Positions 1 through 64,000 of a DNA stretch of 64,000 bases are shown piece after piece (position 1 is the first letter of the stretch; every line of letters starts with the position of its first letter). The DNA comes from Eutreptiella sp. 'Long Island Sound 2002' (Eukaryota > Protista > Euglenida), in the NCBI GenBank assembly GCA_964036045.1, contig OZ038378.1, positions 25,978,001-26,042,000 of the forward strand, written 5' to 3'. A program made the position numbers and the translations under genes. The notes under the pieces were generated by a model, which did no database searches, had not been told where the DNA came from, and was given only the letters and a program-made list of their open reading frames with translations.

Positions 1-284
1 GCTGCACAGACAGCCACTCAGTCACCACAGACACAGCCGTGTACATAGCAAGGCCCTTTGACCTGTGAAGTTCACAATTGGTGTGCCAGTACAATCCAGA
101 CTGGGATAGTCATAGATCTCTTCGCATGACACCGCCATTCGGCTAATAGCGCCATCAGTCACGCACTCCCCAGGAGGATACACCCACTGAATCTTGGCAG
201 CAATGTCTGTGCTGCAATTGCCTGATGCACACAAACAGCAGCATAATCTGCCAGCATCCAGTCTAGGCAGGAATATAGGCGAGA

Positions 285-701
285 GCATGTTTCGGAGGCC
301 GGGTTTTTGTTTCTGGGGGGGGGGGTCAATAGAGCCCTCCGGCTGGACCCCCCCCCTCCCCAAAAAAGGGCTCAATTGACAGGACCCACAAAATCCTACC
401 GAGACTGACCCCCGGGCCTCGGAGGTGACCAAGACCCAAAAATCAGGAAAAAAAAAAGAAAATGGGATTTTTGGAATCAGCGCGTCGAGGGGGTTCAGAA
501 AAGTCATCATTTGCCAAATATTTGGTGAAAAAATTGACCAATTTTAATGCTCAAAAAAATTTTCGGCGCCTTTGGCACCAGACTTCATAATGACTGATTA
601 ATGGTGCCTGTCAATTGAGCCCTTTTCCCGAACCCCCCCCCCCAGTTTTTGGGGGCTCTATTGACCCCCCCCCCCCCCCCGGAAGTGAAAACCCGACATG
701 C
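285..701. mobile_element. MITE-like element with long imperfect terminal inverted repeats
   Basis: GGGGTCAATAGAGCCC (~322-338) mirrors GGGCTCTATTGACCCC (~653-668); AAAAGGGCTCAATTGACAGG (~364-383) mirrors CCTGTCAATTGAGCCCTTTT (~607-627); outer GCATGT/ACATGC at 285 and 696. No coding capacity; no TSD resolved. Confidence 0.6.
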
Positions 702-1852
702 CTTTGGGTTAATGGGAAAACGAAGAACAAGAGAACCTTGTCTTCCTAATTTGCGAGCAACAAGACAGAGGGCAAACAAGTAATGGATCGCCATGAAGCA
801 ATATTCATTGCACAGTCACCATTGCTAGGGCGATCGATGGCAGATGCCGACGCTGGTTCATCATACTCCAGCGGTTTATGCACAGCTCTCCCTCATTTTG
901 CATCACTTCATGTACCGGACAATGTTCAGGATCCTGAGCATCTCCCAGGAACCATACACTGCAGAGCACTCTGCTGTGGGATGCAAACTATGATCAGGTG
1001 GGCACAGGGATGTAAGATCGCCTGACGAGACAGGGCAGGGCACAAGGCAGCAAGAAGACAAAGAGGACGCGAAGCAGGGCAGTGAAGAAGTGATGCGCAG
1101 GTCCTGAGTGTTGTAACACACTCCAAGGGATGCACACCTGATGGCTGACCAATGATTTTGCAAAGGATCAGTTTTCCTGCAGACAATTTTTCTCATCCAA
1201 TTTGCCATGGACTGGGGGAAGGTGAAAGTGTAGCCATGCCAGGTGGGGCACCGACCCTCGCATTTACCTGAGGCACTTGTGCTCAACTCAACTTCCTGCA
1301 AACCTTGCGGCGGTTTCCAGACGGCCCTTTATCCAGACGTCCCTTGTCCATACAAACCACGATGCAGAGTATTCCAGAGAGTCTGTGTCACGGGCAATGT
1401 GGGCACAGGGCAAGAGGTTTATGGATTTTCATGTAAAATGCCACCATAAATCGGGATGGTTGGGTGCAGAGATTCAGGGATACACACCAATGTTGTATGA
1501 GATCACATCGCAAATGCAGCATGTCGAGACAGTGACGAGCGCAAGACAGGCGAGAAGCCTCAGCAGAAAGGCCATGGGTCAAGAACAACCTGTTCAAGAA
1601 ATGAGCAAGGATTGGATACGACTGGTGGGGCTCGGTGACATCCCTGAAGTCCCGGGCAGGCACACAACCACAACCACTACAACCATGCAACCACGAGCAA
1701 AAACATACTCCCCAAGCACCACCCCCATGCAAATCATGTTGAGCTGTCAAGTGCCCAAAACGCCCCTCAAAGCGTGGTGGTGCACTATGGCACACCAAAC
1801 CCCTGTCTGCACACCCAGTGAGAGTCCTTTTTGCAGAGTGTAAAGTTGTGGG

Positions 1853-3400
1853 TTGGCAACTTTAAATCCTCACACACAATCTTGGAGGCCCCAGCCTCAT
1901 TGGCGTCATTGGCGGGCGAACGTTCTGCAACCCTGCCTTGAAAGGTGCCTTCGAGCGCCTGTCATTTTGGGATCATCATTTCGGGCCACCCAACGAATTA
2001 CACGGGATGGGCGCGATTTCAAGCACAATCATCATCCCCGTGACATCCCACTCGATAGGGCATCATCTATATGTGTACCCACAAATGATGAAAGGGAGCA
2101 ACAAAACAGATCCCTGAAACTGTTTGGATGCCCACTGATGATTCTCTGCACAGGCTGAAGGGGGTGGTGAGGCTAGGATAAGTTTGAAGTTTAGTTGGTG
2201 GTGATTTGCATGGAGTCCTACTGGTGTGCCCAAAACATGCTGCTGCAGTGAACTTCATCGATGGAACTATAGAAGGTGACCTTCCGAACCACTGTCTGGG
2301 AGAGGGGCTATGGACCACCACTTGTTGGAGATGGTGGGAAGCTTTGAGAGCACAGGGAGAGTGTATTTATGCAAATCAGGTGGCATACAAGTGGGTCTTG
2401 AATGGCTCCAGGAGTTTGCATCTCCATGAACCAGGTTTATGCAGAGCAGACCAGGTAGTATACAATAAGGCACAGCAGCAGCTAGGCTACACAAAAACCT
2501 GCACCTCCCTGTCCCACCTCTTCTGTACTCAACAAGCTGGGAGTTCCCAGGGGTAGCAGGCGAGGCGGGGGCACAATCAATTCAGAAGAACTGTGAGAGG
2601 GAGCTCAAGCACCGCACGCGTACTGTGCATGCACCACGTCAAGAATTTGAACAGCTTTTACAGGAAATGGTCTACCGTTGAAGCCCTTGCAAATACTGTC
2701 CCTTGTTGGAAGTTGCTTGGGGAAGAGTTATGGCAGGATGTGAGGGCCCCCTTGGGCAAGCTCTCATGCAACCAGTGCAGCAACAGGCTGAAAGATGACA
2801 AATTAGTGCACGCCAATCCCAATCTTGCATGTGGCGACACTGACCAAGTTCCTTCTGCCGTGTTAGGCACCATTTTGGGCAAAAGCATAGGCACCAATAG
2901 CAAGTATCCTCTAAATTAGCTGAAATGGCCCCCCCAACGCCCCCAGTATACGCAACGCCCCCAGTATACGCACCGTGTGTGCACCAAGTGTGCACCGCAT
3001 CTGATACTCCCCCTGAACAACATGCACAGCAGTGTTCAACTTGCATGCCAAGCTTGCTCTCAGCAGATCAAGCGAAACAAACTACAAATCAGTAAATAAG
3101 GCTTCAACGTGACAACATGCCTTTCAGTGTTATGTGTTATGCTACACACTCTTTGGACTTTTTTTACACGAAATTGCCACAATTCTGCAGTAGTGTGAGT
3201 GAATCTCAGATCAATAGTACACTCGTAGGATACAACACAGCACCTTCTTATGCCAAAGGCACAGGGCACAGGACATTGCCCACACAGAAATGGATGTTCA
3301 CATCCCGTGGAGGAGTATACCCGTAGTGCAACTGTCATTATGTGCCAGCCCAACTGTATGACAATGAGCCTGCAATACAGCGTGACAAAGTGAGAGCGAT
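1853..3400 (+). pseudogene. Degenerate Mutator(MULE)-like transposase relic
   Basis: Broken + frames give, in MULE order: KHNHHP (WRKY/FAR1-like HNH), VNFIDGT (first catalytic D), LCMHHVKN (CxxH motif), then FTSRGGVYP*CNC (SWIM-like start). Many stops and frameshifts. Confidence 0.4.
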
Positions 3401-4351
3401 TATGCAGTACTGTGTGACAAAGTGCATAGTGCACGGAGTCACACAGTGCCAGCCTCACTGTGTGACAGTGTGCCTGCTACACAGCAGGATACTGTGCCGC
3501 GGCACAGTGTCACAGAGTACCAGGGCACCGGGGCAGCTGCACAGTGTGATAAAGTGCTTCTCGGAGCGCCGGCGTGCCCAGCTTGCCAACGCGGAGACTT
3601 GGACACATCTACACACAACGCAGGAGCGATCACCAGGACTTCACTAGACTGTTCCCGAGCGTCATCTGCAGCCTACTGCGGGACATGCTGCAGTCCACCC
3701 CGGCGGCCGGCCCATGGCAAGAGTATACCTTAAAGAGTATCCGCAGGGGAAGATCTCACGGGGTTTGGCGTGGCAGGCTAGACACTACGCAGTAGCGCCA
3801 CCAGCATGGGTGTGGCCACACCAACTACACCTACCGGATGGCCTACCGGATGCCCGGATGGCGCCCCAAAGGGAGCAGGAGGCCCTGCTACCGATCCGGA
3901 ACCAAGTCTACAATAGGATGTGCAGGGCACACCGCACCGACAGACAACGAAAGAGGCAGTGAATGTGACCACCAAGGACACCTACCAATGGCCACAAATA
4001 TCCCACGCACTCATCGGCACAACCCACAACCGGCAGCTGACCAACAGACGCTTGCTACTTAAGGCCGTGACAGCCGCCCAGGAACACCAGAGAGGGAGGA
4101 GTACCGTACATTGTACACTGTCACTGTACACTGTCACTGTAAAGTTGGTGCGACTTTTTTTGGAGGGGGTGGATGGTAATTTGAGCCCCCCTCTTTGCAG
4201 TCCTTTAACCCGCCCCCCCCCCCCCCCACAGCTACAGCCAGAACCCAAAGAACAGCTGCAGCCACAGTGAAAGCTGCAACTGCAGCCTTCGCCACAGCCA
4301 GGGCCACACACAATGACACAACCACAACCAAATCCACACACAACACAGCTT

Positions 4352-4430
4352 GCAGAAACGCACCCACACCCACACCCACACCCACACCCACACCCACACC
4401 CACACCCACACCCACACCCACACCCACAAC
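4352..4430 (+). repeat. (CACACC)n hexamer microsatellite in a CA/ACC-rich low-complexity tract (~4195-4870)
   Basis: About 11 tandem CACACC units; explains the PT/HP/TH runs in overlapping ORFs. Confidence 0.95.
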
Positions 4431-5643
4431 CAAAGCCGCAACCACAGCCACTACCAAAACCACACCCACAACCGGAGCTACCACAACGGCCATGGCAACA
4501 ACCGCACGCAAGCCCACAACCACAGCTACAACCACAACCACAACCATACCTGCATCTGCAGCCACAAACACAATGTTATGCGCACACAATCAAAGCCTAT
4601 GCCACGCAACACCAAAACCAACAACAACATCCAAAACAACAGCTGCAAAAGCTGCAACACACACACACACACACTGGCACACACACACACCTGCGCGTAC
4701 ACACATTCACGAATCCACATACACATCCGAACCTAGGCAACCAGAAACCAAAGAATGCAGTCACACACTCACAGTGACGCACAAAGACACCTTCGCCCAC
4801 GCATCGATCCAAGCAAGCCCCCCCCCCCCCCCGACTCACACACAAACATACATACAAACACACTAAATGAGAGAAACCAAGAGTGAACAAACCATCTACA
4901 CTTGTGCACATGCGCATGGGCACAAGCACACACACACGAACACACACAATAGCACAACATACCTGCAAAGGTCGTCGTCATTGCCGCCACCATCATGCAC
5001 TCGATGCCATGGCCCAAAAATAGGAAAGGCATGGCAAGGGCAGGGCAAGGGGGCGGGAGGGGATAAGAAGGGAGGGGAATGAATGTGTCATGGTGTAGGT
5101 CAAGATGGTTGTATGATGAACCTCACAAAAGCGAGCAATATCCTCTGTGCCCTATTTGTGCTTCATGGCGCGCGCCCGTGGCTGTGTGTGGGGGGGGTGG
5201 GGGGTGCCATTGTCATGAGGCAACAAGGAACACCCTCGCAAATGGCTAGGTTCATATCCCCGAACCCCAACCCCGTAACCATCTCTCCCTAGCCCTTCAC
5301 TTCGCATGGTTCAATGTGGCCATATGTTTATATGCACCCAAGATAATTGCACACAAGAGTGAATGTGGTTGTCAATTTGTGCATGTGCATGTGTGTGTGG
5401 ACGTGTGTATGGGTGTATGTGTGTGTATGTGTTTGGATATTTGTGTCCCTCACGAAGTGTGCGTGTTTGGATGTTTGTGTGTTTGTCGCGATGGGTACAT
5501 GTATGCAAGTATGTATGTCTGCATGCACGCTCAAGTTCTTGGAGAAAAGACATGGTGACAACTACGGACCAATGTTGGTGTGAAAAGGGTGAAGTGTGGG
5601 CCGGCAAGGGTGGGAAGAGAGGGCGGAAAGGGGGAGAAACTCC

Positions 5644-5790
5644 CGAGTGAGCCCTGAGTGAGCCCCTAATTAGCTCTCACTCAGTGAGCGCTCAGTGAGC
5701 CATTTGGCGCGCTGAGTGAGAGCTAAGTGAGAGCTAAGTGAGCCGGCTCAGTGACAGCTCAATGACGGCTCAGTCGGGGTGCTCAGTCAA
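5644..5790. repeat. 11-bp-period minisatellite of the quasi-palindrome GCTCAGTGAGC
   Basis: (C/G)T(C/G/A)AGTGAG variants recur at ~5646, 5657, 5683, 5694, 5715, 5726, 5737, 5749, 5760, 5771, 5784. Confidence 0.8.
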
Positions 5791-5949
5791 TTAAGCCATC
5801 ACCAAAAAAATACCCCCCTGGTCGAATCCCCTTGGACTAGGGGTTGGGATCCCTTTGGGGACATCCCTAAACCCCACCCAAGCCCCGAAAGCCAAAAAAT
5901 TTCACATGAAACCCATTGAAAAACACCACTTAGCCCCAAATGAGCTGTT

Positions 5950-7261
5950 TTAGCCCCAACTGAGCCCCAACTTCACATTTCCAAGTGAGGCGCAGGTACA
6001 GGCTCGCACCTCGGCTTCCTTCATCCAGGGCTGCACATCGTACACAATGACTGCTTCCTCCCCCTGTCCCTCAGAGCATGAGGACGAAATAGACTTGTCC
6101 GTGTTCGATAGACCTCCATATTCGCCAATTTCCTCATCCGTCCGGTCGTCTATAAACTTCAGCCCCCCTACTATAAGCTCCGGCATGGCGTCTCGTTGCC
6201 ATTCCTCGAAGTGCGACGCCTCCGAGAACCCCAGTTTCACCCTGTTGCGGGCCGTAACCTGCAGGGAGAACTTCTCTCGTGGGATGAGTTTTTGCGTCTC
6301 AGAGCATATCAACCACCAAAGCTGTGTGTTGAGCTCATCATTCCGTCCTCTCGGGAAGCAATGCATCACCATCGGGCAGCTTTGGAATTCCTTGCCGAAG
6401 AATTCGTCATACCTCATGGCTGCAAAGAACGGCGTTTCCGAAACGTGATTAAGCATGTCCGACAGCTTGTGATCTTCCATCGTGTGATATACCATGCGCG
6501 CCATCCCCAACGCACGGGACAGATACGTCACCCAGTCCGGGTCGGATTTGCCCATGCATCGCATTATTTGGTGCAGCTGCTTATTGCCCAGCTGCACTGC
6601 GAAGAGCTTGGCTGGCGTGGGGGCTCACTGCATTTCGAACGAGGTTAGGGGGGGGCCTCCTATGACATGGCCATGGACCCTATCTTGGCGCTCAGGCCCG
6701 CATCTCTATCCTGCTGAGTGGAAGTGAAGACCACAAATTGTTGTTGTTTCCCGGACTCCAGAACGATCGGCCTACTAAGTTCGTGCAGGGATCTGTGTCT
6801 CCACGGAACCTCTTTACTTAGGGCCCCGAGTTCCGGGAGTGTCATCGCTTGGTGGATTTCCAATAAGAGGTCAAGTCTGCCAAATTTTATGATGTGTGAT
6901 ACACATCTGTACCATTTCCCCAATTCAGGGAGCTCCTTCGCATCTGCCACCACCAGTGCGTTAAGCCCATCTTCTTCGTCCGGCAGTAGGGCTCTGATAA
7001 ACTCTTCCGAACGGCCCGTGAGAGCTTGCCACTTGACCGGGTCGTTTCATGTGTCCAGCCTGGACACACTCTGAAATACCACATCTCTACGATCCCACGC
7101 AAACCGAAGAGCAAGTTGCTTTTGTTCCGTTGCCTTGATTGGTGTCGCTGATGACCCTGCTGCCTGCTGCGACATCGCCGCTCTGGCCTCCTCTACCTCT
7201 TCCACAATGGGGGCTGAGAGTGCTGCTCCCCGTTGCTTTCCATGCTTGGCCGGCGATGCCA

Positions 7262-7294
<33 letters not shown>

Positions 7295-9103
7295 CAATGC
7301 CATCTGTACAATATTGCAATTCACACTTGTTACACATGGACATCTTTTCAGGGTCAGACTTGGTGCAACAAATGGCACAAACATCTCCATCATCACCCAT
7401 AACATCCTCATCATCTTTGTCCTCCTGTGTAGGTGTAGTCCATACATGTGCAGGTACGTGTTCCCACGGACCATATGGAGGGTACCGTACTTGTCTTCAA
7501 ATTAAAAATTGTTGCAAATGCAAGAGTACACGCACGTACTCATGAAACTTGGTACCGGATCCCCCCCATATGTTCCTTACGATGCCCCAATGCCACATCA
7601 TGCGTGCAAACAAGTGCTCAATACGTGCCCTATAGAAACCATGAACATCATTGTACTCCCTTTGTCGCTCGGTCAAAGTCTTCCGACCGATAAATGGCCA
7701 TGCCACATGAAGGCGGAAGGTAAACGACAATTGGCACGGTTTCCTCAATGGCACCGGAAGGTTGAAGGCCCACAATTGGGCTAATTGGCTACATCACCCC
7801 TGCCTTCTCGGATCCCCATGGTGGGGAGAAATCGGCGTAGAAAAAGAGTGGGCGTGGTGAAAATGAGCAAAAAATGTGTGCAAAAAGGTAGAAATGGGTG
7901 AAACAAGGTGAAAATCCAAAAAATGCCACATCCCCAATAGATCAAAACCTACTACCAAACAACAACGATGCCCAAATAACCACAAGGTATGGGTTTCCAC
8001 TGCGGCGAGACGCCCAAATAGTTGCACTGCGCGCGCACTACGCTTAAGGCGCCCCCATACATGGTACTAGAAGGATGAAACTCTAGCTTGAGGTCATGAA
8101 CTTCATTTAATGGGTGAGCATATTTTGGTAGAGGCGTATGACAAGCATATTCGGGTTTGCAAACATCTTTTGCCTGATTCGGCTAAACTCAATTTCAAAA
8201 AAAAAATTAAGGAAATGGTTGGAAGTAAAGGTCCTGAAGGGTTTTATCCAAATGCGGTGAAAAGAGGCGGAAAATCCGGTGAAAGAAGAGGTCTTTTGCT
8301 GGCCGAGGTACCCCTAGGTGCATGTACACATTGACATCCCCAAGCCTAGGACTCCTGCCCCTGTGCATCACTAGTCGCATAAAGCAATCACACAACGTAA
8401 TGCACAATCCTATGGTAGACAATGGCCAGGTACGGTGTTACTTGCTCGTACTCTACTACATCAAGCCCCAACTTAAGGGACTTGAGTGCCTTTATCTTGG
8501 TGTAGTATGTGACGGGTTGGTGGGCGAGACGGGCTACGCACTCTTTGGAGGCATTGCGAACATGGTTCATTGGCAAAACTAGTGATGTCTTTGATTGGCA
8601 CGAATGCGTGGCTGGTGCGTTGCAATACAATGGGTAGCACACAGTGGCACACCTTTGGCCATAAACTGCTGCTTACTAGGGCCGAGTTCTTGCACTGCGT
8701 GCGCGCTGCAGTGAACCCCCCCATGCCACCTCTTATAACACGACAAAGCAACAAAGCCAACAGGATAGACATTGAACCACGGCCAACCTGGTTCTTTGAT
8801 GTACCCATGAACATCTCAATTAGCTTTGAAGAGTACAACTATGCAGTGGCATGCAACCAACACGCATCTTTAAGTGGCAACTAGCACACGCTTAGATATC
8901 ATTTGGACGGTGGCCACACAACTAGCAACAAACACCATCGTCGTCTTCCTCCTCTTCCTCGGTAGCATCGTCGTGTGCCCACATAGACTAAGGAACATGA
9001 GGCAAAGGTCCATAAGGCCGATACCTAGTCTGTTTGCAGATACAAAATTGAGACAGCCTTGGGTTCCCGAAGGTACTTCCTCGACACCTATCCCTAGAGG
9101 CAC
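5950..9103 (-). pseudogene. Decayed PIF/Harbinger-ISL2EU-like (DDE_Tnp_4-type) transposase fused in frame to a PHD/RING-like finger and a long C-terminal region
   Basis: YNDVHGFYRARIEHLFARM is the RxxIExxF motif of IS5/PIF-type transposases. ORFs 7775-7497, 7400-7047 and 6953-6660 share one frame, separated only by TGA at 7497 and 7047; CAIC..CNKC..YC finger at ~7300-7380; frameshift at the G/C run ~6650 leads to the 6597-5950 ORF. The N-terminal part (8320-9103) is heavily decayed, with an apparent repeat insertion at ~7790-8310. Confidence 0.6.
7261..7292 (+). repeat. (TG)n microsatellite interrupting the zinc-finger coding region
   Basis: About 14 TG units seen directly. Confidence 0.95.
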
Positions 9104-9187
9104 ACAATTTACTCACTTCAGCTTCCTTTGTCGCTCAGTAGTGGCTGCTTAACCCATACTGTCTTGGGGGCCCGAAAATGGGCACAA

Positions 9188-9362
9188 TGGCTACATCACC
9201 CCTCCCTTCTTGGGGTCCCCATGGTGCAGAGAGATGAATATGGCTACATCACCCTTGCCTTCTCAGGGTCCCCATGGTGGGGAGAAGTCAAAATGGCTAC
9301 ATCACCCCTACCTTCTGGGGGTCCCCATGGTGGGGAGAAATCAATGTGGCTACATCACCCCT
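9188..9362 (+). repeat. ~53-bp tandem repeat (TGGCTACATCACCCCTGCCTTCTC...CCCCATGGTGGGGAGAAATC), with a single copy at ~7786-7835
   Basis: TGGCTACATCACCC at ~9188, 9241, 9294, 9347 and 7786. Confidence 0.9.
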
Positions 9363-11859
9363 GCTAAAGCGTGGAAGTGGATGGAAATGGTTACAAATAG
9401 GTGAAAATGGGTGAAAATGAATAATAATTCAAATATGCCATATCCTGAATGCATAACAACTCAAAAGCCCTATACCGGAACAACAAACCTCCGCAAAAGG
9501 GCCGAAACTAGGGTCGGATAGTTACCGACATACAAAACTTTGCATCGTGTGCATACTGTGTGCACGGCGTCGGGGGAGGGCGGGGAAAAGTTCCCCCATG
9601 AGGTGAATTTTTTTTCAACTGCGACATTCCCCCCCCCCCCCAACCCCGTATCCTAAAATTTCTACCCACAGGGGACTTTCTCTCCCCTAACCCCCCACTG
9701 TCCCCACTTGTCCTGCACACCCCCCCCAAGGCCACCCCCCCCCCCGTTGCCCCCCCTACCCCACCCCACCCCCTTGCTCCGCCGCCTCACCAGAATTTGT
9801 ATGGAGGCTGCCCTGGCTACCATGGCCAGGCGTGGCCAATCACATGCCCCCGATCCCGAGGCCGACTCACGGACCACAGGGTTCCAAGCACACGAGCACC
9901 AACTGTCCGATCAGTTGTTCACATGTATATGTATAGGAGCACATTGATCTTTTGACACCATCGCTCTCTCAAAGAGAAGAGGCTACGGCCCCGGCTCAAT
10001 GTGCAAAAGCGTAGAAGAGAATTGCACCCTTTGGCAATGCGTCGCACTCGGTACTCGCATGCATAACGCTTGTGACCTGCATCCTGCGCACACTGTGCCG
10101 GCGTGGCAACACGCCTGTTTTTTGAATGTGTGCCTGTCTTCAGCTCCAAGCAAAGATGCACTGCCCATAGAGGTCTTTCATGCGGCAAAGCTCAACTTGA
10201 GGGTAAGGGTCTACATATTGCTCCACAAAATCTTGACACTTGTAGAACATGGGCATGCACGACAACCATGACATGCAAACCCCCCCCCTCCTGCTCCGCC
10301 ACCTCCACAGAAATTCAGTGAATGCAATGAATTTATGTGGAGGCTGCCCCGGCTACCATGGCCACGCGTGGCCAATCACATGCCCCCGATTGCGGGGCAG
10401 ACTCACGGAGCGCCGGGTTCCCAACCTCCCAGCCCGCCGCCATTCCCCCTGCCCCCTTCCCTCTGGTCCCTCTATCCACCATCTTCTCCACCCTTTGTCC
10501 TTGGCGGCGGGCCTGTCCCCTCCCGTCCTACCCCCTTCCCTCTCGTTCCTCTGTCCACTATCTTGCCTATTGCCTCCCCTTCTCGCTGCCACCCATCTCG
10601 CCTCCCTTCCTCCCTGTTGTGGGTCACGGTCACAGTCACTTGGCCTGTTTGCGTCCTTGTCTGTACCTTGTCCTGGTTAGCCAGCCTTGTGCAGTAGTTG
10701 GTCAGATTGCACAGCGCATTGTTCTCCTCCTCCCTCCTCCCTTTCCACCTCAGGTCAGCTGCTGATCCGTGTGGTTGCCAGGGTTAGGCCCACGGGGTCC
10801 TCCGCGCATGGCCGGTGCGGCGCCCTTGCATGGCACATGCATCGCCCTTGCATCACCCTTGCATAGCCCTGTGCCCATCAACTGCCCACTCCCATGTGCT
10901 TCCTCCTTCTTCTTTTCCCCCTCCTGTTGCTTCTCTAGCTCCCATGCCCCCTCCGGTTCTCATCTGCACCCCTGTCCTCCCCCCATCTAGGTCCCCTTTT
11001 CTCATCTGTCTGCTCTCTTCTTATCTTTTTCCTCCGGTTCGTCTTCGGCGCTTTCTTCTTTTCTGCGGTGGTTCCTGTTCCTCCTCTTCTTCTTCCTCCG
11101 CTCTTTCCTCCTTTCTCTTGTGTGCCTTGCTTGCTTACTTGGTCTCTTGCTTTGCTTCTTGCTTGCCCTGTTCGGGGGCGCTTTTACTTGGTCGCCCAAG
11201 TGGCCTCATGTATAGGGCCACGTCACTTTCCATCTCACTGACGAGTAGCACCACCCACTGGCTCTTCAGCACCAGTTGCTGCTTGGGGCTCCTACTCCCC
11301 TTGCGACTTGGGTGCACCAATTCAAGGAGCTCTTGCACCCAAGAGGTGCTAGCGATGCGATCATTGCTTGCTCGGCGGTAGGAGGGGGGGGGGGGTGGGC
11401 GGGCCCACCGCCCCCCTTCCTCCCCTTGGAGCCCGAGCGGTTGCGCACCGCCCCCTCGTCGATGGTTGCGGGCTGAGTGCCCGCAAGGAAAGGAGCTAGC
11501 GCCGCACCTATGGCCGTAAGGACCGCGGGGCGCTATAGGAGGGCGGGCTGCCAGCTTGGTGGCCACCCCCTCTTGATCGCCCATCGTGCTCAAGGCGCGT
11601 GGGCTGAGGGGAAGGGAGACGTAGAAGCGTCAAAATAAGAGACAAGCAAGTTGTAGCTCACCTAAGCAACCTCACCACGTGCTAGGTCACAACAAGAGGC
11701 ACAAAAAACACATAAAGAGGGGCTAAAACATGCGTTACATAGGACATTTTGTCATTGTGAGTGGTCACGATATCCAAGAAAAAAACTTACGCAAAAGTTT
11801 CCATTTTCGATTCATAGAGGGTGGAAAACTGCGTGAGCACTTTGTGTGCACACCAAAAG

Positions 11860-13040
11860 CCACTTAACCACCTACAAACAGCAATTTTGAAGCTTTTGGG
11901 GGGCCCATGGCACGGGCTACATGGGCCCGGTGGTGACTACGTGGGTCCACATGGGCGCTCAAGTACACATATTGAAACCAAATGATCACCCCCACCCGTC
12001 CTAGCAGCAACACAAGGGTTCGGGAAGAAATCGAAATTTGGAAATTTTTCAAGTGTCACCAAACGGCCTACGCAACAGCAAATTTTGGGCTTTCGGGGGG
12101 CCCATGGCACAGGGTACCTCGGCCTAGCGGCCACTACGTGGGCCCCCATGGGTGCTCAAGTACCTGCATTGTCACCAAATGATCACCCAAAACCATCCTA
12201 GGGGCAACGGAAGCATTTCATGAAAAATAGAATTTCGAAAATTCTATTGCCTTCGGCAAGTCCACCTCGTAGAGGATCTACTCCAAGCAACACACAAATA
12301 GGGTAAAAACTACATAAATACCGCCTAAAATGCTTTACACACCGTTGATGGTCATTTTGGGTGATCACAATGTCAAAAAAAAAGATTCGGAAACTTCGAT
12401 TTTTGAGCTACCCGGGGGAAAAACTGCATAAGCAGGTCTGTACCAATCCCTTGGGAGACCCCCCAACCCCGCACCCAATACCCAAATAGGGGGACAACAC
12501 ATAAATACTGCGTAAAACATGCTTTACGTAGCTTGGATAGGCTTTTTGTGTGGTCACAATGTCAAAAAAAATAAGTTTCGGAAACTTCGATTTTTGAGCT
12601 GCCCACGGTGCCCAAGATGAAAAACCGCATAAGCAGGTCTATACCCATCCCTTGGGAGACCGCCCCCCCCCCCCTTCGCACCCAATACCCAAATAGGGTG
12701 AAACACACATAAATACTGCCTAAAACATGCTTTACGTAGCTTGGATAGGCTTTTTGTGTGGTCACAATGTCAAAAAAAATAAGTTTCGGAAACTTCGATT
12801 TTTGAGCTGCCCAGGGTGAAAAACTGCATGAGCAGGTTGTATACCAATCCCTTGGGAGACCGCCCCCCCCCCCCTTCGCACCCAATACCCAAATAGGGTG
12901 AAACACACATAAATACTGCCTTAAACATGCTTTACGTAGCTTGGATGGTCATTTTGTATGGTCACAATATCAAAAAAATAAGTTTTGGAAACTTCGATAT
13001 TTGAGCTGCCCAGGGTGAAAAACTGAATAAGCAGGTTGTG
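11860..13040. repeat. Diverged ~190-210-bp tandem satellite-like array (two subfamilies)
   Basis: CACAAT(G/A)TCAAAAAAA...TTCGGAAACTTCGATTTTTGAGCT at ~12367, 12556, 12764, 12963; GGGGGCCCATGGCAC...CTCAAGTAC...CCAAATGATCACCC at ~11899 and 12096. Confidence 0.85.
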
Positions 13041-14399
13041 TACCGTCTCATTCTTTCATGTAAGCCATTGTTGGTGGAAATAGTCATTTCGCGTCTTTTG
13101 CACGGGTATTCCCCGGCCCTCGACAAAGCTAGAGACTGCAAAAAAAAAGTCCTTTCGCATCCTAGTAGGCATATACCGTCACAACATCCCCACTTGCACC
13201 CCTTAGAGTGGGTACCATGGGGTCACCGAGGTCGCCAAATCCGCCAACATAGCAAAAATGGCTGAAATGTGCACAAACTACATGAGCGCTCATCCCACTC
13301 CGCCCCATACAAACCCCGTGGAGTCTAGACCCGGAAAAACTTTTTCGGCTCAAAATCGAAAAAAACCAAAAGATTCATGATTTCGGACACAAAAAAAAGA
13401 TGGTCAATTGTTTGACATTTTTGACCCCACCCCCACCCCCCTCCCCTCAAAAAAGTGGGTTTCGAGTGGGGGGGTCTGGGGGGTCCGGACCAAAAACTCA
13501 TTGGGGGATGCGTTTATTGGACAAAATAATGGTTTTACAAGGGGCTAAACCAGCAATTCAACCTTTGGGGGTAGGGTACGCCAAAAAAGCCCAAAATGGG
13601 GGGGTATGTGGCGTTTTCCCATTAAGCCTGCCTAGCTTTGATCTAATAAACTCTGCGAGGTGATTTTCACGCGCCACTAAACAGCCCACCCAGCGTGAAA
13701 ACAGCCAAGTCCTCACTCGCAAGGGGCCATATGGGGGGGGGGGGGACTGGGGGTACCCGGAGTTGGGACCCGGGACCCCGCCATGGGTTAGGGGGTCCAT
13801 ATACAAGGAAAAAGTTCTTCAGGACCCGGGTCCAAATAAACACACAGCGGCCACAATACACAAAGAAGTTTTGATCCCCCCCCCAAAAAAGGTACCCAGA
13901 TACGGGGGGGGACGGGTGTTAAAATAAAAAAAATCGTTAGGGGATCATTTTTGGTGCTAAAATGATGATTTTACAAGGGGTTAGACATCAGAAACCATAT
14001 GTTGGCGTATGCTACGCGAACGACCCCGGGGGTGTACGACGCCCGCGCCTGCACTTGATCTAACAAAAGATTCCTAAAAACAGCGGTTCAACGCCCACCC
14101 CATGCTTAGTCAAAGGCCGTGCTTGCGCAACGGGGGAGGGGGGATACGTTACATTTTGACTTGAGGTCTAACTGCAAATGGCCCCACCTCCCAAAGGCCC
14201 CCAAAATGAGCCCAGTACTTCAGCGCGGTGGTCTACTTCCATTCCCTACCCTACCTTTCAAAGCACCCTGATGCGTGCACACTGTGAGCATGGCACTGGC
14301 GCGCTGCATGCAACACTCCGTGGTGCTTTGACACTAGCGCTGTGTCATGCTCTGTGGAAAGCTGTACACAAATCAGCGAGGACCGAAGGCACAAATAGA

Positions 14400-14850
14400 A
14401 ATACAAGCAGGACCAATCGCATTTCATGTGTAGGGCTTTGCAAGAAAATCGGACACCTATCACCAGAAGGACACAGGAATGCGTAGATTCCTGACGAACG
14501 TGTGTCATGCATGTGTCATGAAACATGCTCAATCAGTCCAAAGTGCGTTCACTCTTAGTGTCGACACAGTGGGTCTGATTACTGAGCATGCGACCAGCAC
14601 ACACACCCCTCCCAGCACCAGGCTTTAGGGCTACGGTGGTCAGAAGAAGAAACAGTTTACTGGTCAAACCATTTGTTACGTCCCTGATAATGATGCTTTG
14701 AACCGGGAATCCTCAAGTCCCAAGCATAAATGACTGTTACCATGAATATGCCCCTCACGAGCCGAACAACCAGCGCCCCAGGAGGGGACTCACGCCAAGG
14801 AACTGGAGAATTCCATGCATTTTCGGATGGAAAAGCACGCCCAATGATCA
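14400..14850 (-). pseudogene. Possible non-LTR retrotransposon AP-endonuclease relic
   Basis: PGALVVRLVRGIFMVTVIYAW resembles the GRxxxVxx...INVYAP strand; SGDRCPIFL resembles the terminal SDHxPV motif. Highly decayed. Confidence 0.3.
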
Positions 14851-15479
14851 GGGGAACAATCAAAGTGCTGCACCTGCCCCAGCTGCTGCATGGCTGCTGC
14901 CATTGCTGCTGCCATTGCTGCAGGATGCTGCCAGAGGCTTCACCAATATCAGCACTGCTGCAGGTTGTTGTGGTTGTGGTATGAAGGTGCCTGTCCTCCA
15001 TCAGATGTTCCCAAGTTGCCATGGAGACTTCTCAACGAGCCTGTCAGACCCCATTGCAGCAACTCAAGTGAAACCATGTCTTGATACAAATTACACTAGA
15101 ACAGTACTGCTGTGGCTGTGTCCTGCTGCTGGGACAGTGGTGCTTTCAGCAGCGGTGCAAGTGGTGCATCTGTACCAGACGTCTGGCCGCTGGGAGTGCG
15201 CTGCTTGTGCTGGTGCAGGTCCTGGTGCTGACTGTGCTCCTCATGTGCTCCTCAGCTGTTGCTGGCGGCAACTGGCCAATCAATTGCTTCAAAGCTTCGA
15301 ATCTGCGGCCGCAGAGGACTGAACAGAGTCGTTTGGCAAGGATCATAGTTTGGGGCAGCTCTCAGGCAACCGGACCCCCTCCACCCCACTAAAGGTCACA
15401 TCTCAAGGCTCGCAGCCCCCACCCACCCCTCCCACGCACTCCACGGGCCACCCTGCCACCGCCGCCGCCTCCCCCCGGG

Positions 15480-17945
15480 CTACGCACGGTGCTCCACCGC
15501 CTCCGTGTGCACCTTGTAATCCTTGATTCGGGACACGAACTGCTCCGCAATCTGCATCTCCACTGGGTCGGCGTCCGGGCCGTCGCCCGGGATCGTCACG
15601 TTGATGCCCGTGGAGGCCCCGGTGACAATATCGCAGTTGAGGGAGGCAGGGCCCAGAAACAACATGACCTCGTTGCACTTGTCTATGAACACCGATGGCA
15701 ATGTCCCCGTCGCCTGCAGCTCCACACGACTGCAGTTGCAGGCAGTCGCGCTGGCGATGCAATCCGCGAAGCTGATGCCCGTGCGGCGGCAGTTCTGCAG
15801 CGTCAGGGCGTTGATCTTGCCACCCTCGACACGTACCACCACGTCCTCACACTCGTACACATAGATGGACTGGTGGGGCTCCACGGGGCCCAGTGTCAGC
15901 TCCACAGGGGCGCCACGCTTGCCGGTCTGCCACTCCACCACCCATCGCTTGCCATCCTCCAGCTCGACCTTTGGCGTCCCCTTCCTGGCGCCAGAGGCTC
16001 CCGGTCCCGCGGCCGGGCGCGCCCGCGCCGGGGCCGGCGCGGCCGGGACCGGGGCCGGGTCGGCGTCACGCGGGCGATTCTTGGTCTTCATTTCCGGCGT
16101 GACTTTCTTGAGGTGCGCGGTGATGCCACCGCCCTTCGAGTTGATCTCCGCGAAAAGCGCCGCGGCCCCGCCGTCACCGCCGCCGCCGCCAGGCGGACCA
16201 CCAGCCGGAGGGGGTGGGGGGGGACCTGGCGGGGGTGGGGGTGGGGGAGGGGGAGGGGGCGGGGGTGGAGGCGGGCCTGGGGGCGGAGGCGGAGGAGCTT
16301 GTGCTGGGGCGGGGGCGGGGGCACTGGGTACGCCAGGGGCGCCCCACACGACGCCGGTTGTGTGGTGCGCCTTGACATACGCTGACAGAGCCACAAGGGC
16401 GGCCCGCCACTGCTTTGCAAACGCGGTGTGGCGGGCATCGCCCCCTTTCGCAGCGACCAGCACTTTGTTGAGGTAGAAATCCGCGGACCCTACGGCCTCC
16501 GTGACAAAGGGGGCGGGCGTCGGCTCTACGGTGACCCAGGCCGCCGCCTGCAGTCCCTCCACCACCGCGTTTTCGTGCTGCGGATGCTTTGGCGCTTTGC
16601 CAGCCGCCACCCCCATGGCATCGGCAGTGGGCTTGAGGAGTGCCTGCACCTTCTCTGCCTCTGGACGTGGCATGCCACCCGCAGTCATGAGGAACGCGCG
16701 CTGCGCGGTAAACGTCGCCTCCACGGCGCCACCGAGCGCCGCCAGGTCGTCGCCGAGATCCGTGCAAGTCGCCAAGAACGGCTTCACGTACTCCCCATAC
16801 CAGTCGTCATACGCCCCAATGGCTGCGCCCGTTGCGGGTGCTGCCACCGCCCCCGCCCCCGCCGCTGGGGCGGCGGTGCTGGTCTTGAGGCTCCCCCACA
16901 CGACGCCGGTTGTGTGGTGCGCCTTGACATACGCTGACAGAGCCACAAGGGCGGCCCGCCACTGCTTTGCAAACGCGGTGTGGCGGGCGTCGCCCCCTTT
17001 CGCAGCGACCAGCACTTTGTTGAGGTAGAAATCCGCGGACCCTACGGCCTCCGTGACAAAGGGGGCGGGCGTCGGCTCTACGGTGACCCAGGCCGCCGCC
17101 TGCAGTCCCTCCACCACCGCGTTTTCGTGCTGCGGATGCTTTGGCGCTTTGCCAGCCGCCACCCCCATGGCATCGGCAGTGGGCTTGAGGAGTGCCTGCA
17201 CCTTCTCTGCCTCTGGACGTGGCATGCCACCCGCAGTCACGAGGAACGCGCGCTGCGCGGTAAACGTCGCCTCCACGGCGCCACCGAGCGCCGCCAGGTC
17301 GTCGCCGAGATCCGTGCAAGTCGCCAAGAACGGCTTCACGTACTCCCCATACCAGTCGTCATACGCCCCAATGGCTGCGCCCGTTGCGGGTGCAGCCGCG
17401 GCCACCGCCCCCACCGCTGGGGCGGCGGTGCCGGTCTTGAGGCTCCCCCACGCGACGCCGGTCGTATGGTGCGCCTTGACGTACGCCACGAGCGCCGTCG
17501 GGAGCGCGGTCAGAGCGGTGCACCACGCGACGTGCTCTGGGCCGGTGGCCCGGTGCTCCTTCAGGACCTTGTTGAGGTAGAACTGCATGGAGTCCTTGGC
17601 CTCCGCAATGTGTGGGACAGGGGTCGGGCTCACAGTGACCCACGTCAGTGCCCCAAGCCCCTCCTGCAGTGCTTGCGCATGGTTGCCCAGGGGACCGCGC
17701 TTCAGGGTGCCCACAAGGTCCCCAGCGGCGGCCAAGGCCTGGCCGGTTGGCTGCAGGAGTGGCGCAGGGTCAGCCGGTGCAGGCATAGCCACTGCTTGGG
17801 CAAGAAAGTCACGTTGGGCTTCGAAGGCACGCACAGCACTTGCAGCCAGCGGCACAGCATCACCTCCCAACACATCTGACGCTTTGGTAAATGCGCTAAG
17901 GGCATCAGCCAACAGTGCATCATAGTCACTGATGGCCGTCATGAC
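15480..17945 (-). CDS. CAP: Adenylyl cyclase-associated protein (CAP/Srv2) with three tandem HFDs, polyproline tract, WH2 and CARP
   Basis: HFD signatures (NHAQALQEGLGALTWV, FYLNKVLKEHR, YVKAHHTTGVxW) occur three times (~17445-17942, 16893-17375, 16341-16823); poly-Pro ~16200-16300; WH2-like ALFAEINSKGGGITAHLKKV; CARP beta-helix (KRWVVEWQ, IYVYEC, KINALTLQNC, FIDKCNE, GASTGINV, EQFVS). Acceptor-like CCTCTGCAG precedes 17945; ATG at 17942; high GC3. Confidence 0.93.
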   Translation of the reverse strand, partial: VMTAISDYDALLADALSAFTKASDVLGGDAVPLAASAVRAFEAQRDFLAQAVAMPAPADPAPLLQPTGQALAAAGDLVGTLKRGPLGNHAQALQEGLGALTWVTVSPTPVPHIAEAKDSMQFYLNKVLKEHRATGPEHVAWCTALTALPTALVAYVKAHHTTGVAWGSLKTGTAAPAVGAVAAAAPATGAAIGAYDDWYGEYVKPFLATCTDLGDDLAALGGAVEATFTAQRAFLVTAGGMPRPEAEKVQALLKPTADAMGVAAGKAPKHPQHENAVVEGLQAAAWVTVEPTPAPFVTEAVGSADFYLNKVLVAAKGGDARHTAFAKQWRAALVALSAYVKAHHTTGVVWGSLKTSTAAPAAGAGAVAAPATGAAIGAYDDWYGEYVKPFLATCTDLGDDLAALGGAVEATFTAQRAFLMTAGGMPRPEAEKVQALLKPTADAMGVAAGKAPKHPQHENAVVEGLQAAAWVTVEPTPAPFVTEAVGSADFYLNKVLVAAKGGDARHTAFAKQWRAALVALSAYVKAHHTTGVVWGAPGVPSAPAPAPAQAPPPPPPGPPPPPPPPPPPPPPPPGPPPPPPAGGPPGGGGGDGGAAALFAEINSKGGGITAHLKKVTPEMKTKNRPRDADPAPVPAAPAPARARPAAGPGASGARKGTPKVELEDGKRWVVEWQTGKRGAPVELTLGPVEPHQSIYVYECEDVVVRVEGGKINALTLQNCRRTGISFADCIASATACNCSRVELQATGTLPSVFIDKCNEVMLFLGPASLNCDIVTGASTGINVTIPGDGPDADPVEMQIAEQFVSRIKDYKVHTEAVEHRA
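16344..17447 (-). repeat. 552-bp intragenic tandem duplication (HFD2/HFD3 of CAP)
   Basis: Shadow ORFs repeat at +552 (16501 vs 17053); I saw two substitutions in the domain-coding part, more in the linkers. Confidence 0.95.
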
Positions 17946-18139
17946 CTGCAGAGGAGGCATGATCACTGGGGTCTTGAACAACTTCTGACCTGTGCCGAAC
18001 CAAACCTGCAGGCACCGGTCATAATGACGAAGTTTCCCCCAGCAGGAGATTGGAGACCGACCCACTACTACCAACCCAGCCCCTGTGCTTCCATCGTTTG
18101 GCTGCCCCCGCAGCATCTAGGTAAACATATTCACTGTCC

Positions 18140-18480
18140 GTGCAAATGGCCACCTTCTGAAGGTGGAAATCTGCAGAGCCAGGAGCTCTGCTGTGTTCTT
18201 TGTTTGTGAGAGACGCTCTTGAACATATGCAGAAATGTGGACATCAGGGTGAGAGTAAATACCATAACTGGTTGCCCTGCCTACCACCGCCATCTCCTAA
18301 GAGGAGCCATCGGTGAAGACCATGGTGAATCCTTTTGGTGCAAATATATCAAAGTTTCCTCCAACTCGCATTGTTTCGTTCTGTTTGTGTTTTCTGGACG
18401 GGGGCACAGGCAGATTGATGTGTAGGGCAGGGTTTTGAAGCACCGCATCATGCAAAAGAGAATGTAATGCTTTCATGAAG
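18140..18480 (-). pseudogene. RNase H domain relic (non-LTR retrotransposon type)
   Basis: In one frame: MVFTDGSS*EMAVVGRATSYGIYSHPDVHISAYVQERLSQTKNTAELLAL, with the FTDGS and QTNNxAELxA motifs of RNase HI; one TAG. Confidence 0.65.
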
Positions 18481-19049
18481 GTTTTAAGATCATCTTCTAA
18501 TATAGGCAGGTAGCCCAGGGCAGTGGCCCACAGCTCCAAAACCCCGATCCACATGGGTCAAAAGTTTGAGGCCACTTGGAGGGGGGGGGGGGGGATAGAA
18601 AAAAAAATGCCTGACACTGCGCTACAGTGTTATTTTTAGGGGCAACCCCTGGGAGGGCCATGAACGGATACTTAGGGGGCGCCCTTGCACTGCGCGCTAC
18701 TTTCAGACTATGTTCCCCCCAAAGAGCCCCTAGGCACACCCCTTCCAAACGCGCCTAAATTTAGGTCACCCAAACTACCCCAGCAGAAGACCAATGCAAC
18801 CTACCTTACCTTCACATAAGCGCTCCTAAGGACGACCTCATTGGTCGAATCATGTCCGAAATCATGCAAAATTGCCCGAAATCTCCCAAAATCAGACCTG
18901 AATCTGAGACAATGGCAGAGGCGCCAAACACCCAGATATCATAATTAGCTTGTACATAACGTCGGCTGGTGAGTTCTGACCTTCGATGATTTTCCTGAAT
19001 TTTTCGATCTTGATCATCATCATCAATATGCATCATCATGATCATGTAT

Positions 19050-19950
19050 ATGATGGATGACCATGTTCATCACATTCTGCATGACAGCGACCATCCATGG
19101 GTCTTCTGATGTCTTGGGGATGAGGTCTCTGGGCTTCAGCACTCCTCTCGTATTCCTTCTCTCATTGCTCCTTCGTTGTGTGTCCGTCACCTCAACTCAA
19201 GCGCCGAGGATATTAGTTTTGGTGCTTGTGGACAATTGGGCGCCCTCGGCACCCATCGACTCCCTAGGCCGGTACCTTTGACAACTAATGATGCCCCTAG
19301 TATCCCAAAGTATGGGTCTCCAGTACGGCGAGACGCCCAAATACTTGCCCTGCACGCGCACTGCGCTAAATGCGCCCCCTTAGCTACCAAACGCCCCCGT
19401 GTCACAAGCGGCCATTCACTACTCATCAATCTTGCTTGCCGTGGTTGATGAGCCCAATGGATAATTGGGTCCAACTACCACCACATGGGTATGCATCCCC
19501 ATGCCCCACGCAAAATAAACGTCAGGGGCCACTTGCAATCAATGGTGTCCACTAGTGCAAAACGTGATTGGACGTAGCACACCCAACATTGCATTGGCCA
19601 ATTATGGGATCGGCACGGACAAGGGCAACCCCAGCCCAAGGGGCTCGGCCAACTCCTTCCAAGTGGCCACGGATTGTTGTGACTGGGGATGGACCGGGGG
19701 AATAGGAGGCCCGTTGCGGCGGTCTAGGTGGCCCCCCGGTAGGTCATGTACTTCGACACCCGCTAGAAGCCGCCCTTGGGGACGTTCAAGTCCATGAGGA
19801 GCCCAATGAAGCCAGGCGCCGGAAAGAGAAGAGAGGCATATTGCCTCACTGCCTCTATTTGCTTGTTGCGAATGAGGGGGGGTTGGGCAACCTCGGTGGC
19901 CTCGGCTCATGAGCCCTTGGCCAAAGGGGCCGAGGCCACCCATTCGCCGA
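19050..19950 (-). pseudogene. Second, more decayed relic related to the 7.8-9.1 kb element
   Basis: GTATGGGTCTCCAGTACGGCGAGACGCCCAAATA... (~19310) matches ~7987; LAGVEVHDLPGG / SVATWKELAEPL resemble LGIGVEEVPSG / CVATVQMISKRVL in the 8870-9103 ORF. Confidence 0.35.
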
Positions 19951-22900
19951 GGAGTTGTGAGACCTGAGAGTCACGCAAACTCTTGGCACCACTCAAACGC
20001 ATAAGCGTCATACTAAGCTCAATAAGGGTGTCCCAAGAGAAAGGCATAACAGGACCAACACATGGGAAAAGGGTGATGTGGAGTGGGGTGGGTGGTGGGC
20101 CTGAGGGGGGGGGGGGGGGCAACATACCCAACTCAACGGCAATGCAACCCCTCTAACACCCCGTAGTGCACCGTTTTGACAACTAAAACCCCATGATGGC
20201 CACGATAAGGAATGAACCGAAGAGTTGCAAATCACCCAAAATGGGGTTAACGTGTTAATTTTTGGATGGTTAATATATGAACCCTTTCACACATTAAAAA
20301 TTAAAATTGACCATCTTCCTTTTGATATGGTCCTCGAGGGTTGAGCCTGTCATAGTCCTCCTCATGGTAGAAGCATAGCCTGTCATAGGACTACCTCGTG
20401 ACCCCTCCCACAAACCGCCCCCAGTTCTCCAAACATTCACAGTCATGTTGGGGTACATGGGCGGGAGAGGCCACCGGGTAACTAGTGGACGAAGTGGGCA
20501 AACGGCTTTATGGTCCATTAGCAGGAATCAAGGCCTACAATGTGCTTGACATGCAGTACGCAATTCTGTAGAGATATTTTTTGAAATTGGTCTTGCTTCA
20601 AAGCACTGCATGGAGGTGGGTATGGGTATTGTATGCAAAGAAGAGTTTGTTTGACATGGCCTAAGAGAAACAGTTCAAGCGGTTAATGGCTAGTTTGACC
20701 CTACCCCTCCCCACCACCCGCCCCGTGTCCAACGAACAATGTTGTGTTTTTTTATCCTGACGCTCAAGGTGTCATTGAGTGTACTCGGGAGAACCTCGGA
20801 AAGCTGAAGGTCCATTTATGTACAGCACAGGCACACTCAGTAACTGAGCGGACCACAGGTCCATGCGGCATGCTGGCATAACATGTGTCATTCCTTCATA
20901 CAGTAGTGCAGTCAATCTGCCACGCCGAAATGGCAATTGAACATTGTGGATGTGATGCGCATGTAATGCTCGGACTACATAACTATTCGGTCCTTCGCAG
21001 TGCTCAGGGTACGTGAGCTGGCATTTCCTTATATACTTGTGCGCGTGTGCAGTGCACTGGGCGGCATTCATATGTGTGGTCGCCAATGTGGGCCAAGTGT
21101 GACAACGCACCAGTGCATCGGATTTCGGATTTCAGGAGGAACGGGAACAACTGGGGCGTCATCCCATCCGGTACCTGTAATAGCGGTGGCCTAAGTCATC
21201 AGGCCAGCTAGCAACGGCGAGGGTGCCAACTGCTCGTGCTATGTAGGTTTTGGGACACGCTGGTCAGTTGCGCATCGTACACGTGTGACACCTTGTGCAC
21301 CGGGCATAATAATGATTTCCGCAATGGGGGCAAATCCAGTCTCCTTTCATTGTTTCATCGTTGGTTTCATTGTGTGCTTCTTCTCATGGCGCCTTCCCGT
21401 CTTGCGTTTGCGTGGTGGATTCTCGTGGCCGTTGTGCTTTATCCCTATCCTGCAAAGCTCTCAGAGTTCATATTTTGAGCGGCAGCAGAGTCGGCATCGT
21501 ACCCAGGCAACATAATTACGCAGGCCACATGCATGACACAGCCGGCCACCCCGCCTCATTATGGAGTGTGTGTGCTCATGTGCATCATCAGTTGGTCCCT
21601 GACGTTTTTGTAGATCGGCACGATGGCATTTCATTGCATCAGGCGGAGGATACGGTGTGATCGGGTCAAAGGGTCGCCACGCACTAATATCCGTGGATCG
21701 GTATGCAGACGGTTTGAGTGTTGGCCTCGCCGAAGCTTGCATCTCCATGATGATGCAGAGGGATGGTCAGGTATGAGCGCTCATGTGTACACATAATACA
21801 TAGTCAGTGCCATTGTACGCACACAATCCATATGGTGCAGTGTTCCTATGCAACATATCGCAAAGACCCATGCCGCGTGCTAGCTTGATGTTGTGTGATG
21901 GACTCCTACATGTTGGGCGCGTCGTGCCACGGGCGGGGTATACACTGAACAGTAGCAGCGTCCCTTGGTCGCATGTGCTGGCAACGCCTCACACAGGGCG
22001 TGTGTGTGGGCGGGTGGCAAGAGATGTCCACATATGGGGCCGTGAGCGTGTATGCCATGTCATAATGCAGCATGCGTGGATGTATGCAGTGGTGTCCCTC
22101 AGTATGCTCATGTGTGTTGGCGTATGTGTGCATTGCATGCATGAGATGCCTTGCAGGTCCATATTTGGGTCATACACAGCCGGTCAGTAGAGGGGTAAGC
22201 TGGTGTGCGGAAAAAAAGCAAGGGTCCAGGCCTGTACAGAGCGATACAAGACACTCGGCGGGGAGGAGGCACTGCTGCGGTCTTGGCATGGCCTGGCCCG
22301 GCTAGCAGCGGCCCTCAGGGTTCCGATTGCTCTCGTTGTGACCCCACTCCGGCCCAGAGTCCTGTAGCTGTCCAACGAACAATTTTGTCCTCAAAAAATA
22401 CGGTCCGAACGGGTGTGTTCGTTGGACATGCCGTTCGGGGGATCTCGGGGGGCGACGTTGTGGCTCCGCAGCCGCCCCGCGGCTGTGTCTCCCACTGTTG
22501 ATGGGCTCAGACTCCCATGAGGATGACGAGGAGAAAACTTCCGGGGTAGAGGGCCCCTCCTCCGTGAGGTATTCCACCGATGCTTGGTGTGATGGCCGTC
22601 CCGGAGGCACATCCAGGGGGGCCAACGCACTCGTGTGCTGAGATGAGGTGCTAGGCACTTCCGCGTGCGCCGCAGGCAGAGCTGCTTGTTGACTCACACC
22701 CAGTGCATCCTGCTCATGTTGAGGTGGAGCTGCCTGTTTGGCAGGTCGGAGTAACCGATAGGGCCTGGTGGGGGCTCCATGATTGCGGTGTGCTGGGAAG
22801 TAGTCAGCCGCGAACAAATCGGTGCTCTTCTTGCCCCCCCCCTCTGCCAGTGAGAGTCTTGGGGGTGTGCATAGCTGGTAGCAGCGACGACGTGTACTTG

Positions 22901-23533
22901 AGCTTGGGAATGCGTTCCCTGATGCTGGGGCTAGGCTCTTTTGTCTCCCGCCTTTCCTTGGCCCGCTGGGCATTCCGTTGCTTGGTATCCGGCGAAGGGG
23001 CCGGCGCCTGTAGTATGGCCGTCCAGCGCAGCTCACAGTACTCCTGCAGGTTTTGCAGGAGTTTCAGCATGTCCGTTCGGTGCGCGCAACAATACGGCGG
23101 TAACGGCGGTAACACATCCCTAGGCACAAGACACCCAGCCCATTCAAAGTACAAAGCGATGGAGGCCTCCAATTGGCGCTTTTTAGAGTAGAAGCCCTTA
23201 TTGCGGTCCCGCTCCATGCGGAAAAGCTGAACATGCTCCCCGGGCTTGGGGCCCTCCTTGTTCTTGGCTCGGGAAGAAGTGGCAGCCTGATCTGGCTCAG
23301 GGACCTTTCGGACGGACACCGCTTGTATAGCACCTCCTGGCCAAGTGCAAGCAGAGAATCAGTCATGGTGGGCAACAGAGGTCCAGAGGTCCTGTAGATG
23401 AGGGACACAATTCCCTCACATCCTGCTTTACAAATGTACCCACAATTACTCACTACAACCCCTCATTTCCCTGATCCTTGAGCCTGAAATCTCGATTCTG
23501 AAGCCCGGCACATAATTAAGTACGTAATTAATT

Positions 23534-24490
23534 ATGTCCTCAAAAAATACGGTCCGAACAGAAGGGTTTGTTGGACACGGCATTCGTTGGACACGGGGGG
23601 GCTCTGATTCACATGCACAGCAGTTAACAAGCAGCTGGCTGACAAATGGGGCAAAGTACGCCAAACAGGTCGCCAAACAGCTGAGGCGCTCCATGGTGGC
23701 AGGCACACACATCAAGAAAGCACTCAAAAAGCTCCAGTCCTCTCAGTCCAACGACTTCCTCACTTTTTGGGATAATCCACCAGACAGCCCGCTCTGGTGC
23801 ACCCGTGAGCATGCAGCGGCCGTTTACAGTGAGTTTTTGGGGGTGCTCGCAGGCGACCCATCCTTCTGCATTCACCCTGCAGCTTTCAGTAGCATGCTTC
23901 TTTAATCCTCTCAATCATGTCTGCGAGCTATCTGTGGGTTTGATGCCACACACATAGTAAAATACAGCGGTTGTTGCTACATGGTGTCACTTCTGTGGCT
24001 GCGCATGGCTGCAGGAACCTCCTTGTGGGTTGGTGCCAAGGTTGTTGCCGCAGTCTGTGTGGCTCACCGTGACTCCTTGTGGCCAACACCTCACCCAGCA
24101 CATGTATATATGGCATTACCTCCTGCCAGAAGAACTATGTCACAGACCTGTACAGAAATTCCTGGAAAGGAGTTCTGTCATGAAAGGAGTTCTATCACTC
24201 CTCGCAGGGGGCCGGAGCACCAACTGAGTTCCTGGCGGAGTGACGACGTCACAGAGGTGGTAAGAGAAAAGTTAATGCCACTGGTCCAGCTGTGTGCACC
24301 CTTGGGTGCAAAGAGGACAGCTGGGAACATCGAATGAGGATAAACCTGATGGTGTGCCGATGCCATGTGGCCCAGAGTGCCCAGACTATTCAGGGTGCTC
24401 AAAGGACCCTGAGCCTCAGAAATTCAGGTGTGGACGCGCCACTTTGCTCCAGCCACGCCTGCCTTCACACAACCTTCACCGCATACCCAC
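23534..24490 (+). pseudogene. MULE-like transposase pseudogene
   Basis: ORFs 23534-23905 and 23981-24337 share one frame with a single TAA; ICGFDATHIVKY (DxTH first-D motif); after a frameshift LMVCRCHVAQS (CxxH) and CSSHACLH (SWIM-like). Its 5' block recurs at ~22389 and its SWIM-like block at ~25510. Confidence 0.5.
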
Positions 24491-26199
24491 TTCGATTCAT
24501 GTCTGGTCGTATGGTCCAATGGGCAGAGTTGCATAGAGTGCTCTTTCCCTGACCTCCCTGGATGGGGTAAGGGCATTGCCCTGGGGGAGAAAGGCGGGGT
24601 GGGGAAGGAATGCAAGCAGCAAAGGAGGCACTGGTGGTGGGCAAGACAATTCCACGCAATTTTGGGGAAATACAGTGCCAGTGATGCAGGCAGTGATGAA
24701 GCACAAGCGTACCCAAGGCATGGCATCAGCAGTGGCAGTTGTCACAGTAGTGGCAGCTGTGGAAACTCTGTGAGCCCTGTTCCAGCCTCTGCCATATGTG
24801 TTGTAGTCACTGTGGCAAATGCATTGCAACATGTGTTTTGTGTTGTTGTGTGTTCTGGTCTGCTTCCCGCAAATGTACACAGTGGTGATGCTTGTATGGC
24901 AGGGGTTGATGGCCGTGGCAAAGGCAGTAACAGTGATTCATGCCATTGTGACACTCGGACGGCTTTTTATAGTGCTGAATGTTGATGGCCATGGCAGTTG
25001 CGGTGGTATCGGTGCATTGATGGTCATCAGAATAGAGGCACTAGTCCAGCATGTGGGCATGGCAGTGGCAATAGTAATGGGAGCAATAGGAATGAGGCAG
25101 TGGTGGTGGTGGTGGTGGTGAAAGGAATACTGAGGCCGTGGTACCAGTGTTAGTCCTCCCATGCAAAACTACTGGCAGCACCATGCACAACAATGGAAAA
25201 CTGGTCAACAAAAAACTGGTCGCTGGAAGTGGCAACCACAAACTGGCCCGAAATTACGAGACATCTTGCGCATGGATGCCTGCCGGATACATGCAATACA
25301 TGCATCGGTCTTGAGCCTCATAGCTCGTACATATCACACCGAACCCAATCTACGCCTGTTGTCTGTTGTGTGGAAGAGGCCTGTTGCACGAAACGGCCTT
25401 AGGGCACACCAGAGGAGTCTCAAGGCCCCAGGCAAAGCACAATTTGCACTGAAAAACACAAATCAATTCCACAACACAGGCATCCCCGTTGTGGGGGGCC
25501 ACAAAAGGTCAGGTGTGGACCCGCCACCAATGCTCTAGCCGCGCCTGCCTTCACACGGCCTTCACTGCATTCTCAGGTCTCAAATCGTGGTGTCCCAAAC
25601 AGTTTGCAACTCGCCGGGAGCTGTATATTGTGTGTGGGGGGAGGGGGCAGTGGGCCTTTCGGACTGGCTCAGAGGTTCGTCAAATGGCACACGAGACACT
25701 GCACTATCTTTAGCACCCACACAAAACCACTTGCAAAGGTAAAATGTCACCAACCCCAGTGCCCTGAGCCCCGGATCTGCGTCCACAGTCAGCCCCACAC
25801 TCCATGTTCCAAACCCCTGCCAGGCCCTGCCAAACGGTGGGCTGACTTTGGCATGCCATGGGTGGCAGAGCAGGCTTGTTTTAGAAGCAGGGGGCAGGGG
25901 ATAAGGCTCTGTGTCCCAAAAATGGCCCCCAGAAAAACTTTTCCTTTTACAAAGTGTAACATTTCCTCGAGGAATTTTTTGATGGTCCCGGGGGGGGGGG
26001 GGGGGTTGCAGGGGGGGGCTTCTCCTTCCCTTTTGGCGATTCAAGCATGCTGGGGCAGAGGGCCGAGGGCAGCCGGAGTTTTTGCTGTTTGAGTGTCGGA
26101 AAATTTCACACCTCGATTTTGTGTGAACATCCGAGGGCTTTCAATACTGCTTCACGACTGCTGCACAGCGACCAGTGCGCACCTGGTAGAGGTGTCTCG

Positions 26200-28714
26200 T
26201 CACTTAATAGGTCGGCACAGCTTCACAAGAATAGGGGGGCGCTTAGGGACTGGGCCTGAGGCAGCATCAGTGTTTGAGCCGCGCCCAAACCCTGCGGTGG
26301 GGCTTGTGTCAGCGTTATTGCACAGGTCTGGATGAGCAGTAGCGGCATTGCACAGGGGGGCACTAAGGTCAGAAAGGTCCGGAGTGCTTGGAATCTCCCT
26401 CTGTGGGATAACATGGGGGATCTGTGTGCTAACCACAATGTGTGTCACAGAGCAACTAGCCGCAGAAGCAGCAGTAGGCAATGGCCCAGGCAACAGCTCA
26501 CAGCCATCTGAAATAGGGCCATGAGCAGCGGCGGGGCTGCGTAAAGAATCAGGGATGGAGCTGAGATTATTGAGTTGGCAAGGCTGAGGCTCCAGCTTGA
26601 GGCTGAGGTTGGGGTTGGGACCTGAACCCTGGGGCTTGGAGTCCAGACTCAGGTCCGACCCACAGTCAGGGCTGGGCTTGGGGCTAGGGCTGGGGCTGGT
26701 GTCAGGCATGAGGTTTGCGCTGGATTGCTCGCCTTGCGGGTTAGGGGTCAGCTGTGCAGTCGAGTGGGAAAGCGGCTTGTGGTCAGAGGACACAACGACA
26801 CGCTCTTTGTTCTTGGTTCTGGCGGGTGTGTCACCGTTAGGCTTGGGTGTGCTCAGGCTGAGGGCAGTACTGGCAGTCAGGCTGTCAACGGGGTCAGAGC
26901 AAGGGCTGGGCTGAGGGCTAGGGCCAGCCTTACTTTGAGCACTCCGCTCAGCACGCACTGCAGCAGAAGGCTCAGGATGAAGCTTCCCACAGGAGTCCGG
27001 CCCGGGGGGCGGCCCAGGGCCGGGGCTCTGCGGCTCCGCCTTCGGCGCAGCAGTCCGGCAGCCACCCCCTGGCCCCATCCGCTTCTCCTGCGCCCCTCTC
27101 TTGCCCCCACTGCCCTTTTTGCCGGCCCGGCCCGAGGCCCGCTTGCCTTTGGCAATGCCCCCGCAGCTGCTTCGGGCGGTGGGTGTGGGGCCGGCAGCCT
27201 GGCGTTGCAGTGCCAGTTCAGGGATGCCCGCCGTGATGGGCGCCCACCGGGAGCGAGACTTGGGGTACGGCTTGTGGACGGCTGCTACTGAGGGGAGCTT
27301 GGCTGGAGGGCCGGGGTGGGCAAAGGTGATGGCGGGCGCCGGAGGCAGGTCCGCACAGGTCTGCTTTGTGGGGCGTGGGTTCTCGGCACCACTCAGACGA
27401 GGGCGCTTGGCCGTCACCTTGGCCGCTTTCTGAGACCTGGGGCCCGGGCAAGGGCCGGCTCCCGAGCAGGGTGTACGCTGGCGCTCCGCATTGGTACAGC
27501 TTGGCGTCGGAGGGGGTATGGGGGGCAGGCCTGTGCTCGGACTGACGGAGCGTGGCCGTTTCGCAGTCTGTTTCGGCGCCCGGGGCATGGCATTGGATGC
27601 AGGTTGGGCGGCAGGCTTCGGGCCTGAGGTGGATTTGGGCTGTGCTTTGGTGGTGGTTGCCTTCCGGGAGGCGGGCACATTGGTAGCGCTGGGCATGCCA
27701 TGGGCAGGGGCAGGGGCAGAAGAAGTAGTGGTAGAGGTAGAGGTAGAGGTAGATTTGGGCTTTGAGGCAGATGAAGAAACAGACTTGGGGGTGGGAGTAA
27801 TACTGGAGGCAGCTGACGAGGCTGTGCTGGAATTGGCCTCGGGCTGTGAGGCAGCAGCAGAGGGTGGGTTTGACTTGGATTTATGAGCAGGCGTTGTAGT
27901 GGAGGCCGCCTTCTGGTTAGTAACAGGGGCAGTGACAGGATCAGAAGTGGGTGCCGGATTAGGGGTGACGGTAGGCTTTGCCTTGGCAGAATTCGGCTTG
28001 ATAGTGGGCGCAGGGACCGGGAGAGGGGTATGTGCAGCGGCAGGGGAAGGGGCAGGGTCAGGGGTGGAGGTTGCCTTTGTACTAGGGGCAGGGGCAGCGG
28101 TGGGCTTGGCATGTGAGGTCAGGTTGCACTTGTGATCAGGGGCCGACACAGGGACGCCCTCGGGTTGGGACGGCCCCCCCGGAGTGACGGCAGATTGTTG
28201 GGAGAGACTGGGCCGCCCGCGCTTCCGCTTGGCCGCCGGAGTGGCCGGGTCGGCTGTGATAGGCCTGCCCCGCTTTTGGCCCCTTGGGGCTTTGGGTCCC
28301 GCCTTAAAGGCTGACGAGGTGCCCTTGGCAGGGAGGGGCAGGGCCTTGCCCTCAGCCTTCCCAGAGCCAGTCTTCCATGTGGGTGCCTTGAGGGGGCCGG
28401 GCTTGGCCGGAGGCACAGCCACGGTCTCAGGGACAGGGGTGGAGCCCACCAGGCGGCGTGAAGCCTTCAGGGAGGCCTTCAGGGTGGCCTGGACGCGTGC
28501 CCAGTGCTCTGGGGTCAGGTCTGCTGCGTATGTGCGGTCCAGGACGGGCACGGACGGCTTGCAGGGGGCGCGCAGGGGCCGCAGGGTGGTGAGGTGGTGG
28601 GCCAGGGTCTCAACCAGGACAGCACCCTCGGGCTGGTCCTCAGGTAAAAGGCTGCAGTCCACCATCTCAACTTCGTTCACTGCCCACCTGTCGCCCTGAC
28701 GGAAGAGATCGACC
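26200..28714 (-). CDS. Last exon of ATP-grasp-domain gene: (R)VD...NEVE motif plus ~810 aa Pro/Ala/Ser/Thr/Lys-rich tail
   Basis: Acceptor CTTTCCACAG|G at 28714 (phase 2); VDLFRQGDRWAVNEVEMVDCSLLPE is the ATP-grasp C-terminal motif; open frame to the stop at 26200. Confidence 0.75.
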
Positions 28715-29699
28715 CTGTGGAAAGGTGCAGGCCATGGACAAAGTTGAGGATTGCTAACCCAGGCATTATTCCTCATTACCAAAATGGAGTCAAATTCCAG
28801 GTTGCTTCTCCACTTTTCAGGGGTTGCAGCGGGAATTTTTCGCTGTGGGATATTTCGAAGCGGGTTTATTTCGCATGCAGTCCTGAATTTGCTGTGGGAA
28901 ATGTCGCACCCACATGCTGTGAGCCTGCCTTTGGTTGCTGGTGGTTTCTGTTATTTGCTAATGCTTTGTTGTTCCTTCCTAGTGGCTTGTTGTGAATTCC
29001 TTGAGGGTTGCTGTTAATTCTTCGTCTCTTGCTGTTGCCTTTTTCGAGTATGCAGCCCGGTGCGTTTTACGGTGTGCTCCAGCAGTGGCTTTCAAGTGCT
29101 GGGCCATTGCAAGAAATCTTCTCCTGGCGTTCATGTGTTTTGGGCTGGTGCAGGGGGGGGATTCTCGGAAATCGGATATCATGCTTAAAACCCCCCCCAG
29201 AGCCAAATTTAAAAAAGGGGGGGGTTTTGGGGGGGGGGGGGTTTAAGGGGGTTTTTCGCTGCGCGGGGGTATTGTCCGCGGGAAGGGCACCCGCCCCCCA
29301 ACCCCCCCCCAATGAAATACATAGTGTCGGGCACCTCCGAACAGTTGGGTATGCGGCCCAGGTGTGATCCGACAATTCGCACCGCCCCTACCAACGTCTA
29401 TGGTAGGGTTTCATCGGCTTGGGTATTTCCGGCCGTGGGTGCCAGAAACCTCGAGACTGTGGGTCTCCGAGGCGGTCATGGGGTTCGAAATACACCATGG
29501 GGTTAGAATTGCAGCATGGGGGTTGAAACGCATCAAGGTGGGTCATGGGGTTCGGAATGCATCATGGGGTTAGAAATACACCATGGGGTGCGTCAAGGGG
29601 AGGGCATAAAAGAAGGGGTGTGTATGTGACTATACTGTCGGCCAACGCAACTCGGGAGGCCCTTAAGGCTATGGCGGGCCACGCCTCCCTCCCCGCGCC

Positions 29700-30100
29700 A
29701 TTGTGTGGGCCTTTTAGTCCTAGTGTGCATGCTATCAACGATGTTTGGTGCCACAGTTGGATGGCACCATGCAAAGTGAGTTTTGATGTTCAAAATCCAC
29801 GGGGTGGCACTGCACCCGAGAATAGGACATTCACGGGGCATGTTTTCTTGTTTGCGCATGGCCACTGCGGGCTTCAATGGGACCACACACGGGCATGTGC
29901 TACTGATTTTCTTGCGCACAATACTTGTGGTACACGTGCCTGTTGTGCGCCCACAGAGACCACAAGGTTCGGCCTCACCACACATCCTTGGGTCCGTTAC
30001 CACCTCTCCTTTTTGCAAGTGCACTGCCACATGATTGCGCATCCTTGCCAAAGCAATGGCCGCTCCACAAAACAAACAAAATTATGTTGCTTCCGCGGGC
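29700..30100 (-). pseudogene. Fragment encoding a C2H2 finger plus a Cys/His cluster, probably TE-derived
   Basis: CLFCGAAIALARMRNHVAVH (C2H2), then PCGLCGRTTGTC..STC and CPILGCSATPWILNIKTHFAWCHP; flanked by repeats. Confidence 0.45.
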
Positions 30101-31883
30101 CGCAAGCTAGTATGTGCCACACCAGCGTATGGCTTTGCACGCAACTGAGGACAATTGGGCACCTTTGCGGTTTTCACAAAGGTAGACAGGGTGCCCACCG
30201 GAATGAGCCAACGACCATCGGCATCATCGGGGGCAGAATCAGAAGTGGCCCACAAGTGGGCAAGGTGGCTAACCCCTGCCGCCTGGGGGGTCCCCACCGC
30301 TTCAGAGCGGGGGGCAGAATCAGAAGTGGCGGCAGTCAGAATTGGAAAATCTTATTTTTGGGGGGCCACGCAACAAAGCGTGGATTTCAGAGTGGGGGGA
30401 CAACATCAAAAGTGGCTGAATTGGAGGGAAGGACGAAACTTTGGATGTGCAGTCCAAAAGAATATCACCAAAAAAAGTTTTCGCAGAAATGGTGTGTCTG
30501 CGTCGAAAAACACCCTTAAAAACCCCCCACGGACCGTTTTTAAAAAGGGGGGGGGGTCAAAACCCCCCACGCTATTGGATTTCTCAGAAACCCCCCCCTT
30601 GGGCTGGGGCTTCAAAAAACGAAGCATGGCGGAGAGAAAACTGCACAGTGTATGCAGAAAATGGACAACTGTGCAACAAAGGGATGAACAACGGCGAGAG
30701 GCTTCATACCCCATCTACAAATGCTCAGTGTGTGGCAAAGGCAACTGTTGGACAAGAAATCTCGCTAAATTTCAAAGCGGGTTTATTTCGCACAGCGGCC
30801 TGAAAATTGTGTGGGAAAGTTCGCAAAAATTAGAAACGCAATATATCTCACGGCGAGTTCCCGCCAAAAAGCCCCCCCCCCTCCTTGTATGTGGAAGTTC
30901 ATCCACTTTGGATGAATTTCTGAAGCATGTCCATTCAGTGTTGAAACAATGTGAAATGTTGGTTTGGTTTTAGAGGTTTTTCTATCAAGTATCTTGTCAC
31001 AGAAAAATGACCGGTACTCTTTCGTCCCTGGTCATTGCATCAATTTCTGTGAAATTTCGGAAATGACTTGTATCCTTCTTATCTCATTTGCTGCCAAAAC
31101 GCATTATTTTCCTTGGTTTTCACAATTTTCTTTAAAAATCTTCTTTCCAACAATCTGATTTTTTTTGGTACCTATCTCAGAACCTCCAAAGCAAAGAGAT
31201 TGCCAACTTGTCAATCAAACACAACCATGTGTGAGACACTGTTATTTTGATGTTCTGTTACATTGCGGTTTTCGTCAGAAATTAGTCCCATCATAGCGGT
31301 TGTTGAATGCGACCACCGCACCTCTGCCAACTTCCAGAGGGTCCTGTGTTCAAACCCAAGAGGTCAAACCTCACATAGGGTATGATGTCGGTGACATGGC
31401 CATAATTAGCCAATCCACCTCAACAAAATTTGGAGCAATCCAGAGGGTTCACATGTGCGAGGTGTGCAACCCATGCTAGAGAAAGAGGGTGAGACGCTCA
31501 GTCAATCTCTGTCGCCTTTTTTCTATGGACACTGACAATCATCAGTGTTCATTTGAGTGGATCCAGGCTTCCCAATTTGTGGTGTTTTTGGAACAAATGA
31601 AGATGCTCTTCCCAGGTAGACGCGCCACCCCTAGCCGGTGTACCAGCCAGGAACGAACCCATGACCTTCCACATCTGATACCAGCATTCTTTAAGTTTCC
31701 AAGGCCTGACATGGTTTTCGGCTGAAAAGTGTTGTGGCCCCAATTCAAAAATGGTGAAAGAATTGTGATTTTGAGGTGTTTGAGACTGGGGTGGATTTTT
31801 CTCCACGTCCCAAAAAATTCGGTGTTCAGCCAGGTCTAGGGGCTCCGGCCCGAAAAAAAGTCATTGCATGATAATCTCTGCCA

Positions 31884-32090
31884 GGATGCCACAAAAGGGG
31901 GTTACCGCATTCACGTCTGGGACGAGGACGGGCACCGCGTCAAGGAGTGCCTGGGGCACTCCAGCACCGTGATCTGCCTGCAGCCCGTGGCCGATACCCT
32001 CTGGAGCGGGGCCAGGGATGGCTGCCTCCGCATCTGGACCGTGCAGGGCCGGTGCCTGCACGAGTGCGCGGGGCACCACAGCGGCGTGTG
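31884..32090 (+). other. Isolated WD40-repeat coding fragment (exon-like)
   Basis: RIHVWDEDGHRVKECLGHSSTVICLQPVADTLWSGARDGCLRIWTVQGRCLHECAGH has GH...SG.RDG..RIW repeats; sharp GC-rich island preceded by TCTCTGCCAG. Confidence 0.8.
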
Positions 32091-32149
32091 CTGCATATGC
32101 CACTCAAATAACCCCCACCCCCCACCCAAAACGGGGTATGAGTCACTCA

Positions 32150-33550
32150 TATATCTCTCAGGGACATTGATATATCCTTCGGGGACATCCGGGATGTGCC
32201 AACACGGAGCAAATTCGCACTTTTTCAGGGGTTTCTCAATCTTTCGTCCAATGCACCAAAATTTCGTTCCGCAGGGGGGGGTATGTGTGTCCTTTTTGAA
32301 ATCTGTGAGAAAAGGCCGTTTCAGAAATGTATGGGTTAAGGGGGGGATAGGTGACCATATTTTTTAGTACCGAGGCCGAACGTTTTGGCGTTTCAGGGTT
32401 TGCGGGCCTCAGGCTGCTCCGCGCACACGTACGGGACACCAACTCATAGGTGTTCCCCTGGGTGCTCCGACATATTGTGGAGTTGGAGGAAACTGAAAGG
32501 AGAAAGGTGGATGCATTTTGACGTGCTGAATCCAAATATTGTGGTCCCATGTCCCAACTTGATAGCATGTTTGAGAAATTGTGCCATCTTTGATTTCTTG
32601 CACTCTGGTGAGCTTGATGCTGCAAGTTGCGCCACGCCTCACCCGGGTGTCCAAGGTAGTTATTGGTCAAAATTTTCAACATATTGGTCTTGAGGGGACC
32701 CATGTTGCACATATCTTCTACACATCAATGCAACAAATCCACTCAAATGACTTGACCCTCATATGCCCATAATAAGGAGTAATGGGGGTAGGGGTGCAGT
32801 GCAGTCTGTCTGAAACTGGACCCAAACAGGCAAAAAAAACCCCAACCTGTCAACAGTAACGGCCAATTTTCGAAAAATATGGTTCCGGACCCCCCCCCTA
32901 ATCCTACATCTCCGAAAAGCCCTTTTCAAGGGCTTTTTGAATATACCCCACATACCCCCCCCCTACAAGGCACTCAAGAGGCACAAATGAGGCAACAATG
33001 CCACCGGCCCCCTAAAACGCTCCATGTTGGCACAAATGTTACCGTCCCAGAGAGATATGCCAACGCGGGGCAAATGTGTACTTTTTCAGGGGTTTCTCAA
33101 TTTTACATCTGATGCACCAAAATTTTATTCTGGAGGGGGGGGGGTATGTGTATGCTTTTTGAAATCTGCGAGAAGAAGCCATTTCAGAAATGTATGGGTT
33201 GGGGGGGGGGCACATTTTTCAGCACCACGGCCGCAAAGCTGGCACGCAAGCATGCACTTCACATTTCACACACGATTATTCCGAAAAAGGAAGCAGGAAG
33301 CCAAACCATGCCTGAAGGAAGCAGCAAGCAACACAGGCACCGTCCAAAAGGGACGAAAATCTCATACATGTCGTCAGTACAGCATGCAGACCCAGGCTGT
33401 TCTAAATAGCCATTTTCAAGGGCTTTCCAAATATACCCCACATACCCCCCCCCCCCTTCGGGACACTGAGCGGGCATGAGGCAACAATGGCACCGACCCC
33501 TGAAAACCCTCCGTGTTTGCATGAAACCCGACGTCCCCGAGAGATATGCT
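32150..33550. mobile_element. Non-coding foldback/MITE-like repeat with internal direct and terminal inverted repeats
   Basis: ~32195-32345 recurs at ~33055-33210; ~32915-33060 recurs at ~33408-33550; ~32152-32240 is roughly the reverse complement of ~33500-33550. Confidence 0.5.
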
Positions 33551-33980
33551 CTTGGTCTCACAACCTCTTGGAGGGGATTTGTCAGTTACATAGGAATGGC
33601 TGAGGCCTGCATAGCAGCTGGTGTGCATGCCCTGCTATCACATACCATCCCTGCCTACAACTGTCTCACACACACATTGGCAGGCCAAAATGCCCCACCA
33701 CATTCAGAATCTGCCCCCATCACAACCATCCAAACCCTGTACAACTTCACCCTCCCACAGCTTTTCGCAACCATCAGCAGCTCTCAGCAGTGCAAATTTT
33801 GCAGTGACAAATACAGAAACTCCCTACAACCATCATGTGGAACTTAATGCCCAAGCCACTAGCAACTAGTTCTGCAAAACGTTTACAGCTTGCCAACACC
33901 CTACAAAGTGAACTCTGCATTGTGCTACTTCATTGGAAACGCGTACCAAGCGCAATAAAGTCAAAGTGCCACCACAGTAC

Positions 33981-34160
33981 CTGTACAGCCCGCTGTCGGG
34001 GGGCAATAATTTCACCACCTTCTGAGCTATGGGACGGGTCTCTTTGAGCAGCTTTGCGTTTGTCACAGGGAAGCACTTCAGCCTCACCGTTGCCTCACTT
34101 TCATTGTCGAGCCACTGGGTGCGCAGACAGGACACAAACTCCTTCCCAACGAAATAGTGC
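33981..34160 (-). CDS. Internal exon of ATP-grasp gene
   Basis: AG acceptor and GT donor, 180 nt, phase 2/2; HYFVGKEFVSCLRTQW...KVVKLLPPDSGLY; terminal AG plus the G of exon 28714 makes the Arg of RVD. Confidence 0.8.
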
Positions 34161-34821
34161 CTGCCAGAATCAGGGAATTGGCAACGGATTGCAACGGCGA
34201 TGGGGTATGCAGAACAGTATGCATTGGTCAGGGAATGCAATGGTATGGGAGCAGGGCGGTGCCTGTGGCGAAGCAACCATGGGAGCTGAGCACGTCCCTG
34301 TTGTAGGGATACAGTGATTGTTGCATTGGCCTGGTAAGGCGTTGTAGATGTATGGCGAAGGGGTCTCATGAGGGCCATAGTGATGGTGAGCGTGGTACAG
34401 GGTTGACACGCCTTGGGGAGGGTGGGGAAGCATTGCAGAGATTGGTGAAACACTATGGAGGCCTGGCGAGGGCTGTGTAGCAGGGGTTGATGGCGTCCTT
34501 GCTAAAGAAATTTTGTTAGCCAAAGAGGCATAAAGACGGGGGGGACCGGTAAAGGGGGGGTAAAACCGGAGCAAATGGGGGGAAAGGGGGGGGGGGTTCC
34601 AGTTGGGTGATTTGCCAGCGCCACTCCACTGATCCAGTTTGTGAGAACGTTGATCTTGACATAGCACCCATTTTCATGTTGCCGCGGATTTCACATGAAC
34701 CCCTCGGTTCTGGACGCCAACTACCCCCCCCAACTAACTGTTGGCGTCCTAGGAGCCGCGGAGTCCCCCCCCCCCCAGGGGGAAGGACGGGAAGAGGATG
34801 CAATGGAGAGCAAAAATCCAC

Positions 34822-34907
34822 CTGTACTCCTCTTTTGCCAATTGCGGAACAAATGGTTGCACCAGCACGTAGGGCTTCTCTATGGTCACCAAGAGCTTGC
34901 GCAAATA
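34822..34907 (-). CDS. Internal exon of ATP-grasp gene
   Basis: TGTTGCAG|TAT...TACAG|GTGG; YLRKLLVTIEKPYVLVQPFVPQLAKEEY(R) carries the hinge QPF and ExR motifs; phase 2 end matches the next exon. 5' boundary could lie slightly upstream. Confidence 0.8.
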
Positions 34908-36050
34908 CTGCAACACAATGCAACACAATATGGACAGTACTCAATGCAAACCACAGACCCGTGCATGGTTTAACGAAGCGAGGTTTCAAGCAAACTTCAG
35001 CTGCTGTCTCCTGCTGAAAGCACAGCTCAAACCAACAGCCACAACCTGATGAAAACCTCCATGTGCAGGACTTTTGGATAAAGGGAGGTTGCTCGCCTTA
35101 GTTAACAATACCATTCACCATGAGGTTGTGAGCCTGCAAACTTTCGGCTTTTTTTGAGCGGGGGAGGGGGGGCTGAACCACATTGTGCTGCTGTGATCCT
35201 GCGACTGAAAGTGATGCCCCACAGCCCACCAGGATATGCCAGATACTTGTAGAGTGTTCTGATGCAGGTTGCTGCTGCCCCTGGCCAGCACCACCTATCC
35301 AATCATCCAAGAAGAACATGGCCAACTGAGCGGAACCGTGTGAACACACCATTCCCAAAGCAATTACCATTGCGGTAGTAAGCCGTGGCCGTTGCCGACG
35401 ATTTGGCAATCGAGGGTTGTCCACTGAGCATCAGGTGTTGACAGTCCCTCACCCTCCCACCTCACCCTTACCCTATCTCGTCCTCACGGGGGGGGGGGGG
35501 GGGCTGACTACAACCGGTCCTGATGCGACACCCCCCCCAGCTATCTGTCAAAACTCGCGGGGGGGGCTGGAGGGTGTGGGGGGGGGGGTTCGGCCGTGGG
35601 GGGGGGTTTCCCAAGGTGGGGGGGGGGGGGGGGCTGCGCGCGACCCACTACTACCTATGTCACCACCGGCGTTCGCCCCTGAAAGTTTTGGGACTGCACT
35701 GGAGCCGGGGAAGAGCTCCGAATGCGGGATCTTCACTTCGCAACGAACGACATTTGTATAGCACCCCGTCTTGCTAATTGGGCGCTCAAAACATGGATGG
35801 TTTGATGAAAGGGAAGCATGCACAAAAATACTTCGGCGCCGTTGGCGCCATGGCTCCGGCACCACTATCTCTCAAAGCCCCCGGGGGCGGGGGGGGGGCT
35901 GGGGGGTGTTGCATACAAGGACTGGGCCCAGCCGCCCCCCGGTGCTCATCCTCTTGTCTGACCCACACACATCACCCTTGCCTGTCCTGTCAACCACTTC
36001 TCCCCTCCTTCATTCACATGCGCACACCTGCACAAATTTATGATTCTCAC

Positions 36051-36129
36051 CCTGACTACGGAGCTGCGCAATATCCCAATGATGAAGGTGGCAGCGGGTG
36101 CCAGAGTGGGAAGGCTTGGTCACAATACG
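36051..36129 (-). CDS. Internal exon of ATP-grasp gene (KP motif)
   Basis: GTACTGCAG|CGT...CAGG|GTGAGA; RIVTKPSHSGTRCHLHHWDIAQLRSQ contains the ATP-binding KPxxxG motif; phase 0 start matches exon 51037-51180. The join to the next exon is unresolved. Confidence 0.7.
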
Positions 36130-36301
36130 CTGCAGTACAGAGCAAGATGGGCTCTAGACGTGGGCTAATTGAATGTGCAAAAAAGGCACAGCTAAGTCCT
36201 CACCGGTGGGATCCCATCGTGGGCGAGGGGCAGATCTGTGAGCCCCCAATAGATAGGTCTTGGGATCCCGGCCACGCGTTGTGGGGCCCATACCGGGGGG
36301 C

Positions 36302-36565
36302 TCCTTAAGGAAAAAGAGAGAGTGCCTCTGTGTGTCTGGACTGGCTACAGATCGAGGTCAGTTGGCGGTTCAACAATTGCAGCTGGCAGTGACCGGCGGA
36401 GGGTGGGGTTAACTGTCGGCGGTTGGTGCTTAACCGACGGCGGTTGGTGCCTAGCCGAGAGCAGTTGGTGCATCACCAACAGCGGTTGGAGCTTAGCCGA
36501 CGCCGGTTGGCGGTGAACCGACGGTGGTTCGTCACAAGGCACAAGCAGGGGTGCGTTCCTTAAGG
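36302..36565. repeat. Short element bounded by TCCTTAAGG with an internal 21-bp tandem array (AACCGACGGCGGTTGGTGCTT)
   Basis: TCCTTAAGG at 36302 and 36557; about 7 units over ~36389-36533. Confidence 0.75.
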
Positions 36566-39500
36566 GGGGAAAAAAAGAAGAAAAACCCTCCTATAAGGAC
36601 GCTCCTAGGTCCATACGGAAGAACAAAGATGACTGCAACCCGGACGGGACCTGTGCAGTAGGTCAACCAATGTACTGTGGTCGGTCCCGGCCCACAATGG
36701 CCAGTAGGCGGGCAGTTGGCTCACCATGGGTTCACCATGTGCTCCCATGGGGTGGTAGCAGGTCACTCTGGGTCACCGAATGATAAGTCAAGCAGTGCCC
36801 CCTTTGAGAGTCAGCAGTGGAACCCCGAAAATCCTGATTTTTCAGCCGCCTCCTGCTACATTATGACGACTCCATGGCAGATCCACACAATCCGGTGTAA
36901 ACAGACATAGGACAGCACCCCAGCCATTGGGAGCAGATAAGAGAAAAAGTTCAAGCGTTTAGCCTTTGTGGCAAATCCCCCCTCCCCAATGGGAACTTCG
37001 GAGGTGCCGGTCCCTTGCCACCCCCCCACCACAAACAAAAAATGGCCTATCCGAACCAACATACCCCCAACATGCCCCAGGTGCTTTCTGACGGCCGGGT
37101 TGACCCAACAACATCTGGTAACGTATTGCTGAATCTGAACATGCTGGTATGATTGCCTGGCGCGCTACTTTGGTGTTACAGAGAGCAGACCTCAAAATTC
37201 TGCAAGCAATTCAACCGCAACAGACAACCCCCTCTCCCCAAAAATAGCTGCCTCTCCCCAAAAATAGCTGGGGGTTGGAAAGGCAAAAATTGAAATTTTT
37301 TGGGGAGATATATGTACCTCACATATCATCTCATTTCTAAATGGTGGAATGGACTATTGTGTAAGGAGTTCACAAGAAAACATAAAAGATGACACCCCAT
37401 GGGGTATGCCACACAAAATCCCCCTAAAGATGGGGGACATGAAGGAGGCATGCCTCCTGCCTGCCTTTGATTGAACAACCATTTCGAGGCCCCTCAGCCC
37501 TGTCAACCAAAATACAAGGTCAAAGCAATGACATCACGTGCGTCGGAAACCTACACAAAAACACATTCTGTACAAAGGTAACGCAGAAACCGAAAAAAAG
37601 GTACTGTTTTTTGCGGTGCCCCTACATAAACAATTAGGAAGCTAAATGTTGCACAAGCAATTTGCAGTCCAAACATACACAACTACCATTGTCGGGTTCA
37701 TGACAATGAATTGGGACCTTGCAAACTAAACGCAACCATGCACCTGTCAGGTCTACTTTATTTTGACAACAGGAGCTCTCCAGACGGCACACTGGGAAAC
37801 GATTTGTTTGTATGTAAATCTTTACTTGAAAATCAATAGTTCTTAACATACCACATCAACCAATGACAAACTGATTTTTCATATGGAACAAACATGAAAC
37901 ATTTCCCATCGTCGAGGAGAAAAACAGTGGGTAATTTACAGCACTGTGTGATACATCGTGCGTGCACATCAGCATCTGATACAACACCAACATATACATA
38001 TTCATGCACCCAAATGTGAATGCCACTTGTAGATCCTGGCAGGAGAAACAGCACACAAGATTCAAAACACACTGTCAATTCAGCAGATCCCGGTAGTGTA
38101 ATAACATTTCATGTAGTCATTCATGTACAATGAAACAAAACGAAGAATGCAATCATTGTTAGGAACCTGACAGTGATGGTGCACCACCATTACATATAGT
38201 GTGAAAATAATGACCTGTACAATTGTTGTCAGGAACCTGACAGCAACAACCTGACTTGTGAACACCGCTGAACAGAAGGGATCTTTGTCAGGATCCTGAC
38301 AGTAGATATGGTACAGTATTTGATTAAATGGCACTACATTCCCCAAAGGAACCCGTGCGACAATATGTGTACAGCGAGTCACCATCCACCACAACGACCA
38401 CACCGACCACATGACCGCCCCTGAATGAACAGATAGACATCACACCAATAGCTGAAGCGTGACAAAAGAAAACAAGTTAAAAAAACTGTAAACATAAGAC
38501 ATCATTAACATTCGAAACGATGAATCAACTGCAACCGACACAACCTGCTTCTTAACACCGGCCATCTTCTCCTTCAGCAGTGCCAAACGCGCTTCTTAGG
38601 CTGAGGGACACCGGCAGACTCGTCACTCGTCCTCTTCGAACCAGTCCGCGGCTTACCAGACTGCTTTGTCTCCATCGTGGCAGTCGGCTTCCGCAACGTC
38701 TTGGGTGCTGGCTTGGCCATCTTTTAACTCGGGATCTCCTTCTGCTTAATTGGGGTCTTTGTGTAGACAAGCAAAATGAGATTGAGGGATGCAAACGAGT
38801 AATGCAAGGATACTATCAGGATCCTGACAATAGCAACATAAAAGATTGCCTAAGAACATCATCCAAACCGAACGTTGTCAGGATCCTGACAATGTATACC
38901 GAGTAGGTACAAAAGCAAAATCAGCACATTAATGCACATGAACATATATACCCGGTTCATCATCCTCCCCATCAGCGTCACTAGATTCACGGCCCAGACG
39001 TTCACCACAAGCGAACTTCTCAGCAATGAGCTTGCAATCCAATCGCTTCCAGGAATCCACCTCCTGCATCTGCAACCCACTTTCTCTGACATTGCCTTGC
39101 CACTAGTGGATGCATCCATATTCAAGTGAACGACGCTCAACTCAACATCCGCCGGCAGCAGCAGATCTGCAAGCAGCAAGGCAGACGAAGTGGCTACCGG
39201 CGCCCAAAGAGCCACCACGTTGTCCGGAACCTCAACGTCGGACATCCGCAGAACCCAACTGATGACCTCCAACAGCAGATCCGTCCGGTCAGGCAGGTTG
39301 TACGCCACATACCGCGGATTTCAAGAAAAGCAGGAAAGCAGAATAAAGGAACGCAGTAGAAGTGTCTCTCTCAACAATAAGATGTATCAAATAGGCACAT
39401 ACCTTTTTTGCGCATTTTTGCGACGAGAGGATTCGCATCGTCTTCTACGTCATACTGTAGCCGTGGACACCAGACCAGTGTCGTAGAGCGTGATGGTGTA

Positions 39501-40141
39501 ATGATATAGATCAATGTCCAAGTCGTCATCCACCAGCTGCAGGAACGTGCTCACGTCACCAGATTCCCCGGTAATCATAACCAGAAACTCCTCCTTGGTT
39601 AGTGTCCGCGCCACCAACGGATGCACTCATGCACACCATCCTTTCGGCAAACTTACTGCTACGAACGAGTACTCGATGGTTTCAGTGATACATGCATCAA
39701 GACACAGTGAATTCATTGCAATAGCAGGAACCACCTAGGCCTCAGCCGGTAGTAGTTCGTCATGGCAAGTGCGCAGTACATGGGACAGGCAAGGGGTGGG
39801 CGGGTGGGGCCACTGGGCTGTCTAGCCCTAAGAAACAATAAATAACCTGTGTAACATACAGTCAGGCTGGGAGCCAACACAGAAACCACCGTTCACACAG
39901 CAAACGATAGTTTCAGTGATACATGCATCAAGACACAGTGAATTCATTGCAATAGCAGGAACCACCTAGGCCTCTTTCCTGTCCTTATGTGCCTCAACAC
40001 TGGATGCCCCTGGGTGCGCCAGGCTTTTAAAAACTGACAGGCCTTGCAAATAGACTGCTGGTCCCACGAAAAACAATAGGACAGGGAGAGGATAAAAAAA
40101 AAAAATGGAAGGAAACTCGCAGGATCGCCGTGGTCACCACA

Positions 40142-41836
40142 TCAGTGGGGTACAAAAACCACCCCATATGGTTTCACTTGATCCAGAGACTGCGTTAGTT
40201 TAGACCATATATTGGCAGCGCGTCGGGTAGCGTCCCTGATGTGGGCGGCATTGAGGGACCGTACCCGTGACAGTGGGTCAGCGGGCTGCAAGTGGCTCGG
40301 CACCCATGTGACGTGCAGTGTGAGCTGGGACGTCCTGAGCCTGTGAACTACCGTCCGAAGGATGCGTTGCTGTTTCCAGTGCTGCGTGCGTGCGCGCAGA
40401 TTTATAGTACCCCCAATGGTCTGCGTGTTATCCTGGAGCATAGTGACTTGAGGGAGTCGTCTGGAGATAGCAAATTTGACCAGGATAGACATACCATACA
40501 TCTCCGCAACTTGCTGAGTGGAAATCCAGGCTGGACACTCAAAAACCCAACCCCTGCCTGAGGTATAGAGACCCACGCCATAGCGCACTCGACCCCGGTC
40601 ATTGACATATTCGGCAGCATCGACCGCCAGCCATTTAGCAAAGAGCCAGGACTGGGACAAGACAAGTGGCGGCCTGAAATCGGGCATGGCCACAAGGGCC
40701 GCAGACACAAGGGACCTCCAAAATGTACCGGTTACCCGGATATATTCAGATCGATTGTAAGAAACCGCCGTCCAGACCCCAGCCAGAAATGGAAGGTGCC
40801 CCTTCTTGGGCACAGCGAGCCATCCTATAAGACCCAGGACACGTATCACAGTCTTAGTGCGCACAACACGTCCGTGAATATTTATAAGGGCCGAAAAAAC
40901 ACGGGTGCGCAAATACTGAGAGTTGCCTATAGATAGCCGACGCAGATCTATGTCCTTGCCCAACCAGGTGGTGCCCTGGACAGGCTCAAGCTGACTCTTC
41001 TGTGAGATAATATATCCCTGGTGCTGTAAAACCCTCGGCAACATGCGACCACACATCTCCAACCAGGGCCTGTCTTCCTGGACGAAAAGCAGATCATCCA
41101 GGTAGTGGTCATAATCCACCGCACTACCGTCAGTGTTTGGCCTCGGGTGTGGCATGCAAGCCAGGCTGGCGGTCACAGACCTACCCACCACCTCCTGGCA
41201 GATGGCAGGGGACAGTTTCCACCCGAATGGGAGGGAGCGGAGATCACAGGTGGACTCATCCGGTCCCTGGACCCGAAAAGTGCCCCAAGCAGACTCAGGG
41301 AGCCGGAGCGAAGGAAAGCAATTCGTAAGGTCTAGCTTAATGAGCCACCTGTCAGGAGAGGCACTGCGGGGCATAGCTGCCCAGCGAATGAATTTGCTCC
41401 TGAGCGTGTGCAAATTGGGCAGGACCATTCGCGGCTTAGGTCCACAATGGGCCTGGTTGCCTAGGGTACAATTAACAATAAAAGAGCATTTGGTGGCAGT
41501 TTTAGGTATTACAAAAATGGGTGCACTGGGCGCACGTCCGCAACCGCGCATGTCGTCATGAATGACAGACAAGTGACCCTGTCGAATCAGCGCCCAAGTC
41601 ATAGCTAACTCCTCAGGACGAAGGCTTTTCCGGGGCACTTCCACACTGGACATAGCAGAGAGTGCCTGGCGTGTGGCAATGCGGTCCCAAATATCCTGAG
41701 GTATCGGGACCTCCCCTGCGGGCCCCAGACCCATCTCAGCAATCTGAACTGGCACCTGTAAATGGCCCCTCTGGTTTGTACACCCCGGACCTGGAGACGC
41801 CCCCTTCTTGGGACTAGTGGGGGACAGCCAACACAT
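40142..41836 (-). CDS. Reverse transcriptase plus DIRS-type RNase H
   Basis: IKLDLTNCFPSL, LPFGWKLSPAICQ, HYLDDLLF; RNase H residues in AVDAAE, VAEMY, LQDN, QPADPLSR. No methyltransferase domain evident. Confidence 0.93.
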   Translation of the reverse strand: MCWLSPTSPKKGASPGPGCTNQRGHLQVPVQIAEMGLGPAGEVPIPQDIWDRIATRQALSAMSSVEVPRKSLRPEELAMTWALIRQGHLSVIHDDMRGCGRAPSAPIFVIPKTATKCSFIVNCTLGNQAHCGPKPRMVLPNLHTLRSKFIRWAAMPRSASPDRWLIKLDLTNCFPSLRLPESAWGTFRVQGPDESTCDLRSLPFGWKLSPAICQEVVGRSVTASLACMPHPRPNTDGSAVDYDHYLDDLLFVQEDRPWLEMCGRMLPRVLQHQGYIISQKSQLEPVQGTTWLGKDIDLRRLSIGNSQYLRTRVFSALINIHGRVVRTKTVIRVLGLIGWLAVPKKGHLPFLAGVWTAVSYNRSEYIRVTGTFWRSLVSAALVAMPDFRPPLVLSQSWLFAKWLAVDAAEYVNDRGRVRYGVGLYTSGRGWVFECPAWISTQQVAEMYGMSILVKFAISRRLPQVTMLQDNTQTIGGTINLRARTQHWKQQRILRTVVHRLRTSQLTLHVTWVPSHLQPADPLSRVRSLNAAHIRDATRRAANIWSKLTQSLDQVKPYGVVFVPH

Positions 41837-42075
41837 GTGGCAAGCAGCTCAGCAAATTGTAAATGTTTGACAGTGTCCAACACAAACCGAACATATTGAA
41901 ACGAGTCTAACCTACGAACAAACTCCACCGCCACCATAAACACAGCAAACAGAGGCCTCCACAGCTGAGCAAACGTCCAGCGTGGTGGTAGCGCCGAGCC
42001 GACCGCCAAAGTTGGGACCGCCACTGGTGGATTTGACGAGAGGAATAACCATGCGAAGGCCGCATGGACAGGACA

Positions 42076-43458
42076 TCATCGAACTCCGGCCCCCGAGGTC
42101 TGTGCTGTCCTGCGGGCCTTGTTGGCGAGCGACGTGAGTCGGGCGGTATCCTTAGAGATGTTAATCGTGGCTGGTCTTTTGTGCCTGGCCGGGAGTTTCC
42201 GGGGTACGCGCTTGCCGGCACCGACATTGAAGTCCTGGACCACTCGGCTCCCACTCGGTTGTTTCGGTACCTCTGTACGTGGTGGGTTCGGACCTTTGGT
42301 CGATGCATCGGCCCCAGGCCGTTTCTTGGGTTCGGGAAGGTCAGGATCCGCTGACCGCGCTGCCCTCTTGAATCCCTGGACTGGAACTCCCACGTCGAAC
42401 TGAACATCAGGGGCACCAGACTGGATGTCCACGTCATCAGCTCCCGAGTCGTCCGTACACCACTCCAGGGCCGTGTCACGGATGAAGTGACGGGGGGGCC
42501 ATAGGCTGCTGGCCTTGAAGTCCCTCCATTCATAGCGCCAGTCGCCCACCGAGCCTGGAATGATGACTGGCCATGGGACCTTGCCTCTCGCCCATGGCAC
42601 CCCATCCCATCGGGCAACGTATTTTCTAGCCACTCGCAGTGACCTCCAGCGACCCCACTGGAGCAGCTCCGGCATGGTACCGCCTGCGCGCATAAACATC
42701 GTCGCCCCCGCGCGCCGCCACGCGTGCCATGTGATACCATGGAACTCGGTACCCTCGAGGAGTCTGGACATGGTGGCGGATAGGGCCCGAGTGCCCCCTG
42801 CGATGACAGGGAGGTAGGGCGATCGCCCCTGGATGCTGACTTGAAGCCGCATGAAGCCAGATAGTCTGTCAATATAGCTCCCAGCCGGCCTGGTGACCCA
42901 CTGCCGCTTGGTCTTTTGGTCGAAAAAACGGATAGATGACTTGCTCTGGAGTAGGTCGACGGCCCGAATGCTCGCCGCTTCCCCAATTCTGAGGCAGTAC
43001 GCTGTAGACAGGATGGCCAGCGATGTGACCAGGCGTTCGTGTGGTGACTGCGCCCTGCGTCCCATGACTTCCAAGACTTCCAGCGAGCCCCAACGCTGTG
43101 ATCTGCCTGCCCCCGCGAGCCTCTCTTTACCGCGAACGAGTCGCCATGCGTTGGACGGGACAAATGTGGGGCAGATGTCAAGCTCCTCCAGTAGCGTGCA
43201 CGCACTGATTGCCTGTCGCATGCCAGATGCCGTGGTGTGACGTTGAGCCAGCCCGAAAAGGTACTTCCGTAGGATGATCTTAGGGTCCCTGGCGTCCGAT
43301 GTGAACTGTGTGGTAGCCATTGCTTTGATGTGGTTGGCATAGACCTGGAGTGTCGAGTTGGCCCACGATGCGAGTGCGACAGTCCTCCAGTCTGTCGGGT
43401 TTTCCTTCTGGCGTAGGTCGTCAAGTCGTTGGGCCCATTGTGAGAAACCTTCTTCCAC
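42076..43458 (-). CDS. Tyrosine recombinase
   Basis: CLRIGEA (R), DQKTKR (K), WHAWRRAGAT (HxxR), GRWRS (W), RKY (Y). Confidence 0.93.
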   Translation of the reverse strand: MEEGFSQWAQRLDDLRQKENPTDWRTVALASWANSTLQVYANHIKAMATTQFTSDARDPKIILRKYLFGLAQRHTTASGMRQAISACTLLEELDICPTFVPSNAWRLVRGKERLAGAGRSQRWGSLEVLEVMGRRAQSPHERLVTSLAILSTAYCLRIGEAASIRAVDLLQSKSSIRFFDQKTKRQWVTRPAGSYIDRLSGFMRLQVSIQGRSPYLPVIAGGTRALSATMSRLLEGTEFHGITWHAWRRAGATMFMRAGGTMPELLQWGRWRSLRVARKYVARWDGVPWARGKVPWPVIIPGSVGDWRYEWRDFKASSLWPPRHFIRDTALEWCTDDSGADDVDIQSGAPDVQFDVGVPVQGFKRAARSADPDLPEPKKRPGADASTKGPNPPRTEVPKQPSGSRVVQDFNVGAGKRVPRKLPARHKRPATINISKDTARLTSLANKARRTAQTSGAGVR

Positions 43459-43515
43459 CTCATCAGGGGGACAGGGCTCGTGCCCACTGCCCTGCCTGGA
43501 CCCTGAGGAGCCGCT

Positions 43516-44520
43516 TCAGCGCCTGTGGCGTCGGGAGCATTTCCACTCCCAGTGGCGTCCTCCACAGAAATCGCAGTCGCCCGGTGGAGGGCGGTCCGTG
43601 CGCCAGCGTTTGCCACTGGCAAAGACAACGTACTCAATCCCATCGATTGCACAGAAGCGGAATTTCCCACGGTAGTAGTACTCGACCTCGGTATCATCCC
43701 CTGACGAACCAGCAGACTCTGAGCGGGCTGATCTAGATCGGGAGCGAGAGCGGGATCTGGAGCGACGGTGTCGTCGTCCCCTGTCAGATCGGGACCTCCT
43801 GGGTGACCTGGACTTAGAACGGCGCTTTTTCTTAGAACTCTTAGATCCTTTACCAAACCTGGCGTACTTTCTCTCATACTGCTTCTGGGCTTTCACCACC
43901 AGGGCCCAAATGTCACTGGCTTGGATCACAGGAGGGTCATCCAGGATATTTTCTTCAACAGCATTTGACACCATGTCCAGGACATCAATCATCCATCCAG
44001 TTAGACCAGTAGTGGAGTCTCTGTAGTCCTGGATGGTCTGCACAGTGAGGGGGAGCGCCAGCCAGTCCTCCTTGGACGATCGAGATCTCTCTTTCTCCGC
44101 TCTAGCCAACCCCTTTTCCAGTTCCTCGATTTTGGACTCCAGGGCCTTTATGGACGCCTTCTTCTCGGTTTCGGAGGTCGATGATTTGCGTGACCCACTG
44201 GCCTGTCTCAGGGGCATAAATTTGCCGGTCTCTGGCAGGTATCGGGATTTGTGTACCTCTTCCCAGGCGAACAAAATATCTAATATTTTCTCTGGGGGGA
44301 TGTCCATAGCCAGCTGAGTCTTGAGAGCATTGGAAACTTGTGGTACATTGTGGCCAGCCTGCGCCCACCGGACGGACATCTCAGCTACGCCATTGGCGAG
44401 TTTGTCTGGTGACACCCTGGTCACCCATAGTGGAAATGCGTGCTCGACAAACGCCCGTACCGCCGCCAATTCTGGCTCTTCCTCGGCAGGGCGCTTCTTG
44501 ACGTTGTTTTCGGACGGCAT
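43516..44520 (-). CDS. Gag-like ORF1 with coiled coil, RS-rich segment and C-terminal CX2CX3HX4C knuckle
   Basis: First ORF after repeat A1; IKALESKIEELEKGLARAE; RSRSRSRSRSRS; CDFCGGRHWEWKC. Confidence 0.8.
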   Translation of the reverse strand: MPSENNVKKRPAEEEPELAAVRAFVEHAFPLWVTRVSPDKLANGVAEMSVRWAQAGHNVPQVSNALKTQLAMDIPPEKILDILFAWEEVHKSRYLPETGKFMPLRQASGSRKSSTSETEKKASIKALESKIEELEKGLARAEKERSRSSKEDWLALPLTVQTIQDYRDSTTGLTGWMIDVLDMVSNAVEENILDDPPVIQASDIWALVVKAQKQYERKYARFGKGSKSSKKKRRSKSRSPRRSRSDRGRRHRRSRSRSRSRSRSARSESAGSSGDDTEVEYYYRGKFRFCAIDGIEYVVFASGKRWRTDRPPPGDCDFCGGRHWEWKCSRRHRR

Positions 44521-45349
44521 GTCAGTAGTCGATGTCAGTCAAGAGCTCGAGTGCTGTGGAGCAAATATGTGTTGGCACTCTTTGCCAACACAGTCAGTCA
44601 CGGAATGAAAAAGAGGACAGAGAAGGAAACAACAGTCAGATGCAAGGCCACTGGGCTGTCTAGCCCTAAGAAACAATAAATAACCTGCGTAACATACAGT
44701 CAGGCTGGGAGCCAACACAGAAACCACCGTTCACACAGCAAACGATAGTTATGATCTCAGCTGGAACCGTCTTGCTAGGCATGCCGTTGATCACGTGGAC
44801 CACCTTACCGGCTGTACCAGTTTCATGCGGTAGAGTCACGCGATGGAGATCAGCGCTATCACTGCTGTCAATCTGAGATATGGGACAGGAGATGTAATGT
44901 TTGATAATAACCTGATATGCCTATGCGCCAGTCTCAGTCAGGATCCTGACAATGAGTCCCCTTGAAATGTCCCATGGCCTAGTGGACCCTAAACATCAGT
45001 GGCGTTACGTCGGAATTCTAACATCCAATTGCGGGTGTAGGGCACCGGAACATACCGATGGCGGGACCAATGCACGAGACAAAAGTGACCGGAGGGCACC
45101 ATAGTCATTGTAGGACCACAACCCTGCCTTGATGATGGTTCCAATCGGAGGACACGGACACTCTGGCGACCATTCCCATTTGGGCGGCAGGTGAACAGCA
45201 AGATCAGAACCAGGAACTTCATTGAGAATACGCTGTCAGTCTGCACGAGTCCCTAAAGAGGCAGGCATTTGATAAACAATCTCACCCACCTGATAATGCT
45301 GTACATGTAATATGGCAGGGTGCAACAAGTGACCACATATGCAACAAGT

Positions 45350-45977
45350 GACCACATACTTCTAGAATCATGCACTTGCTCGTTTCCGGGGTTCACAAGA
45401 TGCGAGTCGTACAATCGGTCAGCCTTCATCTACTTACAGAGCTTGCACATTGCTGCAACACTAAAGCCGGCACTGGTGATGAGGGCCACAACCTTGTTCA
45501 CCTCCGGTGGTAGCAGGCCCTGTACACAAACGAAGTCCTAGAACTTGGGCTCCGTTTTCTTTCCCAACAACTTGGCAACGGCCTCCACAACAGCGTCACC
45601 ACCCGAGCGCAAAAGCTTTGCAAGCGGAAACCAGCGTTTGTGAATTGTGTTGAATGTCCCGTCTTGCACCGTGTAGGCGGTCTTGGTCATCATAGACTTG
45701 ATCATGTCACCCAGAGGAGCATCATGATGACGGTGCAGCTCACGTTGAAGGCAGACAACACGCTTTTTCATACTGTGTGGGGAGCACCCGTTTTGAATGC
45801 GATTGTGCTTGCCCGCAAGAACCTCACGGATCTCTAGGGGCGTGTCGGCTTTTAGGGTCTAGGACCAGTACTTCACCATGAAGTCGGCCAGTGCCGTACG
45901 GTTCCTCTCGCATTCCGCATACTCCTCCTCACCCGCATAGAAACCATGCTGGCCACCAAGTACTGCGAGACGTCCAC
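45350..45977 (-). pseudogene. Decayed coding block of the palindrome-bearing element; continues through exon-like blocks at ~44870-44751 + 39681-39658, ~39596-39403 and ~39308-38952
   Basis: TTCTTCATTTTAG acceptor at 45978; protein-like GGRLAVLGGQHGFYAGEEEYAECERNRTALADFMVKYWS*...LGDMIKSMMTKTAYTVQDGTFNTIHKRWFPLAKLL; GTAAGT...CTAACCAAG intron at ~39657-39597. Confidence 0.5.
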
Positions 45978-47724
45978 CTAAAATGAAGAAATGGCAATTG
46001 TCTTGTTAGGATCCCGACAACGCTTTGTGTATGTGGTGTCAAATTTTCTAGCAGCAGTGCGCTCACAATCCTGACATTGGCACTGTGTTTCTTTCACAAC
46101 ATGGCATGACTATGTGTGGAATAATATCCCATATCGGACAACGTGCTGTCAGGATCCTAACAATGGCCTAGAGATACAAACACATGGTGACATGTAAAAC
46201 AGCATTATCTTAAATGACAAGTAACACACCGTGTGGAAAGGTCAGAATACAGTTCAACTCATCCGGGGCCACTAACCCTGGAAGCGAAGCGTGAAGAGGA
46301 AAGTGCCGAGAAGAAGGGCCACAAGAAGCACAGCCAGAAGAAGACCGGTCAAGGCGACGACACAACCCAGCTGGCATAGAAGACCTCCTCGAAGCAGCTG
46401 TCTGGTAGCAAAGGCGGAATGCTGTTTGGCGACACACCCACGCCTTGGGACCTTGCTAAGGCCACATTCGACCGTTGGATTCAACGCAAGGAGGTGGTAC
46501 CATGGACTATGTTGAAGGTGGACGACGATCTGAGCTGGGGCTAGACACGATATGTGGATCCGGACGCGTGGCGGAGATCAAGATCAACATGCAAGAGGAT
46601 CCGCTGCGTGCGGGCGGCCTCCAGCTGCTCGCCGTCCGGCGCTTCTTCTTCATGACCCTTGCTCTTGTGCCTCCTGTGTCTGCCACCCTGTTTACCCGCT
46701 GAGGATTGGGACGATGGGGACCGGGAAGACATCATGCGGTATTCGAAGGGAGAACCAACGTGCAGAAGGCCCTTTTAGAGCCTTCCTGGCACAAAAAAGG
46801 CCGCAATTTACAAGATCATCCTGTTGGGCTGTTTTTTGTGACGGTGATTATCAAATGCTTTTTTTTGTATCATTTCTACATGTTGCAACTCGGAATGTCG
46901 TTCAAACATAGCTCTCCGGTATTCATAACTATAAACGATCAAATAACAAAGCGATTCACGGTCGTAGAAAGATACTGGCCATCGTGGCCACACAATTAGG
47001 CCACATTTTGAATGTGCATGACTTGGTGTATTCATTTACACTCCTTCTGTAGGTCATCTTTGTATACACCTGCTGTCAGGATCCTGACAGTAGTTCAACA
47101 TGCACACAACCTAACCCTACCCCTATTCCGATCCCCGAACTGGACAATGCACACCGCACATAGGACAACACATTGCAAGATTCCGTGTTCGTGCGCGGGT
47201 TGTTCAATCACCTGTCAGGATCCTGACAGAGCGACTTCGAGTCGCTATTGTTTGAAGTTTAATTGTTACCTGTCACGTTCTGGCTGACACAATGTTTTAG
47301 CATTGCTATCATAGGGACCTTGTCGCGTGCACATCGCAAACTCAGTGAAAATACAGGCGGAGCAGCCAGTGCTACACCAATAGGGTGCCGAGAGGGCAGT
47401 ATATCGGTGCCATCTTGTATGTTTCATCAATATCCATTCCCATTTTGTTTTGTCAGGAACCTTACGGACATCGAATAAAAAAATTTGGCTGGCGCAGGCA
47501 TGTATCATCCGCCGCAACACTGTCAAGATCCTCACAGACAGCAACATACAGCAACAGCAGAGCACCGCAAGCATGCGCTTTCCCTTGTGCGCACACGTGC
47601 AGTCCCCTGGTACTGCTCAAATAGTGAAAATGTGCTGCATCAGCAAGGTTAGGTGTCATCCACATCTTTCAGCAAATGTTCTGATGTTACCGGGTACTCA
47701 TCCAAATCAGAGAGATCATCGTCA

Positions 47725-49829
47725 CTAGCCAGAGCATAAAGTCCCTCCCTGTATGTCGGCAGGAGGTTGGGGTGCTATTTTGGGTGCGGGCTTAGGTGCA
47801 GGCTTGGCAGCAGGTACGGGTTGTTCTGGTGCAGCCTGCGCTTTGGGTTTGGGTCTGGGTTTGGGGGCACACCTTTGGTTAACGCGTTTGGCCATTGCCC
47901 GAAGACTTTGATGCGCCGGTCCATCATCCCTAATATATGCTGCAGTTCGCTTTGGTAAATGCCTTGAAAGGGCCCTGTCTGTGCCTGCATGCAGTGGTAC
48001 CTTATGCCTGAGACACCGCAACATATGTAGAAAAACAGCCTCAGTCAATTGGCGGTTCCACTGAGGTGGCGGGGGTGCCTGCCACAAAGGGTCCCACGCT
48101 CTCTCAACAATTGTTTTTCCTTCGTTTGCTTGTGAGAACAGGACAAATGGTGTAGCCTCATTTGCTGCCTGAGCAATGAACAGCCTAATTGCCTCCCTAA
48201 AGTGACTACGTATTTTTGTGCAATGTTAGCTCCAACGTTGCGCTCCGAATGAACATCTGGTAGACAAAGAAATATGTCCATCACTGCTGACATGTCTTTT
48301 GCATGTGGACGAGCTTTACACACTCCCATTAACCTGGAGAGCATTGCCTCACCACTTTCCTCGACAAAGGTACATCCTAGTGCACGATTGTGCCAGTCCT
48401 CCCATGAAGCAAGGGCACAACATATGGTTCGCACATACTCTAAAATTGGGGAGTTTGTACCACACAGTGCTAGCATGATAATACGACAACGCTGCAAGAC
48501 CTCTTTGGCTTTACCTCCCGTATGTACTTGTTGTCCTTCCCAAGTACACCAGCGCACACCATACCCTAGGAGGAACATAATGGGACTGTACGTGTTGAGG
48601 AGAGTTTGCAGCCCTTTCATTTGACTAAGAGCCACTCTGTCACTGGTGGTCGGGTGTTGAATTGACCTCAATCTCCGCACAAATATGTCCAGGAGTCCCC
48701 TCGTTGACTCGCCGGCCAAAAAAAATGCGCCGAATAGTCATTCCATATATACCAGTTTGCCGTGGCAGACTACTTCATCACCTATTTTGAGGTCAGCTCT
48801 GAGTAGGCAGTTGAGCAGGGGATAGAATTTTCTCCAGATGAGGATTGCATAGTACTTGTACGGGTACCAAATGCCATAATGCAGGGGTAATGAAAACATC
48901 AGTTGATGCATGTGGTACCGCTCATATGTGACACTGTACAGAACTCTGAGTAGCTGCAGGTGCACTTTCATGTCACAACACACAGGTAAATCACGTCGTG
49001 TGTGTGCTTGTGTCTCACACAACGTTCTGACAATTGCAACCAGTTCTTTGGTGGACGATGTGCGATGCGACGTCAGCAAGAGAGGCCTCCACTTCGGAGG
49101 ATATGCTTTGGGTCTGCACACATCCAAAGGTATCCGCATATCCTTGCTGTTCACAGTGCCATCGCTAATGTTCTGCAGCACAGGTGTTAGTTCATTGTGT
49201 GTTTCCTCAAGATGCCAAATGCACAAGTTCACTCTGTGGACCAGCTGCGCTAAAGTGCAGTGACCATCAAAATGAAGCAGCTGGATTGTCCACAACACGG
49301 CAAAAGCAGTACAGTCAATGTTCACATCTTCATCCAAGGGGTTTGGTACTTTCCGTCGCTTTGCGAAATTGTCTATCCAGACACATGTGTCCTGATTTTC
49401 ACATGCAGTCCACACAGCTGCTGCAGCTTCAGAAGCCCTTTCTGGGTAGTGGTTTCTCCCTGCCTTCTTGCAGGCTCCATTCCGTAATATGCGCCTTTTC
49501 TGGTGTGAACCATGCAACTCATGTTCCACCGGGTGACAAATGTATGGTGCTGCCCTTGTGTGCATGGATGTCCATATGTTGAACAGTTGCTTTGCAAAAA
49601 TAGTTGGCCACCTGCTGGTACCATTTTTCATGTCTCTTGCAAGTTTCTTAATGGAGTGACGTGTTGTGCGTCCCACACGCAGCTGCAAGCAAAACTCCAC
49701 AAACGGCAAACTTGTGCCGTATGACAGTGCATCATGAATGATTGCCATGCCATCTTTCCAAACGTAATTCTTCAAGAAATCACGCAAGTACAAGGTAAAC
49801 TTGTGCTGCTGCTCGCATGTCACGGTCAT
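47725..49829 (-). pseudogene. Unclassified DDE-like transposase pseudogene (~700 codons)
   Basis: ORFs 49829-48738 and 48719-48045 share one frame split by one TGA; one frameshift leads to 48087-47725. Candidate catalytic motifs CVWIDNF, VCCDMKV, YGIWYPYK (GxWH-like), FVEESGEA. Confidence 0.5.
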
Positions 49830-50244
49830 GGCATTTCAAAAAATCTTGTGAGGAATTGTTAAGTAGTATTTGGTTTTTGTCATCGCTAGGATCCTGGCAG
49901 TGCTGCATATTAATGTGTATTCACGTCACCATGATTTACCTACACTTGTATTTCGCGTTTGGTGACATGCGGGTTCCGGTTCACGTTTCGGCAATCGTCC
50001 TATTCTTACATTTTCTAGTGCATGTTCTAGTTACGATCATTGCTATATTTTTGTTTTTTTTTTTGGCCTATGCCTTCTATTCGATGTGTATTATATCCCT
50101 TTCTCGTTTTTGTCAAGATCTTGACAACACATTCGGATAACATGTTCTGCTGTTGTGTTCATTGCCAGGATCCTGACAATGCATTGCGACATTAGTTTAT
50201 GCAGTTCCGACCGGTAAGCTGCTGCGAGGATCCTGACATTATCA

Positions 50245-50310
50245 TGTCAGGATCCTGACAGTAGATCATTGTCAGGATCCTGACAATGATCTACTGTCAG
50301 GATCCTGACA
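50245..50310. repeat. Perfect 66-bp palindrome of three TGTCAGGATCCTGACA units; near-copy at 50364-50429
   Basis: TGTCAGGATCCTGACA-GTAGATCAT-TGTCAGGATCCTGACA-ATGATCTAC-TGTCAGGATCCTGACA equals its own reverse complement. Confidence 0.97.
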
Positions 50311-51036
50311 GTGCATTACTACTTTGCTTCACTATTAATTAAACAAGCACAACATCGGTGCTCTGTCAGGATCCTGACAGTAGATCTCTGCCAGGATCCT
50401 GACAATGATCTACTGTCAGGATCCTGACAGCAACTCGATAGTGTGACACTATCAGCATTGTAATAGGCAATGACGGATGCACAAAAATAACGATGAAAAA
50501 TATACATATTTCTTGTATTAACAAGGGTCATGTAGCACATCTACATTTTGCTGCACTACCAAGCACCCCTAACCATCCTCGTCGGTACAGTACCATGCAA
50601 TACTGCACTTCCCTGGCATGCTGTCTCATAACTGGAGACTTTGGGTGTCATACACCCCTGCTACTGCAACGGTGTTTGGGAGGTTTCCGTGGCAGCCCCG
50701 TTTTACCCTCTCTAGAAAGGTTTCTAGGTGCTCCCTTAAAAAGACCATTTCAGGGCATTTTAGGGTGTCCTCGTTGGGCCGCCTAAGACTGGGATGCTTT
50801 TCAAGCACTAGGGTCCCATTGCTGAGGCGCGCGGATTGCAGTGCAAGAGATGAGGGGTGTTCCTTATAACCTTGTATCGGTAACGGGAGAAACCCATGTA
50901 CTCAGCCAGTTGGAGAGGGTGCCAACTGGCCCACCTGGCCAAACAGCACTGAGCACAGACCTGCCCAACTGGGCGCTGCAACGTTGTGGGGCCCAGCACA
51001 GCCCAGGTCCTGGGAGGCAGAAGGGATGAAACACAC

Positions 51037-51180
51037 CTCGGGGCAGGGCTCTAAGGCATCCAGCCACGCCACCAGGTCTCTGATGGACTTCTCTAGTGCG
51101 GCAGGGGTTGGAGGGCGGGCAATAACGAAGGTGGGGACGTGCGGGATACCATGTTCCTTGAACAGATTGATGTAGTCCAC
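51037..51180 (-). CDS. Internal exon of ATP-grasp gene
   Basis: CATCTGTGCTCCAG|GTG...GAG|GTGTGT, 144 nt, phase 0/0; VDYINLFKEHGIPHVPTFVI matches the (K)xxY..L...GIPxxPT motif. Confidence 0.82.
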
Positions 51181-54100
51181 CTGGAGCACAGATGAGAATA
51201 CCTGAGTCCGTGGCCACAACGGTGCATTTCATGCAGCGCGGGAGGGGGGTTGGGGGGTTCTTGATGCCAGATATCACGTTGATGTCATTTACAAAGAAGT
51301 GCATTGCAAAAACAAAGATGAAAACTTTCGAACCGGATTTGTTCAACCTTAGGCCCTGAAAATGATAGGCAAACAGTTGGGAAGCATTTCACAACCCTGG
51401 GGTCTGACAATGCCCCCCCCCCCCCCCACTAAGGACTTAAGACAGCCCTCAGTTTACCGCCAAATGCCGGCACGTAACGCCGACTGCTGGCAGCTGAAGG
51501 CCAAATTGTTGTTCAGTAAGCGCCTGTTGCGGGTGACGGTTTATGTATCTCCTCTTTACCAGTGACCAGCGGATGTATTACTTGATGAGTTGAAACTTTG
51601 CTGTGTGTAGTGCCTGGCTGTCAGTGTGCACGTTTCTTGGGTGAGGGGTAGGGCGTGAGGTCAGCCAGTCAGGCAGTCAGTCTCTCATTCCATGTCCAAT
51701 GCCTGGGGGCCTTTGCCGGAATACAGTGCTTGTCCTTCCCGCAGGGTGCAAATTACATTGGCTCCAAGCATCAGGATTAAAAATCATTGGTCTCGGAAAA
51801 TTTACTCCTGTGCCCCCCGCTCCCAAAGGTCTGAAAACAGCGGGGGTGCATCCATCTCAGGTGCCCTGCTGTGTCACCGCGCAGGAGCCAATCCCTTCCA
51901 CTGCAGAACGCCGAACTGCATCTGGGTTGCGAAGCACCAAACAGGAGGTGTCCTTGACACTTGTTGTGGGGAGACATCGTCTAGCGAAAGTAGATGCGGC
52001 CAACTCATTGTAGACATTGTCTGCATTTTGCAGATGAGACGGTTTTTAGTTGTGAGGCTTGGAGCGCCGAACAGTGTGTGGTCGTGAGGATTGTGAGGTG
52101 TTGTGGTTTGTACACCATGTCCACAACAGGCAGTAATTTTAGACACTGTCTGCATGTTGTAGACACAGCTGAGGAGTGGCTGTATACAAGTGCCTGTGTA
52201 GGGAACCCGAAGAGTGGTGGTGTATGGGAGCAGAGGAGTGTTGTAACAGTGAGACATGGAGCGCCCAGGGGTACCCCAACCCCCCTTGAGCAACGACCGC
52301 TACTGTTTCGCCACTTGACCAGCAGGTGGTCGTTGGACAGAGTTTTCAGGCCAAAAAGCGCTGTTTGACCAGGGGTTGGTCATTGTGCACGCCCTCGCAC
52401 GCTTCTCCACCTGTGTTTTGCTGACCCCCTGTGCTATCACTTCAATCGACCCCTGCAGTATATGCATGTTTGCATGCAGACTTCAGACCCATTTGCTGAA
52501 GTTCTGCTGCCTCGTGTTGCTGTGTCGATCTATTTGCCTGTGGGAAGGGTATTTGGTGTTCGGCACAACACGCTGCAATTTTTTTGGGGGGCTAGGGCGT
52601 GTGTAGCATGCTGCCTGTCCCCTTAGCCTCTCCCTATAATTTACATGGCACACAAGAAGGACCAGTGGATAGGGACAAAATCTGATCATGGGAGGTCTTG
52701 ATTGACGGATAGTGCCTGCAATTGGTGGACCAAAAAATATGGTCTACCATCCCCTACTCCAATCAAAAGGTCATTAGTAGACACTTTCCCTCACCTCACG
52801 AGAATTACACAGGGTTTAACACCCGGTTTAGATGGACACACTTTCTGAGTGGCCGGTAGGCCCCAAATGGCCTCTGGAGCAGGCCATTGCCAGGGGCGTG
52901 GGGTGGGGGCTGGGGGTGATTTAGGGCCGATCCATGCAATGACACATCAGAAAAATTTTCCTCAGAAAAGGAATGAGATTTGTTACATGGGGCTTGAAAC
53001 TGGCAGCCGATTTCAGGTTTCAAATTGTTTCAACCTGTGACCCAACCCCTGGAGGTGGGAGTTGCTTGCGACCACAAATGGCCTGCTCTGGAGCACAGCT
53101 GTTACCGCTCATGCACCCAAGCACGGGCCCTGCCTTTGCATGAGGTTTGAGCCATCATTTGCGCCTGGCTGTAGCACTACCACCACCAGTACCAGCACCA
53201 GCACCAGCAGCTGCAGCTGCAGCTGCAGCTGCAGCATTTCCAGCAGGAGCAGTACCAGCCTCAGCCCACATCCTCCAACCCGAGCGACGCGAGTGTTCTG
53301 TGAATGCTCTCTGTCGCGCACATGCTTCACAAAGGGGCAAGGGCACTTTGCAGCGACTGCCATTGCTTCTGTTGTTGCTGCTGTGGGCCGGTGGTGCTGC
53401 TGGTACAGCTGGTGCTGGTGAACCATAGACCTTGCATGATAGGCAACCAATCCCCCTTTCCTTTCATAGACCTGACACAGCCGCTGCACCCGCGCAACCA
53501 ACTACCTTGGACATAATAAACTGCATGGTGGCCAGCGATGGAAGCAGTCGCTCAGAGAGATCTGACAGGATTTTGAACATGTCTCGATATTTCCGGTAGT
53601 CATGGCCACTGAGCCATTCTTCACTCTCCAATACATGGATTACTGTCAGAGAGATGGCAGGAGCCTTTAGAGTCAGTCCCAGCCCAGGGGATGGGGCGTG
53701 TCACGACGTGCACATACGGGGGGATGAGAAATCCTCACCCATTCCCATTCGATGCAATGTAGACACAAACAATGATTGCAACCCGGGAAGCGGGGGCGGG
53801 GTGCAGTGCAGTGGAAATGAAGGTGGTGGTGGTGGGCAGGCGGGGGCAGATTGAAATGGAGGAGCCACACACATAGAATGCAACAGTTGGCTGAATCCAC
53901 GAACACTCAGGAGGTGTGGATCCAGCGTGAGCACCGTGACTGGGCAGCTGAAAAATGTCGCAATCCCATGACTCTAGCCTGGAGGTTTACACCCAGGCTC
54001 TGACCCAAAGGCAGCAGGAATACAGCCAGGGCCTGATGCATTGCTGCTGACCACCAGAGCAGCAGTGGCGAGCTTTAATACACTCTGCAAACCCTTGGTG

Positions 54101-54547
54101 AGAGCTCCAGGGGCCCCTGACTGGAAGGTAGAAGCGTGAGGCACTGAGCCTGAGGCACTGCAACACCTCCTTGGCTGCCTCCCCTTGCCATTCATCACAG
54201 TACAGTTTCTGGATCTACCTATTCGGCCCTTGGTCGGTTCAAATATTCACATCCTCTGATACCCATGTCACCGTACCCCCGTCCCAATGGACCCCCAAGT
54301 CCACCAAATTGGTTCCCTCAAAGCCAAACGCTGCACAGTGGCTACCTCCTTTGACCCATCACCCCACCACTCATGGCACAGCAGATTGGGTTGTAAGCGC
54401 CGCAACCCATGGCCATGGCCGCTCCAAGACGCATGAAACCAAAGCCCCCACTACCAATCATCAAAAGCCGGCATTGACCAGGGGAGCATGAGCGGGGGCG
54501 CCGCATGGGGTACAGCCAAGGCACATTGTGAGAGGAAAATGAGATAC

Positions 54548-54722
54548 CATCACAATCACGCAGCTTCTCCCAGATAGAGGGAATGCCAGTGCGGAAAGGG
54601 CGGCATACAGTCACATGAATGTCGGGGCGTTGCAGGGCAATCCATTGTGCAATTGCTTCATCGGACTGCAGAATCCCCCTGTCACAGTCTTGTAGCCAAT
54701 CAGCCAGGACGTGGAAATCATC
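54548..54722 (-). CDS. Probable upstream exon of the ATP-grasp gene; further tentative exons at ~54276-54335 and ~54100-54212
   Basis: TGAATGCAG|GAT...GATG|GTATCT; DDFHVLADWLQDCDRGILQSDEAIAQWIALQRPDIHVTVCRP reads as globular protein; nearby frames give AFGFEGTNLVDLGVHWDG and IQKLYCDEWQGEAAKEVLQCLRLSASRFYLP. Confidence 0.5.
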
Positions 54723-56834
54723 CTGCATTCAAATGCGGGTGAGCGGGTGTGCACATGGGTCAGTACCTCTGACAGTCTCTTTTGGCAGGGCAATCCTCCA
54801 CAACCCCCACAACCTCCAACAGCACTCAGTAAACTTCCGGGCTCGCAGACAGGCTTGGACCGAGGCTGTGGGTACAGTGAGTCAAGCCAGGAGCTGGATG
54901 TGACATCAGTGTCTGTGAGTGGAGGTTGCAGGTGCCCACTTGACCCGAGCAACGAATAGGGATAGGGGACACAGAGGTGCAGGAAGCATTCAGAACTCAT
55001 GCACAGGTCAAGAATGCACTGGTGTCCTCCGTTGGTGGAATGAAAGTGCTGTATTTTACTGAGCTCGAACCGTCGCTGCTCGCAGCCCAGGTACGAGCTT
55101 TGGTGATCAAGGGCTTGGGGGCACACCCAATTCCATCATTTCCTGTATGCAGTGGAATGTTGGTGACGGGGGAACCACCAGCTGGGCAAGTATCACTGAT
55201 GATATGCACAGAGTCCTGTAGAATGTCGTGCGACTTGCACCCTGGTGCTGTGTGCTGGGTCATCTGTTGCAACTCTATGCCAGCCTGACCAACTATCACA
55301 ACCTCCAAGAGTGTCCACCAACTCTCAACAGCCCTAATACAGCACACCAAGTAGAAATGCAAGATTTTCACTTTCAAGGCACAATTCAAGAGTGGGATGG
55401 GGCATACTTTTCGGTGGAACAGCTAAACCAGAAGCCTCCTCGGCCACGTCCTCAGTTCTTCGTCACTCATCAAAGCGGTTTTAAAGAAGACCATCACACA
55501 ACTGTTTGCTTTATTTATTTATCAGAAAACTGGCAAGCCTTACCTGGCCGAATGGACCGACCATTAGGCAGCCAAGGGTAAATGAAGGTGAAGGTCTACC
55601 AACTAGGCAGCATTGGTACCATGTGGCTCCATCAAGCCAGTAACCCGCTCACGTGATTATAGTTGGGTTCTCGGAGTGCTCATCAAATTGGGCTTCAGAA
55701 AAATTCAGTTGGGGGGCTTCAATTGGTCAGGACATTCATTTCGGGGGGGGGGGAGGGGGTCGGCCCCTTTTCCCAACCCCCCCCCCCCCGCCAAAAGGGG
55801 CTTCCGTGACTGAGCCTATTTCCCAGGGGGCAGAAGCCCCCAAAAAGACCCTAGTCTAGGCCAACGCATTTAACAGGGTGGTGTGATGCAAATTCACGAC
55901 GAACGGTTTTTTGTCGTCCATGCACAACACTTCACACTGGTTCCAATGGTGGTGGCATTATTGTTGAAGAGCACGTGGCCCCCAGTCCTTTCTGGCCACA
56001 TGTTTTTAGCGTCCCACCCTGGCCTCCCATTGGCACCATTTCTTTTCTAATGGTATTACCCTGACATCTCAGACTCACTGCTGGAGTCTGAACCTAACAA
56101 AGTGGGTCCCCCCAATAAAGGAGGGACCTCAAAGAGAGGGGCACTCACAAATGAAACGGGTTGATTGCATCTTCATTCCCCAAACCAGACCTGGTTGGAA
56201 GGGAGAGGGGGGGGGGGTTGCATTCTCTATGGCGAAGCAAGAGGTAGAATGGGGTAAAATGCAGGGATAGTTAAGGGTAACCCTAAAACCAACGTTCCCC
56301 TCCTTAGTACTGTGCAGTCACGGGAGCCCCTTTTCACCACTATTTTCCCCCCACCCCCCCCCACCTATTTTTCGGACCTCCCCCTCCGCCCCCCCCCCCC
56401 CCCCCCCGCAAATGAATTTTTCACCTGCCTTGGGCAAATGTTTACTTTGCACGCCCTGTTTCCGGGACAATATCCAAATGCAGTCTCTGCGGTAGACGTT
56501 TTTTTTTGTCCAAGAGATGTGCAAAACAACCAAGGCTTTCCCAAACAACACTCATTGAGGTTGTTCTCCACAAAAAAAAATCAACAAAACAAACAAAAAG
56601 CACATGATGTGCAGCATATGATACAAGGTGGGCTGTGTGGGCTTCATCCCACCTCTGCCCATTAGAAACCCATTGAGTTTCCAAATACCCCATGAAGCAG
56701 ACACCTACAAACAATATGCCCCTACCGTATAAATCCGCGAGATTCGCGGAATCCTAATTTTTGCGTTGGGTGTTTTGAATAAATAATAAGCAAACTTTTT
56801 TGCGACAGCATCCAAAGTGGGCAAAAAATACTGT

Positions 56835-57415
56835 ATTTTTGCGATTTTTTTTTGCGGAACCCATTTTTGCGTAGGGCATGACACCAAAAATTAACTTATT
56901 TTTTGCGTTTTATTTTTTTTTTTGCGTTTTGGGGATTGGGGTTGATTCATTTTGTTGCTACTGCAAGAGACTGTGCGTACTTTGGGCTCTAGGATTGCAG
57001 TCCATTCCTACACAGGCATACAAATGTGGATCAGTTGGACTCTGCGATTGCAGTCCATAGCACAGATAAGCACCAACAAGCATGATTCAGGTCTACCAGT
57101 TTTTCAACAAACCAGTTTCAAACTCGTCCATAATAGTGCCCATGGCACATGAAATGCTGCCTTGTCAGTTCGTCTCGATAATAGGGCATCAAATGCTGGA
57201 AAAAATGCCAGAGAAAACTCTGCTGGATCAGACAACAAGAAAAACCACAACACTGTACATGGCTGTGAAATAGAAATGCCATTCTTGGAAATTCTGGCAT
57301 CCTTGCAAAAAGGGGACAGGGGCAAAAAATATTTTATTTTTGCGATTTTTTTTTGCGGAACCCATATTTGCGTAGGGCATGAAGCTAAAAATTAATTCAT
57401 TTTTTGCGTTTTATT
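56835..57415. repeat. ~80-bp direct repeat pair
   Basis: ATTTTTGCGATTTTTTTTTGCGGAACCCAT(T/A)TTTGCGTAGGGCATGA...AAAAATTAA at ~56835 and ~57337. Confidence 0.85.
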
Positions 57416-58083
57416 TCTTTTGCGGACAACAACACCTTGTGCTGGGAATTAAATATTTTCGCAAATCTTTAGGGTTTGTACGGTAGTTGGTGCTTTTTAG
57501 GGGCGACTGGCAGCAACTAGGGCAGTGTTGCTGATGCTACGTGGGGACCTGTGAATTTTTGTGTGTTCAGGGCCAAACCTGGGCAGAAGATGTGGACCGA
57601 AAGGCCTTTGTTGGGAAGGGACAGCCCCCCCCCCCCCCCGCACACACACCTGCTTGCTGCGCTGAAATTCAAATATTGCAGTTGGAGCAGCATTTGAATT
57701 GTTTCATGGTCCCATTCACCTCTGGACAGCCCAGTTTCGGCCAGGCAGAGCAAACTGGGAACAGGTCCGGACATTCAGCCTAGAAATCGGGGGCCGCCTA
57801 TGTTGAGGGTGACAGACCCAGTGGAAGCAGTAGTTACGTGAAGTAAATGAACCTGAAATCTACCAACAGTGTCCTCAACACCAACATGCAACATCACTTT
57901 GTCTACCACATCTGTATTGCGAAACAATTTCGTCATTATTGACCGACTCGATTTTGCTGGTGGTATTCTTCAGGATGAAGTTTCACAACCACCGCTTGTC
58001 CTCAATAAAGATCTTCCCATTCACCTCCGGCATCTCCACATGGGTGAGGGTAAGGGTTCGGACAATGAGGGCTGAAGGTGCAC

Positions 58084-60284
58084 CTTTTTGCCCACAATGA
58101 ACCCCATATGTGTCGTAGGTGCTACTGTGCTGCCCAGTACAGGCCGCCCCATGGGGCCCCCAACAGCTTCAGCAGCAGCAGCATTGCGGATGCTGGCCCT
58201 TGTACGTCTTGGCTCCACACAGTCTGAATCGCTGTCATCCTCGGGTGCACACTCTGGTGCACTGTTGGGGCTGCTGGCATGCTCTCCTTCCGAAACTGAT
58301 TGATTTTGCTCGTTGGTCTGCCCTTCATCTCCGTCAATAGCTGCTTTCTCCTTCTCTTTGACCTGCTCTCCTTCCTTCCCAAATGCCACCATCTGCTCTT
58401 CGCTCAGCGGTGCCTCTCCCTGCTGGTTGCCTTCAGCAGGATGGCCATCCACAGCTGCACAGCTGCCCAATGCCTGGGCGCCACTTCCCGCCCCTGCATC
58501 CAAATCCCCCAGTGCCCCTGCAGCCATATGCTCTGCTGGCTGCTCTGCACTAGCATCCCCTCCTACCACTGCATCCATGCCGGCCCCCACTGTATGCTCT
58601 GCCTCAGCGGTACCCTCATTGGCGGTAACATCCATCTCCTTCTGTGTCCCTACACGTGTGTTCTCTGCTGCAGCCATCCCCTTGGCGTCCTCTGCAGAAG
58701 TATCACCTCTGTCTTCCACTGCTGCTACGTCTGGGGTCTGCAGGATCAGTAAATCTATGCCATCTCCGGATGCCCCCTCCAATGCACCACTGTACTCTTT
58801 CACATCATTGTCTTCGGCAGGATGGCCATCCACAGCTGCACAGCTGTCCAATGCCTGGGCGCCACTTCCCGCCCCTGCATCCAAATCCCCCAGTGCCCCT
58901 GCAGCCATATGCTCTGCTGGCTGCTCTGCACTAGCATCCCCTCCTACCACTGCATCCATGCCGGCCCCCACTGTATGCTCTGCCTCAGCGGTACCCTCAT
59001 TGGCGGTAACATCCATCTCCTTCTGTGTCCCTACACGTGTGTTCTCTGCTGCAGCCATCCCCTTGGCGTCCTCTGCAGAAGTATCACCTCTGTCTTCCAC
59101 TGCTGCTACGTCTGGGGTCTGCAGGATCAGTAAATCTATGCCATCTCCGGATGCCCCCTCCAATGCACCACTGTACTCTTTCACATCATTGTCTTCGGCA
59201 GGATGGCCATCCACAGCTGCACAGCTGTCCAATGCCTGGGCGCCACTTCCCGCCCCTGCATCCAAATCCCCCAGTGCCCCTGCAGCCATATGCTCTGCTG
59301 GCTGCTCTGCACTAGCATCCCCTCCTACCACTGCATCCATGCCGGCCCCCACTGTATGCTCTGCCTCAGCGGTACCCTCATTGGCGGTAACATCCATCTC
59401 CTTCTGTGTCCCTACACGTGTGTTCTCTGCTGCAGCCATCCCCTTGGCGTCCTCTGCAGAAGTATCACCTCTGTCTTCCACTGCTGCTACGTCTGGGGTC
59501 TGCAGGATCAGTAAATCTATGCCATCTCCGGATGCCCCCTCCAATGCACCACTGTACTCTTTCACATCATTGTCTTCGGCAGGATGGCCATCCACAGCTG
59601 CACAGCTGTCCAATGCCTGGGCGCCACTTCCCGCCCCTGCATCCAAATCCCCCAGTGCCCCTGCAGCCATATGCTCTGCTGGCTGCTCTGCACTAGCATC
59701 CCCTCCTACCACTGCATCCATGCCGGCCCCCACTGTATGCTCTGCCTCAGCGGTACCCTCATTGGCGGTAACATCCATCTCCTCCTGTGTCCCTACACGT
59801 GTGTTCTCTGCTGCAGCCATCCCCTTGGCGTCCTCTGCAGAAGCAGCACCTTTGTCTTCTGCTGTGGTCTTCGGCATCAATAAATCCATGCCATCACCGG
59901 ATCCTGCACCTGCATCCTCCACTGATGCAGCACCCTTGTGTTCTTTCACCTCTGCCCCTGTGCCATGCTCTGCTGCAGCAGCTGCGCCATGTTCAGCCAT
60001 CATTGCACTTTCCCTACCTGTGCCTTCCAGACCTTGGCACTCAGGCATTACAGGCTCCTCACCCATATTCTCAGCAGTGCTGTTTACAAGGGGCACAGTG
60101 CACAAGGACCCCAGCACCCCAGATCCTGTCACTGGCTCTTGGCGCTGGCACAGGACCTCCGCTTCAGGTTGGGCCTGTGTAAAAGGTAACTCAGGCTTGG
60201 GCTGGGGCTGGAGCTGAGGCTGCCCTGCGGCAATGTTCAGGGCACTATGGGGTGTGTTGGGCATGAGTACGACGTCTGCCCCAC
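58084..60284 (-). CDS. Large low-complexity acidic Ala/Gly/Glu-rich exon containing 127-aa repeats; gene identity unknown
   Basis: 2.2-kb open frame; acceptor GCTTTCTCAG at 60285 and donor AAG|GTGCAC at 58083. The + strand is also open over much of it, so the strand call rests on splice signals and composition. Confidence 0.55.
58436..59845. repeat. 381-bp tandem repeat, ~3.7 nearly identical copies
   Basis: GCAGGATGGCCATCCACAGCTGCACAGCTG at ~58436, 58817, 59198, 59579; identical shadow ORFs at 58644/59025/59406. Confidence 0.97.
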
Positions 60285-60626
60285 CTGAGAAAGCATGCAC
60301 AGCCGCAAGTGCAGCTCCATTTGGGCTGACTCAGATGTGTGCACAGGTACCACCGAAAGTCCCCCCTCCCTTTGTCATTCTCCCCATGCGCGTGACGGCC
60401 CCCAACGCCCCAGGGGACGGTTGCTGAGTGACGGTCCTCGCCCAAGGGGGCAGTACTTTGAATATTCGCAGTAGCAGCAGACCAAAGACTGAGAAGGTTA
60501 TTGGGTCCTCTGCTCCCAGGATGGTGTGACTGACCATTGGTTCACGCCTCCCAGTGTGCTTGTTCAAGCCCTACCTGGATGCAGACACCCAAAATGGCTT
60601 CCCTGAATCGTCCACCTCAAAGGCAA

Positions 60627-61053
60627 GGGGGGGGGGGGATTGCGGTCAGGGAGGGTCCAATCCAATTGCGAAAAATTGCGGGAAAATTGCGGAAAATTGC
60701 GGGAAAATTGCGGTGTTGTAACCAAACCAAACTGAACCTCCCGAAGCCTCAAGGAGCAACAATTCTGCACCGGAGCCTCAGAATCAGGCTCAGAATGTTG
60801 AAACAGATTGAATCGTCCACAGGTATCAGAATTACGAAGACAAGCAGCCCTCAATATCACCATGAAATTGAAGCATAAAACACTCTTTTTGGAGGCAGGA
60901 AAAACATTCAAGCATATTGTTCTGCAACAGTTGTTCGCAGAGGCAAAGGGCACCAACAAGCACGCAAAGTGGACAGGCCGAAAGCAATTGCAGAAAAATT
61001 GCGGAAAATTGCGGAAAATTGCGGAAAATTTGCAGACCTCAATCCCCCCCCCC
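60627..61053. mobile_element. MITE-like element with G10-ATTG(C/A)GGTC terminal inverted repeats and internal (AAAATTGCGG)n arrays
   Basis: GGGGGGGGGGATTGCGGTC at left, GACCTCAATCCCCCCCCCC at right; arrays at ~60664-60712 and ~60985-61032. Confidence 0.65.
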
Positions 61054-63099
61054 TCTGTCAAAGGTTTGCCCTGTGACCATCTGTAGTGGCATTTCATTAT
61101 TTTGCTTGCTTCACAAACTGCTCATATTTTTGTGGAATTACTTGTTTATGATGTTTTTGTTTAGTCCCCCCCCCGTCCCCCTTGTTATCCCCTTTCCATG
61201 TTGTCCCGCGGGGGGGGGGGGAGATGGGGCCAGAGGGACCATCACCATGGTGACCATGCAACTTCTTGTATTTGTGGGTGTGTGCAGACATTCAAAACAT
61301 GCGGGCCTTTTGAGATGCCCAGGTCGTTCTGTACGCTAACACCTGCGTGAGGGGGGAACAGTCCAGAGGGGGGAGAGGGGGTTGAAAAAATTCATCAACT
61401 TTTTTCTTGTCGCATATTTGAATTCCCCAGAAAATTCTGAGCATTTTGACCACCAATAAGTGGGGATACAATTTCTGTACACAGTCAACACATCATTGAT
61501 GGGCGAAGAAATTGCCGCTCGCCAGCGGCATAGATTTGCAGGTCTGTTAGGGGGGGGGGGGGGTCCCCAGTTAAATATCCCCCATGACTCACACACCCCA
61601 TGACTCACACACAGCAAAAAAGATTGTGATCCAGTACCTCTCGCACCTCTGTCTGAAATGTCGCATCTGTTGGATCTTCTCTGCTGATATTCTCATTTGC
61701 ATCTGTGCCCGAATGCCCATTTGCAGGTTGCTGTTGTTGTAATCACCCAGTCTCAAGCACCCACAGGGGCACAATATGGGAATCTGCCAGGGCCCTGGAA
61801 TTGACCCAAGCACTTCCATGAACATTGTCTCCTCCTATGGACGTGCACCTTTTTGGGCCTTGTTGCAAGATCTAAGCCCAGCCTGCCTGAGTACTGCAGG
61901 GGTTCCTTGCACAAGTCAAAAGCACAAAAGCACTAAAAGGGGGCAAGCGCAATACGCCTGTGTACATGCGAAGGGAGCAGGCTTTTGCTTAAGTACCCCG
62001 GGCGGGGGGGGTTTGGCACACAGACCCGGGGGGGGGGGGGGGGCTTGGGGACCTCAAGGGCTGGAACTGACCCACCCACCCACCCACCCTTCAACCCACC
62101 CACCCACTTCCAATCCCCCCCCCCCCGGTCATATACGTTTGCTCGGTTGGCCCACACGGCCTGTAGCTCGGAGGAAGGTCCCCGCTCTTCGAGACACTTG
62201 GTGGTCCCCTATCCCCCACAAAAAATAGTGGGTCATATCATCCCCTGAACTTGGTCTCTCTGGAAATTGAACCCAGCACCTTCAGTTCTGAAGAACATGC
62301 TGTTAACCATTCAACTACCTTCCTTAGCACACAAATATTGGGCAACAGGTGCCTCATTGGGTGACCACTATATCAAAATTTTCAGTGCCCCTGAGTCCCA
62401 AGGCTCGCACACCCAGCACCCAAGAAAATCACACCCCCACCCCGGCAGGGGGGGGGTCCATGCCTCCCAAAAACCACTGAACAAGGCCTTTGACCCACCC
62501 ACCCACCCCCCACCTGGGGTAGGGTGTCCAACACACTAAGCAAAAGCCTGGAAGGGAGTCTCATTGTAATGAGGGAACTCGGCATGCGTTCGTACAGGAG
62601 GAGGTGGGGATAGGCGGCTGTGCAGAGCCGTGGGTGTCAAGGGTGTAAGTTCCAGGGCCTTTGCTGCATGGCAAGGTCATCACAGACCACCCCCACAAAT
62701 CTCAATAAATGCGCCTTACACTGGAAGCTCAGGCATCCAACTCGTACCTGAGCCTCCAATATCTTGCACGACATGGCTTGGCAGGCAATTCCTCAATCCC
62801 AAATGCAAATCCAAGCCACCAAGGTGCTCTGGAACCTCATAGGCACCCAGGTAGCCAGCATGGCACCAAGGGGTGGTGGTGTGGTGCGCTCATTGTGCAA
62901 GTCACCCAAAAACCACCAAGACTGACAGTACTCGTTAGTGATCCTGTACGTCTGATCATTCTGCTGTCTACTGTATGTAGGCGTTCCATCTACAGACCAT
63001 GTTGCATCCATCTCCCATCCATCTCCCATATCTAAGCCCAGCCCAGCCCATCAAGAGACTTGCTCTGTAGAATAACCAACCTACCTAACCAGCTTACCA

Positions 63100-63938
63100 C
63101 TCACTTCTGAGCCCACAACCAGCACCAAACAGCACATACTGCACACAACAGCAGTGGGCACCATGGAGGTGCCGTGTGTGGCCACTTCAGCGGTCGCACA
63201 GGAGGACTCGTCGGAGGCTTTGGCTTGAAGACCCACATCATTGGGCTCATGGTTCAGCATTGTGAGGCTTGTTTCCTTGTTGACAGTGCTCGTGACTGCT
63301 GCTAGGGTAGGGGCGTTGTGGTCACCACCAGAAGTGTTTGCACAAGTTGTATGTGCAGTGGTGGAGCTGCTGGCAGTGGTGCTGTCCAGTGCTGGGTTCA
63401 GGGTAGCATCCAGGATGACACCATGCGTCGCACTCTGCGGGGCACTTTCAACGTCCGTACCAGGGGCGTTGACAAGTGCAGGTGTGGGCGCAGGAACACT
63501 GCCAGGGAACATGGTTGGCACCCCTGTAGGGGCGTCCACAACTGCATGCGCGGAATCAGCCACCGCACGACATGTTACTGCTGCGGCAGGTCCATCGAGC
63601 ACATTTGCAGAGGTTGGCAAGGCGCTGCTAGGGACGAGATCCGTCGGCATGCCAACCGCATCTGCGCCTGGGGTTGCTCCAGTAATGGGGTTCGTGGAGG
63701 GAGTGGTGGACAGGAAGTCAGGAGTACCTGAACCAGCGGGATTGGGTGTGACTTTTGGGTGGTCCGCTCGTGTGCCCTCAGTATGCGGGAAGGAACCTGC
63801 ACCAATGACAGAAAGTGTGATGGGTTTAGCTGAGGGGGTGCCGTCCGAACTGGCATCCAGATGCTGGACAATAGGCGAAACGCCAAGGATCGGTGGCTTA
63901 AATGTGTCAATTGGAGATACACTGTGCAGCGCCTCCAT
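63100..63938 (-). CDS. Probable low-complexity (Thr/Ala/Pro/Ser) exon, likely the same transcript as 58084-60284
   Basis: 285-codon open frame; donor-like GTGAGT and GTAAGC near its 3' end; the phase-1 GTAAGC donor is compatible with the phase-1 acceptor at 60284. Confidence 0.45.
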
Positions 63939-64000
63939 TGCGGATGCAGGTCTTACCTGCGGCGCTGCATTGGCTGAGGGACATAGGCAGGGGCTGGATG

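What the first reader, a model, noticed from the sequence alone, without database searches (positions are those of the whole stretch)
15480..17945. CAP/Srv2 with three tandem HFDs: a possible single-chain route to the six-HFD assembly
Seen: one exon encodes HFD-HFD-HFD-polyPro-WH2-CARP, with no RLE-type N-terminal coiled coil in the ORF. Established: yeast Srv2 and mammalian CAP1 have one HFD; an N-terminal oligomerisation domain assembles HFDs into hexamers that, with cofilin, accelerate actin pointed-end depolymerisation; CARP domains dimerise. Inference: three HFDs per chain times a CARP dimer would present six HFDs without the oligomerisation domain. I know of no such architecture but could not search.
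Basis: partly seen in the sequence, partly recalled or inferred. Interest (0 to 1): 0.8.

Follow-up and report, generated by a model that had tools for sequence, protein, structure and literature searches.

The report
CAP protein with three tandem HFDs
This is an intact gene for an actin-recycling CAP/Srv2 protein with three copies of its filament-end-binding domain in a row and no N-terminal oligomerisation motif; database searches show similar multi-copy CAPs in many protist lineages, so it belongs to a recurring variant that I could not find described in the literature.

Summary
On the minus strand, 15480-17942 is one uninterrupted ORF encoding HFD-HFD-HFD-polyPro-WH2-CARP. Pfam finds CAP_N three times (E 1e-113) and CAP_C once (E 2e-41). 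Pfam finds no CAP_N-CM oligomerisation motif in the protein, and a purpose-built profile finds none anywhere in the 64-kb window. HFD2 and HFD3 are an exact 552-bp tandem duplication: 498 of 500 bases match in the core, but only about 88% in the linker.

An environmental orthologue (53% identity) has the same architecture on a polyadenylated transcript contig with an in-frame stop in its 5' UTR. In that relative, neither an upstream coiled-coil exon nor HFD skipping occurs.

The architecture is not unique. Of the 150 best cluster representatives found with one HFD, 44 carry 2-6 HFDs. They come from amoebozoans, red algae, diplonemids, a kinetoplastid, a ciliate, a nucleariid and a nematode. 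None of the 13 representatives with three or more HFDs that start with Met has the motif, against 52 of 98 single-HFD CAPs.

HFD copy number varies from 2 to 6, so "six" is not a conserved target. The best reading is that tandem HFDs supply in one chain the multivalency that the motif supplies in canonical CAPs. I rate it a new variant of a known kind, of moderate interest.

The parts
15480..17942 (-). CAP/Srv2 coding sequence: 820 codons plus the stop at 15480-15482, with the start at ATG 17942. The ORF stays open up to an ATG at 18116, but that extension has no homology support.
17448..17927 (-). HFD1 (CAP_N), the diverged copy. It is 51-54% identical to HFD1 of the orthologue P0172.
17367..17447 (-). 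Linker 1: 27 residues, Ala/Gly/Pro-rich, predicted disordered.
16896..17366 (-). HFD2 (CAP_N). It is 54% identical to HFD2 of P0172.
16815..16895 (-). Linker 2: 27 residues, predicted disordered.
16344..16814 (-). HFD3 (CAP_N), 99% identical to HFD2. It is of the HFD2 type, not the HFD3 type seen in the orthologue.
16342..17445 (.). Two tandem 552-bp units (16342-16893 and 16894-17445). The HFD cores match at 498 of 500 bases and the linkers at 46 of 52.
16173..16340 (-). Proline-rich region P1 (poly-Pro and Gly), predicted disordered.
16083..16163 (-). WH2 motif (short helix plus LKKV). It aligns to the WH2 of human CAP1.
15489..15977 (-). CARP domain (CAP_C, Pfam model positions 2-157 of 157), a beta-helix that includes the C-terminal strands.
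17943..17960 (-). Pyrimidine-rich tract ending in AG, 3 nt upstream of the ATG. It could be a cis- or trans-splice acceptor; this was not tested.
18022..18560 (-). Degenerate RNase H-like retroelement remnant abutting the 5' end of the gene (outer bounds only). It overlaps the unsupported 5' extension of the ORF.
   Evidence: PF00075 E 0.015, below Pfam's cut-off

Best explanation
The locus is a real, intact, intronless gene for a cyclase-associated protein (CAP/Srv2) that lacks the N-terminal coiled-coil oligomerisation motif and carries three helical folded domains (HFDs) joined by 27-residue flexible linkers. These are followed by the usual poly-Pro, WH2 and CARP modules. It belongs to a recurrent class of tandem-HFD CAPs, found in many lineages, that I did not find described in the literature.

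Proposed mechanism (inferred). In canonical CAP, two HFDs must sit on the two terminal subunits of a cofilin-decorated pointed end, and oligomerisation through the N-terminal motif raises activity by avidity. Here the multivalency is built into the chain. Neighbouring HFDs of one molecule would engage the two terminal actin subunits, and a third would be ready to replace the one that leaves with the released monomer. The WH2-CARP half would then recycle that monomer. If the CARP domain dimerises as in other CAPs, the particle would carry six HFDs, but the copy number is evolutionarily labile and six is not a fixed target.

History (inferred from unit identities). The ancestor shared with the environmental orthologue already had three diverged HFDs. 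In this lineage the third was recently overwritten or replaced by a copy of the second, through gene conversion or unequal crossing-over.
For: The domains are shown.

The motif is absent from the protein. A 22-position profile built from 78 sequences finds nothing in the six-frame translation of all 64 kb (best E 4.1; earlier).

Orthologue P0172 (53% identity, same domain boundaries, HFD starting at residue 6) lies on a 2,920-nt contig that ends in poly(A) and has an in-frame stop in its 108-nt 5' UTR. This is a mature mRNA without a motif-encoding exon and with all three HFDs.

Unit orthology: WIN_H1 matches P0172_H1 at 51-54%. WIN_H2 and WIN_H3 both match P0172_H2 at 54% and P0172_H3 at 46%. 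P0172 H2 and H3 are only 44% identical to each other.

Divergence between the two 552-bp units is uneven, 99.6% in the core and 88% in the linker. This fits a conversion tract better than an assembly duplicate.

Class-wide pattern among the 150 best representatives: HFD counts per protein are 1:106, 2:30, 3:5, 4:4, 5:4, 6:1. The motif is present in 52 of 98 single-HFD proteins, 6 of 26 two-HFD proteins and 0 of 13 proteins with three or more. In 12 of those 13 the first HFD starts within 20 residues of the Met. Fisher p = 1.6e-4, not corrected for phylogeny. Pfam confirms no PF01213 hit in any checked protein with three or more HFDs.

Literature: a monomeric HFD needs more than 20-fold higher concentration, and GST dimerisation restores activity (PMC6876575). 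Activity rises from monomer to tetramer, and two HFDs are seen on the two terminal subunits (PMC13048244).

The aromatic pair that holds actin's D-loop (F-Y) is kept in all three HFDs.
Against: No expression data exist for this locus itself. The oligomeric state and CARP dimerisation are untested.

The salt-bridge pair equivalent to mouse CAP1 Arg118/Glu119 is not kept. HFD1 has Val-Gly there, and HFD2 and HFD3 have a 5-residue deletion in that loop. Actin binding by each HFD is therefore not assured, although alignment in this loop is uncertain.

HFD copy number among relatives ranges from 2 to 6, which does not support a specific six-HFD design.

The comparison of motif presence with copy number uses metagenomic ORFs, some of them truncated. 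For example, P0038 is a shortened form of a motif-bearing two-HFD CAP. The comparison is also not phylogenetically independent.

The AF2 model gives no confident inter-domain arrangement (pTM 0.37).
Confidence: 0.6

Rival explanations
1. The third HFD is an assembly artefact or an unfixed, very recent duplication, and the real or typical gene has two HFDs.
For: HFD2 and HFD3 differ at only 2 of 500 core bases. No reads were available to check the junctions.
Against: The orthologue's mRNA also has three HFDs. The two units are not identical, and divergence is uneven, 99.6% in the core and 88% in the linker. The period is exactly 184 codons and the frame is kept. HFD1 is too different (about 42% protein identity) to have caused a mis-join. 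The contig is 875 kb and its name carries '34x', which I read as coverage by inference only. Near-identical internal HFD units are common in relatives, for example Namystynia H1-H3 at 74-79% and P0033 H3-H5 at 81-84%.
Confidence: 0.08
2. The protein does oligomerise through a coiled coil, supplied by an undetected upstream exon or by a separate partner protein, so the tandem HFDs add to the oligomerisation motif instead of replacing it.
For: A splice-acceptor-like tract ending in AG lies 3 nt before the ATG. Some two-HFD CAPs do keep the motif, such as the P0003 cluster. A 22-residue motif split by an intron could escape the profile search.
Against: No motif match was found anywhere in about 46 kb upstream or in the rest of the window. 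The 5' flank is a degenerate retroelement remnant. The orthologue's mature mRNA has an in-frame stop upstream of a start that aligns with this one. No protein with three or more HFDs has the motif.
Confidence: 0.1
3. Only some of the HFDs bind actin. HFD2 and HFD3, whose actin-contact loop is shortened, would serve as spacers or bind another ligand, so the protein is functionally closer to a monovalent or divalent CAP.
For: HFD2 and HFD3 have a 5-residue deletion where mouse CAP1 has Arg118/Glu119. HFD1 has Val-Gly at that position. This pair is [RK][ED]-like in about 75% of single-HFD CAPs but only in a minority of units from multi-HFD proteins.
Against: The F-Y pair that coordinates the D-loop is kept in all three HFDs. 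All three fold confidently as six-helix bundles. HFD2 and HFD3 score as well against CAP_N as HFD1 does (177 and 176 bits against 171). Relaxed conservation of single contacts is what avidity would allow.
Confidence: 0.17
4. The locus is a non-functional processed retrocopy in a repeat-rich, gene-poor region.
For: The gene has no introns. A degenerate RNase H-like remnant abuts its 5' end, and a reverse-transcriptase ORF lies 22 kb away. Few other convincing genes are in the window.
Against: The 820-codon frame is intact across GC-rich, slippage-prone sequence. GC3 is 0.74-0.84 over most of the gene. All domains score at full length. The relative is also encoded by one continuous ORF.
Confidence: 0.05

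Closest known systems
Canonical CAP/Srv2 (mouse/human CAP1, yeast Srv2; PDB 6rsw, 6rsq, 9q7o, 9y9j, 6fm2, 1k8f)
   Same: It has the HFD six-helix bundle: 32% identity, with TM-score 0.94 normalised to the target and rmsd 1.0 A to 6rsw_C in a search of the whole model. It also has the poly-Pro region, a WH2 with LKKV, and a CARP beta-helix. The F-Y D-loop contact is kept.
   Different: It has three HFDs per chain instead of one. It has no N-terminal coiled-coil motif (PF01213 absent). The equivalent of the Arg118/Glu119 contact pair is not conserved.
Environmental orthologue P0172/P0024 (JGI 3300052695 transcript contig L001)
   Same: It has the same HFD x3 - polyPro - WH2 - CARP architecture, with domain boundaries within a few residues and the same N-terminus. 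Identity is 53% overall and 58% over WH2-CARP.
   Different: Its three HFDs are all diverged from one another (42-44%). In the window protein, HFD3 is a 99% copy of HFD2.
Euglenozoan multi-HFD CAPs: Namystynia karyoxenos P0025 (4 HFD + CARP), Diplonema ambulator P0037 and Apiculatamorpha spiralis P0042 (2 HFD + CARP)
   Same: They lack the motif, the first HFD starts at about residue 3-6, the HFDs are in tandem, and a CARP domain follows. Namystynia also has near-identical internal units.
   Different: The copy number differs and identity is only 33-38%. Kinship with the window organism is not established.
Proteins found as HFD arrays without a CARP domain: Nolandella and Pyxidicula (4 HFDs), Rhizamoeba and Lithocolla (3), Porphyridium purpureum KAA8499829.1 (5), Compsopogon (4)
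   Same: They are tandem HFDs without the oligomerisation motif.
   Different: The recorded product has no poly-Pro, WH2 or CARP. For ORF-called genomic entries this may be a gene-calling artefact: in L004 a CARP ORF follows the six-HFD ORF 0.6 kb downstream.
Artificially dimerised HFD (HFD-GST) and motif-swap constructs in Kotila et al. 2019 and Purde et al. 2019
   Same: The principle is the same: HFD valency, not the native coiled coil, determines pointed-end activity (PMC6876575; PMC13048244 citing PMC6888645).
   Different: Those are laboratory constructs that join HFDs through a heterologous oligomeriser. Here the joining is natural, covalent and head-to-tail.
C-CAP-only proteins of apicomplexans and Leishmania (e.g. 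PDB 2b0r)
   Same: They show that CAP domain content is evolutionarily plastic (PMC12472444).
   Different: They represent the opposite change: the HFD is lost altogether instead of being multiplied.

Membership tests
CAP/Srv2 (cyclase-associated protein) | Helical folded domain (Pfam CAP_N, PF21938) | tested here: met
   There are three full-length matches, summed E 1.1e-113. My own HMM gives 171, 177 and 176 bits. The whole-model Foldseek search gives TM-score 0.94 (normalised to the target) to 6rsw_C; the aligned HFD is not identified.
CAP/Srv2 (cyclase-associated protein) | C-terminal CARP beta-helix domain (Pfam CAP_C, PF08603) | tested here: met
   E 1.6e-41 over model positions 2-157 of 157. 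TM-score 0.85 (normalised to the target) to 6fm2_B.
CAP/Srv2 (cyclase-associated protein) | Proline-rich region followed by a WH2 motif between the HFD and CARP | tested here: met
   A poly-Pro tract and an LFAEIN...LKKV segment align to the WH2 of human CAP1. A helix is predicted at protein residues 594-602.
CAP/Srv2 (cyclase-associated protein) | N-terminal coiled-coil oligomerisation motif (Pfam CAP_N-CM, PF01213; the RLE repeats) | tested here: not met
   Pfam finds no hit at E <= 0.01. A profile search of the six-frame translation of the window finds nothing. The HFD starts 5 residues after the start codon.
CAP/Srv2 (cyclase-associated protein) | Actin-contact residues of the HFD (mouse CAP1 Arg118/Glu119 and the Tyr/Phe pair at 162/163) | tested here: inconclusive
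   The aromatic pair is kept in all three HFDs. The Arg/Glu pair is not kept: HFD1 has Val-Gly, and HFD2 and HFD3 have a loop deletion (residues from PMC6876575). Alignment in this loop is uncertain.
CAP/Srv2 (cyclase-associated protein) | CARP-mediated dimerisation and higher-order (tetramer or hexamer) assembly | not testable with these tools
   Only a single-chain model was possible. The C-terminal strands are present.
Tandem-HFD CAPs lacking the oligomerisation motif (class delineated here) | Two or more full-length HFDs head-to-tail in one polypeptide | tested here: met
   This protein has three. Among the 150 best representatives, 44 are comparable.
Tandem-HFD CAPs lacking the oligomerisation motif (class delineated here) | No oligomerisation motif, and the first HFD starts within about 20 residues of the initiator Met | tested here: met
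   Here the HFD starts at residue 6. The same holds in 12 of 13 Met-starting representatives with three or more HFDs and in the orthologue's mRNA.

The most novel reading that the evidence does not exclude
Tandem-HFD CAPs without the oligomerisation motif are a recurrent, independently evolved solution in which HFD valency is written into the gene (2 to 6 copies, tuned by unequal crossing-over or gene conversion). The natural series of copy numbers, with and without a CARP dimeriser, would then show what valency pointed-end depolymerisation needs. That bears directly on the unresolved tetramer-versus-hexamer question for canonical CAP.
Probability: 0.4. Interest if true: 0.7.

Novelty: new variant of a known kind. 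Interest (0 to 1): 0.5.

Why it matters
CAP is one of the few actin regulators found across eukaryotes. Its pointed-end activity depends on how many HFDs act together, yet the native oligomeric state (hexamer or tetramer) is still disputed (PMC13048244, PMC6888645, PMC8113726).

A natural family in which the coiled coil is dropped and HFDs are concatenated 2-6 times shows that evolution has repeatedly reached multivalency by a second route. It also provides ready-made molecules of defined valency for structural comparison.

For annotation, it shows that "adenylyl cyclase-associated protein" labels hide at least three architectures: motif plus one HFD, tandem HFDs without the motif, and C-CAP only. 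Neither my four word searches nor the reviews I consulted returned a description of multi-HFD CAPs.

Its value lies in the class it points to.

Tried and rejected
1. Exact look-up of the 826-residue product starting at Met53 found nothing. The collection holds the 878-residue prokaryote-style call, so no eukaryotic gene model exists for comparison.

2. Naming the organism failed. Rfam found no RNA genes in the window. The large neighbouring ORFs have no Pfam hits, and the two I translated (26203-28782 and 58024-60300) are low-complexity or repetitive. The 363-residue ORF at 48741-49829 matched only unnamed ENA proteins on other long contigs (0.08-1 Mb). BLAST of the CARP domain and HFD1 against all fetched proteins gave no clear taxonomic affinity beyond the unnamed P0172 cluster. 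A euglenozoan affinity (Namystynia, Diplonema and Apiculatamorpha among the named hits) is only a weak lead.

3. I considered a polyprotein that is cleaved into single HFDs and rejected it. Nothing supports it, and the linkers are plain Ala/Gly/Pro.

4. I first counted many relatives as lacking a CARP domain. L004 shows that ORF-called genomic entries can miss a downstream CARP exon, so only the transcriptome-derived complete ORFs are treated as good evidence for HFD-only proteins.

5. GC3 did not discriminate between the candidate start codons.

6. Four word searches for natural multi-HFD CAPs returned nothing relevant. Reading passages of a CAP review and the CAP section of a Leishmania actin review also turned up no mention. 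The library lacks most subscription-journal papers, so absence there is not proof.
Full report
**What is there.** The minus strand carries one long ORF, 15480-18116 (878 codons). It stands out from its surroundings: GC is 0.69 against about 0.5, and GC3 is 0.74-0.84 over most of its length. Pfam finds CAP_N (PF21938) in three stretches (E 1.1e-113) and CAP_C (PF08603) once, at ORF residues 714-876 (E 1.6e-41), and nothing else. Profiles I built from relatives place the HFDs at ORF residues 64-223, 251-407 and 435-591, and the CARP domain at 714-875. No other CAP fragment lies anywhere in the window. Between HFD3 and the CARP domain lie a long poly-Pro/Gly tract and a WH2 motif with LKKV that aligns to human CAP1.

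An AlphaFold2 model built on a 41-sequence alignment has mean pLDDT 84. It shows three six-helix bundles (pLDDT mostly above 90), two disordered 27-residue linkers, a disordered Pro-rich region, a short WH2 helix and a beta-helix. It gives no confident inter-domain packing (pTM 0.37). In the Foldseek search of the whole model, mouse CAP1 HFD 6rsw_C is the best match (TM-score 0.94 normalised to the target, rmsd 1.0 A over 168 columns); the output does not say which HFD was aligned. The CARP structure 6fm2_B scores 0.85.

**The start codon and the missing oligomerisation motif.** Homology to relatives begins at the Met at 17942; another Met lies six codons upstream, at 17960. The HFD starts five residues after that Met. 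The 58-codon extension up to 18116 has no homologue. It overlaps, in another frame, a degenerate RNase H-like retroelement remnant with outer bounds about 18022-18560. That remnant is interrupted by at least one stop and one frame change, and its Pfam match is weak (PF00075 E 0.015, below the cut-off). Pfam finds no CAP_N-CM (PF01213) in the protein. A 22-position profile of that motif, built from 78 sequences, finds nothing in the six-frame translation of the whole window, which covers about 46 kb upstream of the gene (best E 4.1 over six residues; an earlier three-sequence profile gave the same result). A pyrimidine-rich tract ending in AG lies 3 nt before the ATG. It could be a cis- or trans-splice acceptor, and I could not test which.

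**The duplication.** Units 16342-16893 and 16894-17445 are an exact 552-bp (184-codon) tandem repeat. In the 500-bp HFD core they differ at two positions, one synonymous and one Val/Met. In the 52-bp linker they differ at six. HFD1 is 42% identical to HFD2 and HFD3 at the protein level. The uneven divergence, the preserved frame and the non-identity argue against a simple assembly duplicate. They fit a gene-conversion tract laid over an older repeat.

**The window's source.** The window is part of ENA metagenome assembly ERZ25074135, contig ctg10318_34x_l (875,522 bp; window = record 10409-74408, reversed). I could not access reads.

**Relatives.** The word-index search with the whole protein found proteins with four CAP_N domains and no CARP from the amoebozoans Nolandella and Pyxidicula. 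It also found a marine cluster with the motif, two HFDs and a CARP domain. Because the claim rests on absence of relatives, I ran the exhaustive representative search with one HFD (ORF residues 249-409). It gave 715 representatives at E <= 1e-3. Re-scanning the 150 best with my HFD, CARP and motif profiles gave HFD counts of 1:106, 2:30, 3:5, 4:4, 5:4 and 6:1. Because ranking is by summed score, multi-HFD proteins are enriched at the top of the list, so 44 of 150 is not a frequency among all CAPs.

Named sources of multi-HFD proteins include:
- Namystynia karyoxenos (4 HFDs + CARP);
- Diplonema ambulator and Apiculatamorpha spiralis (2 + CARP);
- Tetrahymena utriculariae (3 + CARP);
- Caenorhabditis auriculariae (2 + CARP);
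- Porphyridium purpureum KAA8499829.1 (5);
- Compsopogon (4);
- Lithocolla (3);
- Rhizamoeba (3).

Four word searches returned no paper describing them, and the passages I read in a CAP review and a Leishmania actin review do not mention them. The library lacks most subscription-journal papers, so this absence is weak evidence.

**The orthologue.** The closest relative is the cluster P0024/P0172 from JGI sample 3300052695. P0172 (840 aa) is 53% identical overall and has HFDs at 6-165, 192-353 and 380-541 and a CARP domain at 678-837. In the window protein, numbered from the Met at 17942, the matching positions are 6-165, 193-349, 377-533 and 656-817. Its contig L001 (2,920 nt) ends in a poly(A) run and has an in-frame stop in the 108 nt before the ATG. 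It is therefore a transcript. In this lineage the mature mRNA encodes all three HFDs and no upstream coiled coil.

Unit comparison shows WIN_H1 matching P0172_H1 at 51-54%. WIN_H2 and WIN_H3 both match P0172_H2 at 54% and P0172_H3 at 46%, while P0172 H2 and H3 are only 44% alike. I infer that three HFDs are ancestral to both, and that in the window's lineage the third was recently replaced by a copy of the second.

Homogenised units flanked by diverged, orthologous edge units recur in other lineages. Examples are Namystynia H1-H3 at 74-79%, P0033 H3-H5 at 81-84% and P0034 H2-H4 at 65-77%. This is the usual behaviour of tandem repeats under unequal exchange.

**Does copy number replace the oligomerisation motif?** Among representatives that begin with Met, my motif profile hits 52 of 98 single-HFD proteins, 6 of 26 two-HFD proteins and 0 of 13 proteins with three or more HFDs. 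In 12 of those 13 the first HFD begins within 20 residues of the Met. Fisher p for single against three-or-more is 1.6e-4. Pfam independently shows no PF01213 hit in any checked protein with three or more HFDs, and does show it in P0003 and P0004.

Three caveats apply. The test is not phylogenetically corrected. Many entries are metagenomic ORFs; P0038, for instance, is a truncated form of a motif-bearing two-HFD CAP. And "no CARP" is unreliable for ORF-called genomic entries. In L004 the six-HFD ORF (3980-7348) is followed 0.6 kb downstream, on the same strand, by an ORF encoding polyPro-WH2-CARP (7860-8591), with an acceptor-like site in front of it. This is probably one gene with an intron.

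**Mechanism.** Published work establishes four points. The HFD binds the pointed face of actin. Two HFDs occupy the two terminal subunits. A monomeric HFD needs more than 20-fold higher concentration, and artificial dimerisation restores activity. Activity rises from monomer to tetramer (PMC6876575; PMC13048244). The native state of CAP is disputed between hexamer and tetramer (PMC13048244; PMC6888645; PMC8113726), so "six" is not a firm target even for canonical CAP.

I infer that here multivalency is supplied in cis. A 27-residue flexible linker is, by my estimate, long enough to let neighbouring HFDs reach the two terminal subunits, whose bound HFD N-termini lie within 5 nm of each other (PMC6876575). 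A CARP dimer would double the count to six. Relatives with 2, 3, 4 and probably 6 HFDs per CARP-bearing chain show that valency is labile, not fixed at six.

One observation cuts the other way. The aromatic F-Y pair that holds actin's D-loop is kept in all three HFDs, but the equivalent of mouse Arg118/Glu119 is not. HFD1 has Val-Gly there, and HFD2 and HFD3 have a five-residue deletion. Across the data set this pair is [RK][ED]-like in about 75% of single-HFD CAPs but only in a minority of units from multi-HFD proteins. That could mean weaker individual sites tolerated because of avidity, or functional divergence of some units. I keep the second possibility as a rival at 0.17.

**Verdict.** The locus is a member of a recurrent class of tandem-HFD CAPs that I could not find described in the literature. 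I rate it a new variant of a known kind, with interest 0.5. For the retroelement remnants I give only outer bounds and counts.

Noticed in passing
window 18022-18560 (-): A degenerate RNase H-like retroelement remnant abuts the CAP start codon. It is interrupted by at least one stop and one frame change, and its Pfam match is weak (PF00075 E 0.015). It explains the unsupported 58-codon 5' extension of the ORF.
   Followed up: partly
window 40145-44538 (-): A run of three consecutive long ORFs lies on one strand. The last has a reverse-transcriptase domain (RVT_1 E 7e-8), and the first ends in a Cys/His-rich stretch. This is probably a retrotransposon; its integrity was not assessed.
   Followed up: no
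window 58024-60300 (-): An ORF of 759 codons consists largely of about four near-identical acidic Ala/Gly/Asp/Glu-rich repeats of roughly 124 residues. It has no Pfam match.
   Followed up: no
window 26203-28782 (-): An 860-codon, GC-rich ORF encodes a Ser/Pro/Ala/Lys-rich, apparently disordered product with no Pfam match. Long ORFs also occur on the opposite strand, so coding status is uncertain.
   Followed up: no
window 48741-49829 (-): A 363-residue ORF with no Pfam match has 47-82% identical partial relatives on five other long contigs (0.08-1 Mb) from ENA, probably the same assembly. It is a multi-copy, possibly mobile, gene family.
   Followed up: partly
window 3985-4863: A simple-sequence region translates as (His-Pro)n, (Cys-Gly)n and poly-Val/Ala in different frames, consistent with microsatellite-like repeats.
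   Followed up: no
L004 3980-8591 (Logan SRR23272279): A 1,122-residue ORF has five clear HFDs and one degenerate N-terminal HFD. After a 0.6-kb AT-rich gap, a polyPro-WH2-CARP ORF follows on the same strand. This is probably a single CAP gene with six HFDs and one intron. The exons were not joined.
   Followed up: partly
L001 1-2920 (JGI 3300052695): The orthologue's contig is a complete polyadenylated transcript. Its first bases might include a spliced leader, which could reveal the lineage. This was not tested, because no reference leader sequence was available from a tool.
   Followed up: no
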